Part shown: positions 1-60,071 of the stretch, piece after piece
How positions within the stretch are numbered: position 1 is the stretch's first letter
How the letters are laid out: each line of letters begins with the position of its first letter
Source: Thermoplasmata archaeon
GTDB taxonomy: Archaea; Thermoplasmatota; E2; DHVEG-1
Direction of reading: 5' to 3'
Length of the DNA stretch: 60,071 nucleotides
Assembly: GCA_030640585.1 (NCBI GenBank)
Contig: DAOWIZ010000080.1
Location: 1-60,071, forward strand
Position numbers and translations under genes: made by a program
Notes under the pieces: generated by a model
What the model saw: the letters and a program-made list of their open reading frames with translations, nothing else
Told to the model about the DNA's origin: nothing
Database searches by the model: none

Positions 1-804
1 ACAAATAGTCTCATTGCAACAAAAATGGCACTTAAACTCATGGATTATGTTGTAACAGAGGCAGGTTTTGGATCAGAACTTGGTGCTGAAAAATTCTTTA
101 ACATTGTTTGTAGAACAGGTAACCTACGGCCTGATGCTGTTGTAATGCTTGTAAGCATTCGATCTCTTAAAAGACATGGAAACGGTGATGTACAAAAAGG
201 TCTTCCAAATTTAGAAAAACACCTGGAAAACATATCACTTTTTGGTGTACCTGTAATTGTTGCAATTAATCATTTTGTTGATGATACAGAGGAAGAAATA
301 AATGTTGTTGAAAATTACTGTAAATCAAAAAACATACCTGTAGCCGTTGCCGACATATGGGATCAAGGTGGAGAAGGCGGAATAGAACTAGCAGGAAAAC
401 TAGTGAGCCTTATACATAACAATCCCTCAAATTTTCAATTTTTATATAATCTTGATATGCCTGTAAAAGAAAAAATAGAAGTAATTGCTAAAAAAATATA
501 TGGTGCAGGGCGAGTAGTTTATACAATAGTAGCAGAACGAGACATTGAACTATGTAAAAAACAAGGACTTGACAAACTACCTATTTGTATTGCTAAAACT
601 CAGTATTCTCTTTCTGATGACTCTAAACTACTAGGCCGTCCTGAGGGTTTTAAAATCACTGTACGTGAAATCCGGTTCTCAGCAGGAGCAGGATTTATTG
701 TACCTATGACTGGGAAAATTACGACAATGCCTGGGCTACCTGCAAAACCAGCATCTGAAAACATCGATATTGATGATAAGGGAAATATTTCTGGGCTTTA
801 CTAG
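1..804 (+). CDS. fhs: formate--tetrahydrofolate ligase, C-terminal portion (5' end lies outside the window)
   Basis: Frame 1 is open from base 1. The translation (DYVVTEAGFGSELGAEKFFNIVCR ... ICIAKTQYSLSDD ... GFIVPMTGKITTMPGLP) matches conserved FTHFS C-terminal blocks. TAG stop at 802-804. Confidence 0.9.
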   Translation, partial: TNSLIATKMALKLMDYVVTEAGFGSELGAEKFFNIVCRTGNLRPDAVVMLVSIRSLKRHGNGDVQKGLPNLEKHLENISLFGVPVIVAINHFVDDTEEEINVVENYCKSKNIPVAVADIWDQGGEGGIELAGKLVSLIHNNPSNFQFLYNLDMPVKEKIEVIAKKIYGAGRVVYTIVAERDIELCKKQGLDKLPICIAKTQYSLSDDSKLLGRPEGFKITVREIRFSAGAGFIVPMTGKITTMPGLPAKPASENIDIDDKGNISGLY

Positions 805-869
805 AAAAAAATAAGGCATACATTGATATATCAAAAATCCTATGCATTTTTTGGGAGGAATATCTTCAA

Positions 870-2180
870 ATGTCTGTTGATGATCTTAAATCTCATGTAA
901 AGGATATCTTAAATGTTCTAAGTGAAAACTCAGAAAAAAATGCTAGTAAAGATGAACTTGAAAAGGAACTTAAGAAGTTCATGGAGTATGGCGTACCTAT
1001 TGAGCAGGCTAAGCAAACACTTATTAAAAAATATGGTGGGAGTATAAAATTTAACACATCAACGTCGTCGTCTTCTGAGCGGACGTTGATATCTGATATT
1101 GAGCCTAATCAATACAATGTAAATATGTTATGTCGTGTTATTGCTATTAATCCCAAGGATATAGTTGTGAAAGGTGAAAACCGCAAGATCTTTTATGGAA
1201 TCCTAGGTGATGAGAGCGGTACTATTCCTTTTACTGCCTGGAGTGAAATTGATGTACAAAAAGGAGATGTCATAGAGGTTTCTAATGCATATACTCGTGA
1301 GTGGCAGGGTGCTGCTCAGTTGAATTTTGGGGATCGTGTAAGCATTAAGAAAACAGAGAGTGATAAACTCCCAGAGGCTGCTTTTGAACCTAAAATATAC
1401 AACGTTTGTGATCTTAGATCAGGTCTTGGATCAGTAGAAGTATCCGCACGTATTATTGAGGTTAATAGTCGTGATGTAACTGTTAATGGTGAAGTAAAGA
1501 AGGTTTTCTCAGGTATTATCGGTGATGAAACAGGAAAGGCACAGTTTACAAGTTGGCATGATTGGAAACTTAAAAGTGGTGATGTTGTCAACATTTCTGG
1601 TGGTTATGTGAAATCCTGGAAGGGCATACCTCAACTAACTTTTGATGAGAAGGCAAGTGTTAAAAAACTTGATAAAAACAAGATTCCTAAAGAAAAAATA
1701 TCTAAGGCAAATAAGATGTCTTTGCATGTTCTTGTTGAAAAACGTGGTATGCTTGATGTTGAAGTAGAAGGTACTATTATTGAGATAAGATCTGGCTCTG
1801 GTCTTATTATGAGATGCCCGGAGTGTAATCGTGCTCTTAGAGACAATGAATGTAATATTCATGGCTCGGTGGAGGGAAAGCTTGATCTAAGAATTAAGCT
1901 TGTTGTTGATGATGGATTTGGTGCTGTAAGTAGTGCTATTAATAGAGATCTTAGTGAGGAACTACTAGGTAAAAAATTTGATGAAATTAAAGAGATGGAT
2001 GAAACCAGCCTTAATGATGAGATGAATAAACTACTTTTTACCAAGAAAATTCGTCTGCAAGGTAATGCTCTTAGTGACGAGTTTGGAACAACCTTTATAT
2101 CAAAAAATGTAGAACTCTTTGAGGTTGATGTTGAAAAGGAATCTGCAAGGCTTACTGAAGAACTGGAGGGTTTGTTATGA
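870..2180 (+). CDS. replication protein A large subunit (three OB-fold repeats plus zinc ribbon)
   Basis: 436-aa ORF with three repeats of an OB-like module (KIFYGILGDESGTIPFTAW / KVFSGIIGDETGKAQFTSW). Has a C-x2-C-x8-C-x2-H motif (CPECNRALRDNECNIHG). ATGA overlap with the next gene. Confidence 0.8.
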   Translation: MSVDDLKSHVKDILNVLSENSEKNASKDELEKELKKFMEYGVPIEQAKQTLIKKYGGSIKFNTSTSSSSERTLISDIEPNQYNVNMLCRVIAINPKDIVVKGENRKIFYGILGDESGTIPFTAWSEIDVQKGDVIEVSNAYTREWQGAAQLNFGDRVSIKKTESDKLPEAAFEPKIYNVCDLRSGLGSVEVSARIIEVNSRDVTVNGEVKKVFSGIIGDETGKAQFTSWHDWKLKSGDVVNISGGYVKSWKGIPQLTFDEKASVKKLDKNKIPKEKISKANKMSLHVLVEKRGMLDVEVEGTIIEIRSGSGLIMRCPECNRALRDNECNIHGSVEGKLDLRIKLVVDDGFGAVSSAINRDLSEELLGKKFDEIKEMDETSLNDEMNKLLFTKKIRLQGNALSDEFGTTFISKNVELFEVDVEKESARLTEELEGLL

Positions 2181-3112
2181 GACGTGAGGCTGCTTGGAGA
2201 GTTTTTGCCGGTGAATACAATGATTCCAGTATTGAAATAAAAGGTGACGGAGAAAAAAAACCATCTTATGTTGTTACACCTCTTGGCGCTAAGGTTAATC
2301 GTTTGTTTATCATTGGTGTTCTCACAGATGTAGAGAATGTTTCTGAAGATAGTGATCTTGTCAGAGCTCATATTTCTGATCCTACTGGTGTTTTTACATT
2401 GTATTCTGGTCAGTATCAACAAAGTGTAACTGATGCCCTTAGGGATATTGAGGTTCCTGCTTTTGTAGCAGTTGTTGGTAAAGCAAGGACCTATATTCCT
2501 GAAGAAGGAACATTGTATGTTTCAATTCGTCCGGAGAACGTCATAGAAGTTGATGCAGATGTCAGAGATCGATGGATACTTGAAACATGTAAAAGTACAA
2601 AGGAAAGAATTGAAGCTGTTATTGAAGCTAAGAAAATGAATTCATCAAATATGACTGATCTTAAAAAACTAGGGTACAGTAGTGCTCTTTCTCAGGGTGT
2701 TGTATTTGCTTTAAAAAACTATGAGGATATCGATTTGAATAAATATGTTACACTTATTCAGGAATCCATACAGTATCTTACGCCAGATAGAAGCGCACTT
2801 CCAGATCTATCTTCCAAGAGTAAAAAGGATAAGAAAAAAGATGAAGGGCAAATAGAAATGAATAGTGAGAAAGTAACTGTAGAAACTAAAAAAGATGAAG
2901 AAGTCGAAAAGGATAAATTTGAAGAAACTGAAAAAACAGTTCTTGAAAATATAAAAAAGATCGAAGGTGATGACGGAGCTGCCTGGGATTTAATTACCAA
3001 GAAATGCGAGAAAATAGGTCTTGATCGTGATTCAATAGAGGAAGCGCTTACTTCCCTCATGGATAAAGGTCTTATCTATGAGCCTATCCTGGGTACCATC
3101 AAAACCACTTAA
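2177..3112 (+). CDS. RPA-associated OB-fold subunit (RPA32-like) with acidic/basic linker and C-terminal winged-helix-like domain
   Basis: Translationally coupled to the RPA gene through a 4-nt overlap. N-terminal OB-like region (LFIIGVLTDVENVSEDSDLVRAHISDPTGVFTLY). Family call is from memory of archaeal RPA operons. Confidence 0.6.
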   Translation: MRREAAWRVFAGEYNDSSIEIKGDGEKKPSYVVTPLGAKVNRLFIIGVLTDVENVSEDSDLVRAHISDPTGVFTLYSGQYQQSVTDALRDIEVPAFVAVVGKARTYIPEEGTLYVSIRPENVIEVDADVRDRWILETCKSTKERIEAVIEAKKMNSSNMTDLKKLGYSSALSQGVVFALKNYEDIDLNKYVTLIQESIQYLTPDRSALPDLSSKSKKDKKKDEGQIEMNSEKVTVETKKDEEVEKDKFEETEKTVLENIKKIEGDDGAAWDLITKKCEKIGLDRDSIEEALTSLMDKGLIYEPILGTIKTT

Positions 3113-3202
3113 AAAAATGTTGGAAAGTATGTCCTAATTTTTGTTATTTTTACGTTTTGATATTTTTGCAGAATGGGTATTTTTACAGGTTAAACTTATA
3201 TA

Positions 3203-3529
3203 TTGCCATTGATAAACATTAACCTATCTGTTGATGGTGTGGGTGAAATTATGGATAAGAAGAAAGGAAAGAAATATGATTATCCTTCGTTGTATGATGT
3301 TTTTGAACTGGGAGACAGAGTTAAAAGGACCTATAAAGATAAAGAGAGTAAATATGAGTATAGGGGCATAGTCTTAGCAATCGAAGATAAAAGCATTGAA
3401 ATTTATTGGGACACTAAGAATGATAAATATAGGCCTGGCGACATGAATGTTGCTTTTACTAATTGCCCAATAAGCGAGATTTTTAAAGGCAGCGATCATT
3501 ATACTCCAATAAGAAAGGATGAACATTAA
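3203..3529 (+). CDS. hypothetical protein (TTG start at 3203; ATG at 3251 is more likely)
   Basis: 108-aa ORF with no recognisable motifs. Coding-like composition only. Confidence 0.4.
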   Translation: MPLININLSVDGVGEIMDKKKGKKYDYPSLYDVFELGDRVKRTYKDKESKYEYRGIVLAIEDKSIEIYWDTKNDKYRPGDMNVAFTNCPISEIFKGSDHYTPIRKDEH

Positions 3530-3648
3530 ACCTAGATATATATCTAAGAATATATTTTCAGGGCTCTAGTTGTGTATGTTTTATTGTTTTTTAGATCGGG
3601 GCTTAAACAAAGTATTTATACTACCCATACGTAGTATTATTAATTATA

Positions 3649-3870
3649 TTGAGGTGGTGGAAAATGAATAGAGAAGCTTTACCACTTATAATTGGGTTGT
3701 TGATTCCACTTGTTTTGGTTTTAGTTATTGTGCTATATTTTTCTGGATATGATGTTACCCTATCCCTCCGAGAGTTTCTTAAAAAAATACCTATATTGTA
3801 TTATATCATCGTTTTGCCAGTGATCCTAGGTTTTATAATTGCTATAGCAAAATGGAAGGAAAACCGGTGA
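3649..3870 (+). CDS. small membrane protein (two predicted TM helices)
   Basis: 73-aa ORF with two hydrophobic stretches (LPLIIGLLIPLVLVLVIVLYF, ILYYIIVLPVILGFIIAIA). Its TGA stop lies inside an IS-end-like GTGAAC motif. Confidence 0.5.
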   Translation: MRWWKMNREALPLIIGLLIPLVLVLVIVLYFSGYDVTLSLREFLKKIPILYYIIVLPVILGFIIAIAKWKENR

Positions 3871-3899
3871 ACTACTATTCTTGACCGGAAATAAGTTAA
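3867..3899 (-). repeat. 33-bp IS-end junction: the right-end terminus (..TAGTAGTTCAC) fused to the first ~20 nt of the left end plus the TTAAC flank of the TnpB elements seen at 18.1 and 24.4-25.8 kb
   Basis: The plus strand reads gtgaactactattcttgaccggaaataagttaa. Compare gtgaactaccaca.. at 24446, and ..cttcttgac(c)ggaaaa(aa)gttaa at 25785-25804 and 18421-18443. Confidence 0.55.
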
Positions 3900-4100
3900 A
3901 AAAAATATTGATTTTACTGAGATTTTTTTATAGTTTATGCATAAACAATGGAAGACATATAAAGAGATATATTAAAATATAACTATAATAATTTTATAAG
4001 GTTATTTTTATAATTTTGATAACATTTGTCAAATACATCTGGTAACACTTGTACAACAAACACTATATAAATATTAATATAAAAGCAATAATAGAATTAC

Positions 4101-4262
4101 ATGCTAGTCGTAGGATTACTATCAAGCAAAGAAGAAGTCGATGAAATGAAATACATCGCAAAAGTCTGTACACTTGAAAACAGAATACACTTTATATGCA
4201 GAATGCAAAAAATAAAAGACTTACTAAAACAAGAAAACATATACTACAAAAAGCAAGATTAA
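4101..4262 (+). CDS. candidate small ORF (53 aa), unknown function
   Basis: ATG-to-TAA ORF (MLVVGLLSSKEEVDEMKYIAKVCTLENRIHFICRMQKIKDLLKQENIYYKKQD) in an otherwise empty 400-bp AT-rich spacer. Below the ORF-track cutoff, with no homology evidence. Confidence 0.2.
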   Translation: MLVVGLLSSKEEVDEMKYIAKVCTLENRIHFICRMQKIKDLLKQENIYYKKQD

Positions 4263-4298
4263 AAAAACCCTTTTTTGTTTTCATCCATAAAGCAAAGG

Positions 4299-5183
4299 AT
4301 GAAAAAAAATATGACTGTTTTAATAATATCATCAAGCGAAGACCCAGCAGGATGCAACATTAAAAAAGGACTTTTAGAACAAACCAACTGGGAAGAGATA
4401 GATACATTCCATGAAAACACAGTTTATAGACATATCACTATGAACAACTTAGTTCTTGTAACGATAAATGACCGTACAATAAAACACGAAAACCTTGACA
4501 TAGAAATAGAACAAAAACTTGGAATCAAACCAAAACAAGCAATATTTATCACACGACACATAAGTAAAACAGGCGAACCAACACTAACTACACACCCTAT
4601 TGGTAACTATGGAAAAGCAGAGTTTGGAGGGGAAACAAAAACATTAGTTAAATCATCACCACGACTTATGACACATCTGCTAAGGCTTCTTGATAAAAAC
4701 GCTAAAGAAGTAAACACATACCACAAGGTATGCTTCGAAGTAACACATCATGGACCACATATGAACATACCCACACTTTTTGTAGAAGTAGGAAGCACAG
4801 AAGAAGAATGGCAGAAAACAAAACCTGCAAACATTGTTGCAAAATCAGTAATAGAATTACTACAGGAATATCATTATGAAGAAGAAATGCCAAAAGACAT
4901 ACCTACCTTAATTGGAATCGGTGGAGGACATTATGCACCAAGGTTCACAGATATAGTTTTAGAAAAAAAATCTGCCTTTGGACATATGATACCAGCCTAC
5001 CAAATCAAAGCAGGAAACATCGATGAAGAAATGTTAGAAAAGGCAATTAAATTTACACCTGACATTGAAGCAGTATACCTTCATAGAAAATCGCTTAAAA
5101 AATCCCAGATAACAGAATACAAGAAATGGTTTAAAGAAAAAAATATACCTGCAATATCAAGTAAAACACTTGAAGATCTATGA
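4299..5183 (+). CDS. dtdA: D-aminoacyl-tRNA deacylase, archaeal type (DTD2)
   Basis: The N-terminus (VLIISSSEDPAGCNIK) and the GIGGGHYAPRFT block are typical of the archaeal tRNA_deacylase family. Start is ATG 4299 or 4311; the ORF-track TTG at 4275 is less likely. Confidence 0.85.
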   Translation: MKKNMTVLIISSSEDPAGCNIKKGLLEQTNWEEIDTFHENTVYRHITMNNLVLVTINDRTIKHENLDIEIEQKLGIKPKQAIFITRHISKTGEPTLTTHPIGNYGKAEFGGETKTLVKSSPRLMTHLLRLLDKNAKEVNTYHKVCFEVTHHGPHMNIPTLFVEVGSTEEEWQKTKPANIVAKSVIELLQEYHYEEEMPKDIPTLIGIGGGHYAPRFTDIVLEKKSAFGHMIPAYQIKAGNIDEEMLEKAIKFTPDIEAVYLHRKSLKKSQITEYKKWFKEKNIPAISSKTLEDL

Positions 5184-5184
5184 T

Positions 5185-5514
5185 TTATTTTTTCTTTAAA
5201 GGAAAATCTGTTTTAAAATCATTAAAAAAGACTTGTTTAAAATCAACTATTTTCCCATCTTTTACTTTTATGCCATCCTTATTTAACCTTCTAATCTTAT
5301 CATCTAATCCTAGTCCAAATCCACCAAGACTTCCATCCGATTTAACAATTTTAAAACAAGGCATGGTATCAGCATCTGGATTTTTATTCATATATTTTCC
5401 AACAGCCCTTGCATACCCAGAATTTCCAAGGGCTTTTGCAACCGCACCATAAGTAGAAACTTGACCAGGAGGTATTTGCCTAACTAAATCATATGTATAT
5501 TGGGTAATATTCAT
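5185..5514 (-). CDS. MGMT/Ogt DNA-binding-domain family protein with a variant active-site motif (PCFK instead of PCHR)
   Basis: Translation VRQIPPGQVSTYGAVAKALGNSGYARAVG...MPCFKIVKSDGSLGGF follows the alkyltransferase C-terminal domain pattern. Start taken at MNITQ. Confidence 0.75.
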   Translation of the reverse strand: MNITQYTYDLVRQIPPGQVSTYGAVAKALGNSGYARAVGKYMNKNPDADTMPCFKIVKSDGSLGGFGLGLDDKIRRLNKDGIKVKDGKIVDFKQVFFNDFKTDFPLKKK

Positions 5515-5623
5515 AAAAAAAAGCAACGAATATATACAAATAACCTTTTCTAATCAAATGAACAAGAATATATAATGGAAATTTATCCCTGTTTTAAAAC
5601 CATAAATAAAATAAGGTAAAATA

Positions 5624-6388
5624 ATGAATAAAATAAAATTTCTGGGGACATCCGGCGGACGATTTGTATTGATAAATCAACTTAGAAAATCAGGTGGCAC
5701 ATGGCTTACACTTGATGATACAAACATCCTTATTGATCCTGGCCCGGGTTGTCTTGTCAGCTGTCATGCTAGCAAACCTAAACTTAATCCACAGAGCCTT
5801 GATGCAATTATTCTTACTCATCGTCATCTTGATCATTCAAATGATATTAATGTTATGATAGAGGCAATGGCTAATGGTGGATTTAATAAAAAAGGACTGG
5901 TTTTTGCACCAAGAGATGCGCTAGAAGATGATCCTGTTATTTTGAAACATTTTAGAGATCATGTAGAAAAAATCGAAATCCTGAAAGAAAAAGGAACATA
6001 CAAGATTGGAAATATCTCATTTGAAACTCCGGTGAAACATGTTCATGGTGCTGAAACATATGGTCTTAATTTTTTTGGGAAGAATCATTCTATTTCTTTT
6101 GTTACTGATACCAAATATTTTGATGGTTTGGAATCTTTTTATCATGGAGAAATATTAGTTTTAAATATTGTAATGTTTAAAGAAATGGAACATGTTATGC
6201 ATCTTTGTGTTGATGATGCTGAGAAAATAATTTCTGCTAATAAACCTAAGTTGTGTGTTCTTACACATTTTGGTATGACAATGATTAAGGCTAAGCCCTG
6301 GGAAATTGCAGAACGCTTTACCCGAAATCTTGGTGTTAAGGTTGTTGCTGCTAGTGATGGCATGTCTATAGATTTAGACAAATATTAA
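5624..6388 (+). CDS. MBL-fold metallo-hydrolase
   Basis: HxHxDH motif (THRHLDHSND), a downstream His/Asp pattern, 254 aa. Confidence 0.8.
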   Translation: MNKIKFLGTSGGRFVLINQLRKSGGTWLTLDDTNILIDPGPGCLVSCHASKPKLNPQSLDAIILTHRHLDHSNDINVMIEAMANGGFNKKGLVFAPRDALEDDPVILKHFRDHVEKIEILKEKGTYKIGNISFETPVKHVHGAETYGLNFFGKNHSISFVTDTKYFDGLESFYHGEILVLNIVMFKEMEHVMHLCVDDAEKIISANKPKLCVLTHFGMTMIKAKPWEIAERFTRNLGVKVVAASDGMSIDLDKY

Positions 6389-6466
6389 AATAAGTTACCA
6401 TTGCAATTAAGATATACGTTTGTATAGATTTATAGATATATTTTTATTGGGTTTGCATGTCTCTAA

Positions 6467-8491
6467 TTATCTTACTACGGCTACTGTGATAGTTGCATAG
6501 GCAAATCCAGCTGAATCGGCAATGATAATGTTTTCTAAACATTTTACTTTTACTTGTCCTGATGAGATTGATTGATCTGGCATAATGTTTAAGAATATAG
6601 ATTCACTATTTTCTATTTTTATAAAGAATTCGTATTCATCCGATATACTAAAGATTTCTTTTAATTCTTGATAAGGTACTTCTGATAGTTCATATATTTT
6701 ATCCATACTAAGCAGAGCAGTATAATCATTTTCGGTGACACTATTTTGTCTCGAGAGGCTAATTTCTTCTTCATTTCCTGTTAATATATATTTTCGTACA
6801 TTATGTGCAATAACAATGTTGTCTCCAAAGACAACCAAATACGTGTGATATTTTTCTATTTCAAGATTATAGGATGGTGCTTTTTCATATATCTTTTCTA
6901 ATGAAGTGACTTTTCCTTTGAATAAATGGTCTCCGAGCTTAAGATTTCCTGCTTGAATCCATTCATTGTTTATATATAGAAGGTGATCAGGAGTAACCTT
7001 AAGATGGTTGTTTACAATTAAATAGTAATCTGATATCATCTGATTAGGAGTATCATGAAAGATTTGAATTACTTTGTCTTTAGTTAAAGTGCCGGTTTTT
7101 TCATTGTATGATTTAACAATGTCTCCAATTTGGATTTCCTCAATATGTTTTTGTGTTGCATCGGCCATTAATATTTTTGTCCCAGCTAGGAAACACTTTC
7201 CAGTTTCTCCTTCTTCGCCTCCGCTAACAAGGATAGTATGATGAGATGACCAAGGGCTTTCTTTTCCATCACACATAGAATGAGGATCACTGTCATTATG
7301 ACCATTACCTGCAGGGTCATCTGCTGCTTTAACAGTTATGTAATAAGTACCTGCTGTAGACCAAGAATAATTTATATAACAGTATTCTCCTTTCCCTGAG
7401 TAGGGTCCTACCCAATCACTTTGATTACCATCATCAAAATCCCATTTAAAATAAATATCATCACCATCTGGATCTTCGGCATGTGTTCGAAACATTTCTA
7501 CTTTACCTACTTTTGTAGTATCAGGTCCATCTGGCGAATTTGGTTGGTTAGGAGGATCATTTGGAGGCATAACACGTATCATAACCTGTAAAGGTTCTGA
7601 CCAACTACTTTCTTTACCATCACTTAGATCGCCATTACCATCAGGATCATCTTTTGCTTTAACAGTTATGCTATAAATGCCGGGAGAACACCATGAATGA
7701 TACATCGTACAAATCCCTGAACTAGGATATGGTCCCACCCAATCACTTTGAGTACCATCATCCCAATCCCATTTAAAATAAATATCATTTCCTTCAAGAT
7801 CTTCTGTAAATGTCCAAAAACAATAGGATTTATTAGCATGTGGTTGTACTTCCACAAAGCACCACTTAGGTACCTCAGGATCATGTGGAGCAGAATTTGA
7901 CGATGTCGTGAATGTCCATGTTTCTGATGTGATATTACATGTTGAATCATCAACTGTTACATACCAACGGTATTCCTCTCCTTCTGATAATCCAGACCAA
8001 GTAACATTAGCTCTTGTACCACTCTCAACATCAACATCTACATCAATAAACTCTCCATCTCCAGAAGTGACATCATAGAAAGAAACCTTCATTACATCAC
8101 CTTTATCTATATCACTAACATAAACACTTAAATCCACACTGTTAGGTGGATTTGGATTTAAAGGTACAGAATCACCATCACCCGGACTTGGATTTTGTAC
8201 AGTTGGACATGAATTAAGAATAGTAATATCACTTATTGATCCAGTTGGAGGAACGGGTACCGGTGTTTCAGGATCTATTGCAAGACCAACTTGAGAGTCT
8301 GAAGTTAACAATAAACTCATTATCTCTGTAGCCTTTGCATTTGCATCGGCATGAATCTGTGCAGATCCTTGTTCTGCTGGAGGAGCCATCGAAGCAGCCA
8401 CAACAACGAGAGTTGTCATTAATGCTATGCTTGCTATAGAAAACTCAAGCGGCGAAGCAACCCCATAATTAGTTTTATATAATTTCCTCAT
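6467..8491 (-). CDS. class III signal-peptide (pilin-like) surface protein with Fn3-like and two PKD-like modules and an embedded Hint domain
   Basis: N-terminus MRKLYKTNYG|VASPLEFSIASIALMTTLVVVAA. Two repeats of IYFKWD(W/F)DDG.QSDWVGPY...Y.ITVKA.DDP.GNG. Hint blocks CFLAGTKI / TPDH / VIAHN. Confidence 0.8.
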   Translation of the reverse strand: MRKLYKTNYGVASPLEFSIASIALMTTLVVVAASMAPPAEQGSAQIHADANAKATEIMSLLLTSDSQVGLAIDPETPVPVPPTGSISDITILNSCPTVQNPSPGDGDSVPLNPNPPNSVDLSVYVSDIDKGDVMKVSFYDVTSGDGEFIDVDVDVESGTRANVTWSGLSEGEEYRWYVTVDDSTCNITSETWTFTTSSNSAPHDPEVPKWCFVEVQPHANKSYCFWTFTEDLEGNDIYFKWDWDDGTQSDWVGPYPSSGICTMYHSWCSPGIYSITVKAKDDPDGNGDLSDGKESSWSEPLQVMIRVMPPNDPPNQPNSPDGPDTTKVGKVEMFRTHAEDPDGDDIYFKWDFDDGNQSDWVGPYSGKGEYCYINYSWSTAGTYYITVKAADDPAGNGHNDSDPHSMCDGKESPWSSHHTILVSGGEEGETGKCFLAGTKILMADATQKHIEEIQIGDIVKSYNEKTGTLTKDKVIQIFHDTPNQMISDYYLIVNNHLKVTPDHLLYINNEWIQAGNLKLGDHLFKGKVTSLEKIYEKAPSYNLEIEKYHTYLVVFGDNIVIAHNVRKYILTGNEEEISLSRQNSVTENDYTALLSMDKIYELSEVPYQELKEIFSISDEYEFFIKIENSESIFLNIMPDQSISSGQVKVKCLENIIIADSAGFAYATITVAVVR
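6800..7195 (-). other. Hint (intein-like) domain, residues C433-N564 of the 674-aa protein
   Basis: Block A is CFLAGTKILMAD, block B is KVTPDH, block F is YNLEIEKYHTYLV and block G is NIVIAHN. The +1 residue is Val, which is not a nucleophile. Confidence 0.75.
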
Positions 8492-8632
8492 CTACTTTGA
8501 CTCCTATTCTCCTCTGATTTTTTATATCTGCATCTATCTAAATTTCCTATTATATTATACTCTCTTGTTTTTAATATATAAAACTATCGTGTCAAAATGC
8601 CAATAATAGCAGAAAATGTGAAAATAATTTTA

Positions 8633-9145
8633 TTAGTAAATATCATAAGTTATCACCTCAGAAATACATTCATTATCATCACTTAATGTTAAAAAACAAA
8701 TTATTCCATCTGCTTCGTCATTAGTATATGTTAGTCCTATATATTTAGCATCAAAGTAATTACCATTTAATGATTCGGCAAAAAAAACAAATATATCTCT
8801 AGTATCATTAAAATAAGTAAGAACTAGAGGTACAAGAGTTTTTTCTTCGTAATTTAATTTACCGCTAAGTCTATCTCTAAGGGCTATTCCAAATTCCTTT
8901 CGGATATTATCGTAATCAGATTTTATAAAAGATGTTTTATCCAGAGAAACATCAACATTAACTAAACTTACTGTTATAGATGCAAGTGTAATAATTGCTA
9001 CGCTCAAGAAAATACCAGTTAGTAATAATAGTTGCGCATCATCCTTTTTATGTTTTCTACATCTTTTATTTGAATGAATTCTATTTTTGCTGTTATCTTT
9101 GAAGGAAGTTTTTTTCTTACCTAATGTAATTATATCATGTTTCAT
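8633..9145 (-). CDS. small class III signal-peptide (pilin-like) protein with a long basic leader
   Basis: ..KHKKDDA|QLLLLTGIFLSVAIITLASITVSLV, followed by a ~110-aa soluble domain. Lies 4 nt downstream of the preceding gene. Confidence 0.6.
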   Translation of the reverse strand: MKHDIITLGKKKTSFKDNSKNRIHSNKRCRKHKKDDAQLLLLTGIFLSVAIITLASITVSLVNVDVSLDKTSFIKSDYDNIRKEFGIALRDRLSGKLNYEEKTLVPLVLTYFNDTRDIFVFFAESLNGNYFDAKYIGLTYTNDEADGIICFLTLSDDNECISEVITYDIY

Positions 9146-9149
9146 AATA

Positions 9150-9629
9150 TCACCTTAAAGTAAAATACAGGGTGAGGGCTACAATATAAATAAGACCATC
9201 AATTACAACAATTCTGGAGACGCGTGCTTCTTTTCCGATTTCAACTGGTGCCTTATACAATATTTCTGTGATTGGATGATCAGGATCATCTATTTGCCAG
9301 TCGGGATGTTGATTTAGCATCGATATGTTAATCCAGGAGATCCCATACAAAGTTCCTTTGGGAACACTTCTATTAATATAATCTGTAAATTCATCGATGT
9401 ATTCTGCGGTGGCATACCTAGCCAATAAACTAGGATATTGTTCAAGATTATCTGGTACTCCTTCAAGACTTGTTAGAATTCCAATACCCAAAATTTCAAG
9501 TTCATTTTCCTCAATTGTTGTTATACTAGGTGAAATATCAAAAGTTCTGACAAAAAATAGTGCCATAAGTAACATACCAGCTACAATAATGACTTCAAAG
9601 ACATGTATCTGAGCATAATTATTCATCAT
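9150..9629 (-). CDS. small class III signal-peptide (pilin-like) protein
   Basis: MMNNYA|QIHVFEVIIVAGMLLMALFFV. ATGA overlap with the upstream gene. Confidence 0.6.
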   Translation of the reverse strand: MMNNYAQIHVFEVIIVAGMLLMALFFVRTFDISPSITTIEENELEILGIGILTSLEGVPDNLEQYPSLLARYATAEYIDEFTDYINRSVPKGTLYGISWINISMLNQHPDWQIDDPDHPITEILYKAPVEIGKEARVSRIVVIDGLIYIVALTLYFTLR

Positions 9630-11536
9630 TTACCTCCTGAAACATTAATAATTCTTTCACCACGTTGAATAGTTAAATCACCTACAGCCCAATAGTAATC
9701 AGGACCTGGAGTGTCCGTATCATGAAATGTGATCTGTAACTTCCCTCCATCCGCGGCATCTACTGATATGTCAGATATCAACATTTTTTTATAAGAATTC
9801 TCACAACGCGGGACAGGATAAGAATTACCATTTATTGTAATCGTCATATTTTCAACTAGGTTATCTGGATCACCTACGGTAAAGATAAGACTGCAGATAT
9901 CGTTTACTTCTAGACCTTTTGTTAATGTTAAATTTGTGATTGTGAACATAGTAGCAGAACCAGAACCTGTAGAATTGCAAACAAAGTCATAACCAACGCT
10001 TCCGGTATCACGTTCCACTGAGTTTACCTTGTTTGGATTTTCCCATTTGTAATCCCGAGAATGAGTTCCATATACATATGCAACTGGGATTGATTCCTCC
10101 TGACTAGTAACATCCTCGGATACCTTGGCTTCAAATTTGCGAACAAATATCCAATCGTAGTATGCAGTAGTACTATCTTCCGTTGTACAAAGACCGAAAT
10201 AACCATCTCCAATAGGAGCAGGTGCGTATAGGTAGCCGCCAACTGAATAGTTTTCATAAAAATAACGGCAAACTATAGTGTAACTTTCATTTATAATATA
10301 TGTAAGTCTATTCCATCCTTGATTAACAGGCAAATCAGATGAGTTTTTAACTGTAGAAGTATCATCTATTATCGAGAGATTTTTATTATATCCGCTGGTA
10401 AAGTTTCCTGATGCAAATAGATATCCATGATCATAAGGAGCTCCGCTGCTTCCATCGTTTCTTGCAAACATGCTTGCTTCTCTTATATCTCCAACTGTTT
10501 TTGCTTTGGTTTCTATAACACATGAGGATGAACCAACTTGTATTGTGGAGTTTATTGCAGATCCATTTGTTAAAACTAGTTCACCATCCTCAATATATAT
10601 CTCTTCATTAGAAGTATTATACGGGTACCACCTACCAGAATCCGGATATGTCCCAGATGTTGTAAAGTCATCAAAGAAATCAAACGTGGCACTTCCATTA
10701 CTCAAAGGTGATGCAGAAACTTTGCCATGATACATAAAAATAATAGTGTCCTCTGGATATGAAAGAGATGTAATATTCACCCATATTCTTGATGTGTGTG
10801 TATCCCTAGGATACCATCTTTCTATCCAGTAATTTAACTTAGTGCCAGAGTTATCAGTAAAATTTAAGTCGGATCCGTCACTATTAGCCGTTGAATAATC
10901 AAAGTTAGTATCATCTAATTGGATTAGAATCTGATAGTCTGATAAAGGTCCAACTGGATTTTTTATTATAATAGGAGTTCTATATTTCCATTCCTTAAGG
11001 CTATCAGGCCAATTGTTATTGTTTGATGAATTTGTTACTCTTGTATGTCCTGTATTCCCCGTTGAGGTATTAGTACCAAAATCAAATCTATATATGTAGT
11101 CGTAACTATTGCAAGAAATATTTATCGCACCGTTCCCTCCATATATTTTACCGGATATTTCTATCGATTGTTTATTTGTGACATTGTAAAGCGTACTTTT
11201 TTCATTGATATTTCCATTGGTTGATCTAACATATACTGCACTATTATCGATTTCTATATAGTAAGAAAAATGATCCGCTAACCTGAGGGGAATCTCTAAT
11301 ACTGTCGAATAATTTGCATTTGGGTACTGTTCTTTCAATACATAAACATTTATTATCGCGTTTGCCACTCGATTTGCAATATTTTTAGCATGTATCTCAG
11401 ATGCATCACTGGCTTTCTCCTCGATAAGAGCATTAGTTGTAATTATAGTAACAGCGATTATAACCGTTGTTAAAGAAAGTGTTAACATATAACCTATTAA
11501 ATGAGAGACCCCGGAATTATTTTTTAAAATCCTCAT
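9626..11536 (-). CDS. class III signal-peptide protein with DUF2341-like and LamG/ConA-like lectin-type region
   Basis: MRILKNNSG|VSHLIGYMLTLSLTTVIIAV. The central WKYRTPIIIKNP..LSDYQILIQLD..NFDYS.ANSDGSDLNF.D..G.KLNYWIE pattern resembles DUF2341 (family recalled, not searched). ATGA overlaps at both ends. Confidence 0.75.
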   Translation of the reverse strand: MRILKNNSGVSHLIGYMLTLSLTTVIIAVTIITTNALIEEKASDASEIHAKNIANRVANAIINVYVLKEQYPNANYSTVLEIPLRLADHFSYYIEIDNSAVYVRSTNGNINEKSTLYNVTNKQSIEISGKIYGGNGAINISCNSYDYIYRFDFGTNTSTGNTGHTRVTNSSNNNNWPDSLKEWKYRTPIIIKNPVGPLSDYQILIQLDDTNFDYSTANSDGSDLNFTDNSGTKLNYWIERWYPRDTHTSRIWVNITSLSYPEDTIIFMYHGKVSASPLSNGSATFDFFDDFTTSGTYPDSGRWYPYNTSNEEIYIEDGELVLTNGSAINSTIQVGSSSCVIETKAKTVGDIREASMFARNDGSSGAPYDHGYLFASGNFTSGYNKNLSIIDDTSTVKNSSDLPVNQGWNRLTYIINESYTIVCRYFYENYSVGGYLYAPAPIGDGYFGLCTTEDSTTAYYDWIFVRKFEAKVSEDVTSQEESIPVAYVYGTHSRDYKWENPNKVNSVERDTGSVGYDFVCNSTGSGSATMFTITNLTLTKGLEVNDICSLIFTVGDPDNLVENMTITINGNSYPVPRCENSYKKMLISDISVDAADGGKLQITFHDTDTPGPDYYWAVGDLTIQRGERIINVSGGK

Positions 11537-13413
11537 CTTACCCCCCCTATGTTTACTTCGATGAACGAACTATCGAGAACAAAAGACGTTCCATCTGTTT
11601 GATAATATATTGTGTTTGGTCTATCTTGTATTTTTTCAAAATCATATGACATAGTGAAATAATTTATCCATAAATCTTTGACTTCTTTTAATGAATCATA
11701 TATCTGCATTTTGAAATTGTATATGTTGGAAAATTTTGGTTCTCGACTATAGCTATTTTTCATATTGAGTCCAAGTTCATATATTCTAGCACCACCAGCA
11801 CATGCTACATAGGATTCACCTATCTGTATTATCCTAAATCCAATAGCACCATTGCCCTCATCTTCCTCAAAAAAAGATGGACCGCTTTTTATACTATTAC
11901 TTATAGGTCCAAATAATAATATGCCGCCGTTTTCAAAAATTATTTTTTGAGTGCCCATATCATGACGAGACTCATAGGTTATAGAACCAAGATCAAACAC
12001 CCAAATCCTCCCAAAAGGCACATATCCCCTCAAACCACCAGCGGGATAAATATTGTTAAATAAATCTATTCTTAATGTACCGCTTAGTGGTCTGTCATTC
12101 TGAGTGGTTATTGTCCATGTATGAGGAGGACCAACATTATCCGTAACATCAGGAGATTCAGCATGATATGAATCTTCTGGCAAGTAATCTCCTGTTTGAA
12201 CATGTATTTCAGTTATATTATCTGGTTCGTATATAGTTTCATTCTTGTCTTTTGCTTGTAACGTTAATGTATATGTACCGGGTTTTGCATAAATATGCTT
12301 AAAACCATTATACCATGTATTGTTTGGTTGTAAGCCTGAATCGCTGATGCCACCATCTCCCCAAAAAATTCTATAACTAATGTCATCATTATTAGTAGGA
12401 TCCACTGCTTTTACTGAAATCGATTCGTTTACACCAGAATAAAAAGATGGTAATGGGGTAATAAACTCCGGAGTGTTTGGCGTAGTATCATCTATATATT
12501 TTATTCTATATCCCAAATCGTAACCAGGGACTGGATACCAGGATGACCCACCATCCGTAGTAGTATTTGCACCACAAGAACTATAATAAGAACTATAGGG
12601 AGAATCCTTGTCAAGATACCATTTGTAATAATTATAACTCCCATTTGCGAAGCTACCTCCGGAAGTATTTATACCAATATGATAAATTTTAGTAATATCT
12701 AATTGGATGTTGTGTGAACTGAAATCACATTCAATCCACTCATAAGAAGACGATATATCCTCCGATGGCACTATGACAGATGCCAATAGGTTATTTGGGA
12801 TCCCTCCGGTGTATATAGAAACATTTAGATCACTAGAAACTACACCTCTTTCCTCAACATATATCTTAACCTTATCTAATTCCCAGTTATCATTTGGTGG
12901 AGTAAATGATTGTGCACACCAAGTATTTTGATATATCTTTTTATATGGTGTTGTTTCGAAAGCCAATTGCTCTGTTGTTTCTCCAGGATCAAGCCAATAA
13001 ATTTGTACTCCGTCTATAAGACCTAAAGTTTCAGCTTCTATCGTAAATGTATTAGTTTCATTGTCCAAACCTGACACATTGAAATCAAAATCTTTGGGAG
13101 TGTAAGGTGAATCAGGGAATGTATACATTAGTATGAGTTTACTACCTTGAGAATCAATATTTAGAGAGGCTTCCTTATTAGTACTAACAACATTGCTAAC
13201 TCCCTTAGCTCCATATCCATCAATGATTAAACCCCGCATAGTGTTGTACATGATGTCAAATCCACCAAAAACAGTCTGAGATTCACCCATTATCTCTTTT
13301 TCTTCAATATAAGGAAGACCCCAAAAAAGAACCGCAGTTACAACCCCCAATACAATAGAAAGAGTCATTAATGTTGAAACAACCTCACTGACTGCATTAT
13401 TACTTATTTTCAT
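11533..13413 (-). CDS. class III signal-peptide (Pilin_N-like) protein with a PKD-like insert
   Basis: MKISNNA|VSEVVSTLMTLSIVLGVVTAVLFWG. Has one PKD-like module (ISYRIFWGDGG...YAKPGTYTLTLQAKD). Its N- and C-terminal segments are paralogous to those of the 1360-aa protein. Confidence 0.75.
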   Translation of the reverse strand: MKISNNAVSEVVSTLMTLSIVLGVVTAVLFWGLPYIEEKEIMGESQTVFGGFDIMYNTMRGLIIDGYGAKGVSNVVSTNKEASLNIDSQGSKLILMYTFPDSPYTPKDFDFNVSGLDNETNTFTIEAETLGLIDGVQIYWLDPGETTEQLAFETTPYKKIYQNTWCAQSFTPPNDNWELDKVKIYVEERGVVSSDLNVSIYTGGIPNNLLASVIVPSEDISSSYEWIECDFSSHNIQLDITKIYHIGINTSGGSFANGSYNYYKWYLDKDSPYSSYYSSCGANTTTDGGSSWYPVPGYDLGYRIKYIDDTTPNTPEFITPLPSFYSGVNESISVKAVDPTNNDDISYRIFWGDGGISDSGLQPNNTWYNGFKHIYAKPGTYTLTLQAKDKNETIYEPDNITEIHVQTGDYLPEDSYHAESPDVTDNVGPPHTWTITTQNDRPLSGTLRIDLFNNIYPAGGLRGYVPFGRIWVFDLGSITYESRHDMGTQKIIFENGGILLFGPISNSIKSGPSFFEEDEGNGAIGFRIIQIGESYVACAGGARIYELGLNMKNSYSREPKFSNIYNFKMQIYDSLKEVKDLWINYFTMSYDFEKIQDRPNTIYYQTDGTSFVLDSSFIEVNIGGVR

Positions 13414-13671
13414 ATCGTTTAATTATCCTTTAATCAATTTGATCCATTTTTCTGATATTTCTATCAATATTTTCTATGACTAAGTTATGACCCAGAAAAA
13501 CTGATGTTAATATGTTAAGAAAAATATAATCTAGGGTAAAATTATGATTTAATTCTCCTAGCATTCATCCCACTCCTATACTTTATTCTAGAGAACATCT
13601 TAAGCTATCTAATAGCCTATTAATTAAAAAGCTTTTTGCTCTTATATTCATAGGATAGAAGAAGGAACAGT

Positions 13672-16600
13672 TTATTCTAAATTGATTTTAATTAAAGCCG
13701 TTTTAAAAACCAACTGTTTTCCGTTATAACCGTCATAAGCTAGGAAACCATCAGATTGAGACTTAAACTTATAAGTCCTTGTTAAATACTCATGCCAAGA
13801 ACTACTATGTTCACCTGAATATTTGATTTTTAAACCATATGCATTGCAGTTCTGTTCATCTAAAAATCCTTGTTCTCTGGTAAAAGTATTCAGATTTTTG
13901 AAAGAAATCTCATAAGTTTCAGCACCACTACCGCTTTTTGAAACAGTGGTATCTTCTCTGATCATAGTTACGGTAAATCCAAGAATGTTTCCGTTCTCAA
14001 AGATATTATTTGAATAGCTACATCTATCTACACTGGCATCACCTGATAAAACTGACAATACACCACCATTCTGAAGAATTGTCTTATGTTCTCCATCTGC
14101 AACAATACGTCCAGTCTTAAACCCATAAATTTTACCAAATGGAACTTTACCTGCAGCAGGATCATTTGTAGATGGATAATTGTCGTTAAATAGATAGATG
14201 CAAAACGTACCAGTTAAATCCTTCTTAGTAGGGACGATGGGCATACTGATAGGATTGCCACCAAATGATTCGGAGGATATATTATCTGGTGGAACAATAT
14301 ACTGATCAGACAGTCTTATCGCCATTGGATCAGACCAATCACTCGTATCCTCATTTACATCTTCGGCTTTAACTCTAATTTCGTAAACACCAGGAGATGT
14401 CCAATAATGCGAGGGATATGGGCCACCCCATTCCTCAATGCTCGTATTAGCAGGATAGCTGCTACCAGTCTTATAATACTCGCTGCCATCTCCCCAGTCA
14501 AACCAATAATAAATATTATCTCCCTCTAAATCAAAAGATATGACACTAAAGATATACTCAATATTAGTACCATCTACACCACTGTAATACCTCGCAGGAT
14601 CGTCAACTCCAACAGCTGTAAAACCAGTAGGAATAGCAGGAGCACCGCCTGCGCTTACAAAAGCACAAACCTCATCATCATAAAAACTAGTTTGACCAAT
14701 TGTATCAGTTACACGAAGCATACACGTATGAGTATTATAATCACCATAATCATGGCTAACAGTATCGGATGAACCAGAATCATCAGCACTAAAAACCCCG
14801 GTATAATCAAAATCCCAGGCAAACTCATTTATACCATTATCATCAGATGAGCCACTAGCATCAAAATCAATTGTAGCATTCGGGCCACCATTATCAGCAT
14901 CAGTCCAATCGAAAAGAGCAGTTGGAGGATTATCTCCCGGTCCAACAGCCTGAACAATATGTGAGGTATAACCATATGCACCATCGTTGTCCCTTACACG
15001 AAGCCAACAGTTATGAGTATTATAATCAGTATAATTATGGATAACATTGACACCATAAGCATCAGGAGTAAAGAATGTCATTCCATCCCGATCAAAGTCC
15101 CATGAATAATTTACTATCCAACCACTACCTGAATCAAATGAACAACTAGCATCAAAACTTATTTCAGCACCCGGATCACCACCATCAATATCATTCCAAT
15201 TGAAACAAGCCGTTGGAGGATTAGCAGTTGAAGCAGTAGTACTAGCATAATCTGTACTCCATCGCCCATAATACTCCCCGGTACTTACTAATTCTTCTTT
15301 AGCATAGGTCCATGCGCGTATGTAATAGGTTATACCAGGGGTTACAGAGTTTGTACATGAGGCTCCCGTATCATTATCGTACCAGACCAACGCAGATGAA
15401 TCATCTGGATCCGAAGGATAACTACCAACCTTAGCTAATACCTTTGTATACACAACAGCACCAGTAATGTCACATGGTGCTTTATCCCATGTAACACAAA
15501 TCGTATTCGGGCCAGAGCCACCTTCATTTTTAGCTAAGTTAGAAGGTGGAGGTGGCACTGTAAAGAAAGGCTCTGGTCCACCATATTCAGTAAAAAACGA
15601 ACTTTCAGGAGTAACTGCTTTGGTACTCGCAACATATAAATCCCCTGAATTAAGATCTGCAACCTCTGCATCAAATGGACCCGCAGTGACACGATTCCCA
15701 GCAGGCTCATAGGCAGGTCCACATGAGGGAAAACAATTTGTATAACCAACAGAACACGCAGTTCCTTCACTACGCGTAGCGTCTAAAGCAAAAAGTAACC
15801 CGCTATCATCCAAATAACCGCTCAATGTTGCCGTAGTTGTTCCAACGTTTTCCTCGGGCGGCGATGTTGTAGTGACCTCAGGTTTCTCAACATAATGGAC
15901 TATTAGTTTCGGTTTATTACTACTGGCTCTACGTGAATAAAAATCGAAATGGTCAGTTTTATCGCCAGATTCATGGCCGGAAATCAGCCAACCATAATTC
16001 GTTCTTGTACCATCCCACATATCTCTTGTACTTTGTGTCATACCCCTACCACCATATAAAGGAGAACTATCACCCCAAGTCACCCAGCCAAAACTACTGG
16101 GTAATGTCGCTTCTGCAATTGTGTCAACATTAGACTCAGGTGGTGGTCGCAGTCGCATATGCACTCGGTGGGCACCTAATAAGGGCCACTCTTGGAGGCC
16201 GGATGCATCCCAGTATCTCCAGCTGGTATCACCGGATCCGGCCTCCAAGCCCTTCCAGTCATAATCATTAACTTCATTAGCAAAAACTGCATCACCGGCA
16301 GGATTATCTTCTAAATATTGGTAATAATATAGCTTCAATTCTGCTTTCTCAATAAATGCATCAGAAGGAATTTGATATAACGAAAATTTTAGTAATGCTC
16401 GATTCTTAGTACCAATGGGACCAGGATCAACTCTTAGCCACTCTTTCGTACAGCCATCTGTGTTAGTAGGGAAAAATCTCGAAATATAACAGTCTCGATG
16501 TGAATAAAAAGTTCTCCCTGATTCTGGTTCTTCTTCCTCTAGTGTTGTAAAATACCATGCCGGACCAATAGTAGAAAGATCATGATTATCCCTCGCAACT

Positions 16601-17754
16601 ATCTTCCAAAAATATGCTGTTTCATAGTTAAGTTCGGGTAGATTATACGGTATTGGTGTATAGTCATAGTCAAATGGTCCAATCGTATCATAATATGGTG
16701 GATTTAATGGATTTTGAGTACCAAAGTATATATCATATGTAACAGTATCACCAGAATCTGGATCACCTCCATCCCAACTAAGGTCATGATGGACATCGAC
16801 ATCGGTTTCGCCATCCTCTGGATCTGGATTACTGGGAACAAACGGAGAATGATCTATATCACCAAGCGGTTTAAGCTTAAACGGGGCACAAGACATCTTA
16901 CTAACACCAACAGAACCGGAAACAACAACAGCTTCAACATCTGACTTTGCTAAAAAACCATCAGCGAAATAGGCATTACCTGATTCCAAAATTAAATCAA
17001 AACTACGTTCCTTTGAAAAATTTTTTTCTATTGAAAACAACGAGATCTCTTCACTAGCTACATCAAATAAAACATCACCCACACTTAGCATTCCAGCTTC
17101 AACCCACATGTTATCAACAAATAACCTGTGATTAGGAGTAACTCTTAATTCATTATTAATAACTAGATAATAATCACTCATACGATCCGCACTATAAGAC
17201 AACAGTGCCTTTACATAAGCATCAACAAACTCCTTAGAAACTTCATCATATGACTTAACAACATCCCCTGCTCTGATGTCCTCAATGTTCTTCTGGGATC
17301 CATCTGCCATATCTATTTTTGTACCCGCAAGAAAACATGTATCATAAAGCCAATAAACAGTGGCACTATGGACATCTGGACCAGAAATAGAAAACTGATT
17401 ATCATCCAGAGTTACATTAAAATCCCAATCTTTATCATTAGAGTTAGAGTACAAGATTATTACCCCTTCATCATCGGAATCATCAATCCCAATAGAACCA
17501 CTGTTAATAGTAATCTCACTAGTGAAACTAGAACCATTCCCATCTCCAACTAAATTTCCAAGAACCTTATCAGCGATTTTAAATTGATTAACAATGGATT
17601 TATTCTCATTTTTATTTTCCTCGGTTTTAATGTACTGTGGTCCCCACACAAGAATTGTACCAGTTGCTGAGAAAAAAATCATCATTACAAGGAGTAAAGA
17701 TAGTACAGATGAGACAGCTTCATTATTTATTCTAAAATTTTTTATTTTTTTCAT
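13672..17754 (-). CDS. giant (1360 aa) class III signal-peptide protein: pilin-like core split by a Hint domain, Fn3-like modules and three PKD-like modules
   Basis: MKKIKNFRINNEA|VSSVLSLLLVMMIFFSATGTILVWG. CFLAGTKIDMADG Hint block at residue 140. PKD-like YSWDFDRDG, FAWDFDYTG and YYWFDWGDG modules. GGAGGGG SD upstream. Confidence 0.8.
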   Translation of the reverse strand: MKKIKNFRINNEAVSSVLSLLLVMMIFFSATGTILVWGPQYIKTEENKNENKSIVNQFKIADKVLGNLVGDGNGSSFTSEITINSGSIGIDDSDDEGVIILYSNSNDKDWDFNVTLDDNQFSISGPDVHSATVYWLYDTCFLAGTKIDMADGSQKNIEDIRAGDVVKSYDEVSKEFVDAYVKALLSYSADRMSDYYLVINNELRVTPNHRLFVDNMWVEAGMLSVGDVLFDVASEEISLFSIEKNFSKERSFDLILESGNAYFADGFLAKSDVEAVVVSGSVGVSKMSCAPFKLKPLGDIDHSPFVPSNPDPEDGETDVDVHHDLSWDGGDPDSGDTVTYDIYFGTQNPLNPPYYDTIGPFDYDYTPIPYNLPELNYETAYFWKIVARDNHDLSTIGPAWYFTTLEEEEPESGRTFYSHRDCYISRFFPTNTDGCTKEWLRVDPGPIGTKNRALLKFSLYQIPSDAFIEKAELKLYYYQYLEDNPAGDAVFANEVNDYDWKGLEAGSGDTSWRYWDASGLQEWPLLGAHRVHMRLRPPPESNVDTIAEATLPSSFGWVTWGDSSPLYGGRGMTQSTRDMWDGTRTNYGWLISGHESGDKTDHFDFYSRRASSNKPKLIVHYVEKPEVTTTSPPEENVGTTTATLSGYLDDSGLLFALDATRSEGTACSVGYTNCFPSCGPAYEPAGNRVTAGPFDAEVADLNSGDLYVASTKAVTPESSFFTEYGGPEPFFTVPPPPSNLAKNEGGSGPNTICVTWDKAPCDITGAVVYTKVLAKVGSYPSDPDDSSALVWYDNDTGASCTNSVTPGITYYIRAWTYAKEELVSTGEYYGRWSTDYASTTASTANPPTACFNWNDIDGGDPGAEISFDASCSFDSGSGWIVNYSWDFDRDGMTFFTPDAYGVNVIHNYTDYNTHNCWLRVRDNDGAYGYTSHIVQAVGPGDNPPTALFDWTDADNGGPNATIDFDASGSSDDNGINEFAWDFDYTGVFSADDSGSSDTVSHDYGDYNTHTCMLRVTDTIGQTSFYDDEVCAFVSAGGAPAIPTGFTAVGVDDPARYYSGVDGTNIEYIFSVISFDLEGDNIYYWFDWGDGSEYYKTGSSYPANTSIEEWGGPYPSHYWTSPGVYEIRVKAEDVNEDTSDWSDPMAIRLSDQYIVPPDNISSESFGGNPISMPIVPTKKDLTGTFCIYLFNDNYPSTNDPAAGKVPFGKIYGFKTGRIVADGEHKTILQNGGVLSVLSGDASVDRCSYSNNIFENGNILGFTVTMIREDTTVSKSGSGAETYEISFKNLNTFTREQGFLDEQNCNAYGLKIKYSGEHSSSWHEYLTRTYKFKSQSDGFLAYDGYNGKQLVFKTALIKINLE
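16942..17337 (-). other. Hint domain lacking the C-terminal His-Asn (Hedgehog / B-type BIL-like), residues C140 to about S271 of the 1360-aa protein
   Basis: Block A is CFLAGTKIDMADG and block B is RVTPNH. The terminal region is SFDLILESGNAYFADGFLAKS, with no HN. Confidence 0.7.
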
Positions 17755-18066
17755 TTTTATATCCCCTCCAGAGGATTATTAAATCTAATAATATGTCTTA
17801 AAGTGCATTCCATGTGAACTAATAGATAACTCGCTAAAAAACTTTTTGCAGATGTTGTATAATTGTACATTGCTTTCCTACTCCTCGCGATATATTCTGT
17901 TACTTTTAGTATATAAATGTTTCGTGACAAAATGCTAAATATGTCAAATTGCGCTTCGGGTACCACTCATTTCCACTCACTTCGTTCACTATAGACCAGG
18001 TGAAATTCTTTCTTTAAAAGGATTATGTAAAAGTATACAAAAATATATATTTATTAGAGAACAGTT

Positions 18067-18443
18067 GTGACATCCTCCCACCACCAAAATCATAGATTTT
18101 GGATGGGGGCTTCCAGTTTAACTTCACTATATTTACTCCTTCACAGCCTCTGCTCAGGGAGCGTTATCTTGGAATTTCCGGTTCCTGCTTCATCCACCAG
18201 ACTCGGTCTCCCATTTCTGGGGTTACGGAGGTCTTGATGTCCAACCTACCAAGTCTACCTTGGTCAACATATTGCCAGCACTTTCAGCCTTGCAATAATA
18301 CGGCTTTACACAGGCGTAAATTAGAGGTTGCCCCTCCCTATTTAGGTGATAGATATGCAAAGTAGATATATAAAGATAACGTCAATTCATCTACCACCAA
18401 ACATTTTGTTTGGAAGTAGACTTCTTGACCGGAAAAAAGTTAA
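18067..18443 (-). mobile_element. MITE-like non-autonomous derivative of the TnpB element (both ends present, no ORF, GC-rich structured core; omega-RNA-like)
   Basis: Right-end hairpin ggaagcccccatCCAAAATCtatGATTTTGGtggtgggaggatgtcac, and left-end hairpin ctaccaccaaac-attt-tgtttggaagtag plus cttcttgaccggaaaaaagttaa. Both closely match the ends of the element at 24446-25804. The tnpB 3' remnant (aatttacgcc) is broken by stops. Confidence 0.6.
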
Positions 18444-18470
18444 ATAAATTGAAAATATATCAAAAAAACA

Positions 18471-19463
18471 ATGGAAAAACTTAGATCCATCCTCCCAAAT
18501 AATTTTAACATATTTGAAGAAAACGCATTAGCAAAATACATACAATGCAAATATACCACTGTTTCATTCAATAAATCAGAATCAACCAGAGATTTATGGA
18601 AAAAACATGACAATGCTCTTCAAAAAATAAAACTCTCCGAGGTTAAACCCAAACAATCACTTCTAGACCTAAAAATCAGAATAGCAACCCATATTTTCCA
18701 ACAATGCCACTTTTGTGAAAGAAGATGCAAAGTTGACCGTAGAAGACAATCTGGAAACTGCAAGGTAAAACGACCACTAATAGCATCCGAGTTTTTACAC
18801 ATGGGAGAAGAAAGCGTACTCATACCTTCATATACTATATTTTTTTCAGGTTGTACATTTCATTGTGTTTTTTGTCAAAATTGGGATATAAGCCAACAAA
18901 ACCGTGGAATATATGTTGAACCAAGAAAACTTGCAAAAATGATAAACAATAGCAAAAACAATGGTGCTAGAAACGTAAACTGGGTTGGAGGTGATCCAAC
19001 ACCAAACCTACTATACATCCTACAGGTCTTGAGAGAATGTAAAGATAATATACCCATAGTCTGGAACTCAAACATGTACTGCTCCACAGAAACCATGAAA
19101 CTACTAGATGGAATAATTGACTTGTATCTCACTGATTTTAAGTATGGCAAAGATGAATGCGCTCATCGTCTATCTAAAGTTGATAACTATATGAAAGTTG
19201 TCAAAAGGAATCATAAAATTGCATATAAAAACGGGGAGATGATAATTAGACACCTTGTAATGCCTAATCATGTTGAGTGTTGTTCAAAACCAATAATTAA
19301 ATGGATATCTGAAAAACTACCAAACGCTGTTGTAAATATAATGGCTCAATACAGACCAGAATACAAAGCATATGACTATGAAGATATATCTAGATCAGTT
19401 TCAATAGAAGAAGTTCTACAAGTTAAAGAATATGTAAATAAACTAAACATTCATAAAATATAA
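18471..19463 (+). CDS. radical SAM protein (PflX-like)
   Basis: CxxxCxxC motif (CTFHCVFCQNW) plus an N-terminal Cys cluster (CHFCERRCKVDRRRQSGNC). Confidence 0.8.
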   Translation: MEKLRSILPNNFNIFEENALAKYIQCKYTTVSFNKSESTRDLWKKHDNALQKIKLSEVKPKQSLLDLKIRIATHIFQQCHFCERRCKVDRRRQSGNCKVKRPLIASEFLHMGEESVLIPSYTIFFSGCTFHCVFCQNWDISQQNRGIYVEPRKLAKMINNSKNNGARNVNWVGGDPTPNLLYILQVLRECKDNIPIVWNSNMYCSTETMKLLDGIIDLYLTDFKYGKDECAHRLSKVDNYMKVVKRNHKIAYKNGEMIIRHLVMPNHVECCSKPIIKWISEKLPNAVVNIMAQYRPEYKAYDYEDISRSVSIEEVLQVKEYVNKLNIHKI

Positions 19464-19533
19464 AAAAAACAAGATTATGGTAATTTAATTTCTACTTCTT
19501 CAACAATTTTGGCTTTTCCACCAACTTTAACAA

Positions 19534-20298
19534 TCATCTTTTATGATTCCATTCCTGGTTTCCAAAACATCCTCTTTCAAATTTCTCGGTGAGTTCTGTT
19601 TCCATATTAGTAATCTCACCTTTTGTAAGAATAATATCAAATTCTTCCTCAAAACCCTTTTTCATAGCCTTTGCTGCAATATCAAATTTGATATCTTTAT
19701 CTAAAACATGTTTAATTGAAGTAACTCGGTCTTTTACATCTGATATGAGTTTATCACGGATTTTCTCATCAGGAACTTTTAGTAGAGAAAACATTTTTTC
19801 AACATTAACATCCATAAGAACAGTACCATGTTGTAAAACAGTTTTCATCTTACGTGTCTGAGCACTACCAGAAATCTTACGACCACCTGTAATTATATCA
19901 TTTATAGGTTTATATTCACTTTCAATACCAATATTACTCAGCCCTTTTACCACAGCTCCACAGATACGGCCATAACTCTCCATAATATTTTTAGGAATTT
20001 TTTTATGACTCTCAGAAATCACAATACTATACGTAAGTTCATTTTCATGAAAAACAGCACCACCACCAGTAATACGACGAACATAATCAACACCAAGATT
20101 TCTACAATTAATAATATCAATTTCGTCTTCTAGACTCTGAAAATACCCAATACTAATAGCAGGTGGATTCCACTGATAAAAACGCACAGTTGGTGGAACC
20201 TTACCAAGACTATTAGCAACAAGAACTGCTCTATCAATTGCCATGTTTTTTGCAGCAGTATTAGCACCAGTTTTTAGAAGTCTCCATTTTTCACTCAT
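19534..20298 (-). CDS. lplA: lipoate--protein ligase, catalytic (LplA N-terminal) subunit
   Basis: BPL/LPL catalytic domain pattern (RRITGGGAVFHENELTYS ... GRKISGSAQTR). Confidence 0.85.
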   Translation of the reverse strand: MSEKWRLLKTGANTAAKNMAIDRAVLVANSLGKVPPTVRFYQWNPPAISIGYFQSLEDEIDIINCRNLGVDYVRRITGGGAVFHENELTYSIVISESHKKIPKNIMESYGRICGAVVKGLSNIGIESEYKPINDIITGGRKISGSAQTRKMKTVLQHGTVLMDVNVEKMFSLLKVPDEKIRDKLISDVKDRVTSIKHVLDKDIKFDIAAKAMKKGFEEEFDIILTKGEITNMETELTEKFERGCFGNQEWNHKR

Positions 20299-20583
20299 TT
20301 ATTTCACACACATTAAAATACCGGTTGTAAGTCCTTTAGCATCTAAACCAATAAACTCAATATTCTTATTTTGTATCACATTGTTTATCTTATCTAAAAG
20401 ACTATCTTCATCCAGATGAACGTTTTTCAATTCATCTTCCATTGCTTCAATTGCTTCTTCAGGGTAAGCAAAAAAATCTCCAGTGATTCTCACACTATTT
20501 ATCGAATTATTTTTTTCATCATAATCGAGAATGATCTTCAGCAGTTTTCCATTTGGAACTTTGTAAACTGATTTAGAATTCAT
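20299..20583 (-). CDS. lplB: lipoate ligase accessory subunit (free-standing LplA C-terminal domain)
   Basis: 94 aa, directly abutting the lplA start. YKVPNGKLLKIILDY....I..VRITGDFFAYPEEAIE resembles the LplA C-terminal domain, which is a separate protein in Thermoplasma. Confidence 0.7.
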   Translation of the reverse strand: MNSKSVYKVPNGKLLKIILDYDEKNNSINSVRITGDFFAYPEEAIEAMEDELKNVHLDEDSLLDKINNVIQNKNIEFIGLDAKGLTTGILMCVK

Positions 20584-20692
20584 ATTATTACCAGAAATTA
20601 CTATCTGTTTATAAAACCTGTTAAAAAACTATTTTTTAGTTAAAACAGCGTAAGGCCTTTTAAAAGATTATGTAGATTATGTAAGATTATGG

Positions 20693-20818
20693 TTATTCTT
20701 CTTTCATTATTGATTTAAAGCATGGAAAGAAATTCTCTATTTGCTCTAACTTCCATAGGATGAAACCAACGTTATTATTAAGTACATTTTCATTATCTGT
20801 TTTTTCAATATTTTCCAT
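20693..20818 (-). CDS. candidate small ORF (41 aa)
   Basis: ATG preceded by GGAG at about -9 to -12. Translation MENIEKTDNENVLNNNVGFILWKLEQIENFFPCFKSIMKEE. No homology evidence. Confidence 0.2.
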   Translation of the reverse strand: MENIEKTDNENVLNNNVGFILWKLEQIENFFPCFKSIMKEE

Positions 20819-20980
20819 TTTTTCAAACTCCTAGAAACATATGCTGCATAAACGTTACAATATATCAGACATATGTAACAATATTACACAATTTTATTCG
20901 CCACATTATATTTGTACTTACATAATATAAATGTTTTTCCATAAAAACAGAGAAAAAATAGGAGATTCACTCAAACATTT

Positions 20981-21829
20981 CTAACAAAATGCCTTATGTG
21001 CACGATAAGAACTACGAACTAATGGACCTGATTCTATATGCTTAAAACCAAGATCAACAGCAATTACTTTGAACTCGTTAAACTCTTCTGGAGTATAATA
21101 CTTCATAATCTCAGCATGATTTCTCGTTGGTTGAAGATATTGACCTATCGTTAAAAAATCAACATCTGATTTTCTGAGATCCTGCATTGTTTTGATGATT
21201 TGCTCTTTGTTTTCACCAATTCCAATCATAAAACCAGATTTACTCTTAACATCATTATTTATCTTCTTAATATTCTTCAAAAGATCCAAACTTCTTTGAT
21301 AATTTCCCTCTGGGCGTATATTTGGAAACAACTGTTCAACAACTTCAATATTATGATTAATAACATCAGGACAAGAATCAACGACTTTCTTCAATGAATC
21401 CAAATTTCCCTGAAAATCAGGTATAAGAACTTCGACCTTGCAACCCGGGTTAATTTTTTTAATTTCTCTTACAGTTTCAAAGAAAACATTTGCACCGCCA
21501 TCAACAAGATCATCTCTTGTAACAGAAGTAACAACTGCATATTTAAGACCTAGTTGTTTCACACTTTCTGCAACATCTATTGGTTCATCTGGGTTTAAAA
21601 CACCAGGTTTTCCATGTTTCACATTACAATAACGACAATTACGTGTACAAACATCTCCAAGAATAAGAAAAACAGCTGTCCCGCGATCAAAACATTCGGC
21701 CATATTAGGACAATGGGCTTCTTCACAGATAGTATGAAGTTTAGCATTGCGCAGTAGAGATTTCATTTTGACATAGTTTTCCCCACTACCAATTTTTACT
21801 TTCAACCAGTCAGGATGTCGTCTTTTCAT
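20981..21829 (-). CDS. lipA: lipoyl synthase
   Basis: N-terminal auxiliary cluster motif CEEAHCPNMAEC and radical SAM motif CTRNCRYCNV. Confidence 0.9.
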   Translation of the reverse strand: MKRRHPDWLKVKIGSGENYVKMKSLLRNAKLHTICEEAHCPNMAECFDRGTAVFLILGDVCTRNCRYCNVKHGKPGVLNPDEPIDVAESVKQLGLKYAVVTSVTRDDLVDGGANVFFETVREIKKINPGCKVEVLIPDFQGNLDSLKKVVDSCPDVINHNIEVVEQLFPNIRPEGNYQRSLDLLKNIKKINNDVKSKSGFMIGIGENKEQIIKTMQDLRKSDVDFLTIGQYLQPTRNHAEIMKYYTPEEFNEFKVIAVDLGFKHIESGPLVRSSYRAHKAFC

Positions 21830-21834
21830 AAAAT

Positions 21835-22896
21835 TTATACTCCCATCATAACACGAAGTAGGTCACGTAGTCCTGGTGCAAAACCAAGGATGAAAATAAC
21901 TATTTTTAAAATATTTACAAACTGACGATGATCCTTAAGTTCCTCCTTATATAATACATCAAAAACGTATATAACAAAGATGATCAGAAGGAATTTAACA
22001 ATTGGAAACAACGGCGGCCAGATCTGCATGAGAATATCTGATGCCGGATGCTTTTCAATATAAATTGGTAACCCCATTTTCAATGGGTCATAAATACTAA
22101 CATAACTTGTTATGCCATCAATCATGTGACTTGCAATCATCGCAAGGTTTAACGGATTTGAAAAAATACGTATTTTTTCATTATTTTTGAAAAAACGTGA
22201 AACTGCATATACCCCTAGAGTAATCAATGAAACAAGAGCAAATATTAAAACAAATATATCAAATCGGACACCATGATTTATACTCCATTGATTACCAATA
22301 AACCATTGTCCCATAAAAAACAAAAACGGAAGTAAAATAAAAAAACCACCAGTAAACAGTATATTAGGCAGGGTGACATATCGGTGTTTCCAACGTTTCT
22401 GTAGATAATATCCCAATCCAAAGAAAATAAGCACCCACAGTACAATTTGTATATAAATCAAAGGTGTTATAAACCAATACACCCAAGGTTCTACAAAAAA
22501 ACTTGAGTCTTCTAAAACACGGGTAACTGTCCCAAGGATAATATATGGTAACAGTGCAATGAAAATATGCCAATCAAAAGATATATCCCATCGTTTTATC
22601 AATTTATATAACCAATAAAGTGCAATTAGAACCATTAATCCATAAACAATCTCAGAAACCCAAGTGAACTTCTCAGCAGCTTCAACACCATTCAAGGAAA
22701 CAGTATGACCTACAGCATCAGAAACAACAGGGCCCCAGAAGTATTTCCAGATAAAATTATCATAAAAAACCCGTGGGAACATTATACACCCAGCTAGTAA
22801 AAACACTATAATTCCTAAAGGTGTCCAACTGAGAATTTTGTTCTTATTTGCCTCACAAATCTCCATAATTTCCATATATTTCATTGCAGGAAACAA
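21835..22896 (-). CDS. polytopic integral membrane protein (possibly DUF63-like)
   Basis: 353-aa ORF with at least 8 long hydrophobic segments. The family guess is weak. Confidence 0.55.
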   Translation of the reverse strand: MFPAMKYMEIMEICEANKNKILSWTPLGIIVFLLAGCIMFPRVFYDNFIWKYFWGPVVSDAVGHTVSLNGVEAAEKFTWVSEIVYGLMVLIALYWLYKLIKRWDISFDWHIFIALLPYIILGTVTRVLEDSSFFVEPWVYWFITPLIYIQIVLWVLIFFGLGYYLQKRWKHRYVTLPNILFTGGFFILLPFLFFMGQWFIGNQWSINHGVRFDIFVLIFALVSLITLGVYAVSRFFKNNEKIRIFSNPLNLAMIASHMIDGITSYVSIYDPLKMGLPIYIEKHPASDILMQIWPPLFPIVKFLLIIFVIYVFDVLYKEELKDHRQFVNILKIVIFILGFAPGLRDLLRVMMGV

Positions 22897-22935
22897 AAAG
22901 ATAATATATTAATACCATGGTTTACCCGTCATAAC

Positions 22936-24024
22936 ATGGAACATTTCAAAAAATCAAAAACAATGATATTCCCAAGAGAGATCATAGTAGGCCATAAAGT
23001 TACATCTGAAATCGCTGATCTATGTGAAAGAATAGGCAGTGGCAACTCTGTTTTAGTAGTACATGATAAAAAAACTAAGAAACTATCAGGAGACAATATC
23101 TCTAAAGTTCTTACAAAAGCAAACTATACCGTTAAAGAAAAAATTGTTTCTGTACCAACTATCAGCGAGGTAAACAATGTTATCAAATATGCACATAAAA
23201 ACAAAATAGACATGCTTTTAGGTGTTGGTGGAGGAAGCGTAATTGACATTACCAAACTAGCAGCATACAATCTTTCTAAACAATTTATCAGTGTTCCAAC
23301 ATCAGCGGCACATGATGGTATTGCATCACCTCGTGCAGCTCTTAAAAATCGTAAAGGTTCTGTTTCAAAAACAGCAATATCACCCCTTGCAATACTAGCT
23401 GACACATATATTATAAACAAAGCACCTTTTAGAATGCTTGCATCAGGATGCGCAGATGTAATATCCAACCTATCTGCAGTGATGGACTGGAAACTTGCAC
23501 ACCGGCTTAAAGGAGAAGAATATAGCAGCCATGCCGCTGTCCTTGCAGAAACCGCTGCACAACTCATAATTGATCATGCTGAGGAGATTAAACCAAACGC
23601 CGAGGAATCAGCATGGCTTGCGGTAAAAGCAACCATTGTATCTGGTGTTGCTATGAGTGTTGCAGGTAACACCCGCCCAGCATCAGGCGCAGAGCATATG
23701 TTCTCACATATGCTTGATCATCTGGGACCCGGCATTATTTTAAAAGGTAAAAAAGGCCGTAAACCAATGCATGGTGAACAATGTGGTGTTGGTGCTATCA
23801 TGATGGTATATCTTCATGGTGGCGATTGGAAAAAAATAAAAAAGGCCCTTAAAACAATAGGGGCACCTACTACCTCTGAAGAATTAGGTATTTCCAAAAA
23901 GAAAATAGTTGAAGCACTAGTTCGTGCTCATGAGATACGACCAGAACGATATACAATACTTGGTGAAACAGGTCTTACCGAGGATGCAGCAAAAAAAGTA
24001 TCTAAATTAACCGGAGTCATATAA
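22936..24024 (+). CDS. egsA: sn-glycerol-1-phosphate dehydrogenase
   Basis: Fe-ADH-fold pattern (GVGGGSVIDITKLAAY ... ISVPTSAAHDGIASPRA ... ASGAEHMFSH). Length and motifs are typical of archaeal G1PDH. Confidence 0.85.
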   Translation: MEHFKKSKTMIFPREIIVGHKVTSEIADLCERIGSGNSVLVVHDKKTKKLSGDNISKVLTKANYTVKEKIVSVPTISEVNNVIKYAHKNKIDMLLGVGGGSVIDITKLAAYNLSKQFISVPTSAAHDGIASPRAALKNRKGSVSKTAISPLAILADTYIINKAPFRMLASGCADVISNLSAVMDWKLAHRLKGEEYSSHAAVLAETAAQLIIDHAEEIKPNAEESAWLAVKATIVSGVAMSVAGNTRPASGAEHMFSHMLDHLGPGIILKGKKGRKPMHGEQCGVGAIMMVYLHGGDWKKIKKALKTIGAPTTSEELGISKKKIVEALVRAHEIRPERYTILGETGLTEDAAKKVSKLTGVI

Positions 24025-24026
24025 AA

Positions 24027-24449
24027 ATGCCACTTGTGACACTTATTGGTGAAAAACTAGCAAAGGTAAACTTAGAATTTGTTTATATCGGACCGCAAAA
24101 CGATTGTCGTAACTGTAAACTCAAAACAGTATGTTTTAATCTTAAACAAGGTCGACATTATAAGATTACAAAACTTAGAGATAAACGCCATAGTTGCAAT
24201 GTTCATGATGGACTTGCAGCTATTGTCGAAGTACAAGAACTTCCAATTATTACATGCATTGATAAAAAACTTTCAAAGGGCAATAAATCAAAAATTGAGA
24301 TAAAAAACTGCAATAACATTGGATGTGAGCACTATGAAATATGTATGACATCATTGCAGAAAGACAAAGAGTACAAGATAATAAAAACATTTGAAGGTAT
24401 TGACTGTCCAATTGGTTATACTCTTCAAAAAGCAGAGTTAACCGAGTGA
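24027..24449 (+). CDS. UPF0179-family Cys-rich protein
   Basis: VTLIGEKLAKVNLEFVYIGPQNDCRNCKLKTVCFNL resembles UPF0179 N-termini (recalled). Its TGA stop lies within the terminal GTGAAC of the adjacent IS element. Confidence 0.6.
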   Translation: MPLVTLIGEKLAKVNLEFVYIGPQNDCRNCKLKTVCFNLKQGRHYKITKLRDKRHSCNVHDGLAAIVEVQELPIITCIDKKLSKGNKSKIEIKNCNNIGCEHYEICMTSLQKDKEYKIIKTFEGIDCPIGYTLQKAELTE

Positions 24450-24620
24450 ACTACCACACCACCAAAATCATTGATTTTGGAAGTGGCTTCCTAATTCAAT
24501 GACCGTACTCGCCAAAACTGTTTTCAGTCTTGGCGGAGGTACAATCTCCAAAGGCGTAAATTCGGGCAATCCCTGCCCTATTATTTGTTTTAGACCCCTC
24601 TCCAATATGTTCAGAGAGGC
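24446..24620 (-). ncRNA. candidate omega-RNA (reRNA) scaffold overlapping the tnpB 3' end and the right end
   Basis: Position is analogous to known TnpB omega-RNAs. This segment is the part conserved at nucleotide level in the ORF-less copy at 18.1 kb. A terminal hairpin is visible. Extent is not determined. Confidence 0.4.
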
Positions 24621-25646
24621 ATTATAATCCCTGTCAAGAGATTTACCATACTTATATATCTGTGACGTGTAACTTGGATCTACTTTGACCATTATCTTAC
24701 CAGCCCATTCTGCCTTGTAAGATAATATATCAAAGAATTTTCTCCAAGATACATCAAGTGTATTGCGTCTCATATGACGCTTTATTTGTTTAGATTTCTC
24801 TTCATTGCCAATGGATTTTAACATACCTGTTATGTTCAAATCTTCAACGCTGATGAAGTCAAACGTATCGACATAATGCTTTGCAACCTTATGGCAGAAA
24901 TCAGCACGCTGATTTGCCACCTGCTCATGCAGTCTGGCAACACGAACAATCTGCTTCTTTCTATTGTTTGACTCTTTTTTAGTCCTTGACAATCTTTTCT
25001 GCCTGCATCTTAACCGTTTCAAAGATCTCTTCAGATACTTCGGATTCTCAATGATTTTACCTGTTGTGTCAGTCAGGAACTCTGTGATGCCCATATCCAT
25101 ACCAACAATCTTTTTGATAGGTTGTTTCTGAACTGATTTGACTTCTTCAACAATTATATTTGCAAACCATCTACCAGATCTGTAACGCTTGATGATAACT
25201 TGTTTGATGTTTTCATCGAAATCCCTATGCATACGCATAGGTATATCTCCAACTTTGGAGATATGCAACCTGTTGCACTGTGTGTTCGTTGGAATAATTT
25301 TGAACCCGCTCTGATTGTAATGAATGGTTTTGAAACCAGCACTGCTTTTGAAACGCAGTCTACCAACTTTTCTACCTTTCTTCTTAGACTCAGATAATGC
25401 CTTCAAGTTGGAAAACAAACGATAAACCTCATGTTGCAATGCTTTAGAATAAACACCCTTCAAATGAGGATATTGCTCTTTCAACTTTGGCAGAGAGTTC
25501 TGCAAAGTATATCTGTCTGGTTTATCTTGTTTCTGCAATTGTTCAAGCATTACATTGTAGACAAATTTGCATTGTCTCATTGTCCAAAGCAGTTTTTGCT
25601 CCTGTTCTTTGTTTGGATACAAACGATACTTGTATGTTTTCAGCAT
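24468..25646 (-). CDS. tnpB: TnpB (IS605 OrfB-type RNA-guided nuclease homolog), zinc-finger-less variant
   Basis: N-terminus is MLKTYKYRLYPNKEQEQKL. RuvC motifs are GMDMGI, FISVEDL and DRDYNASLNI. Only 8 residues (IYKYGKSL) lie between TSQ and DRD, where the CxxC..CxxC finger normally sits. Confidence 0.9.
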   Translation of the reverse strand: MLKTYKYRLYPNKEQEQKLLWTMRQCKFVYNVMLEQLQKQDKPDRYTLQNSLPKLKEQYPHLKGVYSKALQHEVYRLFSNLKALSESKKKGRKVGRLRFKSSAGFKTIHYNQSGFKIIPTNTQCNRLHISKVGDIPMRMHRDFDENIKQVIIKRYRSGRWFANIIVEEVKSVQKQPIKKIVGMDMGITEFLTDTTGKIIENPKYLKRSLKRLRCRQKRLSRTKKESNNRKKQIVRVARLHEQVANQRADFCHKVAKHYVDTFDFISVEDLNITGMLKSIGNEEKSKQIKRHMRRNTLDVSWRKFFDILSYKAEWAGKIMVKVDPSYTSQIYKYGKSLDRDYNASLNILERGLKQIIGQGLPEFTPLEIVPPPRLKTVLASTVIELGSHFQNQ

Positions 25647-25820
25647 TTATCTCTCTCATTTTGGTCTTTCTATATATTTTTTTAACTACTATCAGATATA
25701 TAAATCTAAAATAGGGGTTGATAAAAGTATTATCTAGCCGTATTCATCTACTACCAAACGCTCCTTCTTTTGTTTGGAAATAGACTTCTTGACGGAAAAG
25801 TTAAAAAAAATAATTTTTTT

Positions 25821-26480
25821 TTAGTGACATATCACATTATATATTAGACCATCTGTTCCTTGAAATCCCTCTGTTCCAAATGTTCCTTCTTTATCACTTA
25901 CGATTTTTTCCCAGATGGATGTATTAATCGTGGTGTTACCATCTGCGTAATTTGTGATCTGGGCAACACCAATACAGATGACAGATGTCCCAGATGACCC
26001 GCAATTCCATACTTCTCCAATGATTTTTATCTTTTCAGGTGGATCTGTTGAATTTTTAGTTCCATTGTAAATGATATATGTTGTTTTATGCTCGTTTTTT
26101 AAAACACGTTCCCCAATAACCATGCTATCAACATCAATGATTATCCCATTTTCTTCTGCGGCTTCTATTGACACCTGTGTCTGTTCTTGTAAGCCTTTTT
26201 CATTCATCATCACAAGTGTTTTAATTGTTGTAACCGTGAGATACGCAGGATAAATTCCATTTTCTTCATATGTAAAACTACCCCATTTCTCCAAACCTAA
26301 CATCTGATCACCGTGTTCTCGTTTATCTGGATTTTCAACCCATCCATTTGTAATAACATCATCATCTACATATGCCTGTGTAAACTCTCCACCGCTGAAA
26401 ATAATACCAAAAAAAATAACTATGATTACGAAAAACGCGATACCCATGTATAGTTTTGTATCCCTAGCCTCACCTTTCAC
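25821..26480 (-). CDS. membrane-anchored extracytoplasmic protein, unknown function
   Basis: 219 aa with a single N-terminal TM segment (LYMGIAFFVIIVIFFGIIF) followed by a soluble domain. Confidence 0.55.
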   Translation of the reverse strand: MKGEARDTKLYMGIAFFVIIVIFFGIIFSGGEFTQAYVDDDVITNGWVENPDKREHGDQMLGLEKWGSFTYEENGIYPAYLTVTTIKTLVMMNEKGLQEQTQVSIEAAEENGIIIDVDSMVIGERVLKNEHKTTYIIYNGTKNSTDPPEKIKIIGEVWNCGSSGTSVICIGVAQITNYADGNTTINTSIWEKIVSDKEGTFGTEGFQGTDGLIYNVICH

Positions 26481-26560
26481 ATCTGATATATAACACTGGT
26501 TCTACTTTAAACTAACGAAAAAACAACCAAAAAAATAGAAAAAGAAGAAATCTTTTTTTC

Positions 26561-27736
26561 TTATTTTTTAAGACCTGCTTCTTTTCTTAGAAGATCTGCT
26601 TTGTCTGTTTTCTCCCAGGTGAAATCAGGTTCATCGCGACCAAAATGACCATAAGATGCTGTTTTCTTAAATATAGGCCGCCTAAGGTTAAGACTACTAA
26701 GAATTTCACTAGGTTTAAGTGGGAAAAAATCATGTACAAGACTTTCTATTTTATCAATAGGTATCTTATTTGTCCCAAAACAATCGATATTAACTGAAAC
26801 TGGGTCTGAAATACCAATAGCATATGCTAGTTGTATTTCACATTTATCAGCGATTCCTGCTGCTACAATGTTTTTTGCAATGTAACGGGCAGCATATGCA
26901 GCGCTACGATCTACCTTGGTTGGATCTTTTCCTGAAAAAGCTCCGCCACCGTGACGGCCGACACCACCATATGTATCAACTATGATTTTACGACCGGTAA
27001 GACCTGCATCAGCATATGGTCCCCCTCGTACAAATGCACCTGTTGGGTTTACATGAAATATTGTATCTTTGTCAATCCATTTTTTACAAACAGGTTTAAT
27101 CACTTTCTCAATTATATCTTTACGAATACGACTATGTGAAACACCACCGTCATGCTGAGTTGAAACAACTATTGTATCTGCACGAGTCGGTTTTCCTTTT
27201 TTATCATATTCAATAGATACTTGGGATTTACCATCTGGTCGTAGATATGAGATTCCGTTTTTCTTTCTAACATAGGCTAGTTTTTCTGTAAGTTTATGAG
27301 CAAGACTTATTGGAAGTGGCATAAATTCCTTTGTTTCATTACATGCATATCCATACATCATACCCTGGTCACCAGCACCTTGTTCTTTATGCAGGCCATC
27401 TCCCTCTGTCACTCCTTGTGATATATCTGGGCTTTGCTCTGTTATTTGAACCCATACTGAACAGGTTTCACATTCAATGCCATATTCTGCCTTTGTGTAA
27501 CCTATTTCTTTTATTGCATTTCTTACAACGCGGGGAATGTCTATGTAAGCTTTTGTTGTCATTTCTCCAAAAACCATTACTCCACCGTTTTTCGTACCTG
27601 TTTCTACAGCGACACGTGAGTTTTTATCCTGACTCAATGCTTCATCAAGTATGGCATCTGATATGACATCACACATTTTATCAGGATGTCCTTCAGTCAC
27701 TGATTCTGAGCTTATAATTATCTTTCTTTTTGTCAT
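26561..27736 (-). CDS. metK: S-adenosylmethionine synthetase, bacterial/eukaryotic MetK type
   Basis: [34 protein letters not shown] and [19 protein letters not shown] are canonical MetK signatures. Confidence 0.92.
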
Positions 27737-27853
27737 AATTTTTCACCTATGAATTACTCTTTGTCCCCAAGATTTTAGAAAGATAGAAACTAACAACTAG
27801 TTATTAACTTTTTTTAGTAAATTATTAAAAAAGAGAGGGAAAAAGAAGGTTTT

Positions 27854-28273
27854 TTATTCTTCTTCGGCGAATTTTTTAGTAACCCACATTTGATCATCAA
27901 GTGAGTCATATATTACTTCATCAGAAATGTCTGTAACCCGTTGCATTTTTTCAGAAAGAGCAGCGCGATTGCTTTTTGATGCATCCTGAGCGTATTGCAA
28001 GATAACATCTTTTCTAATTATCCAGTAATGTGTTCGCCATTCACGCCCATCATAAAGAGTTGTTTCTTCTCGTTCTGTTGTAAGCATTCCTTCTTCTTCA
28101 AGTATATAGAATAGTTGCCGATCTTCAGGATTTAATACATTATCTATGACTCGATTATCAAATCCGAATATATCTAATACAAATCCTGCATCTCTACGGG
28201 CTTCTTCTAGATCTATTCCAACTCTATTTGCTATTGCTTTTGATAAATTATCTAGTGTAATTATATTTGGCAT
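27854..28273 (-). CDS. conserved hypothetical protein
   Basis: 139-aa ORF with coding-like composition. No motif that I can name. Confidence 0.5.
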   Translation of the reverse strand: MPNIITLDNLSKAIANRVGIDLEEARRDAGFVLDIFGFDNRVIDNVLNPEDRQLFYILEEEGMLTTEREETTLYDGREWRTHYWIIRKDVILQYAQDASKSNRAALSEKMQRVTDISDEVIYDSLDDQMWVTKKFAEEE

Positions 28274-28439
28274 AATTCAACCTCTTCCTGTACATTCGCG
28301 TAATATAGTGTGTTGGACATAGTATAAATAATTTTCTATCATCTTTGTGTTATTATCTACTAAAAATAATAAAAATATGGGTATTTACCCCTAAAAACAA
28401 CATAAACTTTAAATATAGGCCACAGGTAAGAGTTAATTG

Positions 28440-28631
28440 ATGAAAGAAGAAGACATAACCAAAAAATTATCAGGAGAATGGATATTACTTTTTAATGATG
28501 AGATAGTCGACCATAGCAGCAATGTAGAAGAAATGCTTAAACTCGCTGAAGAAAAATATCCTGCAGAAAAATTTCCAGACGATGAAATAAAAATATCAAA
28601 AGTATTATCCGGAGATATCCGTTTACAATAG
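28440..28631 (+). CDS. small DUF5678-like protein
   Basis: 63 aa. GEWILLFNDEIVDHSSNVEEMLKLAEEKYP follows the pattern recalled for DUF5678. Lies 4 nt upstream of the aspartic protease gene. Confidence 0.45.
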   Translation: MKEEDITKKLSGEWILLFNDEIVDHSSNVEEMLKLAEEKYPAEKFPDDEIKISKVLSGDIRLQ

Positions 28632-28635
28632 CCCT

Positions 28636-29034
28636 ATGTTAGGCACGGCATTTATATTTGATTATTATAAGTATCCTATTGTCCCAGTCAAGTTTAGCTA
28701 TGAAAACCGAGATACACCCATTATAGACGCGCTTTTAGACTCTGGTGGAGATTTTATAGTAATACCTATGCCCATTGCCAGATACTTAGGATTAAAACTT
28801 AAAAAAGCAGGATCTGTAGATACTGCAGGTGGAACAGCCCCTTTGTTCAAATCTAATCTCGACATGACAATTGGTAAAAAAGATTACACTGTTGTTTACA
28901 ATAATTTAGAAATACATGTGTCAGGTAGAGATGATATACCTGTCCTGCTTGGCAGAAATCCAATTTTTGAAGAGTATGAAATTACTTTTAAGAAAAAGAG
29001 AAATCAACTTATTTTAAAATCAAATGCCCCATAA
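28636..29034 (+). CDS. retropepsin-like (clan AA) aspartic protease
   Basis: ALLDSGGDFIVIP (D-S-G catalytic triplet) and a C-terminal IPVLLGRNPIFEEYEITF block. At 132 aa it is a single-lobe protease that should act as a homodimer. Confidence 0.6.
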   Translation: MLGTAFIFDYYKYPIVPVKFSYENRDTPIIDALLDSGGDFIVIPMPIARYLGLKLKKAGSVDTAGGTAPLFKSNLDMTIGKKDYTVVYNNLEIHVSGRDDIPVLLGRNPIFEEYEITFKKKRNQLILKSNAP

Positions 29035-29156
29035 ATATTTATATATGAATTAGTATCTGGGTAGACTGTTTCAACTTTAGATGATATTAGAGTGTAATAT
29101 ATAAACATAATATTAAGTAGATTAAAACTCCCGGTTGAGTTCCGGCTTAAAAAACT

Positions 29157-29230
29157 GGGCCTGTAGCTCAGCTAGGTAGAGCAACTGGCTTTTAACCAGT
29201 TGGCCAAGGGTTCGAATCCCTTCAGGCCCG
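29157..29230 (+). tRNA. tRNA-Lys (UUU)
   Basis: Manual cloverleaf: acceptor GGGCCUG/CAGGCCC, D arm GCUC..GAGC, anticodon arm ACUGG-CUUUUAA-CCAGU, T arm AAGGG-UUCGAAU-CCCUU. No encoded CCA. Confidence 0.93.
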
Positions 29231-29263
29231 CTAAAAAAACATTGCAGGTAAATCTAGGAGGAA

Positions 29264-29536
29264 ATGTACACAATGGTAAAAACATCTGAAAAACAAAGTT
29301 TTGATATAATGAGTCACGACTTAGTTCCTTTACACATAATTATCTCAGATAAAGAAAAAAAGGAACTATTTGAAAAATACAATATCGCACCTGAGAATTT
29401 ACCAAAGATCTTTGACTCAGACCCTGTAATAAAATCTATTGGGGCTAAACCGGGACAAATTACAAAGATAGTAAGAAAAAGTCATACTGCAAAAGAAGCA
29501 GTTGCTTATAGATTGGTAATAGAAAGTAACGAATAA
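29264..29536 (+). CDS. rpoH: DNA-directed RNA polymerase subunit H (Rpo5)
   Basis: HDLVPLHIIISDKEKKELFEKYNI..ENLPKI..DPV.KSIGAKPGQITKIVRKS.TAKEAVAYRLV. Confidence 0.88.
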   Translation: MYTMVKTSEKQSFDIMSHDLVPLHIIISDKEKKELFEKYNIAPENLPKIFDSDPVIKSIGAKPGQITKIVRKSHTAKEAVAYRLVIESNE

Positions 29537-29564
29537 AAAAAATGTTGAGTAATGGGTGTGAGAA

Positions 29565-32500
29565 ATGAAAAAACTAGTTGACTCTTTTTATAGAGATCGT
29601 AGCATAGTAAACCATCAAATTGCATCATATAATGATTTTTTAGAACGAAGACTTCAAAACATTGTTGATAGCACAATTATTGGTCAAGAAGAAGAAATGA
29701 AAAGAGGCTATATCTATCCAGAAATTGAAGGATATAAGATTAAATTTGGCAAAATTAAAATTGGTAAGCCTGAAGTAAAAGAGGCAGATGGTACCATCCG
29801 GTGGCTTACACCAATGGAAGCACGTTTACGTGATCTCACTTATGAAGCATCACTTACTCTTGAGTTTATACCTGTAAAAGATGATGTAGAATATGACCCT
29901 GAAGAAGTTCGCATTGGTGAACTTCCCATTATGATTAAATCTAAAGCCTGTAATCTTGCAAAACATGCCATTGGTGAGAAAAAAGGACATGAACTAAGTA
30001 ATAAGGAATATAAGGAAGAACTGCAGGGACTGCAAGAAGACCCGCTTGATCCAGGTGCATATTTCATTAGTAATGGTACTGAACGCGTTCTAATCACTGT
30101 TGAAGATCTTGCTCCTAACCGTGTCCTTGTTGAAAAAAGCAAAAGATATGGGCGTAATGTCGAAGTTGCAAAAGTATTCTCTCAGCACGAAGGTTACCGT
30201 GCCTTAACAGTTGTAGAGAAGAAAAAAGATGGTATGCTCATGGTATCATTGCCTACAACATATGGTCAGATACCACTTATGATACTTTTGCGTGCTCTTG
30301 GTATGGAAAATGATGAGGAAATCGTTGACGTCATCAGTGTTGACCTGAAGATGAAACCATATGTTTTAGCAAACATTGAGGAATGTGCTAATGAATATGG
30401 CATAACCAGTAAGGATGAGGCAATAGCATATCTTGGTAAGAAATTTGCTGGTGGTCAGGCAAAAGAATATCGTGTTAAAAGAGTAGAGGCGCTTATGGAT
30501 AGAAATCTCCTACCTCATCTTGGTAACGAATCAACTGATCGCCTTACAAAGGCTATTTTTATGGCTCGTATGGGAATGGCCGTTCTTGAACTTGCTCTTG
30601 GCAAACGTGAACCTGATGATAAAGATCATTATGCTAACAAACGTCTTAAGCTAGCAGGAGATCTAATGGAAGATTTGTTCCGTGTAGCATTCACTGCTCT
30701 TTGTAAAGATCTTAAATATCAAATTGAGAGAATACATGCAAAGGGCAAAGAAATAAAGATTAGCAGTAGTCTTCGTTCAGATGTTTTATCTCAACGTATT
30801 CATCATGCACTAGCAACTGGTAACTGGGTTGGCGGTCGTGCTGGCATCTCTCAACTACTTGACCGCACTAGTAATCTTGCAGTATTATCCCATCTTCGTC
30901 GTGTCACATCCCCCCTTACTCGATCCCAGCCTCATTTCGAGGCTCGTGATTTGCATTCAACTCAATGGGGTCGTCTTTGCCCTAATGAAACTCCTGAAGG
31001 ACCAAACTGTGGTCTTGTAAAAAATCTGGCACTTACCGTTGAAATTTCTGAAGGTTTTCCTGAAAAAGAAGTTGAAAACATACTTAAAGACCTTGGAATT
31101 AAAGAAATTACCAAGAAAAGTACTGGCACCCGTGTATATTTGAACGGGGATCTTATAGGTATGCATTCTGATGGAAAAGATCTAGTGCAGAAACTAAGGG
31201 AACGTCGTCGTAAAGGGCTTTTGAATAATGAAGTAAATGTAGCCTATTATGACGATGCAAATGATGTTATTGTTAACTGTGACTGTGGTCGTCTCCGACG
31301 TCCTCTTGTAATTGTTGAAAAAGGAAAACTGCTTCTTACTGATAAATACCTTGAAGATCTTGAGTCTGATAAAAAGAAATGGGCTGATTTAATTAATGAA
31401 GGTATTGTTGAGTATATCGATGCTGAAGAAGAAGAAAATACTCTCATCGCACTCAAAGAAGAAAATATAACACCTGATCACACTCATATGGAAATGGATC
31501 CTATGTGCATTCTTGGTATAGGATCAAGTCTTGTTCCTTATCCTGAGCATAATAGTAGTCCTCGTATTACTATGGGTGCTGGTATGGGTAAACAAAGTCT
31601 TGGTTTTGGAGCAGCTAATTATCGTATCCGACCGGATACCCGTGGACATCTCATGCATTACCCGGAAATGCAGATTGTTCAAACCCATCCTGTTAAATAT
31701 ATGAATTTTACACAAAGACCTGCAGGTCAGAACTTTATAGTAGCTGTAGCATCATATAAGGGTTACAACATGGAAGATGCCCTTGTTATGAGCAAGGCAA
31801 GCGTTGAAAGAGGGATGGCACGTAGTACTTTTTTTAGAACATATTCTTCTGAAGAAAAACGTTATCCTGGTGGTCAAGAAGACCATTTTGAAGTACCTGA
31901 TCCTGACTGTCGAGGTGTACGTAGCGAGGAAGCATATGTTAACCTTGGCGAGGATGGACTTATATCACCAGAATGTGGAGTTCTAGGATCTGATGTGTTA
32001 ATTGGTAAAACTTCCCCACCTCGTTTCCTTGAAGAACCAACAGATTTTCTTACACCTCAGAAAAGACGTGAAACAAGTGTAACTGTTCAACATGGCGAGG
32101 GTGGCACTGTTGACAAAGTAATGCTATCTGAGTCTGTAAATGGTAGCCGTATGGTTAAAATAAAAGTACGTGAACAACGTATACCTGAGTATGGTGATAA
32201 GTTTGCAAGTAAACATGGTCAGAAAGGAGTTATAGGGCTTCTTGCAGCCCCAGAAGATATGCCATTTGCTGAAAATGGAATGACTCCTGATCTCATCATT
32301 AATCCACATGCAATTCCAAGTCGTATGACTATTGGTCACGTTCTTGAAATGATAGGTGGAAAAGTTGGATGTCTGGAAGGGCGTATCGTTGAAGGTACAG
32401 CATTTTCTGGTGAAACAGAAGATGAACTTAGAAAAGCACTTGTCAACAATGGTTTTAAACATAATGGTAAAGAAATACTATATAACGGTGAAACTGGTAA

Positions 32501-32927
32501 ACAATTAGAAGCTGATATTTTCGTTGGATGTATTTATTATCAGAAACTTCATCACATGGTCGCTGGGAAGATACATGCTAGGTCTCGTGGACCAGTGCAG
32601 ATTCTAACACGGCAGCCAACAGAGGGTCGTGCTCGTGAGGGTGGTCTTCGTTTTGGTGAAATGGAACGTGACTGTCTTATTGGACATGGTGCATCAATGG
32701 TAATTAAAGACAGGTTACTTGATGAGTCAGATCTTACTATAAAATATGTTTGTAACACATGTGGGCATGTCGCTATGCATGACCGGCATGGTGCATTACG
32801 ATGCCCTATATGCGGCGATAAAGCAGATGTCTATCCTATTGAGATGAGTTATGCGTTTAAACTTTTGATTGATGAACTTAAATCTTTGGCAATTGCGCCA
32901 CGGATAAAATTGGAGTCACTTGTATAA
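29565..32927 (+). CDS. rpoB: DNA-directed RNA polymerase subunit B (Rpo2), unsplit
   Basis: 1120 aa with all conserved blocks (e.g. [26 protein letters not shown]) and a C-terminal Zn ribbon (CNTCG...CPICG). Confidence 0.97.
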
Positions 32928-32943
32928 AGGGGGATAAAAAAAG

Positions 32944-35613
32944 ATGGAAAGAGCAAGAAGTATAACTAAAAAAATTGGCAATATAAATTTTTCCCTTCTT
33001 TCACCAAATGAAATACGTAAAATGAGTGCTACAAAAGTTATAACTGCTGATACATATGATGACGATGGTTTTCCAATAGCCATGGGTCTTATGGATCCAA
33101 GGCTTGGTGTTATTGAACCGGGTTTGCGTTGTAAAACCTGTGGTCTTCGTGTTGGTAAAGATAAATGTCCAGGACATTTTGGCCATATTGATCTTGCTAT
33201 GCCAGTTATTCATGTAGGGCTTATAAAAAGCATACGTGATTGTCTACGTTCAACTTGTCGTGAATGTGGGAAACTACTTCTCACCGATAAACAAAGAGAA
33301 GAATACTGTGATATTTTAAAGAAATATGGCACAGAACATAGAGATAAAACATATGTTTTTAAACAGATAATTAAAGACTCTGTTAAATCTGACAAATGCC
33401 CTCATTGTGGTAGGGAAACAAGTAAAATTGAACTTGATAAACCAACATCTCTTCGTGAAAGTGGTAAAAAACTAACGCCCTCTGAGGTACGTGAATGGCT
33501 AGAGAAAATACAGGATGAGAATCTTCCCTTACTTGATATTAATAAAAGAACTGCTCGTCCTGAATGGATGATTCTTACTGTTCTTCCAGTGCCACCTGTA
33601 ACTGTTCGACCATCTGTAACGCTTCAGTCGGGTGAGCGATCTGAGGATGATCTTACACACAAATTGGTTGATGTTATTCGTATTAACCAACGTCTTCAGG
33701 AAAACCGTGATGCAGGTGCTCCACAACTTATTGTTGAGGACTTATGGGAGCTTCTTCAGTATCATATTACTACATATCTTGATAATCAGACGAGTGGTAT
33801 TCCACCAGCTCGTCATCGCTCAGGTCGACCTCTTAAAACTCTTGCACAACGGCTTAAAGGTAAAGAAGGGCGTTTTCGTAGTAACCTTTCTGGAAAACGT
33901 GTTAATTTCAGCGCTCGTACTGTTATTTCCCCTGATCCAAACCTGAGTATTAACGAACTTGGCGTTCCAATACAAATTGCTAAAGAACTCACCATTCCTG
34001 TTCGTGTAACTGTTCATAATATTGACTGGTGCAAGGAGATGATCGAAAAGAAGGCAACAATACCAAGTGATCCAAATGAATATTGCCCTAGTGCTAATTA
34101 TGTAATTCGTGAAATGGAGGGTATGAAACAGAGGATAAAAGTAACTGAGCGTAACGCCAAAGATGTTGCTGAAAGACTTGAAACTGGTGCTATAATTGAA
34201 CGCCAGCTGATGGATGGTGATCTGGCGTTGTTTAACCGTCAGCCATCCTTGCATCGTATGAGTATGATGGCTCATCGAGTACGTGTTGTGCCCCATAAAA
34301 CATTTAGATTTAACCTAAGTGTTTGCCCACCATATAACGCAGATTTTGATGGCGATGAGATGAACCTTCATCTTATACAAGGTGAAGAAGCAAAAGCAGA
34401 AGCTGAAATTCTTATGAAAGTACAGGAAAACATACTTTCACCTCGTTTCGGGGGTGCTATTATTGGTGGGATTCATGACCACATCTCTGGTTGTTTCCTG
34501 CTTACTCAGAAAGATCGTAATATTCCTATTGATATTGCTATCCATATTCTTTCTGCAACTGGCTTCAAAGGTAAACTACCAATACCAGTTATTGAAAACG
34601 GTAAAAGTCACATTAATGTAAAAGATATTTTTAGTACTTTACTACCCGATGATCTTAGCCTTGAATACAAATCTAAATCTTGCTTTAACTGTGAAACTTG
34701 TGAAGGAGTTAAATGTCCACATAATGCATATGTTATAATCAAAAACGGCGTACTAAAACATGGAACTATTGATGAAAATAGTATTGGTGCATTCAAAGGA
34801 AGAATTCTTGATAGAATTATTCGTGATCATGGAATGGGCGCAGGTAGAGAATTCATTGATAATGTCACACGTATGTCTATTGCAGCAATTACCTTGTTTG
34901 GTTTTACAACTAGTATTGATGATGAAGATATTCCCGATGAAGCTAAAAAACAAATTGAAGAAGGACTTGCAAAAGCTCTGAAGAAAATCCGTAGTCTTGT
35001 ACATGCTTATGAAAACGATGAGCTGGAGTCTTTACCAGGTCGTAGTATCGAAGAAACTCTTGAAATGGAAATTATGAAAGTTACTGGTAAAGCAAGAGAT
35101 ACTGCTGGAGAAATTGCAGGACGACACCTAGGTTTGAATAATAGTGCTGTTATGATGGCTAAATCTGGTGCTCGTGGGTCTATGCTTAACCTTTCTCAGA
35201 TGAGTGGTTGTGTAGGTCAACAAGCAGTTCGTGGAGAACGTATTCATCGTGGTTATCAGTATCGTACTCTTCCTCATTTCAAAAAAGGAGATCTTGGTGC
35301 TAGTGCAAAAGGATTTGTAGCAAGTTGTTATAAAAAAGGTCTTACACCTACTGAGTATTTTTTCCATAGCATGGGTGGCCGTGAAGGTCTTGTTGATACA
35401 GCAGTTCGTACAAGTCGTTCTGGTTATATGCAACGTCGTCTGATTAATGCACTTGAGGATTTACGTGTAGAACGCGATGGAACTGTAAAACATTCAGGTG
35501 GACAGATCATTCAGTTTATGTATGGTGAAGATGGTGTGGATCCTGCTCGCAGTATCGGTGGAAAAGCAATTGATATTAACCGGATAATATCTGATATAAA
35601 AGAGGGGGTGTAA
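32944..35613 (+). CDS. rpoA1: DNA-directed RNA polymerase subunit A' (Rpo1N)
   Basis: 889 aa. Has the [10 protein letters not shown] active-site motif and N-terminal Zn motifs ([13 protein letters not shown]). Confidence 0.97.
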
Positions 35614-35617
35614 ATTT

Positions 35618-37099
35618 TTGGCAAAAAAAACAACTGCTTCTAAAAAAGATAAAAAAACCGCTGAGAAAAAAAAGATTAAAAAACCAGTGATAAAAGAAGA
35701 AAAACCTAAGAAGACCCCTGTCAAAAAAACTAAAGAACCAAAAACAATTAGTAAAACTACCGATGCTAAGAAAACAAAAAAGATTAAAAAAGAAACTGCT
35801 AAAAAACCGGTGAAAAAAGAAACTAAAAAAGAAGAAAAAGCAAAGAAAATAAAAAGAAAAAAGACTAAAAAAGAGGAGAAACCTGTTGAGATTACAATAG
35901 TTCCAAAGCCAAAAACTGTTGAAGAACCAAAGGGACATAAAGAACTAAGAGAGGAAATACTTAAAATTTTAAAAGATGAATATCTCCCACTCTCTATAAT
36001 TGATGATATAATTTTAATAGTTATTAAGGAAAAAGGCCTTAAAAAGAAACTCAAAGAGATAATTAAAAAATCTTTGGAATCCTATAAAAAGACCTTAATA
36101 GACCCTTCAGAAGCCTGTGGTATTGTTGGTGCACAGAGTATTGGTGAACCTGGTACTCAGATGACAATGCGTACATTTCACTATGCTGGTGTCGCAGAAA
36201 TTAACGTTACACTTGGTCTTCCACGTCTTATTGAAATTGTAGATGCAAGATCAATTCCATCTACCCCCATGATGAATATTTATCTACGTGATGAATATTG
36301 CCTTAACCCAGATCTAGCAAAAGAAGTGGCTAATCAAATTGAAATCACACTTCTTAACGATATATCTGATATCAGCGCTGATTTGACAAATCTGGTTATC
36401 TTCATTGATCCTGATAAAAAATCAATTGAGAAAAAAGGAATTGATATGGAAGATCTACTAGATGCTGTTAAAAAGATACGTAAAACTGATGCCAAAATTG
36501 AGAAAAACAGAGTTAAAATATCACTTGATGACCCGTCCTATAAAAAACTACTCGAGGTAACTGAAACACTTAAAGGCCTCAAAGTTAAAGGAATAGACGG
36601 TATTAAACGTATTATTATCCGTAAAGAACCCGATGAAGGATACGTTATCTATAGTGAAGGAAGCAATCTTGAAAAAGTCCTTGAAATTGTAGGAGTAGAT
36701 CCTTATCGTACTACAACTAATGATATTCAATCTGTTGGACGGGTACTTGGTATTGAAGCAGCACGAAATATGATAATACAAGAGGCATACAACACACTTT
36801 CAGAACAAGGTCTAAATGTTGACAGACGTCATATTATGATTGTCGCTGATGTTATGACATCTGGTGGAACAATCAAGGCTATCGGTCGTCATGGTGTTTC
36901 TAAAGAAAAAGAAAGTGTACTTTCACGTGCCGCATTTGAAATAACAGTTGCACATCTACTGCAAGCTGCTCGTCGTGGAGAAGTAGATCATCTAGGTGGT
37001 GTCGCAGAAAACATAATAGTTGGCCAACCAGTTAACCTTGGTACTGGCGCAGTTGAACTTGTGATGAAAAGAACAAGTGGCAAAAAGAAGAAAAAATAA
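35618..37099 (+). CDS. rpoA2: DNA-directed RNA polymerase subunit A'' (Rpo1C) with a ~110-aa lysine-rich N-terminal extension
   Basis: Conserved [17 protein letters not shown] block. TTG start 7 nt after GGGGGTG and 4 nt after the rpoA' stop. The first ~90 residues are K/T/P/E-rich. Confidence 0.92.
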
Positions 37100-37113
37100 G
37101 GGGAAAATAGGAT

Positions 37114-37413
37114 ATGGTTGACATTGATAAGGTTTTAAAAACCACAGTTAAAAAAGGTAAAGTAAAAATCGGTGCAAAGGAAACAAAGTCAGTTATTAAC
37201 AATGGATCTGCAAAACTTGTTGTCTTATCTAAGAACTGTCCACACGTTGATGAAATCACAAGTATTGCAAAGAAGAAAAAAATACCAGTGTATAACTATG
37301 GATCTAACTCCATTGATCTGGGTTATTCATGTGGAAAAGCATTTAGTGTCTCTTCTTTTGCAGTTCTTGAAGACGGTGGATCAAATATTTTAAATCTTTT
37401 AAAAAAAAGGTAG
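37114..37413 (+). CDS. rpl30e: 50S ribosomal protein L30e
   Basis: KKGKVKIGAKETKSVINNGSAKLVVLSKNCP...IPVYNYGSNSIDLGYSCGKAF matches the eL30 pattern. Canonical position after rpoA''. Confidence 0.88.
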   Translation: MVDIDKVLKTTVKKGKVKIGAKETKSVINNGSAKLVVLSKNCPHVDEITSIAKKKKIPVYNYGSNSIDLGYSCGKAFSVSSFAVLEDGGSNILNLLKKR

Positions 37414-37420
37414 CATATAA

Positions 37421-37849
37421 ATGAGTGAAATTTTGTTTTCTAATGAAATAATGCAGTGTATAAATATGGCTGAAAAAGTCACAAAAGCTGCAATAATTGA
37501 TTGTCTCATAGCAGATGATGACAGGCTTATTTTCATTGTTAAAAAAGGACAGGTAGGTATAGCTATTGGTAGTAAAGCCAAAAACCTTGAAAGATTACGT
37601 AATATCTTCAAAAAAACCATTAAATTCGTTGAATTTGATGAAGACAAAGAAAAATTCATAGTTAACCTCTTCAAACCTTACATCATTAAAAAAATATCTC
37701 TTGAAGGAGAGGGGGATAATACTGTTGCAAAAGTTGAAGTTGAACGTAGTGACAAATCTAAAATAATAGGTAAAGGTGGCCGTAACATTGATGTCATTCG
37801 TCAACTTGCACGACGTCATCATAGCATAAAAGATGTACAAATCAGATAA
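37421..37849 (+). CDS. nusA: archaeal NusA-like transcription factor (two KH domains)
   Basis: GIAIGSKAKNLERL and IIGKGGRNIDVIRQLA are the two KH GxxG motifs. Canonical operon position. Confidence 0.85.
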   Translation: MSEILFSNEIMQCINMAEKVTKAAIIDCLIADDDRLIFIVKKGQVGIAIGSKAKNLERLRNIFKKTIKFVEFDEDKEKFIVNLFKPYIIKKISLEGEGDNTVAKVEVERSDKSKIIGKGGRNIDVIRQLARRHHSIKDVQIR

Positions 37850-37907
37850 AAAAACCAAACTTCGTTACTACTTTTTATTAATTAATAGTAATAGTTTTTA
37901 AACAGTT

Positions 37908-39395
37908 TTGTATTTCAGGAGTGGGGAGTCATTTCTGAGAATAAAGAAACATCCGATAATTGAGTTCAGAGATCAAAAGAGAATTCAATTCTACTATAAT
38001 AATAAGAAAAAGGTTGGATATACAGGTGACAGTATTGGCTCTGCGCTTCATGCTCTAGATATTAAACATCTTACTACAAGCCTTGTTTATGACAGTGCTC
38101 GTGGTTTTTTCTGCGGCATTGGGAAATGTTCTTCTTGTCTGATGAAGGTAAATGGCATTCCTAATGTTAGAACATGCATTGCACCGCTTAAAGCAGACAT
38201 TCATGTTGAAACTCAGGATAAACTAGCAGATCTACCAGATGCCGAGTTTAAAAACATATCTAAAAAAAAAATTGATGTGGACATTCTTGTTGTCGGCGGT
38301 GGCCCTGCTGGTATGTGTGCTAGTGTCGAAGCAGCCCGGCAGGGTGCAAAAGTACTACTTGTTGATGAGAACCAACATATCGGAGGTCAGCTTATCAAAC
38401 AGACCCATATGTTTTTTGGTTCAAAAAATGAACGAGCTGGGACTCGTGGTATTCAAATTGCAAAGGATTTGGAAGAAGAAATCAAAGATTTTGAAAAAAA
38501 TAGTAAAATAAATCTTATGCTTGATTCCACACTAATTGGATACTACGAGGGAGAAAAAAACAGGTATCGGTTTGGTGTTGTAAAAAGAATAGATTATGAT
38601 AGTAAACTCTATGATGTATGCTGTAAAAGTGTTATTCTCTGTTGTGGCGCTATGGAAGACATGCTTTTGTTTCCCGGTAATGCTCTTCCTGGTGTGTATG
38701 GTGCTGGTGGCGTTCAAACGCTTATGAATGTTTATGGAATAAAACCTGGTAAAAATGTTGTAATGGTCGGCGCAGGTAACGTTGGTCTTATTGTATCCTA
38801 TCAACTACTTCAAGCAGGTGTACATGTTGACAGGGTTATTGAGGCTATGCCTTTTATTGGTGGTTACCATGTTCATGCTGCTAAACTCAGGCGCTGCGGT
38901 GTACCAATTTTTACATCTTATTCAATTAAAGAGGTATATGGAGATGGAAAAGTCGAAGGTTGTGTCGTTGTCAGACTTGATAAAAACTGGAGACCAGTAA
39001 AAGGCTCTGAGGAAAAAATTTCTTGTGACACGGTTTGTCTAGCAGTTGGCCTTACCCCCTCCATAAGGATTCTTTCTCAGATTGATGTGAGAATAAAGTT
39101 TATACCTGAAGCAGGTGGCTATATTGCTCTTCATGATGAAAACATGCAGACAACTGTTAATGGTGTTTATGTCGCAGGTGATTCCTCAGGTATCGAGGAG
39201 GCATCAACTGCGATGATTGAGGGTAAAATTGCTGGTGTTTCATCTGCTTTGCATCTTGGATATAATAAAGAGGAGGGTAAGAAACTTAGGAAACAATATG
39301 TTGGAGATCTGAAAAGACTTAGATTGGGACCATTTGGTGAAAAATCACGAGTGGCTAAAGAAAAAATTTCTAATGTGTTGGAGGCGAAAAAATGA
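37908..39395 (+). CDS. FAD/NAD(P)-dependent oxidoreductase with N-terminal 2Fe-2S domain (alpha subunit of the PDH / opine- or sarcosine-oxidase-like complex)
   Basis: FFCGIGKCSSCLMKVNGIPNVRTC, plus two Rossmann motifs (VVGGGPAGMCAS, MVGAGNVGLIVS). Start codon uncertain (TTG at 37908). Confidence 0.8.
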   Translation: MYFRSGESFLRIKKHPIIEFRDQKRIQFYYNNKKKVGYTGDSIGSALHALDIKHLTTSLVYDSARGFFCGIGKCSSCLMKVNGIPNVRTCIAPLKADIHVETQDKLADLPDAEFKNISKKKIDVDILVVGGGPAGMCASVEAARQGAKVLLVDENQHIGGQLIKQTHMFFGSKNERAGTRGIQIAKDLEEEIKDFEKNSKINLMLDSTLIGYYEGEKNRYRFGVVKRIDYDSKLYDVCCKSVILCCGAMEDMLLFPGNALPGVYGAGGVQTLMNVYGIKPGKNVVMVGAGNVGLIVSYQLLQAGVHVDRVIEAMPFIGGYHVHAAKLRRCGVPIFTSYSIKEVYGDGKVEGCVVVRLDKNWRPVKGSEEKISCDTVCLAVGLTPSIRILSQIDVRIKFIPEAGGYIALHDENMQTTVNGVYVAGDSSGIEEASTAMIEGKIAGVSSALHLGYNKEEGKKLRKQYVGDLKRLRLGPFGEKSRVAKEKISNVLEAKK

Positions 39396-39859
39396 AAAAC
39401 TATGAAAAAACAGGTATATTGTCAACAAAGGATTTTATACTTCCAACAAAAAAACAACTAAAGAAAGGTGTTGCCATTCTTGAATGTGTACAAAAAATAC
39501 CATGTAATCCATGTGTCGACAGTTGTCCTGTTGGCGCTATTTCAATGAAAGACATTAATTCCCTACCAGTTGTTGATTTTGATAAATGTATAGCATGTGG
39601 CAAATGTGTAGGGGCTTGCCCTGGTCTTGCAATTTTTGTAGTTAAAATAAAAGAAGATAAAGGTTTAGTAACACTTCCTTATGAGTTTTTACCAGTTCCC
39701 TCTGTTGGGGAACAGGTTAGCGTTCTTGATCGGGAGGGGAAAAACCAAGGAGAAGGCATTGTCCAAAAGGTTATAAAAAATGGTAAAACAATTATTGTAA
39801 CTGTTGAAGTCGATAAAGATCTTATAATGGATGTTAGAAATATTAGGGTAAAAATATGA
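39392..39859 (+). CDS. 4Fe-4S ferredoxin-type subunit
   Basis: CNPCVDSCP and CIACGKCVGACP cluster motifs. ATGA overlap with the upstream gene. Confidence 0.75.
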   Translation: MKNYEKTGILSTKDFILPTKKQLKKGVAILECVQKIPCNPCVDSCPVGAISMKDINSLPVVDFDKCIACGKCVGACPGLAIFVVKIKEDKGLVTLPYEFLPVPSVGEQVSVLDREGKNQGEGIVQKVIKNGKTIIVTVEVDKDLIMDVRNIRVKI

Positions 39860-40128
39860 AAAAAAATAAGGCTATTGTTTGCAGATGTGAAGATATCACT
39901 GAAGAAGATGTAATAAATGCTATTGATGAGGGCTATGTTGACCTTGAAGAACTTCGTAAAAAACTACGTATTGGTATGGGACCCTGTCAGGGACGTGTAT
40001 GTATTCAACTTGTAACAAAAATCCTGGAGGGGGAAACAGGTAAAAAGGTTCCAAAAAAATCACAACCTACTTCTAGGCCACCTATTGTTCCCGTGAGTCT
40101 TGGTACTCTTGCAAGTGATGGAAAATGA
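39856..40128 (+). CDS. BFD-like (2Fe-2S)-binding small subunit
   Basis: VCRCEDITEEDV...GMGPCQGRVC pattern. 4-nt overlaps on both sides. Confidence 0.7.
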   Translation: MKKNKAIVCRCEDITEEDVINAIDEGYVDLEELRKKLRIGMGPCQGRVCIQLVTKILEGETGKKVPKKSQPTSRPPIVPVSLGTLASDGK

Positions 40129-41273
40129 AACAAAAATCTGATGTTGTAATTGTTGGCGGTGGTGTTAACGGTTGTTCGTTAGCATATAACCTTGCAAAAC
40201 ATGATATAGACGTCATTGTTGTTGAGAAAAAATATCTTAGTTCTGGTGCTACTGGTACTTGTGGTGCAGGGATTCGTCAGCAATGGTCAACTATGGAAAA
40301 TGCACAACTAGCATTCAAAAGTGTTAAAATCTTTGAGAAACTATCCAAAGAGTTGGGTGAGGACATTGAGTTTCGTCAAGGTGGGTATCTAATAGTAGTT
40401 CATGATAAAAAAGATATGAAACAAGCAGAAAAAAACCTTGAAATGCAACGATCTCTGGGGATAAAAGTTGACATACTTAATTCTAAGCAGATAAACGATG
40501 TTGTATCTATTCTTGATGTTAAGGGCATGAATGCCATTGGTGCAACGTTTTGCCCCACTGATGGTCATGCTAACCCATTTAAAACAACTTTTGCATATGC
40601 TAATGCTGCAAGAAGATATGGAGCGGAAATTTATACTCATACAACTGTGTTGGATATAAAACTAAATAAAAACAAAATAATTGATGTTAAAACAGATAAA
40701 GGCATAATTAAGACAAACACAGTGGTTAATGCTGCTGGTGTCTGGTCAAAAGAAGTTTCAAGCATGGTTGGTATCAAACTACCTAATAAGCCTTTTAGAA
40801 AGGAGATAATGGTTACTGAACGAATGAAACCCTCTTTTGAAGCAATGGTCATATCCTTCAAAGATGGAATATATTTTAGTCAACAACAAGAAGGGCAGAT
40901 TGTTGGTGGCATTCCCATTCCTGAGGAAAAAGGTGGTTTTAAGACTCTTCCTACTTTTTCTTTTATTCAACATATGAGCCGCACTCTTACTCGTTATGCA
41001 CCGGTTTTGAAACATGTAAATATGCTTCGTCATTGGACTGGTTTTTATGATGTAACACCTGATAGTCGACCAATACTGGGTGAATCTACAAAGATTAATG
41101 GGTTTATTGAGTGTAATGGCTTCAGTGGCCATGGTTTTATGCTTAGCCCAATGGTTTCAAAAATTCTATGTGACTATATTGCTGAGGGTAAAATATCTGA
41201 GATTCTACAGGATTTAAGTTTAGAGAGATTTAAAGATAAAAAAATAGAACATGAAATGAATGTTGTAGGATAA
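40125..41273 (+). CDS. FAD-dependent oxidoreductase (DAO family; proline dehydrogenase / sarcosine oxidase beta-like)
   Basis: N-terminal DVVIVGGGVNGCSLAYNLA motif, 382 aa, C-terminal GFSGHGFMLSP. Confidence 0.85.
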   Translation: MKQKSDVVIVGGGVNGCSLAYNLAKHDIDVIVVEKKYLSSGATGTCGAGIRQQWSTMENAQLAFKSVKIFEKLSKELGEDIEFRQGGYLIVVHDKKDMKQAEKNLEMQRSLGIKVDILNSKQINDVVSILDVKGMNAIGATFCPTDGHANPFKTTFAYANAARRYGAEIYTHTTVLDIKLNKNKIIDVKTDKGIIKTNTVVNAAGVWSKEVSSMVGIKLPNKPFRKEIMVTERMKPSFEAMVISFKDGIYFSQQQEGQIVGGIPIPEEKGGFKTLPTFSFIQHMSRTLTRYAPVLKHVNMLRHWTGFYDVTPDSRPILGESTKINGFIECNGFSGHGFMLSPMVSKILCDYIAEGKISEILQDLSLERFKDKKIEHEMNVVG

Positions 41274-41370
41274 AAACAATAAAGGAAAACTGTTATTTTT
41301 TAACCCTAAATTTCTTTGTTTTTTACAAAAAAACTGCATTTAAGATCTAATTGTTAATTTGTTAATGTTG

Positions 41371-42063
41371 TTATTTAACACGTTTAACAAATAGAAATTT
41401 TAGATTCCGGAATCCATCATTGAAGCTTTCAAGTTTTTTTTCACCCTCCCGCATATATAACGCTGAAGGGATTTCCTTTGTCTTTATCTTTTTATTTGAA
41501 AACATTTCAATTTTGATTTCTTCAGAAAATGGCATACCATCATTGAAATCATTAAGGGGTTGTATCTTATCAAGGGCTTCTTTTTTAAATATCCACATAC
41601 CTGACTGTGAATCTTTTACATTTATCAAAAATAAAACACGCATTGTTGTAGCAAGTATAAAATTACCAAATGCATGTTTAACTGACATTGAACCATGTTT
41701 AAGTTCTGCGAACCGATCTGTTGATATGAAATCTAGATCCTTATCAATTAACATCTGAACATATTCATGTATACGATCAAATGGATATGTTGCATCACCA
41801 TCACCAGTTACAACAATATCTGTTTTTATCTGTGAAAGAGCGGTTTTATATGCCCTACCGTATCCTTTTCTTTTTTCAAGGATTACCTTTACGCCCTTTT
41901 TTTGTGCTATTTCCCGGGTTTTATCCTTGGAATCCCCATCGATTATTATTATTTCCAGGTTGTAGTTGTTTTTTTTAAAATATTCTTTATTTATTGAGTC
42001 AACTGTTTTTCCTAGTCCCTTTTCTTCGTTTAATGTCGGTAATAGTACTGTTATGTTCGTAAT
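41371..42063 (-). CDS. family 2 glycosyltransferase (dolichyl-phosphate sugar synthase-like). No canonical start codon: ATG-TAA-ATT at 42069-42061, so it may be a pseudogene.
   Basis: The frame is open from 42063. Translation ITNITVLLPTLNEEKGLGKTV...IIIIDGDSKDKT...VVTGDGDATYP...MLIDKDLDF is continuous with the track ORF 41371..41754. The track misses the N-terminal 103 codons because they contain no ATG/GTG/TTG. Confidence 0.6.
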   Translation of the reverse strand: MTNITVLLPTLNEEKGLGKTVDSINKEYFKKNNYNLEIIIIDGDSKDKTREIAQKKGVKVILEKRKGYGRAYKTALSQIKTDIVVTGDGDATYPFDRIHEYVQMLIDKDLDFISTDRFAELKHGSMSVKHAFGNFILATTMRVLFLINVKDSQSGMWIFKKEALDKIQPLNDFNDGMPFSEEIKIEMFSNKKIKTKEIPSALYMREGEKKLESFNDGFRNLKFLFVKRVK

Positions 42064-42178
42064 TTACATCACTCCAGTAAATCAGATATAATAATCTATA
42101 GGTTAAAAAGATTTTTAAAAAAGATTAAAAAAGAAAAAAAGAGTTTAGAAGGGGAAGTTTTCCCCTATTTTTTGTGTT

Positions 42179-45100
42179 TTATTTTCGTCTGCGTCTGAGT
42201 AGTATGAATGCTACTCCAAGTGCTGCTATCAGTGTTAGTAGTTCGAAACCAGGTGCACCAGATACAATAGTTACTGACTCAGGATATGTTGCAACATCAA
42301 ATGTTCCAAATGTTGCTGTTATTGTATATGTACCTGTTTCTGTAAATGTTACTTGACCGTTTACAGTAGTACCTGTCGTAGCAGTACCTTCGGTTGGAGT
42401 GAATGTTACTGTTGCCCCGGTAATCAAAGCACCTGTATCTTCATTGGACACCGTTACAGTTACAGGAGACACAAATTTATCATCTTTATCTTTGTTTTCG
42501 CTGGTTACAGTTATTGTTAGTCCAGGCGTGTTAATTACACGTATTGACACTGTGTTCGGCTCTGGAGCATATCCTATCTTTGATGCAGTTATTGTCAAGT
42601 CACGGTCACTTGTAACCTGTGGAGCTGTAAATGTTGCTTGTCCGTTTGCATCTGTCTGCAATGTTTCTCCGTTAAATAGTACATCTGCACCTATGGCAGG
42701 TTCAGTGGTTCCTTCTTTCATGGCTGTAACTGTAAAGGTTCCGCCTTCTTCCACTGTTGTCACATCTATACTAAGGTCTAGCACCCAAGATGTAACTTTG
42801 ACTACTGTACCAACTAGCGTTTTACCACTTTCACCTACATCTATGCTAATGTTACCAGTTGTTGCTGGTGAAATAGAGAACGATACTCTACCATCTACAT
42901 CTGAAGTACCGTTTCTGTCAAATCCGCAACCATGTAGACGTACAAATACATCTGTTAGTGTTGTACCACGTCCTGTCACAGTCGTATATACCTTTGTTGT
43001 TCGTCCAAGTGGTATATAACATATACCATCAGATGCCTGTGGAGTAGGCGCAACGGATGGTATTTCCACCTTAATACGATCTTTACATTTTGCCCATTGA
43101 CCATCACTACCATCTGCTTGCAGTGGTTTAAACCATAATGTAAGGTATTGTGTTGCATTAGCACCCAGTTCACAAGCTGTTATTTGATCTACCTTTACAA
43201 CACCATTTACAATATTATCGCTGCTGATTTCAATCGACGTACTTCCAGTATCAGAACCATAAGTCACGCTACTAAAGTTACAGTACACCCAAGTCTTGTT
43301 GAATGTCCCTGCATCAGTCATATTGTCTATCCTTAGCGCACCGTTTGTAGGTTCACCATCATATGTCATAGTAAATATTGCGCTTATGTTGTTGTCTTCT
43401 CCTTTCCAGATCAACGGTGCTTTGTCACATGTAGCCTCTACTGGTTTTATCACAAGAGTTGCATTATATCCGTTACTGTTATGTGTATAGTTATAAGCAT
43501 GTACTGTATATGTACCTGCTTCAATACCCCAAACAGTATCAAACTCAAGTGAGTAAGTGACAGGCACGTGACTGTGTCCAGTCAGATAGGTATCATAAAT
43601 GTTGTTAAGTAAGTTATTTGATTCACTTGTACCTGTTACATCATCACCATTTGAGTCTATCAGTTCTATAACAAACTTATCTCTTTCTGCAGCAAGAATG
43701 TTTGGAACGTCTGTAGAGTTACCAGCAAATGTAGTATTGATGTAAAAGTTATCATACTCATATCCTGCCATAAGTGTCTCATGAGATATCTCTACTTCAA
43801 GATCACTTACTGGCTCCATCTCAACAAGTGCATAACCATCACGGTGACCTGCACCATCCACGAACACGGTCAAATTTCTTGGAGCCCTGATATTGGAAAA
43901 AAGAACTGTTGTTTGATTTGTTGTTTGCTGTGTCCTATTAAATAGTATTGAACATGTTGAACCAGATGCATCAATTTTGTCAACCCATGCATTTGTAACC
44001 TCATCATCCATTGGGTCACATGGACTTCTACTTGATACAACTGTTGATGTGTAATCATCGACATAGAAGAGGTATACTGTAGTTCCCCTCATATCCGAGC
44101 CGTCATCTGCATATTTAGCGGTTACAGTTAACGTCTGGTCCTGTTGGTCAATGTCAAACTTATTTGGGCTTACTGTCACTACGGTACCATTTTGGTCATA
44201 GTTAGCTCCTCCAATGGAGATTGTTTTTGTTATAGTAGTGTTATATGCAGTTATTTTAATGGTTATCGTTCCACCGCCACTGCTCATCGTTGGTATAATT
44301 GGAATACTCCATACACCAGTTGCTGCACCATTGAAACCACATTTAGCTGTATCTAGGCCATAACCAGGGAAACTACTTAGTTTACCAGTAAATAATGAAT
44401 CACCAGAAATGGTAATATTCTCTGCACAATCTCTAATCTTTGAACATTTACCACTATGATATCCTGCAGTTGTATCACCAAAGTAATTACCACCCTTATC
44501 ATATAGATAAAATTCTACATCTAGTGGCACACTGGCTACAGGTGGAACATATGGTATTACTCCATCGTTGTTACTCTTTTCATATCCCCAGAGCTCGGTA
44601 CCAACTGTTCCATCATCATCTATCCATTTAAATTGGAGAGACGGGGCCTTCTTAACTTTGAATTTAACAGTGGTATTATATTCTTCAGTATAGGCTTTAT
44701 GCTCACCATTTGCAATTCTATCTCCATTATAGTCTACATATATTTTAACTTTCCATGTACCATTAACACCTAAAGCATTTGTAGTTGCTAAATCGGCACT
44801 GTTGTTTCTACCCCACCTTGTCATATTAATATGTATGTATCCGTCCCTGTACTTGTCCTTATATACAACGATACAACCAGCGGCATCATCAGCACCTATA
44901 ACATCTTGTGTCCCACTAACACCTGTTCCTTTAGCAAAATCAGTGATATTAACGCCAGCAGTATTTATTACCGAGACCTTGACATCAGATGCGTCAAAAG
45001 CTGGTCCGCCACTTCTCTTAAGTAGAGTTATATTTAATTCGCCAGTGAAACCATAGTACATAGTGTAATTACCAGTTGGTAAATTAGTATATGGCGTTGC

Positions 45101-46564
45101 AGTTGTTACTTGTATTGGTTGAACAGTTACATTATATTCAGGTGGATCCCATGGACCACAAGTACTCCAGTTATATCTTGTTGCAGTTGCTAACCATGTG
45201 GCAGATTGATTCCCATCTGCCTCAGCACCATATGTTGTGTTATAATGTGTATAACCAAGTGTACTACTTTCCATATTAGTCTCTTGGTAATATTGTACAC
45301 CAATATACTCATCTACAGTACTAAAGTCTGATATATCTCTAGCCCTGTCAGCATCATAGTAACCATAGGCTGTATAGTTTCCTACACTCAAAAATCCAAA
45401 TTCTCCAGGCCAATATCCGCCATCATAGCTGTTATTTCTATAAAACTTCTCACAAGTCCAAGAAGCATCGCATACCTGATTTTTGCTGTTAATTGACGTT
45501 CCATTACCATCATGCCTTATATCAACAACTGGTTTTTTAGGGGCAGTATAACTAACTGTAGTACCATCTGCTTCTGTTATTGACATTGACAGAAGGGATT
45601 TACTTGCGTTATAAACAAATGTATCTGGGAGGTTATTCATCTTATAGGTTGTAGATGTATTAACCCAGAGCCAAGCTGCAACAGTTGAATTATATGTCTC
45701 GATGGTTCTAAAGTTAGCATCAGACCACTTTACATTACCGTCATCTATAACCCATAGGCCTGCAGAGTCAAATGTTACATCATCAAACTCAGCACTAGCA
45801 AACGAAGTTGAAGTGTCGAATTGTTGTCCAGATACTCTCCTCCATACTAAGTTATAAGCTGAGTCAGCTAAGCTATCTGAACCGTTATAAATCGGTTGGT
45901 ATAAATAGTATGTAGCAGTTTTGCCATTCCAAGGTATATTTGCATTAAGATTTATATCATAAGTACTCCCAACCTCAAAATTAGTACTAGTGCTTGATAA
46001 AACTTGTCCACTATTTCTTGCAACCGCAAAGTTACCGCCTTGCCATTTATTAACACCAGGTGTTCCTGTTAAGGTGTTTCGAACAACAATATGGTAACTA
46101 GTTCCGTTTACAAATTGTACTACGCCAGCAACCGTAGTAGATCCTGTAATATTAACCCAGTAATCGCCATCTGATAATCTCGTTGTATCATAATCCCAAT
46201 GAGATTCGTTACCTGAATTTTCAGAAAGATTTCCACCATATGGAGTTCTGCTCTGGTCACCCCAACCAATACCTACGTCAGTACCTAGTATAGTACAGTT
46301 ATATGTTATTGGATTAAGGCCACCATTACAATCTACATCACTAGTCCATCCAAACCGGACCCAGCCATTTATATATAAACCATTCAGGTTCGCATAACTC
46401 GTTGTATTTCCAGAGGTTTGATTAATCCATCCGCTAGTTATACTTCCACTCATACCATCTCCAGCAGTTGCACCTATATTTACTATTCCAAAAACAAATA
46501 TTGCTGATGCTACCATTAGCATAGCAACTAAAATTCCACCTATTTTTCTATAATTTCCTTTCAT
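42179..46564 (-). CDS. giant surface (S-layer-like) glycoprotein candidate with signal peptide and PGF-CTERM anchor signal
   Basis: N-terminus MKGNYRKIGGILVAMLMVASAIFVFG. C-terminus ..GAPGFELLTLIAALGVAFILLRRRRK. Very many N-x-S/T sequons. Ig/CarboxypepD-like repeats near the C-terminus. Strong SD (AGGAGGAAAGGAG). Confidence 0.85.
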   Translation of the reverse strand: MKGNYRKIGGILVAMLMVASAIFVFGIVNIGATAGDGMSGSITSGWINQTSGNTTSYANLNGLYINGWVRFGWTSDVDCNGGLNPITYNCTILGTDVGIGWGDQSRTPYGGNLSENSGNESHWDYDTTRLSDGDYWVNITGSTTVAGVVQFVNGTSYHIVVRNTLTGTPGVNKWQGGNFAVARNSGQVLSSTSTNFEVGSTYDINLNANIPWNGKTATYYLYQPIYNGSDSLADSAYNLVWRRVSGQQFDTSTSFASAEFDDVTFDSAGLWVIDDGNVKWSDANFRTIETYNSTVAAWLWVNTSTTYKMNNLPDTFVYNASKSLLSMSITEADGTTVSYTAPKKPVVDIRHDGNGTSINSKNQVCDASWTCEKFYRNNSYDGGYWPGEFGFLSVGNYTAYGYYDADRARDISDFSTVDEYIGVQYYQETNMESSTLGYTHYNTTYGAEADGNQSATWLATATRYNWSTCGPWDPPEYNVTVQPIQVTTATPYTNLPTGNYTMYYGFTGELNITLLKRSGGPAFDASDVKVSVINTAGVNITDFAKGTGVSGTQDVIGADDAAGCIVVYKDKYRDGYIHINMTRWGRNNSADLATTNALGVNGTWKVKIYVDYNGDRIANGEHKAYTEEYNTTVKFKVKKAPSLQFKWIDDDGTVGTELWGYEKSNNDGVIPYVPPVASVPLDVEFYLYDKGGNYFGDTTAGYHSGKCSKIRDCAENITISGDSLFTGKLSSFPGYGLDTAKCGFNGAATGVWSIPIIPTMSSGGGTITIKITAYNTTITKTISIGGANYDQNGTVVTVSPNKFDIDQQDQTLTVTAKYADDGSDMRGTTVYLFYVDDYTSTVVSSRSPCDPMDDEVTNAWVDKIDASGSTCSILFNRTQQTTNQTTVLFSNIRAPRNLTVFVDGAGHRDGYALVEMEPVSDLEVEISHETLMAGYEYDNFYINTTFAGNSTDVPNILAAERDKFVIELIDSNGDDVTGTSESNNLLNNIYDTYLTGHSHVPVTYSLEFDTVWGIEAGTYTVHAYNYTHNSNGYNATLVIKPVEATCDKAPLIWKGEDNNISAIFTMTYDGEPTNGALRIDNMTDAGTFNKTWVYCNFSSVTYGSDTGSTSIEISSDNIVNGVVKVDQITACELGANATQYLTLWFKPLQADGSDGQWAKCKDRIKVEIPSVAPTPQASDGICYIPLGRTTKVYTTVTGRGTTLTDVFVRLHGCGFDRNGTSDVDGRVSFSISPATTGNISIDVGESGKTLVGTVVKVTSWVLDLSIDVTTVEEGGTFTVTAMKEGTTEPAIGADVLFNGETLQTDANGQATFTAPQVTSDRDLTITASKIGYAPEPNTVSIRVINTPGLTITVTSENKDKDDKFVSPVTVTVSNEDTGALITGATVTFTPTEGTATTGTTVNGQVTFTETGTYTITATFGTFDVATYPESVTIVSGAPGFELLTLIAALGVAFILLRRRRK

Positions 46565-46760
46565 CTCTCCTTTCCTCCTAAGTTTTTTCCTAAATCTATT
46601 TTGTACTTCCTACCTCTATAGCCCAGTCAGAACAGCATCAACTCACACCGTGAGTTAACCCTTAAAAGTCCATAATCATATCTAGTAATCATATGAACTT
46701 CTATCTCTACGTCCTCACCGGACCTCCAATTCCACGTAAATAACTATCTTCTTTATAAAA
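46565..46760 (-). promoter_or_regulatory. long 5' leader and putative promoter of the S-layer-like gene
   Basis: TTTATAAA element at 46751-46758, about 190 nt upstream of the ATG. Perfect 7-bp hairpin AACTCAC-nnn-GTGAGTT at 46640-46656. Not experimentally anchored. Confidence 0.3.
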
Positions 46761-46894
46761 GTTGCGTTTTTCATTATATTTACAAAAGGATGCACATATC
46801 TAGTCACCTGGTAAATCACCTGCACAATAATCAGGTATTTTTGAAGAAAAATGTTAATTATGACAAAAAAATAATAAAAAAGAGTTGTAAAAAT

Positions 46895-47217
46895 TTACCT
46901 ATCCGGTGGAGTGTTAACTTCGTCAACTATTTTCATACCAGCAGCAACACCATCAATGGAATGAATAACAGCACCACACTCCGAAATAGCCTTGTTACCC
47001 CTTTATAACCTATAACTAGCACTTCCTATATTACTTTTGTACTATCTGTATCTTTACCTACGGTCTCTAATGATATATTTGCACCTGAAATCCCTTTTAA
47101 ACCGCCTATTACTTCTGCTATTTCTATAATAGAAGGTGCATGAGGTTTTAATACATCAAGAATTATTCGTTTTATGCTAGTCAAATGAGTCAATTCATTG
47201 GCCAAATGAAAAGCCAT
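46895..47217 (-). pseudogene. DUF211-like gene disrupted by an in-frame TAG (47026-47028) and a frameshift in a G4 run (~46998-47001)
   Basis: The N-terminal part is IKRIILDVLKPHAPSIIEIAEVIGGLKGISGANISLETV. The C-terminal part NKAISECGAVIHSIDGVAAGMKIVDEV is readable only in another frame. Confidence 0.6.
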
Positions 47218-47231
47218 ATTAACAAAAGTTA

Positions 47232-47456
47232 TTATTTTTGAGTCGTTTTTCTAAACTCTTCTAGTTTTCCATCCAGATCAGCATTTACCAACCCAAGATA
47301 ACTTCTTAACTTTTGTTCAGAATTTGTTTTATATAATATTCTAACTTTATCTAGCTTTATAACCTTGTTACATCTAATACATTTTGTAGTTTTAAACGAA
47401 AGATCTACACCTTTTGCCTTTTTACATTTTGTACAGACAATAACACCATATTTCAT
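47232..47456 (-). CDS. small zinc-ribbon protein (DUF1922-like)
   Basis: MKYGVIVCTKCKKAKGV...KCIRCNK has a CxxC..CxxC motif. The track ORF start at 47519 runs into the IS end, so ATG 47456 is preferred. Confidence 0.6.
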   Translation of the reverse strand: MKYGVIVCTKCKKAKGVDLSFKTTKCIRCNKVIKLDKVRILYKTNSEQKLRSYLGLVNADLDGKLEEFRKTTQK

Positions 47457-47521
47457 AAATAAACAAAGGTAAAAGAACCTTAACAAGTGAACTACCACCA
47501 GCGAATCAGGTGATTTCAAGG

Positions 47522-48730
47522 CTAACTCCTCCTCAGGTGTGCCACAAGATCAGGATGATCTGGTGCGGTGACACATTCAGATTCAATATTACCTTGTCTA
47601 GGGTTGGATTCACTGCAACCCAGATCTTTCAACATATAGCTGAAAAATCTTCTTGTTATATTAACTGCACCGAGCCAATCCGCATTGTACTCTTTCTTAC
47701 AAGTTTCACAAACTACTCTGGCTGAAGGACTCCTTCTAACTTTACCAAAACAGTTCTTGCAAGTTGAGGATGTACCTCGAGGATGGACTCGCCTCACAGC
47801 AATAGAATTGTCATGAGCCTTATATACTATCATTTTCTCAAATTCTCTAAAAGCCCAACTATGGGCTTTTTTATTCATCTCCTTACTCCAATGAATTTTA
47901 TTTCTAATACCTTTCAGATTCTCAAGTACTATAACAGTGTTAGGATATTTTTTAGCAATATTGATTATCTCCGAACTAATTTTATGACTCATATCTTTTA
48001 TATAGTTGCGTTCTTTACCTTTGTTTTTACGCATCATCATCCATAATCTTTTCTCATCTAGGTGCCTTCTCAACTTTGAATATCTTCTTCGTTTTTCTAA
48101 AACCTGCATACCTGAAAAAAACCGTGATTCAAATATGTTCCCATTTCTATTTTGCACTACAATCGTAGCAATATTGTTAATTCCTCTATCAACTCCTACA
48201 AAGTACTCAAACTTTTTTTTAGATGGTATTGTTCTATTATTTTCAAATATCACATACAGGTAAAATCCCTTCTCGTTGTATTTTAGTTGTACTGCTTTAA
48301 ATCTGTTGTTCTTCAGATCGTCAATATATTCCTCACAGGATGTAATCGGAACTTTTACTTTACCCTATATTGTTGATATATTAGCCCACATTTTAAAATG
48401 GTTAGCAGCTTCTTTGAAAGATATACTTCGATGATCTAACCTCACTAGCATAAAACCACTGAAATGCGGAAAATGAGGATTACTCTTATTATTTGTATAA
48501 CTTTTGTATCGTTCTTTTGCAATATCTCTAGCAGTCTGAATTAACGCTGTAGGTAGATCATAATGTTGTTTTGCCATATAGTATATCTCTGTTAAATTAG
48601 TACCTTTTGCCATTTCATGCAGGTAAAAGTTTACACATTTACGATATTGTCTCATGGTAGCATTGAGAGTAAACAATTTATTTTTGTTTGCAAATATTAT
48701 CTTAAATTGACGTGTTATGCTGATATTCAT
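47522..48730 (-). pseudogene. tnpB: tnpB-like gene interrupted by a single in-frame TAG (48365-48367)
   Basis: Track ORFs 48365..48730 and 47522..48253 are in the same frame. The 37 codons between them are open (GKVKVPITSCEEYIDDLKNNRFKAVQLKYNEKGFYLYV). Motifs GVDRGINN, VLENL, CKNCFG...CETCKKEYNADWLGAVNI. Confidence 0.8.
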
Positions 48731-48749
48731 TTTTATCTAACAACCCTCC

Positions 48750-48793
48750 AGTAATATCACAGTAATATCACAGTAATATCACAGTAATATCAA
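48750..48793. repeat. perfect tandem repeat, 11 nt x 4 (CAGTAATATCA)
   Basis: Read directly from the sequence. Lies 20 nt upstream of the tnpB-like start codon. Confidence 0.9.
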
Positions 48794-49140
48794 TTACATT
48801 TTTATTTAGAATGTCTTTATTATACATTTATAGAATATTATGTATAACTGTATTCAAGGTTACTGAAAGTATTCAATGGCTTTGTCTCAAAAGTATTCGA
48901 TGATTTGCATTTTTAAAGCCATTTTCCAGATAAACAATAATTAAAAAATTATTATTTATTTCAAAAATAATCAAAATTTGAGTAAATTTTTGAGTTTTAA
49001 GACAAAGTCGTATTCAATGGCCGTAATGCACCAGATACTTCAATTTATCTACGATTTAAAAAAGAGGCTCCTAGATAGTATTCTTGAAATCGGTCAATTA
49101 TAAATATATCTATCCTTATTGCCCCTTTGCATTATGGTTT

Positions 49141-49229
49141 CCCGCCTTAGCTCAGTCTGGCTGGAGCGGCCGGCTGTAGACCCTATGGCCGTTACCGGCA
49201 GGTCCCCGGTTCAAATCCGGGAGGCGGGA
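49141..49229 (+). tRNA. tRNA-Tyr (GUA) with a ~14-nt intron at the canonical 37/38 position
   Basis: Acceptor CCCGCCU/AGGCGGG (C1-G72, the archaeal Tyr identity pair). Anticodon stem GCCGG/CCGGC, loop CUGUAG + A interrupted by 49180-49193. T arm CCCGG-UUCAAAU-CCGGG. Confidence 0.9.
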
Positions 49230-49271
49230 CTATTTTATATAACAGAATTAGGTTTTTGTTTGGTTGACTAT

Positions 49272-50330
49272 ATGCAAAGCAAAAAAAGTACTGGGATATG
49301 TGTTTGCCTTAAAGACGCAGAGAAAACACGCAAACATCTCTCTGAAAAAAACTTGATAAGAAAGGATTTAAAAATTGAAAAAGATGAACATTTTATTTAT
49401 TTCCCAGTAAAAAGCACGCCTAAAGGAATTAACTTTTACAAAGTCATAAAAAAAGAATTTAAGGAAATAGAAAAAAAACCTACATCATACAAAGAAATAA
49501 TCAAAATCCCTGATAAATTCAAACAAAAACTACCAACGTCCTATGACGCAATTGGTGATATAATACTAATCAAAATACCAGACAATCTGCTAAAATATAA
49601 AAGAGAGATAGGAACAGCACTACTAACATCTAAGAAAAACATAAAGACAGTATGCCTAGTTGAACCAGTCACAGGCGAATACAGAACAAGAAAAATACAG
49701 GTGATAGCAGGAGAAAAAAACACAAAAACCATCTATAAAGAACATGGCTTAACCTTTGAATTAGATGTTGAAAACACCTATTTTTCTCCAAGACTTGCAA
49801 CAGAAAGAAAAAGAATAAGTAGCCTTGTAAAGCATGGTGAAACAATAGTTGACATGTTCACAGGCATTGCACCATTTCCCATTATGATTGCAAAACATGC
49901 AGACCCGAAAATTATCTATGCAATAGATAAAAATAAACATGCTGTAAAATATGCAAAACAAAACATAAAACTTAACAACGTCCTTGATAAAATAGAGGTA
50001 ATAAATGCAGATGCTGCAGATATTAGTCAAGTCTTATTAGAGAGAAACGTAAAAGCAGACCGGATAATAATGAACCTTCCATTTTCTGCATATAAATACT
50101 TCCAAAACGCACTGGATATAATTGCAAAAACCTGCATTATCCACTATTATGACATACTCAACGAAGAGGAAATTCCAGAAAGAATAGAAAATTTGAAAAA
50201 GATAGCAGAAAAAAAACATATATCTTTGGAAACTCTAAAAGTTAAAAAGATTAAAACATATGCACCTAGAGAATTTTATATAGGAATAGATATTACGGCA
50301 AAGAAAAAACATGAAATGTTGCCGATGTAG
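49272..50330 (+). CDS. trm5: Met-10+/Trm5-family tRNA methyltransferase (Trm5 or Taw2-type)
   Basis: VDMFTGIAPFPIMIA SAM motif and IMNLPFSA motif. The track ORF start (49119) overlaps tRNA-Tyr, so ATG 49272 is preferred. The last 10 nt overlap tRNA-Thr. Confidence 0.8.
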   Translation: MQSKKSTGICVCLKDAEKTRKHLSEKNLIRKDLKIEKDEHFIYFPVKSTPKGINFYKVIKKEFKEIEKKPTSYKEIIKIPDKFKQKLPTSYDAIGDIILIKIPDNLLKYKREIGTALLTSKKNIKTVCLVEPVTGEYRTRKIQVIAGEKNTKTIYKEHGLTFELDVENTYFSPRLATERKRISSLVKHGETIVDMFTGIAPFPIMIAKHADPKIIYAIDKNKHAVKYAKQNIKLNNVLDKIEVINADAADISQVLLERNVKADRIIMNLPFSAYKYFQNALDIIAKTCIIHYYDILNEEEIPERIENLKKIAEKKHISLETLKVKKIKTYAPREFYIGIDITAKKKHEMLPM

Positions 50331-50393
50331 CTCAGCTGGCAGAGCGGCTGACTTGTAATCAGCAGGTCGGGGGTTCAAATCCCTCCATCGGCT
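50321..50393 (+). tRNA. tRNA-Thr (UGU)
   Basis: Acceptor GCCGAUG/CAUCGGC, anticodon arm GCUGA-CUUGUAA-UCAGC, T arm GGGGG-UUCAAAU-CCCUC. Confidence 0.93.
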
Positions 50394-50499
50394 TTAAATA
50401 TGTAATGATTACCTAGTTACTTCCAATTATATATTTCCCATTGGGATTGTAAATAATTAAAGGAAAAATATAAGTTACACTTTATATTACATCGTACCA

Positions 50500-50904
50500 A
50501 TGGCAGGTTTGAAAAGTAGAAGTGTAGGAGTTGTTGTAACTAATAACGAAAGGGATTTGTTTTACATCCAACAAAAAGATGAACTACATCCAATTCCAGA
50601 ATTTAGATTATTTTTTACTTTTTTTGGCGGACAATTAAAGAAAAATGAAGAAGAAAAAATTGCGTTAAAGAGAGAATTATTAGAAGAATTAGAGCAAAAT
50701 GCAGCTATATTAATTTATGACGAAAGTAAAAAGATGTTTGATAGTGGACTTATGCAATGGGAAAAAGGAGTATGTGAATTTTCGTTATATGAAGCAGCTT
50801 TACCAACTGAAAAACTAATGCATATCTCCAAATTACCCATTAGAGAAGGAAAACAGGGATGTTTAATTACTTCAATAGGTGGTAGTTCACCAAAACTTCG
50901 GTAG
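50500..50904 (+). CDS. NUDIX hydrolase-like protein (3' end possibly remodelled by an IS-end fragment)
   Basis: Nudix box GQLKKNEEEKIALKRELLEELE (G-x5-E-x7-RE-x2-EE). The last 9 codons are encoded by GGTGGTAGTTCAC and the sequence after it. Confidence 0.6.
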   Translation: MAGLKSRSVGVVVTNNERDLFYIQQKDELHPIPEFRLFFTFFGGQLKKNEEEKIALKRELLEELEQNAAILIYDESKKMFDSGLMQWEKGVCEFSLYEAALPTEKLMHISKLPIREGKQGCLITSIGGSSPKLR

Positions 50905-50976
50905 TCGTTGGTGGTTGAGACATATAGATATAGTAGTCAAATTAAAAAAAGGGAATCAATATAATGGAGGGAAAAA

Positions 50977-51888
50977 ATGGAAAAAATAGAAAAACAAACG
51001 GGAAAATTATTTGGGAGACTATGGCATAGATTTAATGATGAACAATATGAACAATCTGTTGAATTGTTTGCAAAGAGATTCAAAGATAATGATTTTGATT
51101 TAGAATGGTTCAAAAATAAAATATGTCTTGATGCAGGTTGTGGTGGTGGTCGCTATTCTGTTGCAATGGCATCATTAGGTGCAAAACAGGTTATTGGCTG
51201 TGATATTTCAGAGGATGGAATAGTTGATGCTCGTGATAGATGCAGAAGCATTCCCAACATAAGATTTGATGTTGCTAATATACTTGATTTACCATATGAA
51301 GACAATTTTTTTGATTTTGTATGCTGTAGTGGCGTAATTCATCATACAATAAATCCTTTACGTGGTATTGCAGAGGTTTCGCGGGTATTAAAAACAGGTG
51401 GAAAAGCATATTTTTTAATATATGGGAAGGGAACAATTCGATGGGAATTAATGGTTAATCTTAGAACTTATTTACACTATATTGGATATAATATTATAAA
51501 CAAAGCAGCATGTGATTTTTTCCCTGCGAATAAACAGCGACATTTCCTAGATGATTTCTTTACCCCCATATTAAACTTTTTTTCAAGGACAGATATAACA
51601 AGAATGCTTTCAGCATGTGATTTTAACAAAATTGATTTTTGGGAGAAAGGGCGTTATTTTCATGAGGCAGATGCTAAAGCTCAGGTTGAAGAGTTTTATC
51701 TGTTAATTGATTTCTTTAATTTTTTAAGAGAGTCAAAGCATATGAAATCAGTACATAATGGAAAAGAAATTGTCGATATTATGATAAATTTAGTTAGCGA
51801 AACCATAGCCAATTCAATGGTTTTGGGAGATAATATTTTTGGTGTTGATGGTGCTGGAAATAATCGTGTTTTATCTGTGAAAGTTTAA
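50977..51888 (+). CDS. class I SAM-dependent methyltransferase
   Basis: Motif I is CLDAGCGGGRYS. Post-I and motif II patterns are also present (DFVCCSGVIHH). Confidence 0.8.
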   Translation: MEKIEKQTGKLFGRLWHRFNDEQYEQSVELFAKRFKDNDFDLEWFKNKICLDAGCGGGRYSVAMASLGAKQVIGCDISEDGIVDARDRCRSIPNIRFDVANILDLPYEDNFFDFVCCSGVIHHTINPLRGIAEVSRVLKTGGKAYFLIYGKGTIRWELMVNLRTYLHYIGYNIINKAACDFFPANKQRHFLDDFFTPILNFFSRTDITRMLSACDFNKIDFWEKGRYFHEADAKAQVEEFYLLIDFFNFLRESKHMKSVHNGKEIVDIMINLVSETIANSMVLGDNIFGVDGAGNNRVLSVKV

Positions 51889-52036
51889 TAACAAACAACG
51901 CATTATACTCATTGATTTGATGAAGGAAATATTATGTCAATACAAGAGAAGCAATGATTGATGTGCCGATTATACCGCCTTTAGAGATAGTCCTAAGGAA
52001 ATATCTTTCTAACTTAGGTAAGGCAAAGGATGCTCG

Positions 52037-53482
52037 ATGACCATGATGACTGCAAAACAATATGAAGAAAGTTTGAAGAAATTAAATTTAGTTGCTTACA
52101 TGTTTGGTAAGCGTTTAGAAAATATAGTAGAAGACCCTATCATTCGTCCATCAATGAATGCTGTTGCCAAAACATATGAATTAGCACATCAGTCCAAGTA
52201 CAAAGATATAATGACTGCTACTTCCCATATTACCGGAAAAAGGATCAATCGTTTTACACACATCCATCAAAATATCGATGATCTGGTAAAGAAGAGCAAA
52301 ATGGGAAGATTATTGGGTAGTTTAACAGGGTGCTGTTTTCAAAGATGCGTTGGAATGGATGCCCTTAATGCCTCATCCATTGTGACCTTTAATATAGATG
52401 ACAAACATGGTACAGAATACTACAAACGTTTTTTGAAATATCTTGAGTATGTTCAAGAAAACGATCTAACATGTAATGGTGCCATGACCGATCCCAAAGG
52501 AGACAGAAGCCTACCCCCAAATAAACAACCAGATCCTGATCATTTTCTACATGTAGTTGAAGAGAAAAAAGATGGGATTATAGTTAGAGGAGCAAAAGCA
52601 CATCAGACAGGTGCTGTAAATTCTCACGAAATAATAGTTATGCCAACAATGGCCATGAAAAAAGAAGATGAAGACTATGCCATTTCTTTTGCCATACCCA
52701 GTGACACTAAAGGAGTTAACTATATCATTGGACGCCAGTCCTGTGATGCCAGGAAATTGGATAGCAAAAGCATGGATCAAGGGAATATATTTTTTGGAGG
52801 GCATGAGGCTCTGATCATTTTTGATGATGTCTTTGTTCCATGGGACCGTGTTTTCATGTATAAGGAATATACTTTTGCAGCACAAATTGTTGAAAAATTT
52901 GCCGCATATCACCGGCAAAGCTATGCATGTAAGACCGGTGTTGGAGATGTCCTAATAGGTGCATCTCAAACAATTGCTGAATATAATAATACCCATAAGG
53001 CTTCGCATATCAGGGACAAAATCATTGAAATGAGCCATTTGAACGAAACTCTATATTGTGGCTGTATAGCTTGTGCCTCAGAAGGCCATAAAGAACCAAG
53101 TGGAACATATTGTGTCAACACATTACTTGCCAATGTTCATAAACAAAATATTACTAGATTTCCTTATGAAATCTCACGACTCGCTCAAGACATTGCTGGA
53201 GGATTAATGGTAACTATGCCATCAGAAAAGGATTTTAAATCTCCAGATACAAGTAAATGGCTAGAAAAATATTTTAAAGGCAATCCTAACATCTCAACTG
53301 AAAATAGAATGCGCATACTAAGATTGATTGAAAATATTACCCTCGGTTCAGCAGCAGTAGGTTATCTAACAGAATCTATGCATGGAGCCGGATCGCCGCA
53401 AGCGCAAAGGATAATGATTTCTCGTTCCATAGACTTAGAGGAAAGAAAGAAGGTAGCAAAAAAACTATGTGGCATTGATTAA
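52037..53482 (+). CDS. abfD: 4-hydroxybutyryl-CoA dehydratase / vinylacetyl-CoA isomerase family (AbfD/HpaB fold)
   Basis: N-terminus MTAKQYEESLKKLNLVAYMFGKRLENIVEDPIIRPSMNAV, and the cluster region CCFQRCVGMDALNA, closely follow the clostridial AbfD sequence as recalled. Confidence 0.85.
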   Translation: MTMMTAKQYEESLKKLNLVAYMFGKRLENIVEDPIIRPSMNAVAKTYELAHQSKYKDIMTATSHITGKRINRFTHIHQNIDDLVKKSKMGRLLGSLTGCCFQRCVGMDALNASSIVTFNIDDKHGTEYYKRFLKYLEYVQENDLTCNGAMTDPKGDRSLPPNKQPDPDHFLHVVEEKKDGIIVRGAKAHQTGAVNSHEIIVMPTMAMKKEDEDYAISFAIPSDTKGVNYIIGRQSCDARKLDSKSMDQGNIFFGGHEALIIFDDVFVPWDRVFMYKEYTFAAQIVEKFAAYHRQSYACKTGVGDVLIGASQTIAEYNNTHKASHIRDKIIEMSHLNETLYCGCIACASEGHKEPSGTYCVNTLLANVHKQNITRFPYEISRLAQDIAGGLMVTMPSEKDFKSPDTSKWLEKYFKGNPNISTENRMRILRLIENITLGSAAVGYLTESMHGAGSPQAQRIMISRSIDLEERKKVAKKLCGID

Positions 53483-53528
53483 GACCAAGTATCAATAGGG
53501 TTGACGCAGTTAGCAGTATAACTTTATC

Positions 53529-55736
53529 TTAACTTTTTCTTTTACGCTTAAGGGCCAATACGAACAATATTGCTACTAGTGAAAAGGTTATCTCAAAACC
53601 AGGTAATCCAAGAAAACCTGATGGATCATCCTTTATGGTCATAACAAGAACATGTGTTGTATCAGTGTCTGACTCATCATAATGGTCTGTAACTGTAAGG
53701 GTAACTGTATAATTTTTTGCTTTTGAATAACTATAAGATGGATGTGGGTCTGTTGAGTTACCTACACCATCACCAAAATTCCAATAATATGTCAACTCTT
53801 CATTTTCATTTATATCAAGATCAGGGTCTGTCGTTCCACTACTACTAAAATCTACCACTTTGCCAATATTAACCTCATATGGCCCACCAGCATTTGCAAC
53901 GGGTGGATCGTTTTCTTGACCTTTGATATCTACTGTAACATCTACAGTGCTAATTCCTCCTTTGTCATCTATCACTACTAATGAGGCAGTATATTTACCA
54001 GAGTCCTCATAAGTATGAGTAGGGGAAACCACATTTGTAACACTTGAGCCATCACCAAAACCCCATCTATAAAATACTATCTCACCATCAGAATCACTGC
54101 TACCAGAACCATCAAATTGAATGGCTTCACCTATCTGGCCACTATAAGGGCCACCAGCATCAACTGTTGGTTTTTCATTATCGAACGGAACTTCAAGAGT
54201 TGAGAAAATATAATCAGATGATCTTGTCTGCGTATATTTGTCTTTTACGATTACATACCATACACAGATATAATCATATCCTACCCCTATATAACTATAT
54301 TTTGTGCTAAACGCAACAGAGGCTGTTGCACCACTGTTGACATTAGTAGAACCAACTAAATGCGATACGTTATTTTGTATATAATAAAAGTCAACATCTA
54401 ACCTACTTTTATATGGACTTGGATCAGGGTCAACAACTTTTACGCTAAGAACTGGATGTAAACTAACACCTTCTCCAAGATGAGCAGGATTGGGGCCTGA
54501 GATCCCAGGGGCATCTTGATATCTACCCTTTGGATGTTCATCTCTTACCCCGCCTAATGTATAAAAGAAGTCTGAGTCAACTAAAGTGTCAAGATTACTG
54601 GGATTCTGAGGATCTGGACCATAAAAATCATCCCAGTAGTTACCAAGATTTTCGTTATCCCAAATATTATTACCATTTTCTTTTGCAAAATGCCCATAAG
54701 AGCCGCTAGAGTCGACAAATGTATTATTGTAAATTATATTTTCACTTGCACTTGACATAGTATATATACCATATGATAACTGGTCATTAATACGATTGGA
54801 AAAAATAACGCAGTTTGATGCTCCAAGCATAATACCCATGTTATTCATGTATATCCAGTTTTCTAGTATTTGAGAACCTGAAGAAGTTATATCTATACCT
54901 GAGTTACTATTGCCTTTGATAGTATTGTTCTTTATGACATTTTCATTTCCATTTTTGATGTAGACACCATTAATTGCATTATTGCAGATTATATTCCCTT
55001 GGATATAGTTCTCACTGGAACCGGTGGAATATATCCCATGATTATTAAACAGAATCTCATTGTTTTCAATGTTGTTAGAATTGGAAGAAATAAGGCGGAT
55101 ACCCTGAGAACCGCTACAATTATCAATTTTATTACCATAAATACTGTTTCCACTAGCACCGTTAAGATCAATGCCTAATGTATAACTTATCACATTATTT
55201 TTTATGACAGCGCCTTGAGCACCATCAAGAAAAATACCATATCCTCTTTCACTCTGAGTAATCTTATTATTGATGATGGAAACATCATCAACATCCGAAG
55301 GAATGCGTATAATTGCTTTACGATGAGAGGTACTTGTAAGATCTTTTATTGTAAAACCTCCAATAGAAACAGAGCTAGCCGTTATATCTATCATGTAAGG
55401 TTCCAATGAACTACCTGTGATGAAAGTATTACTTACATCCTCAGATATAAGATGTATTGATTTATCTATACTAAAACCAGTAGAATAACTACCTTTTAGT
55501 ACATTTATTGTATCTCCGTTATTAGCAGCTTCAATAGCATCAGAAATTGATCTATATGGATTGTTAATTGTACCTGTTGCCTCATCAGGATACCTTTGAT
55601 CATCATCAACCCAAATATCCTGTCCAGATGCTCCATTTACTCCTGTAGAATATAACTCTACATTATATAAAACAACAAAACAACTCACAAATAAGATACA
55701 ACTAATTGCTCCTGCTAATACTTTATATTTGTGCAT
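53529..55736 (-). CDS. secreted right-handed beta-helix (NosD/PbH1-like) protein with two PKD domains and a PGF-CTERM signal
   Basis: Signal peptide. Many ~22-aa repeats of type NN.I..N..GI.L..S..N.I. PKD motifs YRWGFGDGS and YYWNFGDGV. C-terminus is LPGFEITFSLVAILFVLALKRKRKS. Confidence 0.85.
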   Translation of the reverse strand: MHKYKVLAGAISCILFVSCFVVLYNVELYSTGVNGASGQDIWVDDDQRYPDEATGTINNPYRSISDAIEAANNGDTINVLKGSYSTGFSIDKSIHLISEDVSNTFITGSSLEPYMIDITASSVSIGGFTIKDLTSTSHRKAIIRIPSDVDDVSIINNKITQSERGYGIFLDGAQGAVIKNNVISYTLGIDLNGASGNSIYGNKIDNCSGSQGIRLISSNSNNIENNEILFNNHGIYSTGSSENYIQGNIICNNAINGVYIKNGNENVIKNNTIKGNSNSGIDITSSGSQILENWIYMNNMGIMLGASNCVIFSNRINDQLSYGIYTMSSASENIIYNNTFVDSSGSYGHFAKENGNNIWDNENLGNYWDDFYGPDPQNPSNLDTLVDSDFFYTLGGVRDEHPKGRYQDAPGISGPNPAHLGEGVSLHPVLSVKVVDPDPSPYKSRLDVDFYYIQNNVSHLVGSTNVNSGATASVAFSTKYSYIGVGYDYICVWYVIVKDKYTQTRSSDYIFSTLEVPFDNEKPTVDAGGPYSGQIGEAIQFDGSGSSDSDGEIVFYRWGFGDGSSVTNVVSPTHTYEDSGKYTASLVVIDDKGGISTVDVTVDIKGQENDPPVANAGGPYEVNIGKVVDFSSSGTTDPDLDINENEELTYYWNFGDGVGNSTDPHPSYSYSKAKNYTVTLTVTDHYDESDTDTTHVLVMTIKDDPSGFLGLPGFEITFSLVAILFVLALKRKRKS

Positions 55737-55850
55737 CTTTTTCCCATCTCCTTAGACAAGGACAAATATTGTAACAGGATTTATAGTTTTCTCATTAAAT
55801 TCAAGCAAATCACATACTCTTTAAAGATACCGTACATACTCCTTAAATCT

Positions 55851-56315
55851 ATGAAAGTATGCATCGGCGGTACATTTGACATATTACATAAGGGTCATAA
55901 ATTGTTAATAGATACAGCGTTCAAGATAGCAGGGGAAAAAGGAACTGTTTTCATAGGACTTGCAACAGGTGATTTGTTAAAAAATAAGAAAAATGTAAAA
56001 ACCTTTGAGCAAAGGGAGAAAAATATACATAAATACTTATTTGACAAGGGGTTTAATAGCAAAGTAGTAATAAAACCAATTAATGACGAATACGGGCCAA
56101 CACTAAACAAGGATTTTGATGTAATTGTTGTATCACCTGAGACAACAAAAACGGCAGAGGAAATAAATATTAAAAGGAGAGACAACGGTAAAAAACCTCT
56201 AAGAATTGTTCAAATACCATTTGTCAATGCAGATGATAACAAACCAATAAGTACTACAAGAGTAAAAAACAAAGAAATAGATGAAAATGGACAAATACTA
56301 AAAACTGGAGATTAA
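55851..56315 (+). CDS. coaD: archaeal phosphopantetheine adenylyltransferase (cytidylyltransferase fold)
   Basis: MKVCIGGTFDILHKGHKLLI carries the (H/T)xGH nucleotidyltransferase motif. Length ~154 aa from ATG 55851. Confidence 0.85.
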   Translation: MKVCIGGTFDILHKGHKLLIDTAFKIAGEKGTVFIGLATGDLLKNKKNVKTFEQREKNIHKYLFDKGFNSKVVIKPINDEYGPTLNKDFDVIVVSPETTKTAEEINIKRRDNGKKPLRIVQIPFVNADDNKPISTTRVKNKEIDENGQILKTGD

Positions 56316-56362
56316 CTTTATATAGGACATCTTATTACATCGAGAAAAAAGGGTGATCGAAA

Positions 56363-56662
56363 TTGACCTATGTAATCTTTGAAGTAAAAACTGAAAATGT
56401 TGGAAAAATAAACAATGTCATAAAAGATGATCTAGTAAGCAGACAAAGTATTCTTACAAGGGATGCAAGCTCACTTGGAATTGATGGAGATGCTTTTTAT
56501 CTGAAAATAGAAGGAAGCAAAGAAGGGGTTAAAAAAGCAGAGGAACTTGCAAAAGAACAAAAGTTCAAAAAACTAGATAAAAAAAAAGCCAAAGAAATCA
56601 ATGATAAAATCCTAGAACAAGAAGACTCGGCAGCTTCGGGTATGGGAATGATCTTTGACTAA
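56363..56662 (+). CDS. hypothetical protein with K-rich linker and ribosomal-stalk-like acidic C-terminal tail
   Basis: 99-aa ORF with a TTG start. C-terminus is ..EQEDSAASGMGMIFD. Confidence 0.5.
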   Translation: MTYVIFEVKTENVGKINNVIKDDLVSRQSILTRDASSLGIDGDAFYLKIEGSKEGVKKAEELAKEQKFKKLDKKKAKEINDKILEQEDSAASGMGMIFD

Positions 56663-56679
56663 AAAAACCACCTATTTTT

Positions 56680-57687
56680 TTATATTTTCCAATACTCTTT
56701 TATCTCACTTTTAATCCTGTTAATAACTTCTTCTACATTTGTATTTTCACTGGCAACATCATCAAACAATATTTTGTTACCAGTTAACTGTCCAAGTTGG
56801 GAAACTAAACATTTACCGATCCACTCCAGATTGTATCCACCTTCTAGTGTACAAACTATTTTTGGTTGAATTTCTTGGAATTTTTTTATTAATTCTCCGT
56901 AAAAGTTAGATGTAAGTTTCAAACCGCCAAGTGGGTCTAGATGATGCGAGTCAAAACCAGAGGAAAAAATAATCAGATCAGGTTTGAATTCTCTTGCTAC
57001 CGGGAGAAAAACCTCATCCAGTATTTGAGATACAGCACTATTTCCATTACCATAAGAGAGAGGAGCATTAATTGTAAATCCCTTTCCAGCCCCAGTACCA
57101 ATTTCATCGATAGACCCAGTCCCTGGGTAATATGGCGAAAGATGTATTGATTGATACATCACATCATTTCTATCAAAAAAAATATCCTGTGTACCATTTC
57201 CATGATGTACATCAGGGTCAAAAATCAATACATGCTTACCTGTTTTAGTAATTTCATGTGCAGCAAGTGCAGCATTGTTAAACAAACAAAAACCCATGGA
57301 TCTATCCCTAGTTGCATGATGACCAGGCGGACGAGTTAGTACAAACGCGCTATTCATTTTTCCACTGAGCACGTTTTTACAGGCCATAACCAGCCCTCCT
57401 GCTGCAAGCCTAGCAACATCATAGCCATCTTTACAAACATAGGTATCAGGGTCAATCCATGAACCACCAGCAGCACTGCTTTCCTTAACTATTTCAATCA
57501 TTTCCCCTGCATGAACCTCATAAAGATTTTTTTCAGGTAATATATCTGGCTCAACAAAACTTAGATCATCCACAAATGGTGATTTTTGTATCTCCTCAAG
57601 AATTACATCAAGTCTTCTAGCATTTTCAGGATGACCTGCATTATCATGTTTGTGAGATTCTTTTGAATATATTATTTGAGTCGTCAT
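56680..57687 (-). CDS. histone deacetylase-family enzyme (AcuC / acetylpolyamine amidohydrolase-like)
   Basis: RPPGHHA, DPDVHHGNGTQ and GFDSH motifs. Start taken at ATG 57687 (MTTQIIY). Confidence 0.88.
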   Translation of the reverse strand: MTTQIIYSKESHKHDNAGHPENARRLDVILEEIQKSPFVDDLSFVEPDILPEKNLYEVHAGEMIEIVKESSAAGGSWIDPDTYVCKDGYDVARLAAGGLVMACKNVLSGKMNSAFVLTRPPGHHATRDRSMGFCLFNNAALAAHEITKTGKHVLIFDPDVHHGNGTQDIFFDRNDVMYQSIHLSPYYPGTGSIDEIGTGAGKGFTINAPLSYGNGNSAVSQILDEVFLPVAREFKPDLIIFSSGFDSHHLDPLGGLKLTSNFYGELIKKFQEIQPKIVCTLEGGYNLEWIGKCLVSQLGQLTGNKILFDDVASENTNVEEVINRIKSEIKEYWKI

Positions 57688-57808
57688 AAAAATCCAAGTA
57701 AAGCAAATATATTGAGAAGATATAAAATTAATCAATTTCTCACATGTTTTAAGTACAAATAATGTATTGCAGGCACCAGAAAATATTATTTATCGGGGAA
57801 AAACTGTT

Positions 57809-60071
57809 ATGAGCAATTTATTACTTGGGATTTCACCGGAATACCTGTATCTTCATGGTAGACCACCAAAAAAAGTATCAGATATGCATAAGCCATATTT
57901 TTTAGCATTTGCACCAAAAGATAGAAACATTGAATCTGCAAGAAAAGAACTTTTGAAAAAATGGGAAAACAACAGGTCAGATGAAAACATACTTGGAAAA
58001 ATAGTAGATATCGGAGCGCCTGAAACATATCATAGTTTCTGGAATTTTGGTGAAAAAAGACAAGTATTCAAAGTATTCACCAAGAAATCATATTTTGTCC
58101 CAGAAGTCAGCGATTACCTGTTTTTCTACCATAACCTGTACACCGCTGAACATGATATACCCTATAAACAACGTGCCCTTGTTGATCTAGCGGCACAGAG
58201 AAAAACATGGCTTTATGATACAAACGGTGAAAAAAAGAAACTCAAAATACTTGTATATGACATTGAGACAACACAATTTGGTGAAGGAAAAACCAATATC
58301 CCAATTGACATGATAGGATACGCAGATTTTGATTTAACATTTGAATCAAGTAAAAACCTTGATACGGAAGAATTCAGCTTTGATATCCATGACTGTCCAA
58401 ATTCATGGGAGGGCATTGAGGTCAAACAGGTCGTATCAAATAATGAAGATGAGGAGATAGAAAACCTGTATTCTTTCTGTAAAAACGTAATGAAATATGA
58501 TATTATCTCTGGGCATAACATACTTGGTTTTGACAATTTTCATATATATAACAGAGTTAACTGGGTTTTGAAAAGTCATCATGAAAATCTTTCAGAGGAT
58601 CAAAGAAAAATCTTTCAGAAATTTATAAGTAAATATAGCCGCCCCGATAAATCATTTCATTTTGGCACACGTTCAGAAGCAGTTCAATTTTACCCCACTT
58701 GCCTTGACACATACCATGGTGTTAGAAAATTTTACTTTTTTCTAAATGACTTTAGCCTTAAGGGGGTAGCACCATTTCTAGGAGTAAATATTAAGGATCG
58801 TATCATTCTCAGTCCAACTCAGATCAAGCTAGATGATAGAACCCTGAAGTATAACAAACATGATGTCCAAGAACAACTTGGAGTAACACTTAATCTGGTT
58901 CAACAGGCATTGCCACTAGCATTTACCACATGTATGCCATTTGATATGTTACTTTCTTCGGGTGCAGTCAATATGTGGGATCATATGTCTATGATAAGAG
59001 GAGCAATGCAGAAGAAAATAATGCCTCCCATATGTAGAGTAATAGGCATTTCACAGACACTGGTTAGAGATTTTAAATATTGTAAAAACAGGGAAGAGAT
59101 AGTTAAGCAGGCTAAAAAGAAAAAAGAACATCTATCCAAAGATTTTGTTCGTGTACTAAAATATGGAGATGAAATGCCTAGTTGGATGGATGATCCTTAT
59201 GTGATTTTTAATGAAAATGCAAAGGATGCTGATGATCGTCTTAATTATCATTTTCCCGGTGGAATGACAATAAAACCGGATAAAGAAGCATTTTCTGATT
59301 TTATCCCATGGTGGTATGTTGTTGTCGCTGATGTAGGGGCAATGTATCCAACTATTCTAAAGGCTATGAATATTGGTGCAGATACAGTAAGAATTGCACG
59401 TAAAGACGAAACTCCTGATGATTGGATTTGGCTTAAAAAAATTCCGAAACAGTTCCTTGATGGCAGGGATGTTAACTGGAGGGAGATTTCAAAAGAAGAA
59501 ACATATGCAGATAAAGGATATATGCTAGGTATAAAAATTGATGATAAACCTGGTGTTGTTAATTGTGCAATGACTGGCATTATGAGCATGATTGCTAAGA
59601 CTAAAAAAGAACTTAGAGAGGTGAAAAAAATAGGAGGCGGTTTAGAGCTGCAGCAACTTAAAATGATGTATCAAAGTGTCAAAGGAGCTAGAAATGCAGG
59701 AAGTCATGGAATTCTTAGTGCTCCTAGTGTTTCTGGTCGTCAGTTTAATCTTTGGGGTGCTGCTGCTATTACTACAAAGGGTCAGGCAATTCTTGCAGAT
59801 ACTTTGGATTATCTCAAGGAAAAAGATATTCGCGTTGTATATGGCGATAGTGTAGGTTCAGACACGGGCATTATCCTAAAAGAAGGTAATTTAATTAAAA
59901 TTGTTGATATAAAGGATTTGTTTGAAGAACACAACAGCAATATCTATAGAAAAGGTAACCATGAATATAAAAAACTTAACGACATAGAATGTCTTTCTGT
60001 TACAAAAAAGGGTATTTGTGAGTGGAAAAAGGCCAATTTTGTAAAACGTCATCCTTACAACAAAAATATAG
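57809..60071 (+). CDS. polB: family B DNA polymerase, 3'-truncated by the window and interrupted by an intein at motif C
   Basis: Not in the ORF track because no stop falls in the window. ATG at 57809. Exo I is LVYDIET, Exo II is GHNILGFDNF, motif A is VVVADVGAMYPT, motif B region is KGARNAGSHG, then VVYGD followed by intein sequence. Confidence 0.92.
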   Translation, partial: MSNLLLGISPEYLYLHGRPPKKVSDMHKPYFLAFAPKDRNIESARKELLKKWENNRSDENILGKIVDIGAPETYHSFWNFGEKRQVFKVFTKKSYFVPEVSDYLFFYHNLYTAEHDIPYKQRALVDLAAQRKTWLYDTNGEKKKLKILVYDIETTQFGEGKTNIPIDMIGYADFDLTFESSKNLDTEEFSFDIHDCPNSWEGIEVKQVVSNNEDEEIENLYSFCKNVMKYDIISGHNILGFDNFHIYNRVNWVLKSHHENLSEDQRKIFQKFISKYSRPDKSFHFGTRSEAVQFYPTCLDTYHGVRKFYFFLNDFSLKGVAPFLGVNIKDRIILSPTQIKLDDRTLKYNKHDVQEQLGVTLNLVQQALPLAFTTCMPFDMLLSSGAVNMWDHMSMIRGAMQKKIMPPICRVIGISQTLVRDFKYCKNREEIVKQAKKKKEHLSKDFVRVLKYGDEMPSWMDDPYVIFNENAKDADDRLNYHFPGGMTIKPDKEAFSDFIPWWYVVVADVGAMYPTILKAMNIGADTVRIARKDETPDDWIWLKKIPKQFLDGRDVNWREISKEETYADKGYMLGIKIDDKPGVVNCAMTGIMSMIAKTKKELREVKKIGGGLELQQLKMMYQSVKGARNAGSHGILSAPSVSGRQFNLWGAAAITTKGQAILADTLDYLKEKDIRVVYGDSVGSDTGIILKEGNLIKIVDIKDLFEEHNSNIYRKGNHEYKKLNDIECLSVTKKGICEWKKANFVKRHPYNKNI
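59849..60071 (+). other. N-terminal part of an intein inserted between YGD and the expected TD(S) of PolB motif C (pol-c site)
   Basis: SVGSDTGIILKEGNLIKIVDIKDLFEE... starts with Ser. It parallels the N-terminus recalled for Thermococcales pol-c inteins (SVSGESEIIIRQNGKIRFVKIKDLF). Confidence 0.75.

Follow-up and report, generated by a model that had tools for sequence, protein, structure and literature searches.

Giant type IV pilin-like proteins with Hint domains at the pilin/cargo junction in a relocated Thermoplasmata gene cluster

Do six adjacent archaeal genes, whose products begin like type IV pilins and reach 1360 aa, belong to a filament system, and what part would be played by the Hint domains that two of them carry? 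We analyzed the DNA of a Thermoplasmata archaeon in which these genes lie; the window is a whole contig of 60,071 bp.

Results

The cluster is a ~12-kb block of six intact genes, here called A to F. A sequence-only reading had described them as six consecutive minus-strand ORFs, and its coordinates and lengths are exact.

13672..17754, minus strand: gene A, 1360 aa
11533..13413, minus strand: gene B, 626 aa
9626..11536, minus strand: gene C, 636 aa
9150..9629, minus strand: gene D, 159 aa; small pilin-like, MMNNYA↓QIHVFEV...
8633..9145, minus strand: gene E, 170 aa; small pilin-like
6467..8491, minus strand: gene F, 674 aa
17910..17932, minus strand: TTTTGTCACGAAACATTTATATA, a promoter/operator-like element; 156 nt upstream of the start codon of A
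8575..8597, minus strand: TTTTGACACGATAGTTTTATATA, second copy of this element; 84 nt upstream of the start codon of F
13430..13564, minus strand: small ORF in the spacer between A and B; 44 aa, MLGELNHNFTLDY...

Coding sequences overlap by 4 nt at B/C and C/D and lie 4 nt apart at D/E, and four genes are indeed linked by short junctions; spacers of 258 nt and 141 nt separate A from B and E from F. The A-B spacer shares 77% nucleotide identity with the spacer of L002 and L006, and an ORF of 46 aa, similar to the small ORF that it contains, is called upstream of B in L090. The 23-nt promoter-like element is common to A and F alone, the two Hint genes; it has only two matches in the window, one upstream of each, versus 0 expected by chance.

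All six proteins begin with a short leader, G or A, and ~20 hydrophobic residues, and the N-terminal motifs quoted previously match the sequences (arrows mark cleavage sites as predicted).

Minus strand, A leader: residues 1-13, RINNEA↓VSS, class III-like
Minus strand, B leader: MKISNNA↓VSE
Minus strand, E leader: long, 37 aa, ...KKDDA↓QLLLL
Minus strand, F leader: KTNYG↓VASPLEF

An ad hoc class III rule (G/A at -1, a mean Kyte-Doolittle value of at least 1.7 over the next 20 residues, and a basic, non-hydrophobic leader) selects five of these proteins and 2 of the 80 other window ORFs of at least 80 aa. The exception, D, misses the rule only because its 6-aa leader lacks K/R. Orthologues keep the cleavage-site motifs A↓VSxV, G↓VSHL, A/G↓Q(I/L/M)xVxE, A/G/S↓QL(L/I/F), and G↓V(A/S)SPLE; leader length among E orthologues is 15 to 35 aa.

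Protein C scores 32.8 bits against Pfam DUF7266 (gathering score, 27.6), and A, B, D, E, and F themselves fall below every Pfam pilin-family cut-off. Homologues of B match DUF7289 above the gathering score in two stretches (N-terminal, profile positions 2 to 85; C-terminal, 102 to 229), and unsplit relatives of ~330 aa reach up to 55 bits (cut-off, 27). Of the pilin families suggested earlier, DUF7289 is borne out by these homologues and relatives; Pilin_N matches, including those of the unsplit relatives, stay below threshold. The proposed membership of D, E, and F in DUF7287 or DUF7288 is not confirmed: the best match is DUF7288 with a single D orthologue (E = 0.009), and neither D nor E has a significant family match. 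C combines the DUF7266 pilin-like N terminus (residues 7 to 130) with DUF2341 (220 to 303) and a further beta-rich region and is a predicted tip adhesin. F comprises a helical N-terminal region, an Fn3-like domain, two PKD domains, a Hint domain (433 to 564), and a conserved 110-aa tail.

Profile comparison and homologues support the view that A and B share one conserved DUF7289-type core, split by a large insertion.

17338..17715, minus strand: putative DUF7289 N-half of A, residues 14-139; hydrophobic helix and beta strands, YWL motif at the end
13675..14217, minus strand: putative DUF7289 C-half of A, residues 1180-1360; VPFGKIY...NGG...KINLE

The N-terminal segments of A and B are 30% identical (E = 5e-13), as are their C-terminal segments (E = 3e-19), in keeping with the common ends already noted for the 626- and 1360-aa proteins. 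Both halves are contiguous in the ~330-aa unsplit relatives, and hhalign aligns the B N-half with positions 8 to 139 of this family (99.9% probability) and the B C-half with its positions 166 to 332 (100%), which supports the suggestion of a pilin-like core with an expanded loop. Between its halves, A carries from N to C terminus the Hint domain (140 to 271), an Fn3-like domain, a DNRLRE/CBM96-like domain (421 to 619), Fn3-like modules, and three PKD domains (859 to 1138). B (N-half, 8 to 143; C-half, 443 to 626) lacks a Hint and has a 299-aa insertion made up of a conserved beta-sandwich (~150 to 310) and a PKD domain (333 to 394). The cluster does contain PKD, Hint, DUF2341, and DNRLRE/CBM96-like modules. 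AlphaFold models have an N-terminal helix of 55 to 60 residues followed by beta structure (pLDDT, 79.6 for B; pLDDT, 89.2, and pTM, 0.83, for an unsplit relative); Foldseek found no solved structure resembling the DUF7289 globular part (best E = 0.025).

The order of one or two A-like genes followed by B-C-D-E-F is kept in 10 of 10 distinct related contigs. In all six contigs that extend far enough upstream, T2SSF platform genes directly precede the module, with one or more T2SSE ATPase genes as well in four of the six; the relatives' platform is divided between two genes, and some relatives have two ATPases. A thioredoxin-like membrane protein adjoins the module in 6 of the 10 contigs (between F and Rpr2 in L007 and L009), and all nine contigs that extend past F run on into the ribosomal cluster, with S19e, which in seven of them comes after Rpr2. 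This position behind platform genes, together with the DUF7266 match of C and the DUF7289 matches of homologues, supports the identification of A to F as type IV pilin-like proteins.

The same evidence bears on whether these could be surface proteins of an ordinary kind (S-layer or adhesin type), exported by Sec, held by a signal anchor, and unrelated to type IV filaments. Such proteins would fit the sub-threshold scores of A, B, D, E, and F and a window devoid of machinery; they would not fit the DUF7266 and DUF7289 matches, the order behind T2SSF and T2SSE genes, the G/A↓V-S or G/A↓Q motifs kept across orthologues, or the long N-terminal helix in the models, and we regard this origin as highly improbable.

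Pfam scans of 36 window ORFs detected no T2SSE, T2SSF, or peptidase A24, and tblastn of a relative's ATPase, both T2SSF proteins, and 408-aa protein gave no match in the window. The earlier observation that the window lacks assembly machinery is correct, but the idea that this marks a distinct display system is not supported. The absence is peculiar to this genome; in the relatives whose contigs extend far enough, the machinery adjoins. Here, the cluster lies between two housekeeping genes that adjoin in ~35 related contigs (...DtdA-MGMT-MBL-(rSAM)-LplA-LipA..., with no A-F between MBL and rSAM/LplA); hence the module reached this variable spot by relocation or duplication. Thermoplasmatales (PMC12448462) and Haloferax (PMC4858521) provide documented cases of pilin genes remote from the genes for their machinery.

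The Hint domains of A and F have the following features.

16942..17337, minus strand: Hint of A, residues 140-271; Cys140 after ...VYWLYDT; TPNH at 206-209
6800..7195, minus strand: Hint of F, residues 433-564; Cys433; TPDH at 500-503; ends ...IAHN, followed by V

The A domain ends in FLAKS, without His-Asn; the F domain, with His-Asn and then a non-nucleophile, has type-A BIL-like features. Among 105 complete family representatives, 46 contain a Hint. It immediately follows the pilin N-half in 42 and lies at the C-junction in another 2, so that 44 of the 46 proteins have it where core and cargo meet; in the remaining 2 it is internal. Over 50 Hint copies, Cys1 and TxxH are each kept in 49 and His-Asn in 38, and D, A, Q, or P usually occupies position +1; the pattern was likewise found in 24 of 24 copies in a further count. 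In the clade holding gene A (9 of the 50 copies), (K/R)-Ser replaces His-Asn, with Cys1 and TxxH retained. Kept catalytic residues would be expected of a neutral self-splicing element as well.

The N-half plus Hint is the best-conserved part of A (61 to 64% identity to the closest orthologues versus 44% elsewhere). The closest sequences of known structure belong to pretoxin-type Hints and to the bacterial intein-like domain 2lwy, and the best Pfam Hint match in F is PT-HINT. Residue conservation suggests that the A and F Hints are active and self-cleaving. The Hint had been counted as one more loop-expansion module; it is present, but as a conserved, apparently catalytic element at the core-cargo junction. 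We found no description of Hint domains in pilins in the literature searched, where this junction apparently is an unreported feature.

Could the Hints be neutral, intein-like passengers without a filament role, which excise as type-A BILs do and leave an ordinary modular pilin? Cys1, TxxH, and C-terminal His-Asn are kept in most copies, some relatives have extra tandem copies, a few copies have Ser/Thr at +1, and relative P0130, comprising N-half, Hint, and C-half and nothing more, resembles a plain insertion into the core; moreover, type-A BILs can ligate their flanks (PMC4031507). However, (K/R)-Ser rules out excision in the gene A clade, which still keeps Cys1 and TxxH, the Hint is the best-conserved segment of both A and F, its position at the border is fixed, it contains no homing endonuclease, and type-A BILs give more cleavage products than spliced product (PMC4031507). 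We consider passengers unlikely.

Alternatively, the proteins may form a short pseudopilus-type secretion or display device, in which the N terminus serves only for export and Hint cleavage frees the PKD/CBM-type cargo of A and F into the medium. Six conserved pilin-like proteins among which no major (filament-forming) pilin was identified recall T2SS pseudopilins, and cleavage at the N-terminal end of the A Hint would free a fragment of ~1220 aa. Bacterial pretoxin Hints, whose PT-HINT family matches here, release C-terminal domains, and one proposal holds that type IV filament machines of archaea are "functionalised" with binding proteins (bioRxiv 10.64898/2026.04.22.720090). Yet all family members terminate in the conserved C-half, which directly adjoins the N-half in unsplit relatives; this suggests that cargo stays attached to the core, and B and C carry large modules without a Hint; such a device seems quite unlikely.

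For F, and perhaps A, a polymorphic-toxin-like effector whose pretoxin Hint releases a C-terminal toxin domain has very little probability. The PT-HINT match and the ~110 aa after the F Hint would allow it, but this tail is conserved rather than polymorphic (49 to 81% identity among orthologues) and ends in a beta strand like the other cluster proteins, and no immunity-like gene follows F (Rpr2 or S19e is next in 7 of 9 relatives).

Discussion

With a probability of about 65%, we favor A to F as the subunit module of a type IV pilus-like system, relocated from its motor operon and equipped with autoprocessing Hint junctions; the module is best read as minor pilins and tip adhesins of a system specific to uncultured Thermoplasmata. 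From its ATPase/platform operon it would have been moved or copied to a variable position within a housekeeping block. Membrane insertion of each product would rely on the hydrophobic N-terminal helix, trimming after G/A is probably the work of a prepilin peptidase whose gene lies elsewhere, and a T2SSE ATPase and split T2SSF platform may assemble the subunits in trans; we assume the latter because genes for these three components are not visible for this genome. The globular part of A and B is predicted to be interrupted at one fixed site after the YWL strand, by ~300 aa in B and 1040 aa in A, with binding-type modules (PKD, Fn3-like, DNRLRE/CBM96-like). C (DUF7266 plus DUF2341) would be the counterpart of a predicted PilY1-like adhesin, probably located at the tip, D and E would be small pilin-like subunits, and F would be a pilin-like carrier of PKD modules.

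The A and F Hints, at the pilin-cargo border, presumably become active once exported. For A, a thioester formed by an N-S acyl shift at Cys140 would lead to a break between the pilin N-half and the Hint-cargo-C-half portion; with His-Asn lost, cleavage at the C-terminal end is impossible, which leaves the N-terminal end alone. The F Hint, with Cys433 and Asn564, could be cut at both of its ends, or its flanks could be ligated in the manner of a type-A BIL.

Among known systems, the euryarchaeal "clade 2" or "system 2" pilus loci have their own pilin sets, one example being the Haloferax volcanii locus of PilB4 type (Makarova, Koonin & Albers 2016, PMC4858521; Sivabalasarma & Albers 2026 preprint). 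They share with the module and its relatives a VirB11/T2SSE-type ATPase with extra terminal domains, a TadC/T2SSF platform followed by FlaFind-type pilin-like and large adhesin-like proteins, DUF7266 and DUF7289, and pilin sets that can be encoded in trans. Here, in contrast, relatives have a two-gene split platform and, in some, two ATPases; the pilin-like proteins are as long as 1360 aa, or 1888 aa across the wider family; two of them contain a Hint; and the operon includes a thioredoxin-like membrane protein. These features are not described in either source. The large DUF2341 proteins of Methanococcus and Thermococcus Epd-type pilus loci, for which a role as PilY1-like tip adhesins has been put forward (PMC4858521), resemble C in their class III-type N terminus, DUF2341, and seat in a row of pilin genes. 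The loci differ in ATPase clade and companion pilin families, and in both the adhesin role is a prediction.

Modular pilins of bacteria, among them PilB (vWA) and PilC (lectin) of Streptococcus sanguinis, CofB, and GspK (Raynaud et al. 2021, PMC8179133), likewise graft binding modules onto a pilin module, probably at the filament tip, and in GspK a domain is inserted in the pilin beta-sheet (PMC8179133). Their modules are mostly C-terminal, the largest reported protein has 860 aa, and an autoprocessing domain is not reported (PMC8179133), whereas cargo here lies between two conserved halves, often with the Hint first.

Type A and B BILs and pretoxin Hints (Amitai et al. 2003; Dassa et al. 2004; summarized in PMC4031507) are also small, endonuclease-free Hints of secreted, variable proteins, with Cys1, TxxH, His-Asn (type A), and a non-nucleophilic +1 residue, and 2lwy is among the nearest PDB sequences. 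Against that summary, the copies here differ in being archaeal and at a fixed site within pilin-like proteins, and the A clade, without His-Asn, would be type B/Hedgehog-like in outcome yet derived from a type-A-like sequence. Finally, Cuniculiplasma divulgatum (Thermoplasmatales) has the CdiP pilus, an Aap-like filament whose pilins, CdiPA/B, are small and which lacks giant pilin-like proteins and Hint domains; it too is a Thermoplasmata system, with two ATPases, a split platform, and pilin genes ~500 kb from the machinery (PMC12448462).

The cluster and its N termini

All six minus-strand ORFs that a sequence-only reading had called between 6467 and 17754 are present and intact, with coordinates exact. 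Genes B and C and genes C and D overlap by 4 nt, D and E are spaced 4 nt apart, and spacers of 258 nt and 141 nt separate A and F, respectively, from the rest. Scans against Pfam and NCBIfam found domains in four of the encoded proteins.

Table. Proteins of the cluster (window 6467-17754, minus strand) and Pfam/NCBIfam domain matches (residues)
A, 1360 aa: Hint 140-271; DNRLRE/CBM96-like 421-619; three PKD
B, 626 aa: one PKD
C, 636 aa: DUF7266 7-130, above gathering score; DUF2341 220-303
D, 159 aa: zero matches
E, 170 aa: zero matches
F, 674 aa: two PKD; Hint 433-564

When D and E were scanned together with seven orthologues, the best matches were to DUF7288 (E 0.009) and DUF7261 (E 0.13), neither of them confirmed, and hhalign of D and E against other families gave nothing significant.

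The class III-like N terminus claimed for these proteins was found in six of six: each has a short polar or basic leader, G or A at position -1 (where the signal permits G, A, or S), and an uninterrupted hydrophobic stretch of approximately 20 residues. An ad hoc class III rule picked five of the six, versus 2 of the 80 other window ORFs of at least 80 aa; the sole exception, D, fails because its 6-residue leader lacks K/R. The predicted cleavage-site residues are kept among orthologues that are otherwise just 30 to 65% identical. The two other ORFs that pass the rule may be ordinary signal anchors:

42179-46564 (minus): 1461-aa ORF (RKIGG/ILVAML...), with a weak CarboxypepD_reg-like match only
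25821-26480 (minus): 219-aa ORF (LYMG/IAFFVI...)

Two further features lie within the cluster:

14001-16000: cargo of gene A, G+C 0.41 (0.32 to 0.36 in its surroundings)
13430-13564 (minus): 44-aa ORF (MLGELNHNFTLDY...) in the A-B spacer, with GGAG upstream

The higher G+C content of the A cargo could stem from its amino-acid composition or from the modules being of foreign origin. The A-B spacer has 77% nucleotide identity to two related contigs (L002 and L006), and in a third (L090) a similar 46-aa ORF (MDEKLNNNFPLDF...) is called upstream of B; the 44-aa ORF, which is unannotated, may represent a seventh module gene.

A conserved pilin-like core with one expanded site

The proposal that A and B share a conserved core, expanded at an internal site, was correct: it is upheld by hhalign and by unsplit relatives in which the two halves are contiguous. 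Proteins A and B resemble each other in their N-terminal segments (E 5e-13) and C-terminal segments (E 3e-19). Against the DUF7289 profile (238 positions; cut-off 27 bits), neither A nor B scores a match, even at E up to 10. Distant homologues of B match it in two pieces, profile positions 2-85 at their N terminus and 102-229 at their C terminus; both parts are matched in P0017, P0019, P0021, P0023, P0291, P0180, P0210, and P0214. P0017, P0023, and the unsplit relatives score above the cut-off, with P0021 just under it (25.9 bits). A and B are linked to DUF7289 through hhalign against relatives that pass this profile (99.9 to 100%).

A profile search with the C-terminal segment alone found only 351 clusters among 1.84 billion representative proteins. 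The segment lies at the extreme C terminus in all but a few of the 150 clusters listed, and the proteins among the matches listed range from about 326 to 1888 aa. In family members of approximately 330 aa, the N-half directly adjoins the C-half. These unsplit proteins score up to 55 bits against DUF7289 (cut-off 27), and they, the relatives only, give a sub-threshold match to Pilin_N ("Archaeal Type IV pilin, N-terminal"; 22.7 versus 25.2 bits). When B is aligned to the unsplit family by hhalign, its N-half corresponds to positions 8-139 (99.9%) and its C-half to positions 166-332 (100%). F shows a relationship through the helix only (71% in hhalign).

Among 105 complete representatives, the insertion between the halves measures <60 aa in 31, 109 to 124 aa in 6, 150 to 500 aa in 23, and 500 to 1580 aa in 45. 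The family thus shows how far a pilin can be loaded, a single site taking from 0 to about 1580 inserted residues.

The hallmark of a pilin is an N-terminal helix of 55 to 60 residues followed by beta structure, and the AlphaFold models predict such a long helix with a beta-rich head: helix 5-65 and then beta structure in B (pLDDT 79.6), and helix 11-66 and then beta structure in an unsplit relative (pLDDT 89.2, pTM 0.83). Foldseek comparison of the B model with the PDB returned only generic beta-sandwich, GH2-type, and PKD matches, which are uninformative on the core, and the model of the unsplit relative gave no match below E 0.02. Searching PDB sequences by profile yielded only weak helix matches to archaeal pilins (E 0.11).

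Relatives encode the module beside pilus machinery

The order A-like (one or two copies)-B-C-D-E-F is kept in ten distinct related contigs. Six of the ten extend far enough upstream, and T2SSF genes directly precede the module in all six; one or two T2SSE ATPases are also visible in four of these. At the other end, nine of nine contigs extending past F run into a ribosomal cluster (S19e), preceded in seven by the gene for Rpr2, an RNase P subunit. Together, the family matches, the exhaustive profile search, structure prediction, and synteny agree in supporting the pilin reading of the cluster, and synteny is the strongest of these four lines.

A protein combining a thioredoxin-like domain with a polytopic membrane domain is encoded before A or after F in six of the ten contigs (L003 4492-5718; also L001, L006, and L091, with longer forms in L007 and L009) and is absent from the window. 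It carries a signal peptide and a CxxC thioredoxin-like domain (Pfam E 1.7e-4, below cut-off), and its polytopic domain has two Cys-Pro motifs recalling CcdA/DsbD. This protein, a conserved partner within the operon, may act as an extracellular source of reducing power.

The T2SSE ATPase of the relatives (L003 320-2575; also L008 and L009) has a pair of helix-hairpin-helix (HHH_5) domains at its C terminus, a domain type that normally binds DNA, and some related loci encode a tandem ATPase pair. The window is one whole contig of 60,071 bp; its source archaeon has an unsplit RpoB and a split RpoA, and every named relative is an uncultured member of the Thermoplasmata or Thermoplasmatales found in sediments or comparable habitats.

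The module has been relocated

The family is linked to T2SSE/T2SSF machinery in the relatives, whereas the copy in the window has no T2SSE-type ATPase or T2SSF/TadC platform within 60 kb. Pfam scans of the other window ORFs found no T2SSE, T2SSF, or peptidase A24, and tblastn with a relative's ATPase, both platform proteins, thioredoxin-like protein, Rpr2, and S19e found nothing in the window.

We compared the flanking genes with those of approximately 35 related metagenome contigs (L010-L089), whose MBL-fold protein is 63 to 76% identical. These contigs keep the order FTHFS, RPA, RPA, DtdA, MGMT, MBL, (radical SAM), LplA, LipA, DUF63, Fe-ADH, with 0.8 to 6.5 kb between MBL and radical SAM/LplA, and none of them has A-F in that interval. 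The window cluster is bounded by the MBL-fold gene and the radical SAM gene, which elsewhere are neighbours or are separated by other variable cargo. Because the content of the MBL-LplA interval varies among the related contigs (secreted proteins and a PhzF-like gene, among others), we regard it as a flexible island within a conserved housekeeping block, and the block at 6389-18470 as an insertion of the subunit module, as a sole or second copy, into this variable spot.

The sequence-only reading had noted the lack of nearby machinery and had offered a distinct display system as one of its readings of the locus. The absence in the window is real but secondary; a separate display system is not called for, since relocation explains the absence and there are precedents for pilin genes lying at a distance from the machinery, in Haloferax (PMC4858521) and in Cuniculiplasma (Thermoplasmatales), whose machine has two ATPases and a split platform (PMC12448462). 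Relocation means that the subunit modules of such machines move independently of the motor genes, which matters for automated system detection because this depends on gene co-location.

Other features of the contig are as follows:

18065-18375: G+C-richer island of approximately 300 bp, lying between the A promoter and the radical SAM gene
24468-25646 (minus) and 47522-48253 (minus): IS605 OrfB/TnpB-type (Cas12f-like TNB) genes, one full-length and one truncated
49141-49230 (+): 90-nt tRNA-like gene overlapping the start of a Trm5/TYW2 ORF

For the island at 18065-18375, Rfam gave no match (E up to 1), folding z-scores were only approximately -1.1 on either strand, and comparison with the machinery proteins showed no similarity; the island may be what remains of a junction. 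The IS605-type genes indicate mobile-element activity on the contig. The tRNA-like gene scores 51.7 bits against the Rfam tRNA model and is given an odd four-base anticodon by ARAGORN; it is probably an intron-containing archaeal tRNA.

Hint domains occupy the junction between core and cargo

A Hint domain (about 132 aa) is present in 46 of the 105 complete family representatives. It directly follows the last strand of the N-half (...YWLxxT/CFLAGT...) in 42 of the 46, directly precedes the C-half in two, and is internal in two; one homologue, P0130, is the minimal form, N-half/Hint/C-half. F-type proteins carry the Hint before a conserved C-terminal tail. The Hints of A and F are 40% identical, and tandem arrays of two to five Hints occur in some relatives of the A-like and F-like types (L007 1223-4264; L008 6532-9855 and 15783-19709; P0026; P0028); several of these Hints terminate in HN with Ser or Lys next. 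The literature searched contained nothing relevant on a Hint or intein-like domain in archaeal pilins or adhesins, or on DUF7266, DUF7261, DUF7287, DUF7288, or DUF7289.

Fifty Hint copies drawn from clusters at 50% identity were compared. Cys1 is present in 49 of them, TxxH in 49, and a C-terminal His-Asn in 38; the residue after His-Asn is mostly D, A, Q, or P, with Ser/Thr in only seven. In F, the Hint begins at Cys433, has TPDH, and ends in AHN/V, placing Val at +1. The Hint of A keeps Cys1 and TPNH and ends in KS, without HN; it belongs to a clade (9 of the 50 copies) in which His-Asn is replaced by (K/R)-Ser while Cys1 and TxxH are retained. Having lost His-Asn, an A-clade Hint cannot excise itself; its retained residues predict that the bond before Cys140 can still be broken or transferred.

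The absence of a +1 Cys/Ser/Thr nucleophile in F and of His-Asn in A led us to reject class 1 inteins. The closest solved sequences are pretoxin-type Hints and the bacterial intein-like domain (BIL) 2lwy. A polymorphic toxin with a pretoxin Hint was also rejected: such a toxin should have a variable toxin domain behind the Hint and an immunity gene next door, whereas orthologues conserve the sequence behind the Hint and no immunity gene is present; the gene following F in most relatives encodes Rpr2 or S19e. Judged by residue signature, most of the Hint copies fit type-A BILs, a family defined in Bacteria: the F Hint and 38 of the 50 copies combine Cys1 and C-terminal His-Asn with no +1 nucleophile, no endonuclease, and a secreted or variable host protein. 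Type-A BILs form an N-terminal thioester, undergo C-terminal Asn cyclisation, and yield mainly cleavage products, with ligation of the flanks by aminolysis possible (PMC4031507).

In A, conservation is highest in the N-half plus Hint (61 to 64% identity to the closest orthologues versus 44% for the rest); in F, it is highest in the Hint plus tail (81% identity to P0026, which has different cargo). The unrelated cargo of F and P0026 and the differing cargo of close relatives suggest cassette exchange. Hint position, residue conservation, and segment conservation argue for a function kept at the N-terminal junction, short of proof of cleavage itself, rather than for a decaying selfish element.

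The two Hint-bearing genes also share an upstream element. A 23-nt sequence, TTTTG(A/T)CACGA(A/T)ANNTTTATATA, occurs exactly twice in the window (0 expected by chance): one copy lies 156 nt upstream of A and the other 84 nt upstream of F. Three relatives have related elements ahead of their A-like and F-like genes. The 23-nt sequence resembles a TATA box plus upstream operator common to both genes. The region upstream of B-E is different and likewise conserved.

Proposed assembly and maturation

In the mechanism that we propose, the N-terminal helix would insert each of the six proteins into the membrane, a prepilin peptidase encoded elsewhere would trim them, and an ATPase and platform would assemble them in trans. 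C, with its DUF2341 domain, and the cargo-laden A, B, and F would serve as adhesins at or near the filament tip, a placement modelled on what has been proposed for DUF2341 proteins (PMC4858521) and bacterial modular pilins (PMC8179133); the shaft would be built from D or E, or from a pilin encoded elsewhere. After export, the A Hint would cut the Thr139/Cys140 bond, and the F Hint would cut at one or both of its own ends. The outcome of the cut could be a two-chain adhesin held together by the core halves, release of the cargo, or thioester transfer to another molecule.

A bolder and, in our estimation, rather improbable extension is that the junction Hint does more than tidy up and carries out cell-surface chemistry, for example by producing a two-chain, non-covalent adhesin that acts as a force-sensitive break point, in the manner of SEA or GAIN domains, with the thioredoxin-like protein keeping the catalytic Cys reduced outside the cell. 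That the relatives' thioredoxin-like membrane protein fits the need for a reduced extracellular cysteine is conjecture. A force-sensitive break point, if it exists, would benefit Thermoplasmata that have a weak wall or none.

Relation to known systems

Archaea have type IV filaments as their main surface machines, of which only a few have been studied and, to our knowledge, none from the sediment Thermoplasmata represented by the window contig. Here, nearly half of the complete family representatives carry, at the border between pilin and cargo, a self-cleaving domain that appears from its residues to be active. Should cleavage take place, it would add a new step to pilin maturation after export and give intein-like domains a clear function in archaea; it would also provide a compact, naturally occurring surface-display scaffold with release built in.

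The locus belongs with the euryarchaeal "clade 2/system 2" type IV pilus loci, each of which encodes a pilin set of its own together with large proteins resembling adhesins (PMC4858521; bioRxiv 10.64898/2026.04.22.720090). In its logic it resembles both bacterial modular pilins and the minor pilin-PilY1 complex (PMC8179133). It differs from the clade 2/system 2 loci and from bacterial modular pilins in carrying its cargo between two conserved halves, in the very large size of its proteins, and in the Hint domain at the junction.

Follow-up and report, generated by a model that had tools for sequence, protein, structure and literature searches.

The window, a stretch of 60,071 nt from an uncultured, sediment-dwelling Thermoplasmata archaeon, carries on its minus strand a six-gene operon for pilin-like proteins, and two of the six subunits (w1360 and w674) contain a Hint domain. 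The operon and its downstream neighbour are arranged as follows:

13672..17754, minus strand: w1360, 1360 aa, operon gene 1, with a pilin-like N-domain (residues 1-139), the second Hint, a passenger and a C-domain
16942..17337, minus strand: second Hint, w1360 residues 140-271 (PT-HINT 30.1 bits; local HMM 123 bits)
11533..13413, minus strand: w626, operon gene 2, a paralogue of w1360 that lacks the Hint but shares its N- and C-modules; one PKD
9626..11536, minus strand: w636, operon gene 3, pilin-like at its N-terminus (DUF7266) and with a DUF2341 domain (PilY1-type, adhesin-associated)
9150..9629, minus strand: w159, small pilin-like protein, at the same operon position in L001, L004, L006, L009 and L085
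8633..9145, minus strand: w170, small pilin-like protein, at the same operon position in the same five loci
6467..8491, minus strand: w674, the 674-aa Hint-bearing pilin-like protein, last gene of the operon (ORF list)
5624..6388, plus strand: gene for an MBL-fold hydrolase, convergent, downstream neighbour of w674 (ORF list, domain scan)

The six-gene order is conserved in at least six other Thermoplasmatota loci (L001, L004, L006, L009 together with P0022, L085 and the P0007 contig), and every syntenic operon encodes at least two Hint-bearing subunits. In L004 and L006 the gene after the w674 equivalent codes for another Hint protein. The syntenic operon of L006 directly follows two T2SSE ATPase and two T2SSF platform genes; in L009 two T2SSE genes are followed by two intervening ORFs and then the operon (the T2SSF scan covered L006 only). 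Genes for an ATPase, a platform protein or a prepilin peptidase were absent from the 60,071-nt window itself. Pfam assigned DUF2341 (66 bits) and DUF7266 (33-36.5 bits) to w636, with weak matches to Pilin_N and DUF7289. Large 'PilY1-like' pilin-like proteins with DUF2341 have been placed in archaeal T4P loci (Makarova, Koonin & Albers 2016, PMC4858521). The w674 operon resembles these loci in its several class-III-signal proteins, one of them with DUF2341, and in the T2SSE and T2SSF genes that adjoin the operons of its relatives. It differs from that census, which mentions no Hint or intein-like modules, in having a Hint in two of six subunits. A literature search for Hint or intein-like modules in archaeal pilins returned nothing relevant, in agreement with the first-pass annotation, which knew of no report of Hint domains in archaeal pilin-pathway substrates.

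An exact look-up of the w674 sequence returned no protein on record. Four modules were delimited in w674:

8207..8491, minus strand: N-module, residues 1-95, with a signal-like start and helices (family motif, inspection)
7196..8206, minus strand: passenger, residues 96-432, hypervariable, with two PKD domains (Pfam PKD 51.9 bits)
6800..7195, minus strand: Hint/BIL domain, 132 aa, residues 433-564 (Pfam, PDB, AF2, Foldseek, retranslation)
6470..6799, minus strand: C-domain, ~110 aa, residues 565-674 (profile search)

The protein starts with MRKLYKTNYG|VASPLEF (the signal-like stretch reads MRKLYKTNYG|VASPLEFSIASIALMTTLVVVAAS), which by inspection resembles a class III signal with a short charged stretch, Gly at -1 and a hydrophobic helix. 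This helix lies at residues ~11-36 of the N-module and is joined by an amphipathic helix region; the motif [KR]N..[GA]|[VA][AS]SPLEF is common to N-modules throughout the family. The isolated N-module matched no Pfam entry even at E ≤ 10, and hence no curated pilin model; among the N-termini checked against pilin-type models, DUF7266 was matched only in the neighbour w636 and not in w674. Because Pfam matches are absent, the label 'pilin-like' for w674 rests on the motif and the operon context. The start motif, together with operon synteny with T2SSE/T2SSF genes in related MAGs, bears out the earlier description of the host as an exported, pilin-like archaeal protein. The PKD passenger region that had been placed upstream of the Hint was recovered by Pfam as two PKD domains, the best stretch covering residues 337-392 (7316..7483).

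Retranslation of 6797..7198 on the minus strand gave K|CFLAGTKILMAD...TPDH...YNLEIEKYHTYLVVFGDNIVIAHN|V, with the KYHTY block included. Cys433 is encoded at 7193..7195, Asn564 at 6800..6802 and the +1 residue Val565 at 6797..6799. The other block residues are Thr500 and His503 in block B, His549 in block F and His563, which together with Asn564 occupies 6800..6805. The complete Hint that the first-pass annotation had described at residues 433-564, with Cys1, TPDH, a terminal Asn and Val at +1 (AHN|V), was thereby reproduced at the same coordinates. In the profile searches it had proposed, both Hint models exceeded their curated cut-offs, well above what chance would give: PT-HINT (PF07591) scored 44.5 bits (cut-off 27.7, E 2.4e-11) and Hint (PF01079) 41.0 bits (cut-off 29.7). 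The intein-specific models all stayed below threshold (PF14890, 31.4 vs 35.8; PF05203, 25.6 vs 32.1; TIGR01445, 19.2 vs 24.5; TIGR01443, 11.4 vs 15.6).

A sequence search of the PDB aligned the full Hint to that of the Streptomyces umbrella toxin UmbC (8w20, E 5e-11) and to a BIL of C. thermocellum (2lwy, E 2.4e-10), with inteins reaching E-values of only ~1e-2. The AlphaFold2 model, built from a 22-sequence alignment, had a pLDDT of 87 with a core above 93. In Foldseek its best matches were the BILs 6y75 and 2lwy (E ~1e-9 to 4e-10, TM 0.7-0.8); inteins and Hedgehog ranked below. PDB matches at E ≤ 1e-3 numbered 53, and the best 50 of the 53 were all BILs, inteins, Hedgehog or Vint. The domain is thus predicted to adopt the HINT fold, and profile, modelled fold and the presence of Cys1 and TxxH place it in the HINT superfamily. 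The difference in PDB E-values between 2lwy and the inteins was used, with the fold ranking, as a proxy for the BIL motif comparison of Amitai 2003; both put BIL domains ahead of inteins.

The w674 Hint is 132 aa long and lacks an endonuclease insert. With class 1 mini-inteins (Ssp DnaB, Mtu RecA) it has in common the HINT fold and the four splicing blocks. These blocks, the mini-intein size and the weak, sub-threshold matches to intein models could be explained by a degenerate true intein, or by an inactive relic Hint kept as a structural spacer. Such an origin is very unlikely in view of the related Hints. We surveyed ~45 of them, 42 with an identified end, and used a separate 22-sequence alignment for conservation. 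Cys1 was present in 44 of 45 and the terminal Asn in all 42, the terminal dipeptide being HN in 31 and SN, KN or IN in the remainder. The residues at +1 were Ala (10), Gly (9), Glu (6), Asp (5), Val (5), Leu (2) and one each of Lys, Ile, Ser, Thr and Asn, the Asn being a false regex end. A nucleophile thus occurs at +1 in about two of 42 cases (one Ser, one Thr). Since all others share a non-nucleophilic +1, this is a trait of the family, Val itself occurring in 5 of 42. In the 22-sequence alignment, Thr and His of block B were invariant, as was the terminal Asn; conservation was at least 90% for each of Cys1, the His of block F and the penultimate His. Positions -1 and +1 are highly variable.

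The loss of the +1 nucleophile is therefore family-wide and not private to one genome, as had been raised as the alternative, and the retained catalytic residues show no decay. The family's Hints lie between domains of surface proteins that are variable and non-essential. In features that define class 1 inteins the w674 Hint differs throughout: it has no +1 Cys, Ser or Thr, the curated models are sub-threshold, it does not occupy a conserved site of an essential protein, and signs of homing or mobility are absent. Its terminal His-Asn, non-nucleophilic +1 and location in a variable secreted protein without homing endonuclease are those of A-type BILs, and the earlier reading as a BIL-type Hint was supported as far as computation reaches. 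The decaying intein was rejected on the +1 common to the family, the retention of Cys1 and Asn, and the presence of a Hint in all full-length members found.

The modules of w674 evolve in different ways. Full-length orthologues (P0009-P0014, P0018, P0021) have the N-module, Hint and C-domain in common with w674. Among orthologues, identities are 22-86% for the N-module and 49-74% for the Hint (0% gaps), while passengers share 13-23% with that of w674 at 12-45% gaps. P0010 illustrates this with 86% identity in the N-module, 74% in the Hint, 87% in the C-domain and 20% in the passenger. The passenger of P0010, largely different from that of w674, holds an extra Hint. A Hint is present in every full-length family member found, always together with the N-module and the C-domain, and its conservation matches that of the two terminal modules. 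A rough NJ tree places Hints from the same gene position together, and not those from the same genome. These patterns indicate that the Hint is under purifying selection and a fixed, conserved component of the w674 family, which also speaks against a relic. Recent horizontal insertion of the Hint was rejected, as its GC and GC3 (0.26 vs 0.21 for the gene) agree with the host gene.

The C-domain is predicted to consist of helix-helix followed by three strands, beginning with a conserved Y..(G)G.[DE]E motif and ending in a beta-hairpin. An initial profile search of homologous proteins gave one match; the exhaustive search of 1.84e9 representatives gave 29, each at a protein C-terminus. A Hint lies upstream in every full-length match, abutting the C-domain except in P0030 (~90-aa spacer). 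Modelled alone, the C-domain had an AF2 pLDDT of 55.6 and no Foldseek match at E ≤ 1e-3, and in isolation it matched no Pfam family, toxin families included, even at E ≤ 10. The proposed resemblance of this segment to the neighbouring pilin-like proteins was not borne out: hhalign gave probabilities of 1.2% and 0.2% against the w159 and w170 families.

PT-HINT as the top Pfam match and the UmbC Hint as the top PDB sequence match raise the question of a polymorphic toxin, in which the PT-HINT would free the C-terminal 110 aa as an effector delivered by a pilus-like apparatus. It has been proposed that Hints in surface pro-toxins set the distal module free through autoproteolysis (PMC3113570), and w674, with its export signal followed by variable repeats, a Hint and a short C-domain, mimics such proteins in layout. 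As in UmbC and RHS toxins, a secreted multidomain protein carries the Hint ~110 aa before its C-terminus. The distribution of variability is the reverse of that in polymorphic toxins, however: the C-domain is conserved and the polymorphism is in the middle of the protein. No immunity-like gene lies next to w674, the neighbour being the convergent MBL-fold hydrolase gene, and w674 has a fixed place in the pilin operon. Moreover, most Streptomyces PT-HINTs in the same scan have Ser, Thr or Cys at +1, unlike the w674 family. We regard a toxin as most improbable. It was rejected because the C-domain forms one conserved family (29 clusters), has no toxin match and is not accompanied by an immunity gene.

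The sequence evidence makes it rather likely that w674 contains an A-type-BIL-like autoprocessing Hint of the PT-HINT class, which is a fixed, selected part of the protein encoded last in a type IV filament (pilin-like) operon of an SG8-52-like Thermoplasmatota host and cleaves after export. The precursor would be inserted into the membrane and exported by means of its class-III-signal-like N-terminus, and the Hint would fold outside the cell. An N-S acyl shift at Cys433 would then convert the Lys432-Cys433 bond into a thioester, and cyclisation of Asn564 would break the Asn564-Val565 bond. As the +1 residue is Val, no trans-esterification would take place and three separate pieces would be expected as main products: the N-module still joined to its PKD passenger of variable sequence, the Hint on its own, and the 110-aa C-domain, which is conserved. 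In this way the Hint would act as a built-in single-turnover protease that makes the anchoring or assembly modules and the variable adhesive passenger separate or separable. Simple release of the passenger cannot be the whole story, because the minimal orthologues P0027 and P0031 (360 aa) have no passenger.

BIL domains, which lack a +1 nucleophile, yield mostly N- and C-cleaved products (PMC7664689). The first-pass annotation had limited the available chemistry to cleavage. Its premise, a non-nucleophilic Val at +1, stood; the restriction proved too narrow, since A-type BILs can splice as well (PMC5874633) and conjugation of the N-flank to lysines is known from a eukaryotic BIL (PMC8616854). 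The surface protein is probably cut, or re-joined, by its own Hint after export; cleavage is favoured and re-ligation appears less likely. In the latter case the α-amino group freed by Asn cyclisation would attack the N-junction thioester, as in A-type BILs, and the passenger would be joined to the C-domain (...GETGK to VRKYILTGNEEE...). The mature chain would comprise N-module, passenger and C-domain, and the excised Hint would have been needed only briefly, for folding or timing. Complete splicing by another mechanism is on record for A-type BILs, which 'can splice completely' (PMC5874633), and 2lwy, among the closest matches in sequence and structure, is a BIL that ligates without nucleophilic side chains, to go by its title as cited in PMC7664689. 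The co-occurrence of N-module, Hint and C-domain would suit ligation equally, and the C-extein begins with Y..GG.[DE]E, which is conserved among relatives, Glu at +11 included. Reported BILs nevertheless give mainly cleaved products (PMC7664689), and the great variability at -1 and +1 would be unusual had efficient ligation been selected. Several relatives (P0010, P0023, P0024, P0032, L001) have 2-4 tandem Hints per protein, a layout more reminiscent of polyprotein processing. Splicing of this kind is in our estimation unlikely.

A-type BIL domains were reportedly described by Amitai et al. in 2003 and Dassa et al. in 2004. Like BIL4 of C. thermocellum (2lwy; Foldseek TM 0.71-0.81 with the w674 model), the w674 Hint has a CF[LV]AGT start with Cys1, TxxH, a terminal His-Asn and no +1 nucleophile. 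Both are ~130 aa long, lack an endonuclease and are located in the variable parts of exported surface proteins that are not conserved. The host is different, being a class-III-signal pilin-like subunit whose position in the type IV filament operon of an archaeon is fixed. The archaeal origin of the window is evident from DTD2, RPA, DUF63 and an unsplit RpoB, which clusters at at least 90% with that of Thermoplasmatales archaeon SG8-52-1; it conflicts with the 'bacterial host' in the BIL name, not with any mechanistic feature.

In bacterial surface proteins and toxins, Hint/BIL domains are familiar as self-cleaving modules of sporadic occurrence. Here a Hint is obligatory in its family, flanked by conserved N- and C-modules and fixed in position within subunits encoded by a type IV filament operon of an archaeon, with up to four tandem copies in relatives. 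If these Hints are active, pilus-associated proteins of the widespread, sediment-dwelling SG8-52-like Thermoplasmatota would mature by intramolecular chemistry after export. This would add a new post-translational step to type IV filament biology and provide a natural case of surface adhesins that process themselves as 'polyproteins' and whose passengers are exchangeable. Being compact (132 aa), +1-independent and from a new lineage, w674-type Hints could also serve protein engineering.

In w1360, a large passenger of PKD/CBM type and then a conserved domain at the C-terminus follow the second Hint. This Hint retains Cys1 and a TPNH block, and its block F His and terminal His-Asn are replaced (..YFADGFLAKS|D). 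Such a Hint would perform the N-side reaction only and detach the 139-aa pilin-like domain from the ~1100-aa passenger. This Asn-less, Cys1-only configuration is Hedgehog-like and conserved in two genomes. It invites the idea of thioester-driven conjugation, in which an external nucleophile (Lys of another pilin-like subunit, an envelope component or a lipid) resolves the Cys1 thioester and becomes covalently linked to the N-fragment. A transfer of this type, similar to that of Hedgehog or BUBL, would cross-link or anchor pilus components without sortase, and the presence of at least two Hint-bearing subunits in each syntenic operon is in line with it.

The Tetrahymena thermophila BUBL BIL2 (6y75/6tmm), which links its N-flank to lysines of other proteins by isopeptide bonds (PMC8616854), is the top structural neighbour of the w674 Hint model (E 3.5e-10, TM 0.72-0.76), and BUBL polyproteins, like several members of the w674 family, have tandem Hints between modules. 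BUBL is eukaryotic, cytoplasmic and flanked by ubiquitin-like domains, unlike w674, and of the two it is BUBL that has demonstrated isopeptide-forming activity. The family has no conserved Lys near the junctions and no region resembling a sterol-recognition region, no candidate acceptor emerged, and the default fate of such thioesters is hydrolysis. Conjugation is accordingly improbable. It is likewise quite doubtful that the w1360 (Cys1-only) and w674 (Cys1 and Asn) Hints, in analogy to Hedgehog cholesteroylation and BUBL isopeptide formation, use their thioesters as built-in ATP- and sortase-independent ligases that join pilus components covalently to one another or to the cell envelope and so assemble or anchor the filament. 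The Asn-less w1360-type Hint also occurs in L085 and in the 99%-identical P0053, and VLVHN is retained in the w1360-Hint orthologues of L003-L006 and L009.

The ORF and its translation match exactly what the first-pass annotation had claimed for the Hint domain of w674, a 674-aa pilin-like protein:

6467..8491, minus strand: w674 gene, ORF of 674 aa
6800..7195, minus strand: Hint of w674, 132 aa, Cys433 to Asn564, then Val565

Positions 6797..7198 of the minus strand are translated as K/CFLAGTKILMADATQK...VTPDH...YNLEIEKYHTYLVVFGDNIVIAHN/V. That the module is complete and not a chance resemblance was borne out by profile searches, PDB matches and a structural model. In Pfam searches, residues ~429-554 matched PT-HINT with 44.5 bits (cut-off 27.7) and Hint with 41.0 bits (cut-off 29.7), and two PKD domains were found upstream; the intein-specific models PF14890, PF05203, TIGR01445 and TIGR01443 all stayed under their curated cut-offs on w674. 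The best-scoring PDB sequences were the Hint of UmbC, an umbrella toxin from Streptomyces (8w20, E 5e-11), and 2lwy, a 'bacterial intein-like domain' of Clostridium thermocellum (E 2.4e-10), both in end-to-end alignments; true inteins reached E ~1e-2 at best. The AlphaFold2 model obtained with a 22-sequence alignment as input was confident (pLDDT 87, core >93), and its closest solved folds were Tetrahymena BIL2 (6y75/6tmm) and 2lwy, with mini-inteins and Hedgehog ranking behind. By sequence, predicted fold and catalytic configuration the module is an A-type-BIL/PT-HINT-class domain and thus of a known kind.

The window is archaeal, encoding DTD2, RPA, DUF63 and an RNA polymerase subunit B that is not split; its RpoB falls into the same 90%-identity cluster as that of 'Thermoplasmatales archaeon SG8-52-1'. 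A run of six co-directional genes ends with w674; the other five are, in order of transcription:

13672..17754, minus strand: w1360, first
11533..13413, minus strand: w626, second
9626..11536, minus strand: w636, third, with DUF7266 and DUF2341
9150..9629, minus strand: w159, fourth
8633..9145, minus strand: w170, fifth

All six proteins open with a class-III-signal pattern (short charged stretch, Gly/Ala, hydrophobic helix); a curated pilin-like model was matched by w636 only. The six-gene order recurs in the Thermoplasmatota MAG loci L001, L004, L006 and L009 (P0022 being the last gene of L009) and in L085, a locus from a metagenome; on the contig of protein P0007, the last four positions are found again. 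No type IV pilus assembly genes were found within the window itself. In L006 two T2SSE ATPase genes, followed by two T2SSF platform genes, precede the pilin-like cluster, and in L009 the cluster lies downstream of two T2SSE ATPase genes with two ORFs in between; the intervening genes were scanned in L006. Because of this synteny and the adjoining T2SSE/T2SSF genes, the cluster is regarded as the block of pilin-like genes belonging to a type IV filament system.

A search with the C-domain profile against 1.84 billion representatives retrieved 29 proteins carrying the 110-aa C-domain, placed at the C-terminal end. All full-length members share one layout: an N-terminal motif ([KR]N..[GA]/[VA][AS]SPLEF), a variable passenger, one to four Hints and the C-domain, to which the last Hint is directly adjoined with one exception (a spacer of ~90 aa). 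Every complete gene recovered from metagenomes with the N-module bears a Hint. Across the w674 family and the other operon genes, Cys1 is present in 44 of 45 Hints, and all 42 Hints with an identifiable end, as called by regular expression with a couple of imprecise calls, possess the terminal Asn (HN 31, SN 6, KN 3, IN 2). The non-nucleophilic +1 residue reported at first pass is likewise kept by the homologues: in these 42 Hints it is A, G, E, D, V, L, K or I, with Ser and Thr occurring once each. In the 22-sequence alignment, the block B Thr, block B His and terminal Asn are invariant, and conservation is 90% or more at Cys1, at the block F His and at the penultimate His. Compared with w674, the Hint shows 49-74% identity without gaps, the N-module 22-86% and the C-domain 32-87%, as against 13-23% identity with 12-45% gaps in the passenger. 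P0010, which carries an extra Hint, is 86%, 74% and 87% identical in N-module, Hint and C-domain, and 20% in the passenger. These patterns indicate that the domain is functional and evolves under purifying selection. A decaying intein that had lost its +1 nucleophile only in this genome is excluded, since Cys1 and Asn are kept, the +1 pattern is family-wide, the Hint is conserved, Hints cluster by gene position (first versus last gene) and not by genome in a rough NJ tree, and their base composition agrees with that of the host gene.

Several w674 orthologues (P0010, P0023, P0024, P0028, P0032 and L001:8588-11986) contain Hints in tandem, two to four per protein, that fall into two sequence subtypes, CFLAGT…HN and a longer CCFPAGT…[SK]N with a '…DG..GWA.(I/V)(N/D)P…' insertion, which set different passenger modules apart in a polyprotein-like layout. 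Others (L004:8808-9890; L006:14034-15116, which equals P0027; P0031; P0026) are passenger-free 360-aa versions: a membrane helix region at the N-terminus, a Hint with Ser-Asn as its last residues and the conserved C-domain make up the whole protein. The orthologous ORF L085:10001-13229 extends more than 400 aa past the normally terminal C-domain (…TVTVVK/EYTGG…) into FN3/PKD-like repeats, which could be due to loss of the stop codon or to a gene fusion.

A further Hint is encoded by the first operon gene:

16942..17337, minus strand: second Hint, residues 140-271 of w1360, right behind a 139-aa pilin-like N-domain

It retains Cys1 and TPNH; where the block F His and the terminal His-Asn would stand, it reads ...YFADGFLAKS/D. 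L085 (...YFADGYLVRS/D) and a protein of 99% identity in another assembly share this Asn-less variant; more distant w1360 orthologues (L003-L006, L009) retain VLVHN. Comparison with the Hint-less paralogue w626 locates the insertion right behind a conserved '...YWL[ND]' strand, a domain boundary. This Hint looks like a maintained, Hedgehog/B-type-like version acting on the N-side only. In the first-gene Hints of L004, L005, L006 and L009, N-[DE]-T, an N-glycosylation sequon, precedes Cys1 at the N-terminal junction (WLNDT/C, WMNET/C); the window copy instead reads YDT/C.

In the w674 Hint, the residues for the N-S acyl shift (Cys433, Thr500, His503) and for Asn cyclisation (His549, His563, Asn564) are complete, and an acyl-accepting nucleophile at +1 is absent. 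BIL domains of such configuration 'produce predominantly cleaved products' (PMC7664689). The best-supported reading, comparative and computational in its basis, is a single-turnover self-cleavage after export at one or both junctions. Cleavage would part w674 into N-module with passenger, Hint and C-domain, and in w1360 would take place on the N-side only; the tandem arrays of two to four Hints in relatives are in keeping with a polyprotein-processing logic. Since the 360-aa orthologues P0027 and P0031 lack a passenger, the relation of N-module and C-domain is arguably itself the point, through non-covalent re-association after cleavage or through ligation. The same orthologues keep alive the rival of splicing, in which ligation joins the N-side and the C-domain; an alternative splicing route is also open to A-type BILs (PMC5874633). 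A eukaryotic BIL transfers its N-flank onto lysines of other proteins (PMC8616854).

Release of a distal module has been proposed for Hint domains in secreted pro-toxins (PMC3113570). A polymorphic-toxin reading of w674 is unlikely: conservation lies in the C-domain, which is without a toxin-family match, and no immunity-like gene lies downstream of w674. Streptomyces RHS/Umb-type proteins from the same scan (L023, L034, L037-L079) carry the same Hint type ~100-140 aa from the C-terminus, but in another context and mostly with Ser, Thr or Cys at +1, in contrast to the Hints of the archaeal pilin cluster. The proposed resemblance of the C-terminal segment to the neighbouring pilin-like proteins is not supported: nothing was detectable with hhalign against the w159 and w170 families (probabilities 1.2% and 0.2%). 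For the C-domain alone, AlphaFold2 gave a model of low confidence (pLDDT 55.6) that had no Foldseek match at E<=1e-3, and Pfam gave no hit up to E 10.

What is new is the archaeal host for a domain of this class, its occurrence in class-III-signal pilin-like proteins at fixed positions of a conserved type IV filament operon, its obligatory rather than sporadic presence, and the pairing of an Asn-containing and an Asn-less Hint in one operon. Intein or Hint modules are mentioned neither in a 2016 census of archaeal T4P systems nor in a 2026 preprint on archaeal TFF machineries, and full-text literature searches found no report of Hint modules in archaeal pilins.

Other features of the window include:

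24468..25646, minus strand: full-length IS605 OrfB/TnpB gene with HTH, OrfB and TNB domains
47522..48253, minus strand: second, shorter TnpB-like ORF with RuvC and TNB
26561..27736, minus strand: bacterial/eukaryotic-type S-adenosylmethionine synthetase with three S-AdoMet_synt domains
42179..46564, minus strand: large, probably secreted protein of 1461 aa, without confident Pfam domain
53529..55736, minus strand: large, probably secreted protein of 735 aa with NosD/beta-helix and two PKD domains

A local HMM scan found no Hint in the two large proteins, and no archaeal-type S-adenosylmethionine synthetase was seen in the window. A tRNA gene at 49141..49230 on the plus strand (Rfam 51.7 bits), for which ARAGORN called an odd 4-base anticodon, probably encodes an archaeal tRNA with an intron. 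The first part of a Trm5/TYW2 methyltransferase ORF (49119..50330) overlaps the tRNA gene, and the true start of this ORF is likely further downstream than the listed 49119.

Follow-up and report, generated by a model that had tools for sequence, protein, structure and literature searches.

A Hint domain in a pilin-like surface protein of Thermoplasmatota with predicted N-terminal cleavage only

A surface protein of 1360 amino acids, coded for by an uncultured Thermoplasmata archaeon, carries an internal Hint domain. This domain is best read as a domesticated Hint of the BIL / PT-HINT lineage, residing in a pilin-like surface scaffold. We propose that it forms a thioester at Thr139/Cys140 and that the polypeptide chain is broken or transferred there, without cleavage at the C-terminal end of the domain; we assign this reading a probability of roughly 0.6. 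The analysed stretch of DNA (contig DAOWIZ010000080.1, 60,071 nucleotides; hereafter the window) contains the corresponding open reading frame at positions 13672-17754 of the minus strand, on which all the other features given below are also located. Its product is composed of a class-III-signal-like N-terminus, the N-terminal half of a scaffold, the Hint domain, a short tail, adhesin-like cargo and the C-terminal half of the scaffold.

Position and family of the Hint domain

The Hint domain occupies positions 16942-17337 (residues 140-271). The original prediction, made from the sequence of the window, had placed it there with its start at residue 140, and the exact codon coordinates bear this out, as the codon of Cys140 lies at 17335-17337 and that of Ser271 at 16942-16944. 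The segment begins with CFLAGTKI and ends with GFLAKS, after which DVE follows. In a Pfam scan, residues 140-271 match the PT-HINT family (PF07591) with 30.1 bits (E 6.5e-7), above the gathering cut-off of 27.7 bits, and sub-cut-off matches to Hint, Vint, Hom_end_hint, Hint_2 and Intein_splicing fall on the same stretch. The top sequence matches among solved structures are Tetrahymena BUBL BIL2 (PDB IDs: 6y75/6tmm, E 1e-6), 8w20 and the BIL of C. thermocellum (2lwy). The identity to BIL2, 24-26%, represents resemblance at the level of fold family. A homologue with the junction YWLxDT/CFLAGT as in the window protein (P0057, approximately 42% identical to the latter over residues 7-264) has a confident Hint in its AF2 model. 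Foldseek comparison of this model finds BIL2 and the C. thermocellum BIL at TM 0.72-0.85, ahead of mini-inteins at 0.67-0.78. The PT-HINT match above the cut-off and the BIL matches together uphold the assignment of the segment to the Hint fold.

The domain had further been described as Hedgehog-style. The Hedgehog profile (PF01079, cut-off 29.7 bits) gives a score of 26.3 bits, with only positions 9-91 of its 213 aligned. The Hint_2 profile (PF13403), which we take to be the representative of B-type BILs, reaches 22.7 bits where its cut-off demands 28.4. As both matches stay below their cut-offs, the term is appropriate for the predicted chemistry, that is, for an expected mode of action, and not as a family label. 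Judged by these profile matches, the window Hint is by descent a relative of PT-HINT / A-type-BIL-like domains rather than of Hedgehog or B-type BILs.

The scaffold around the Hint domain

Residues 1-45 (positions 17620-17754) consist of a polar leader, MKKIKNFRINNEA, and a hydrophobic stretch, VSSVLSLLLVMMIFFSATGTILVWG. The leader is short and charged, reads NNEA/VSSVLSLLLVMMIFF around the putative processing site with Ala at -1, and is directly followed by a hydrophobic helix; a motif of the same class-III-signal-like type was found in about 60 relatives. Models of homologues contain a long N-terminal helix (residues 12-65 of P0057 and 16-69 of P0122). By these sequence features, residues 1-45 are an archaeal class III (prepilin-like) signal together with the first part of the long N-terminal helix, and the protein would be processed by prepilin peptidase.

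The rest of the N-terminal half of the scaffold (residues 46-139, positions 17338-17619) is beta-rich, of DUF7289 type, and ends in the strand TVYWLYDT. The Hint is placed exactly between this conserved domain and the remainder of the protein, directly after the N-terminal domain as had been predicted. Further downstream follows variable cargo (residues ~301-1150, positions 14305-16854), in which several PKD domains and one DNRLRE/CBM96-like domain were recognized, besides a weak match to an Ig-like domain. The protein closes with the C-terminal half of the scaffold (residues ~1170-1360, positions 13672-14247). A Hint-less paralogue of 626 amino acids, encoded in the window at 11533-13413 and containing the strand IYWLDPGETT, aligns at 30% identity to residues 7-136 and 1056-1359 of the 1360-aa protein. 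Its first aligned block substantiates the claim of a conserved YWL strand, and its second the claim that the passenger downstream of the Hint still holds the C-terminal half of the fold. By phmmer, the N-domain matches approximately 40 relatives; in about 25 relatives, the C-domain is conserved at the very C-terminal end, with the N-domain at the opposite one.

Natural homologues of 347 and 351 amino acids (P0122 and P0123) have the two halves contiguous and match 96% of a chimera made of an N- and a C-half (E 8e-46). The model of the contiguous scaffold of P0122 has a pLDDT of 84.6 and a pTM of 0.80; in a Foldseek search of the PDB, this scaffold retrieved nothing below E 0.01 and no solved pilin relative. 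DUF7289 is matched by 10 of 17 family members and Pilin_N weakly by one; in the N+C chimera of another relative (P0099), the DUF7289 match spans the junction of the halves. In Pfam searches, neither the window protein nor its own N+C chimera matched DUF7289 (PF23960) or Pilin_N (PF07790) significantly, so the link to DUF7289 runs via the relatives. According to these alignments, a loop of a DUF7289-type domain has taken up the Hint together with approximately 880 amino acids of adhesin-like cargo, and the halves of this domain lie at residues 1-139 and ~1170-1360. That these halves pack together is suggested by the pTM of the contiguous homologue, a distant one (25% identity), and not by contacts.

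The architecture also bears on the possibility that the Hint is a pretoxin-type domain that sets free the polypeptide behind it, which would then act as a diffusible effector or toxin. PT-HINT is indeed the best Pfam family, and Hints of polymorphic toxins function as releasing peptidases (PMC3482391). However, the window Hint is N-proximal and does not immediately precede a C-terminal toxin, the end of the protein is formed by a conserved second half of the scaffold rather than by a variable toxin, and the cargo domains (PKD, CBM96, DNRLRE) are of adhesin type. Moreover, no immunity-like gene follows, and the Asn that would be needed for freeing the downstream domain is missing. We consider this explanation highly improbable, and the polymorphic-toxin reading was rejected on the architecture of the 1360-aa protein.

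Residues kept and lost, and the predicted reaction

The chain is predicted to be cut at the Thr139/Cys140 bond (positions 17335-17340), where the N-S acyl shift would take place. The cysteine of this bond (Cys1 of the Hint) is invariant in 59/59 N-proximal Hints, mostly with Thr at -1. The block B motif T206-P-N-H209 (positions 17128-17139) was recognized in the alignment of relatives, its Thr and His being invariant in the same 59 domains. Block F contributes Asp253 (within SFDL, positions 16996-16998), from a column occupied by D, or by N in some relatives. All four N-side residues (C1, Thr, His and Asp) are present in every member of the clade to which the window protein belongs, down to 28% overall identity.

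The C-terminal end of the domain is different. Of the 66 related N-proximal Hints, 52 have a terminal His-Asn pair. Independent variants of the pair, His-Ser and Gln-Ser, occur among the Hints of the family (P0060, P0202). When the window clade is aligned to the His-Asn clade by profile-profile comparison (hhalign), K270 falls on His, S271 on Asn, D272 on the +1 position and N260 on the block-F His. Lys270-Ser271 (positions 16942-16947) therefore stands in place of the terminal His-Asn, whose absence had been correctly noticed from the sequence. Throughout the window clade, the block-F His is changed to Asn or another residue, and the end of the Hint reads [KR]-S-D in every member, with at least 10 clusters at the 50% identity level. 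An alternative register obtained with MAFFT, aligning SDVEAVVVS to DDVDVLVHN so that Val278-Ser279 takes the place of His-Asn, was set aside. The K270-S271 register is preferred because hhalign and the HMMER alignment to 6y75 both back it; under both registers, Asn is missing from the C-terminal end of the window Hint. Since Asn260, Lys270, Ser271 and Asp at +1 replace the residues of the C-terminal reaction (block-F His, penultimate His, terminal Asn), neither C-terminal cleavage nor splicing is expected. As far as can be told from its conserved residues, one clade has independently arrived at the logic of Hedgehog: the N-side chemistry is kept and the C-side removed.

The reaction may be envisaged as follows. 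The protein would be exported and its Hint would then fold. Cys140 would attack the carbonyl of Thr139 with the help of Thr206 and His209 of block B and Asp253 of block F, resulting in a thioester. Resolution of the thioester by water or another nucleophile would break the chain between Thr139 and Cys140; as C-terminal cleavage and splicing would not take place, the Hint would stay on the cargo fragment and form its new N-terminus. Two chains are the likely product, a helix-bearing N-fragment (approximately 14 kDa after removal of the signal) and a fragment composed of Hint, cargo and C-half, probably held together via the split scaffold. By analogy with SEA and GAIN domains, the association of the two chains may be non-covalent.

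The same thioester could also serve ligation instead of hydrolysis, the C-terminus of the N-fragment being passed to a specific nucleophile. This nucleophile might be a Lys, located in a neighbouring subunit or in the C-half, and the result an isopeptide cross-link like that made by BUBL BIL2 with ubiquitin-like domains. A hydroxyl of a lipid or glycan is the other candidate. The [KR]-S-D junction and the tail behind it would position the acceptor. This tail, DVEAVVVSGSVGVSKMSCAPFKLKPLG (residues 272-300, positions 16855-16941), is conserved and specific to the clade. Together with the strict [KR]-S-D, it is not explained by simple hydrolysis, and the two suggest a function of the C-junction that N-terminal cleavage on its own leaves unaccounted for. 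A Hint that has lost every C-cleavage residue and kept every N-side one also follows the pattern of Hedgehog, and the nearest solved relatives, by sequence as well as by fold, are the BUBL BIL2 domains, which need no ATP to pass their N-flank on to the amines of Lys (PMC8616854). On the other hand, the resemblance to BIL2 is at fold-family level (24-26% identity), and a domain like the sterol-recognition region was not detectable, the tail being only about 30 amino acids long. In addition, the His-Asn relatives with a Hint at the same site retain the full machinery of C-cleavage, a better fit to simple excision. We regard ligation as unlikely. Its more specific form, in which the Hint acts as a single-turnover ligase within a pilin-like subunit and brings about ATP-free cross-linking or anchoring of the N-fragment in the tip complex of an archaeal type IV filament, appears somewhat more doubtful. 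A thioester at Thr139/Cys140 at which the chain is broken or transferred, with no cleavage at the C-terminal end, remains our preferred reading.

Conservation, operon context and related systems

The Hint is the best-conserved region of the protein in 8/8 within-clade comparisons, with 57-94% identity against 24-72% for the cargo. Measured against the closest homologue, the Hint has a dN/dS of 0.28, lower than those of the N-domain (0.67), the cargo (1.05) and the C-domain (1.33); these values come from one sequence pair with few substitutions in the 132 Hint codons. It might be argued that the Hint is catalytically silent and acts as a structural spacer or binding module, the protein remaining one chain; its C-terminal catalytic residues are gone, and some Hint domains are inactive. 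We find this distinctly improbable, as C1, Thr, His and Asp persist even in the members of the clade with 28% overall identity, the constraint on the Hint is stronger than that on either half of the scaffold, and a mere spacer needs no invariant Cys1 and TxxH.

Among the best 150 cluster representatives of an exhaustive search, 66 have the N-domain with an adjacent Hint, so that Hints do occur at the equivalent position in relatives, as the original prediction had proposed to check. Almost all of these 66 proteins come from Thermoplasmatota, and so do all loci of the genome collection that combine the N-domain with a Hint. Several proteins, namely P0194 and the 508-aa ORFs of loci L003 and L006, consist of N-domain, Hint and C-domain without cargo. 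The existence of such cargo-less members indicates that the selected feature is the break in the scaffold loop and not the release of cargo.

These observations can be set against the notion of a selfish mini-intein, or of a decaying remnant of one, that splices now or did so formerly. Matches to Intein_splicing and Hom_end_hint exist, both weak and below cut-off; for Intein_splicing (PF14890), the score is 20.7 bits against a cut-off of 35.8, and no NCBIfam intein profile (TIGR01445) matched. Compared with class 1 inteins, the window Hint lacks the His-Asn pair (Lys270-Ser271 instead), and its +1 residue is Asp272, with Asp found clade-wide, so that terminal Asn and a +1 Cys, Ser or Thr are both missing; a homing endonuclease is absent as well. 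The insertion site is a variable domain junction rather than a conserved active site, and the same position is under purifying selection across a deep clade and its paralogues. An intein is, in our judgement, hardly credible. The claim that the domain serves a function and is not a parasite is well supported by the strong conservation of the Hint, by the recurrent architecture and by the synteny of a two-Hint operon in many Thermoplasmatota.

This operon consists of six genes, with Hints in the first and the last of them, and is syntenic in at least 10 loci from many Thermoplasmatota genomes. In the window, the 1360-aa protein and its 626-aa paralogue are followed by a 636-aa pilin-like protein with Pfam matches to DUF7266 and DUF2341 (9626-11536), by small pilin-like proteins of 159 (9150-9629) and 170 amino acids (8633-9145), these three being syntenic in relatives, and by a 674-aa pilin-like protein (6467-8491), which carries PKD cargo and a distal Hint and whose C-terminal tail is conserved. 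The second Hint (6800-7195, residues 433-564 of the 674-aa ORF) is of the His-Asn type and ends with AHN/V. Both window Hints start with CFLAGTKI and are 41% identical (E 3e-38), which confirms their proposed paralogy. The accompanying estimate of about 70% identical codons at the N-terminus holds for nucleotides, which are 71-77% identical over the first 10-30 codons (amino acids 73-90%), but not for codons as such, just 37-50% of which are identical; overall nucleotide identity of the two Hints is 59%.

In relatives, two genes for T2SSE ATPases and two T2SSF genes lie directly upstream of the operon. This arrangement was found at the orthologous operon of locus L011 and also in L078, with a like pattern in L003, L005, L009, L012 and L022; within the 60-kb window, tblastn with the proteins of a relative gave no match to T2SSE or T2SSF. 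The description of the protein as pilin-like is thus supported by its signal-like N-terminus and by the DUF7289 homology and T2SSE/T2SSF neighbourhood of its relatives, while assembly genes in the window and a match to a solved pilin are lacking. On balance, we read the 1360-aa protein best as a cell-surface, pilin-like scaffold belonging to a Tad-like type IV filament system of Thermoplasmatota.

Comparison with known systems shows a mixture of traits. With A-type BILs and PT-HINT domains, the window Hint shares its size of about 130 amino acids, the lack of endonuclease, Cys1 with TxxH and a +1 residue that is not a nucleophile. Like A-type BILs, it also sits in a variable region of a surface protein, bordering cargo with dN/dS of about 1. 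Unlike A-type BILs, the Hints of the window clade end in [KR]-Ser instead of the defining His-Asn and no longer have the block-F His, and the host is an archaeal DUF7289-type pilin-like scaffold instead of a bacterial adhesin, Rhs toxin or ubiquitin-like array. The Hog domain of Hedgehog transfers an acyl group to cholesterol. The window Hint resembles it in the predicted N-S acyl shift, with the thioester resolved solely at the N-junction and no Asn cyclisation, in remaining with the C-terminal fragment and in having a conserved segment next to it. It differs from Hedgehog in lacking a sterol-recognition region, in place of which there is just the tail of about 30 amino acids; and where Hedgehog releases a signalling ligand, the N-fragment of the window protein would be a helix domain anchored in the membrane or in a filament. 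In B-type BILs, for which N-terminal cleavage is expected (PMC7765530), the N-terminal motifs are likewise intact and the canonical C-terminal Asn absent. The window clade nests among His-Asn relatives that share CFLAGTK...VTPNH with it, so the loss of Asn is secondary and does not reflect B-type ancestry. The likeness to SEA and GAIN domains, a self-made nick in a folded extracellular module with possibly two non-covalently held chains, is a functional analogy, as fold and chemistry are unrelated. Leader and hydrophobic helix, multi-gene operons and, in relatives, T2SSE/T2SSF adjacency are common to the window protein and archaeal type IV pilin-like proteins (DUF7289/DUF7266). It is set apart from known pilin-like proteins, and from bacterial minor pilins with large inserts, by its internal Hint, a feature described for none of them in the literature searched. 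That literature, on Hints and inteins, archaeal pilins, DUF7289 and Thermoplasmatota, contained no description of a Hint inside an archaeal pilin-like protein and no report of cleavage for any member of this Hint family.

So far, Hint domains have been familiar in three roles: selfish inteins, processing modules of animal Hedgehog proteins, and BIL or pretoxin domains of bacterial secreted proteins. The domains analysed here extend this list by a deep and conserved use in archaea, inside type IV pilus-like subunits of Thermoplasmatota, where they are placed at the junction of a pilin-like scaffold and adhesin cargo. If the predicted cleavage or transfer does take place, it would represent a new step in the maturation of archaeal surface filaments, and the domain would be a compact natural Hint of about 130 amino acids that cleaves only at its N-terminus, with potential use in protein engineering.

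Descent and catalytic residues of the Hint domain

The 1360-aa protein is translated from the reverse strand (13672-17754, -), and the interval predicted to encode a Hint domain (16942-17337) covers exactly its residues 140-271, from Cys codon 140 (17335-17337, -) to Ser codon 271 (16942-16944, -): CFLAGTKIDMADGSQKNIEDI...RVTPNH...SFDLILESGNAYFADGFLAKS, followed by DVEAVVV. The prediction is borne out by Pfam, as residues 150-269 match PT-HINT with 30.1 bits (cut-off 27.7); the region also has matches to Hint, Vint, Hom_end_hint, Hint_2 and Intein_splicing, each below its cut-off. Among solved structures, the sequence is closest to BIL2 from the Tetrahymena BUBL1 locus (6y75/6tmm, E 1e-6); chain 8w20_A and 2lwy, a BIL domain of Clostridium thermocellum, are also at the top, and classical inteins are much weaker. 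The fold was modelled with AF2 on a homologue, P0057 (890 aa, His-Asn type, same YWLNDT-CFLAGT junction). Its Hint (144-280) and flanking scaffold halves are predicted with confidence, its intervening cargo is not, and the best Foldseek matches of the model are again BIL2 (E 1e-8, target TM 0.72-0.77) and the C. thermocellum BIL domain (TM 0.85), with the DnaB, RecA and gp41-1 mini-inteins ranking below. The domain resembles Hedgehog and B-type BIL domains in predicted chemistry but stays under the profile thresholds of both families; on sequence, it belongs by descent with PT-HINT / A-type-BIL-like Hints.

Across 59 aligned N-proximal Hints of relatives, Cys1 is invariant, as are the Thr and His of block B; the block-F Asp column holds Asp or, in some relatives, Asn, and the residue preceding Cys1 is mostly Thr. 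The usual end is ...VLVHN, after which the next residue is nearly free (A, G, P, D, T, S, N, I, Q or E). In the clade of the window protein, referred to here as [KR]-S-D, the end is instead G-F-[LM]-[AV]-[KR]-S, then D. Profile-profile alignment of the two clades places K270 at the penultimate His, S271 at the terminal Asn, D272 at +1 and N260 in the block-F His column, and the HMMER alignment to 6y75 agrees with the K270/S271 register. The terminal His-Asn is thus missing, as the original prediction had stated. Judged from these alignments, all three residues for Asn cyclisation are replaced together and those for the N-S acyl shift are all kept. From this pattern and the established chemistry of inteins and Hedgehog proteins, we infer that the domain would form an N-terminal thioester followed by cleavage or transfer at the N-terminal junction only. 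Since the domain nests among His-Asn relatives, loss of Asn is secondary. Outside the clade, independent Asn losses are found in P0060 (Hint at 135, end VLVHS) and P0202 / L013 (end VLVQS).

The other Hint of the operon (6800-7195; residues 433-564 of the 674-aa ORF at 6467-8491, -) is indeed a paralogue, with 41% identity (E 3e-38). The roughly 70% identical codons claimed for the N-termini hold as nucleotide identity (71% over the first 30 codons, 59% over whole domains), but only 37% of these codons are identical.

A DUF7289-type scaffold interrupted by Hint and cargo

A Hint-less paralogue of 626 aa (11533-13413, -) aligns with both ends of the window protein: its residues 1-141 with 7-136, through the common IYWL strand, and its residues 324-622 with 1056-1359. 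About 25 relatives conserve both the N-domain (1-139) and the C-domain (~1170-1360), one at each extreme end, irrespective of the sequence in between (phmmer). Pfam DUF7289 is matched by the N-domain of relatives, and an N+C chimera of P0099 matches its positions 2-201 with the junction spanned. A profile of N+C chimeras retrieves natural proteins of 347 and 351 aa (P0122, P0123; 96% chimera coverage, E 8e-46), in which a loop of about 30 aa links the IHWIYGE strand to the LTGTVEIFIND strand. In its AF2 model, P0122 forms a single confident unit (pLDDT 84.6, pTM 0.80) in which a long helix at the N-terminus leads into beta structure; no significant structural match to this model was found in the PDB. 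The cargo (~301-1150) contains DNRLRE/CBM96-like, Ig-like and several PKD domains. We conclude that Hint and cargo interrupt a DUF7289-type scaffold within one of its loops and that, as had been proposed, the passenger retains the fold's second half. In P0099 (1030 aa), the insertion comes earlier by one strand: the Hint follows ...FTVSGLDT, and the IYWL strand lies past the cargo, so the insertion point differs among members.

Among 79 complete scaffold proteins, a sample biased because most were retrieved with Hint-containing queries, the Hint occupies only the proximal junction in 67, only the distal junction in two and only internal positions in six; three have no Hint, and one (P0194) consists of N-domain, Hint and C-domain without cargo. 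Multiple Hints, from two to four per protein and several of them in tandem, are present in some related surface proteins (P0043, P0087, P0134; L014, L015, L020, L036).

Recurrence, selection and genomic context

No description of Hint domains in archaeal pilin-like or DUF7289 proteins was found in the literature searched; one relative carries the automatic annotation "Hint domain-containing protein". An exhaustive HMMER search of 1.84 billion cluster representatives with residues 1-300 gave 5332 matches at E<=1e-3 (130 at E<=1e-30). By motif pattern, the N-domain is directly followed by a Hint in 66 of the best 150 of these (52 His-Asn, 10 [KR]-S-D, 2 His-Ser or Gln-Ser, 2 truncated); three more proteins outside this count also have an adjacent Hint.

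Within the [KR]-S-D clade, whose members share as little as 28% identity overall, each of eight comparisons finds the Hint better conserved than any other region (Hint 57-94%, N-domain 36-87%, C-domain 45-82%, cargo 24-72%). Against the closest homologue (L078, 71% identity), dN/dS is 0.28 for the Hint and 0.67 for the N-domain, values from one protein pair with few substitutions (dS ~0.09) and indicative only. The corresponding values are about 1.05 for the cargo (14305-16854) and 1.33 for the C-half (13672-14247), which suggests that these exposed parts may be under relaxed or diversifying selection while the Hint is constrained. On this sequence evidence, the Hint pattern characterises the clade and is under selection rather than decaying; that the domain is a silent, purely structural Hint is accordingly rated improbable. 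The clade alone also keeps a tail of about 30 aa after the Hint (16855-16941, -; DVE.VVVS..VS+MSC.....L.PLG in the window protein, SD[VA]E.[IV][VI][VI]S...S[KR]MS[CS].....L.PLG in the clade). A Cys about 17 residues past the Hint is often conserved within it.

At the N-terminus of all six ORFs between 6467 and 17754, a short polar leader precedes a hydrophobic stretch. At least 10 Thermoplasmatota loci share their order: scaffold+Hint (1-2 copies), 626-like, 636-like (DUF7266+DUF2341), 159-like, 170-like and 674-like (at least one distal Hint). In the species-representative genome collection, all loci with N-domain+Hint are labelled Thermoplasmata, Thermoplasmatales or Thermoplasmatota. The 170-aa ORF (8633-9145, -) has a very basic extension of about 40 aa ahead of its hydrophobic segment; because its homologues begin to align only near residue 30, its true start may lie further downstream. 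Two T2SSE ATPase and two T2SSF platform genes (Pfam) directly precede the operon in the relative L011 (L011:3-5933), a pattern repeated in L003, L005, L009, L012 and L022, and a T2SSF gene adjoins the closest homologue in L078. Such assembly genes are absent from the 60-kb window. The context supports interpreting the encoded proteins as pilin-like components of a type IV filament, indirectly in the case of the window protein itself. One T2SSE ATPase upstream of relatives' operons unusually combines an N-terminal zinc-ribbon (CPxCH...CPxC) with a C-terminal helix-hairpin-helix, which suggests that it may bind DNA. The same Hint subfamily occurs in bacterial proteins with type IV pilin N-termini (FTLIELLVV, SLVEILVV, LTMIEVLVV), namely a 719-aa ORF in L024 and a pair of neighbouring ORFs (379 and 414 aa) in Omnitrophota L037 (Hints starting at residues 161 and 201); pilin-like proteins with Hints are thus also bacterial.

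The window itself is archaeal chromosome (RNA polymerase B/A'/A'', RPA-like proteins, archaeal-type D-aminoacyl-tRNA deacylase, lipoate genes) with 35% G+C. It further contains two IS605 OrfB/TnpB-like genes with OrfB_IS605 and Cas12f1-like TNB domains in the pair (24468-25646, -; and a shorter one of 243 aa, 47522-48253, -), a 1461-aa ORF without Pfam match at E<=1e-4 (42179-46564, -) and a probable surface protein of 735 aa with NosD/right-handed beta-helix and two PKD domains (53529-55736, -).

Proposed reaction and its role

In the reading we prefer, to which we give a probability of about 60%, Cys140 would form a thioester with Thr139 after export, and the Thr139-Cys140 bond would be broken by hydrolysis or transfer. 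The C-terminal junction would stay unchanged and the Hint would remain on the cargo fragment, the two chains probably being held together by the split scaffold. Hedgehog Hint chemistry attaches cholesterol, and it is conceivable, though considerably less probable, that the Thr139 thioester likewise serves for ligation. BIL2, the closest solved relative, joins its N-flank to lysines in this manner (PMC8616854). What points to ligation is the strict conservation of [KR]-S-D, together with the post-Hint tail.

Three members of 508 aa (P0194; L003:8994-10520; L006:4332-5858) lack cargo altogether and consist of N-half, Hint (end His-Asn, then Glu) and C-half. Their Hint looks like an intein-style insertion in the loop of the scaffold, except that a nucleophile at +1 is missing. 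The existence of this cargo-less form argues that the selected function is breaking or activating the chain in the scaffold loop, rather than releasing cargo.

The remaining explanations are less likely than either cleavage or ligation: the silent Hint is improbable, a PT-HINT that releases a toxin is very unlikely, and a selfish intein is the least credible of those considered.
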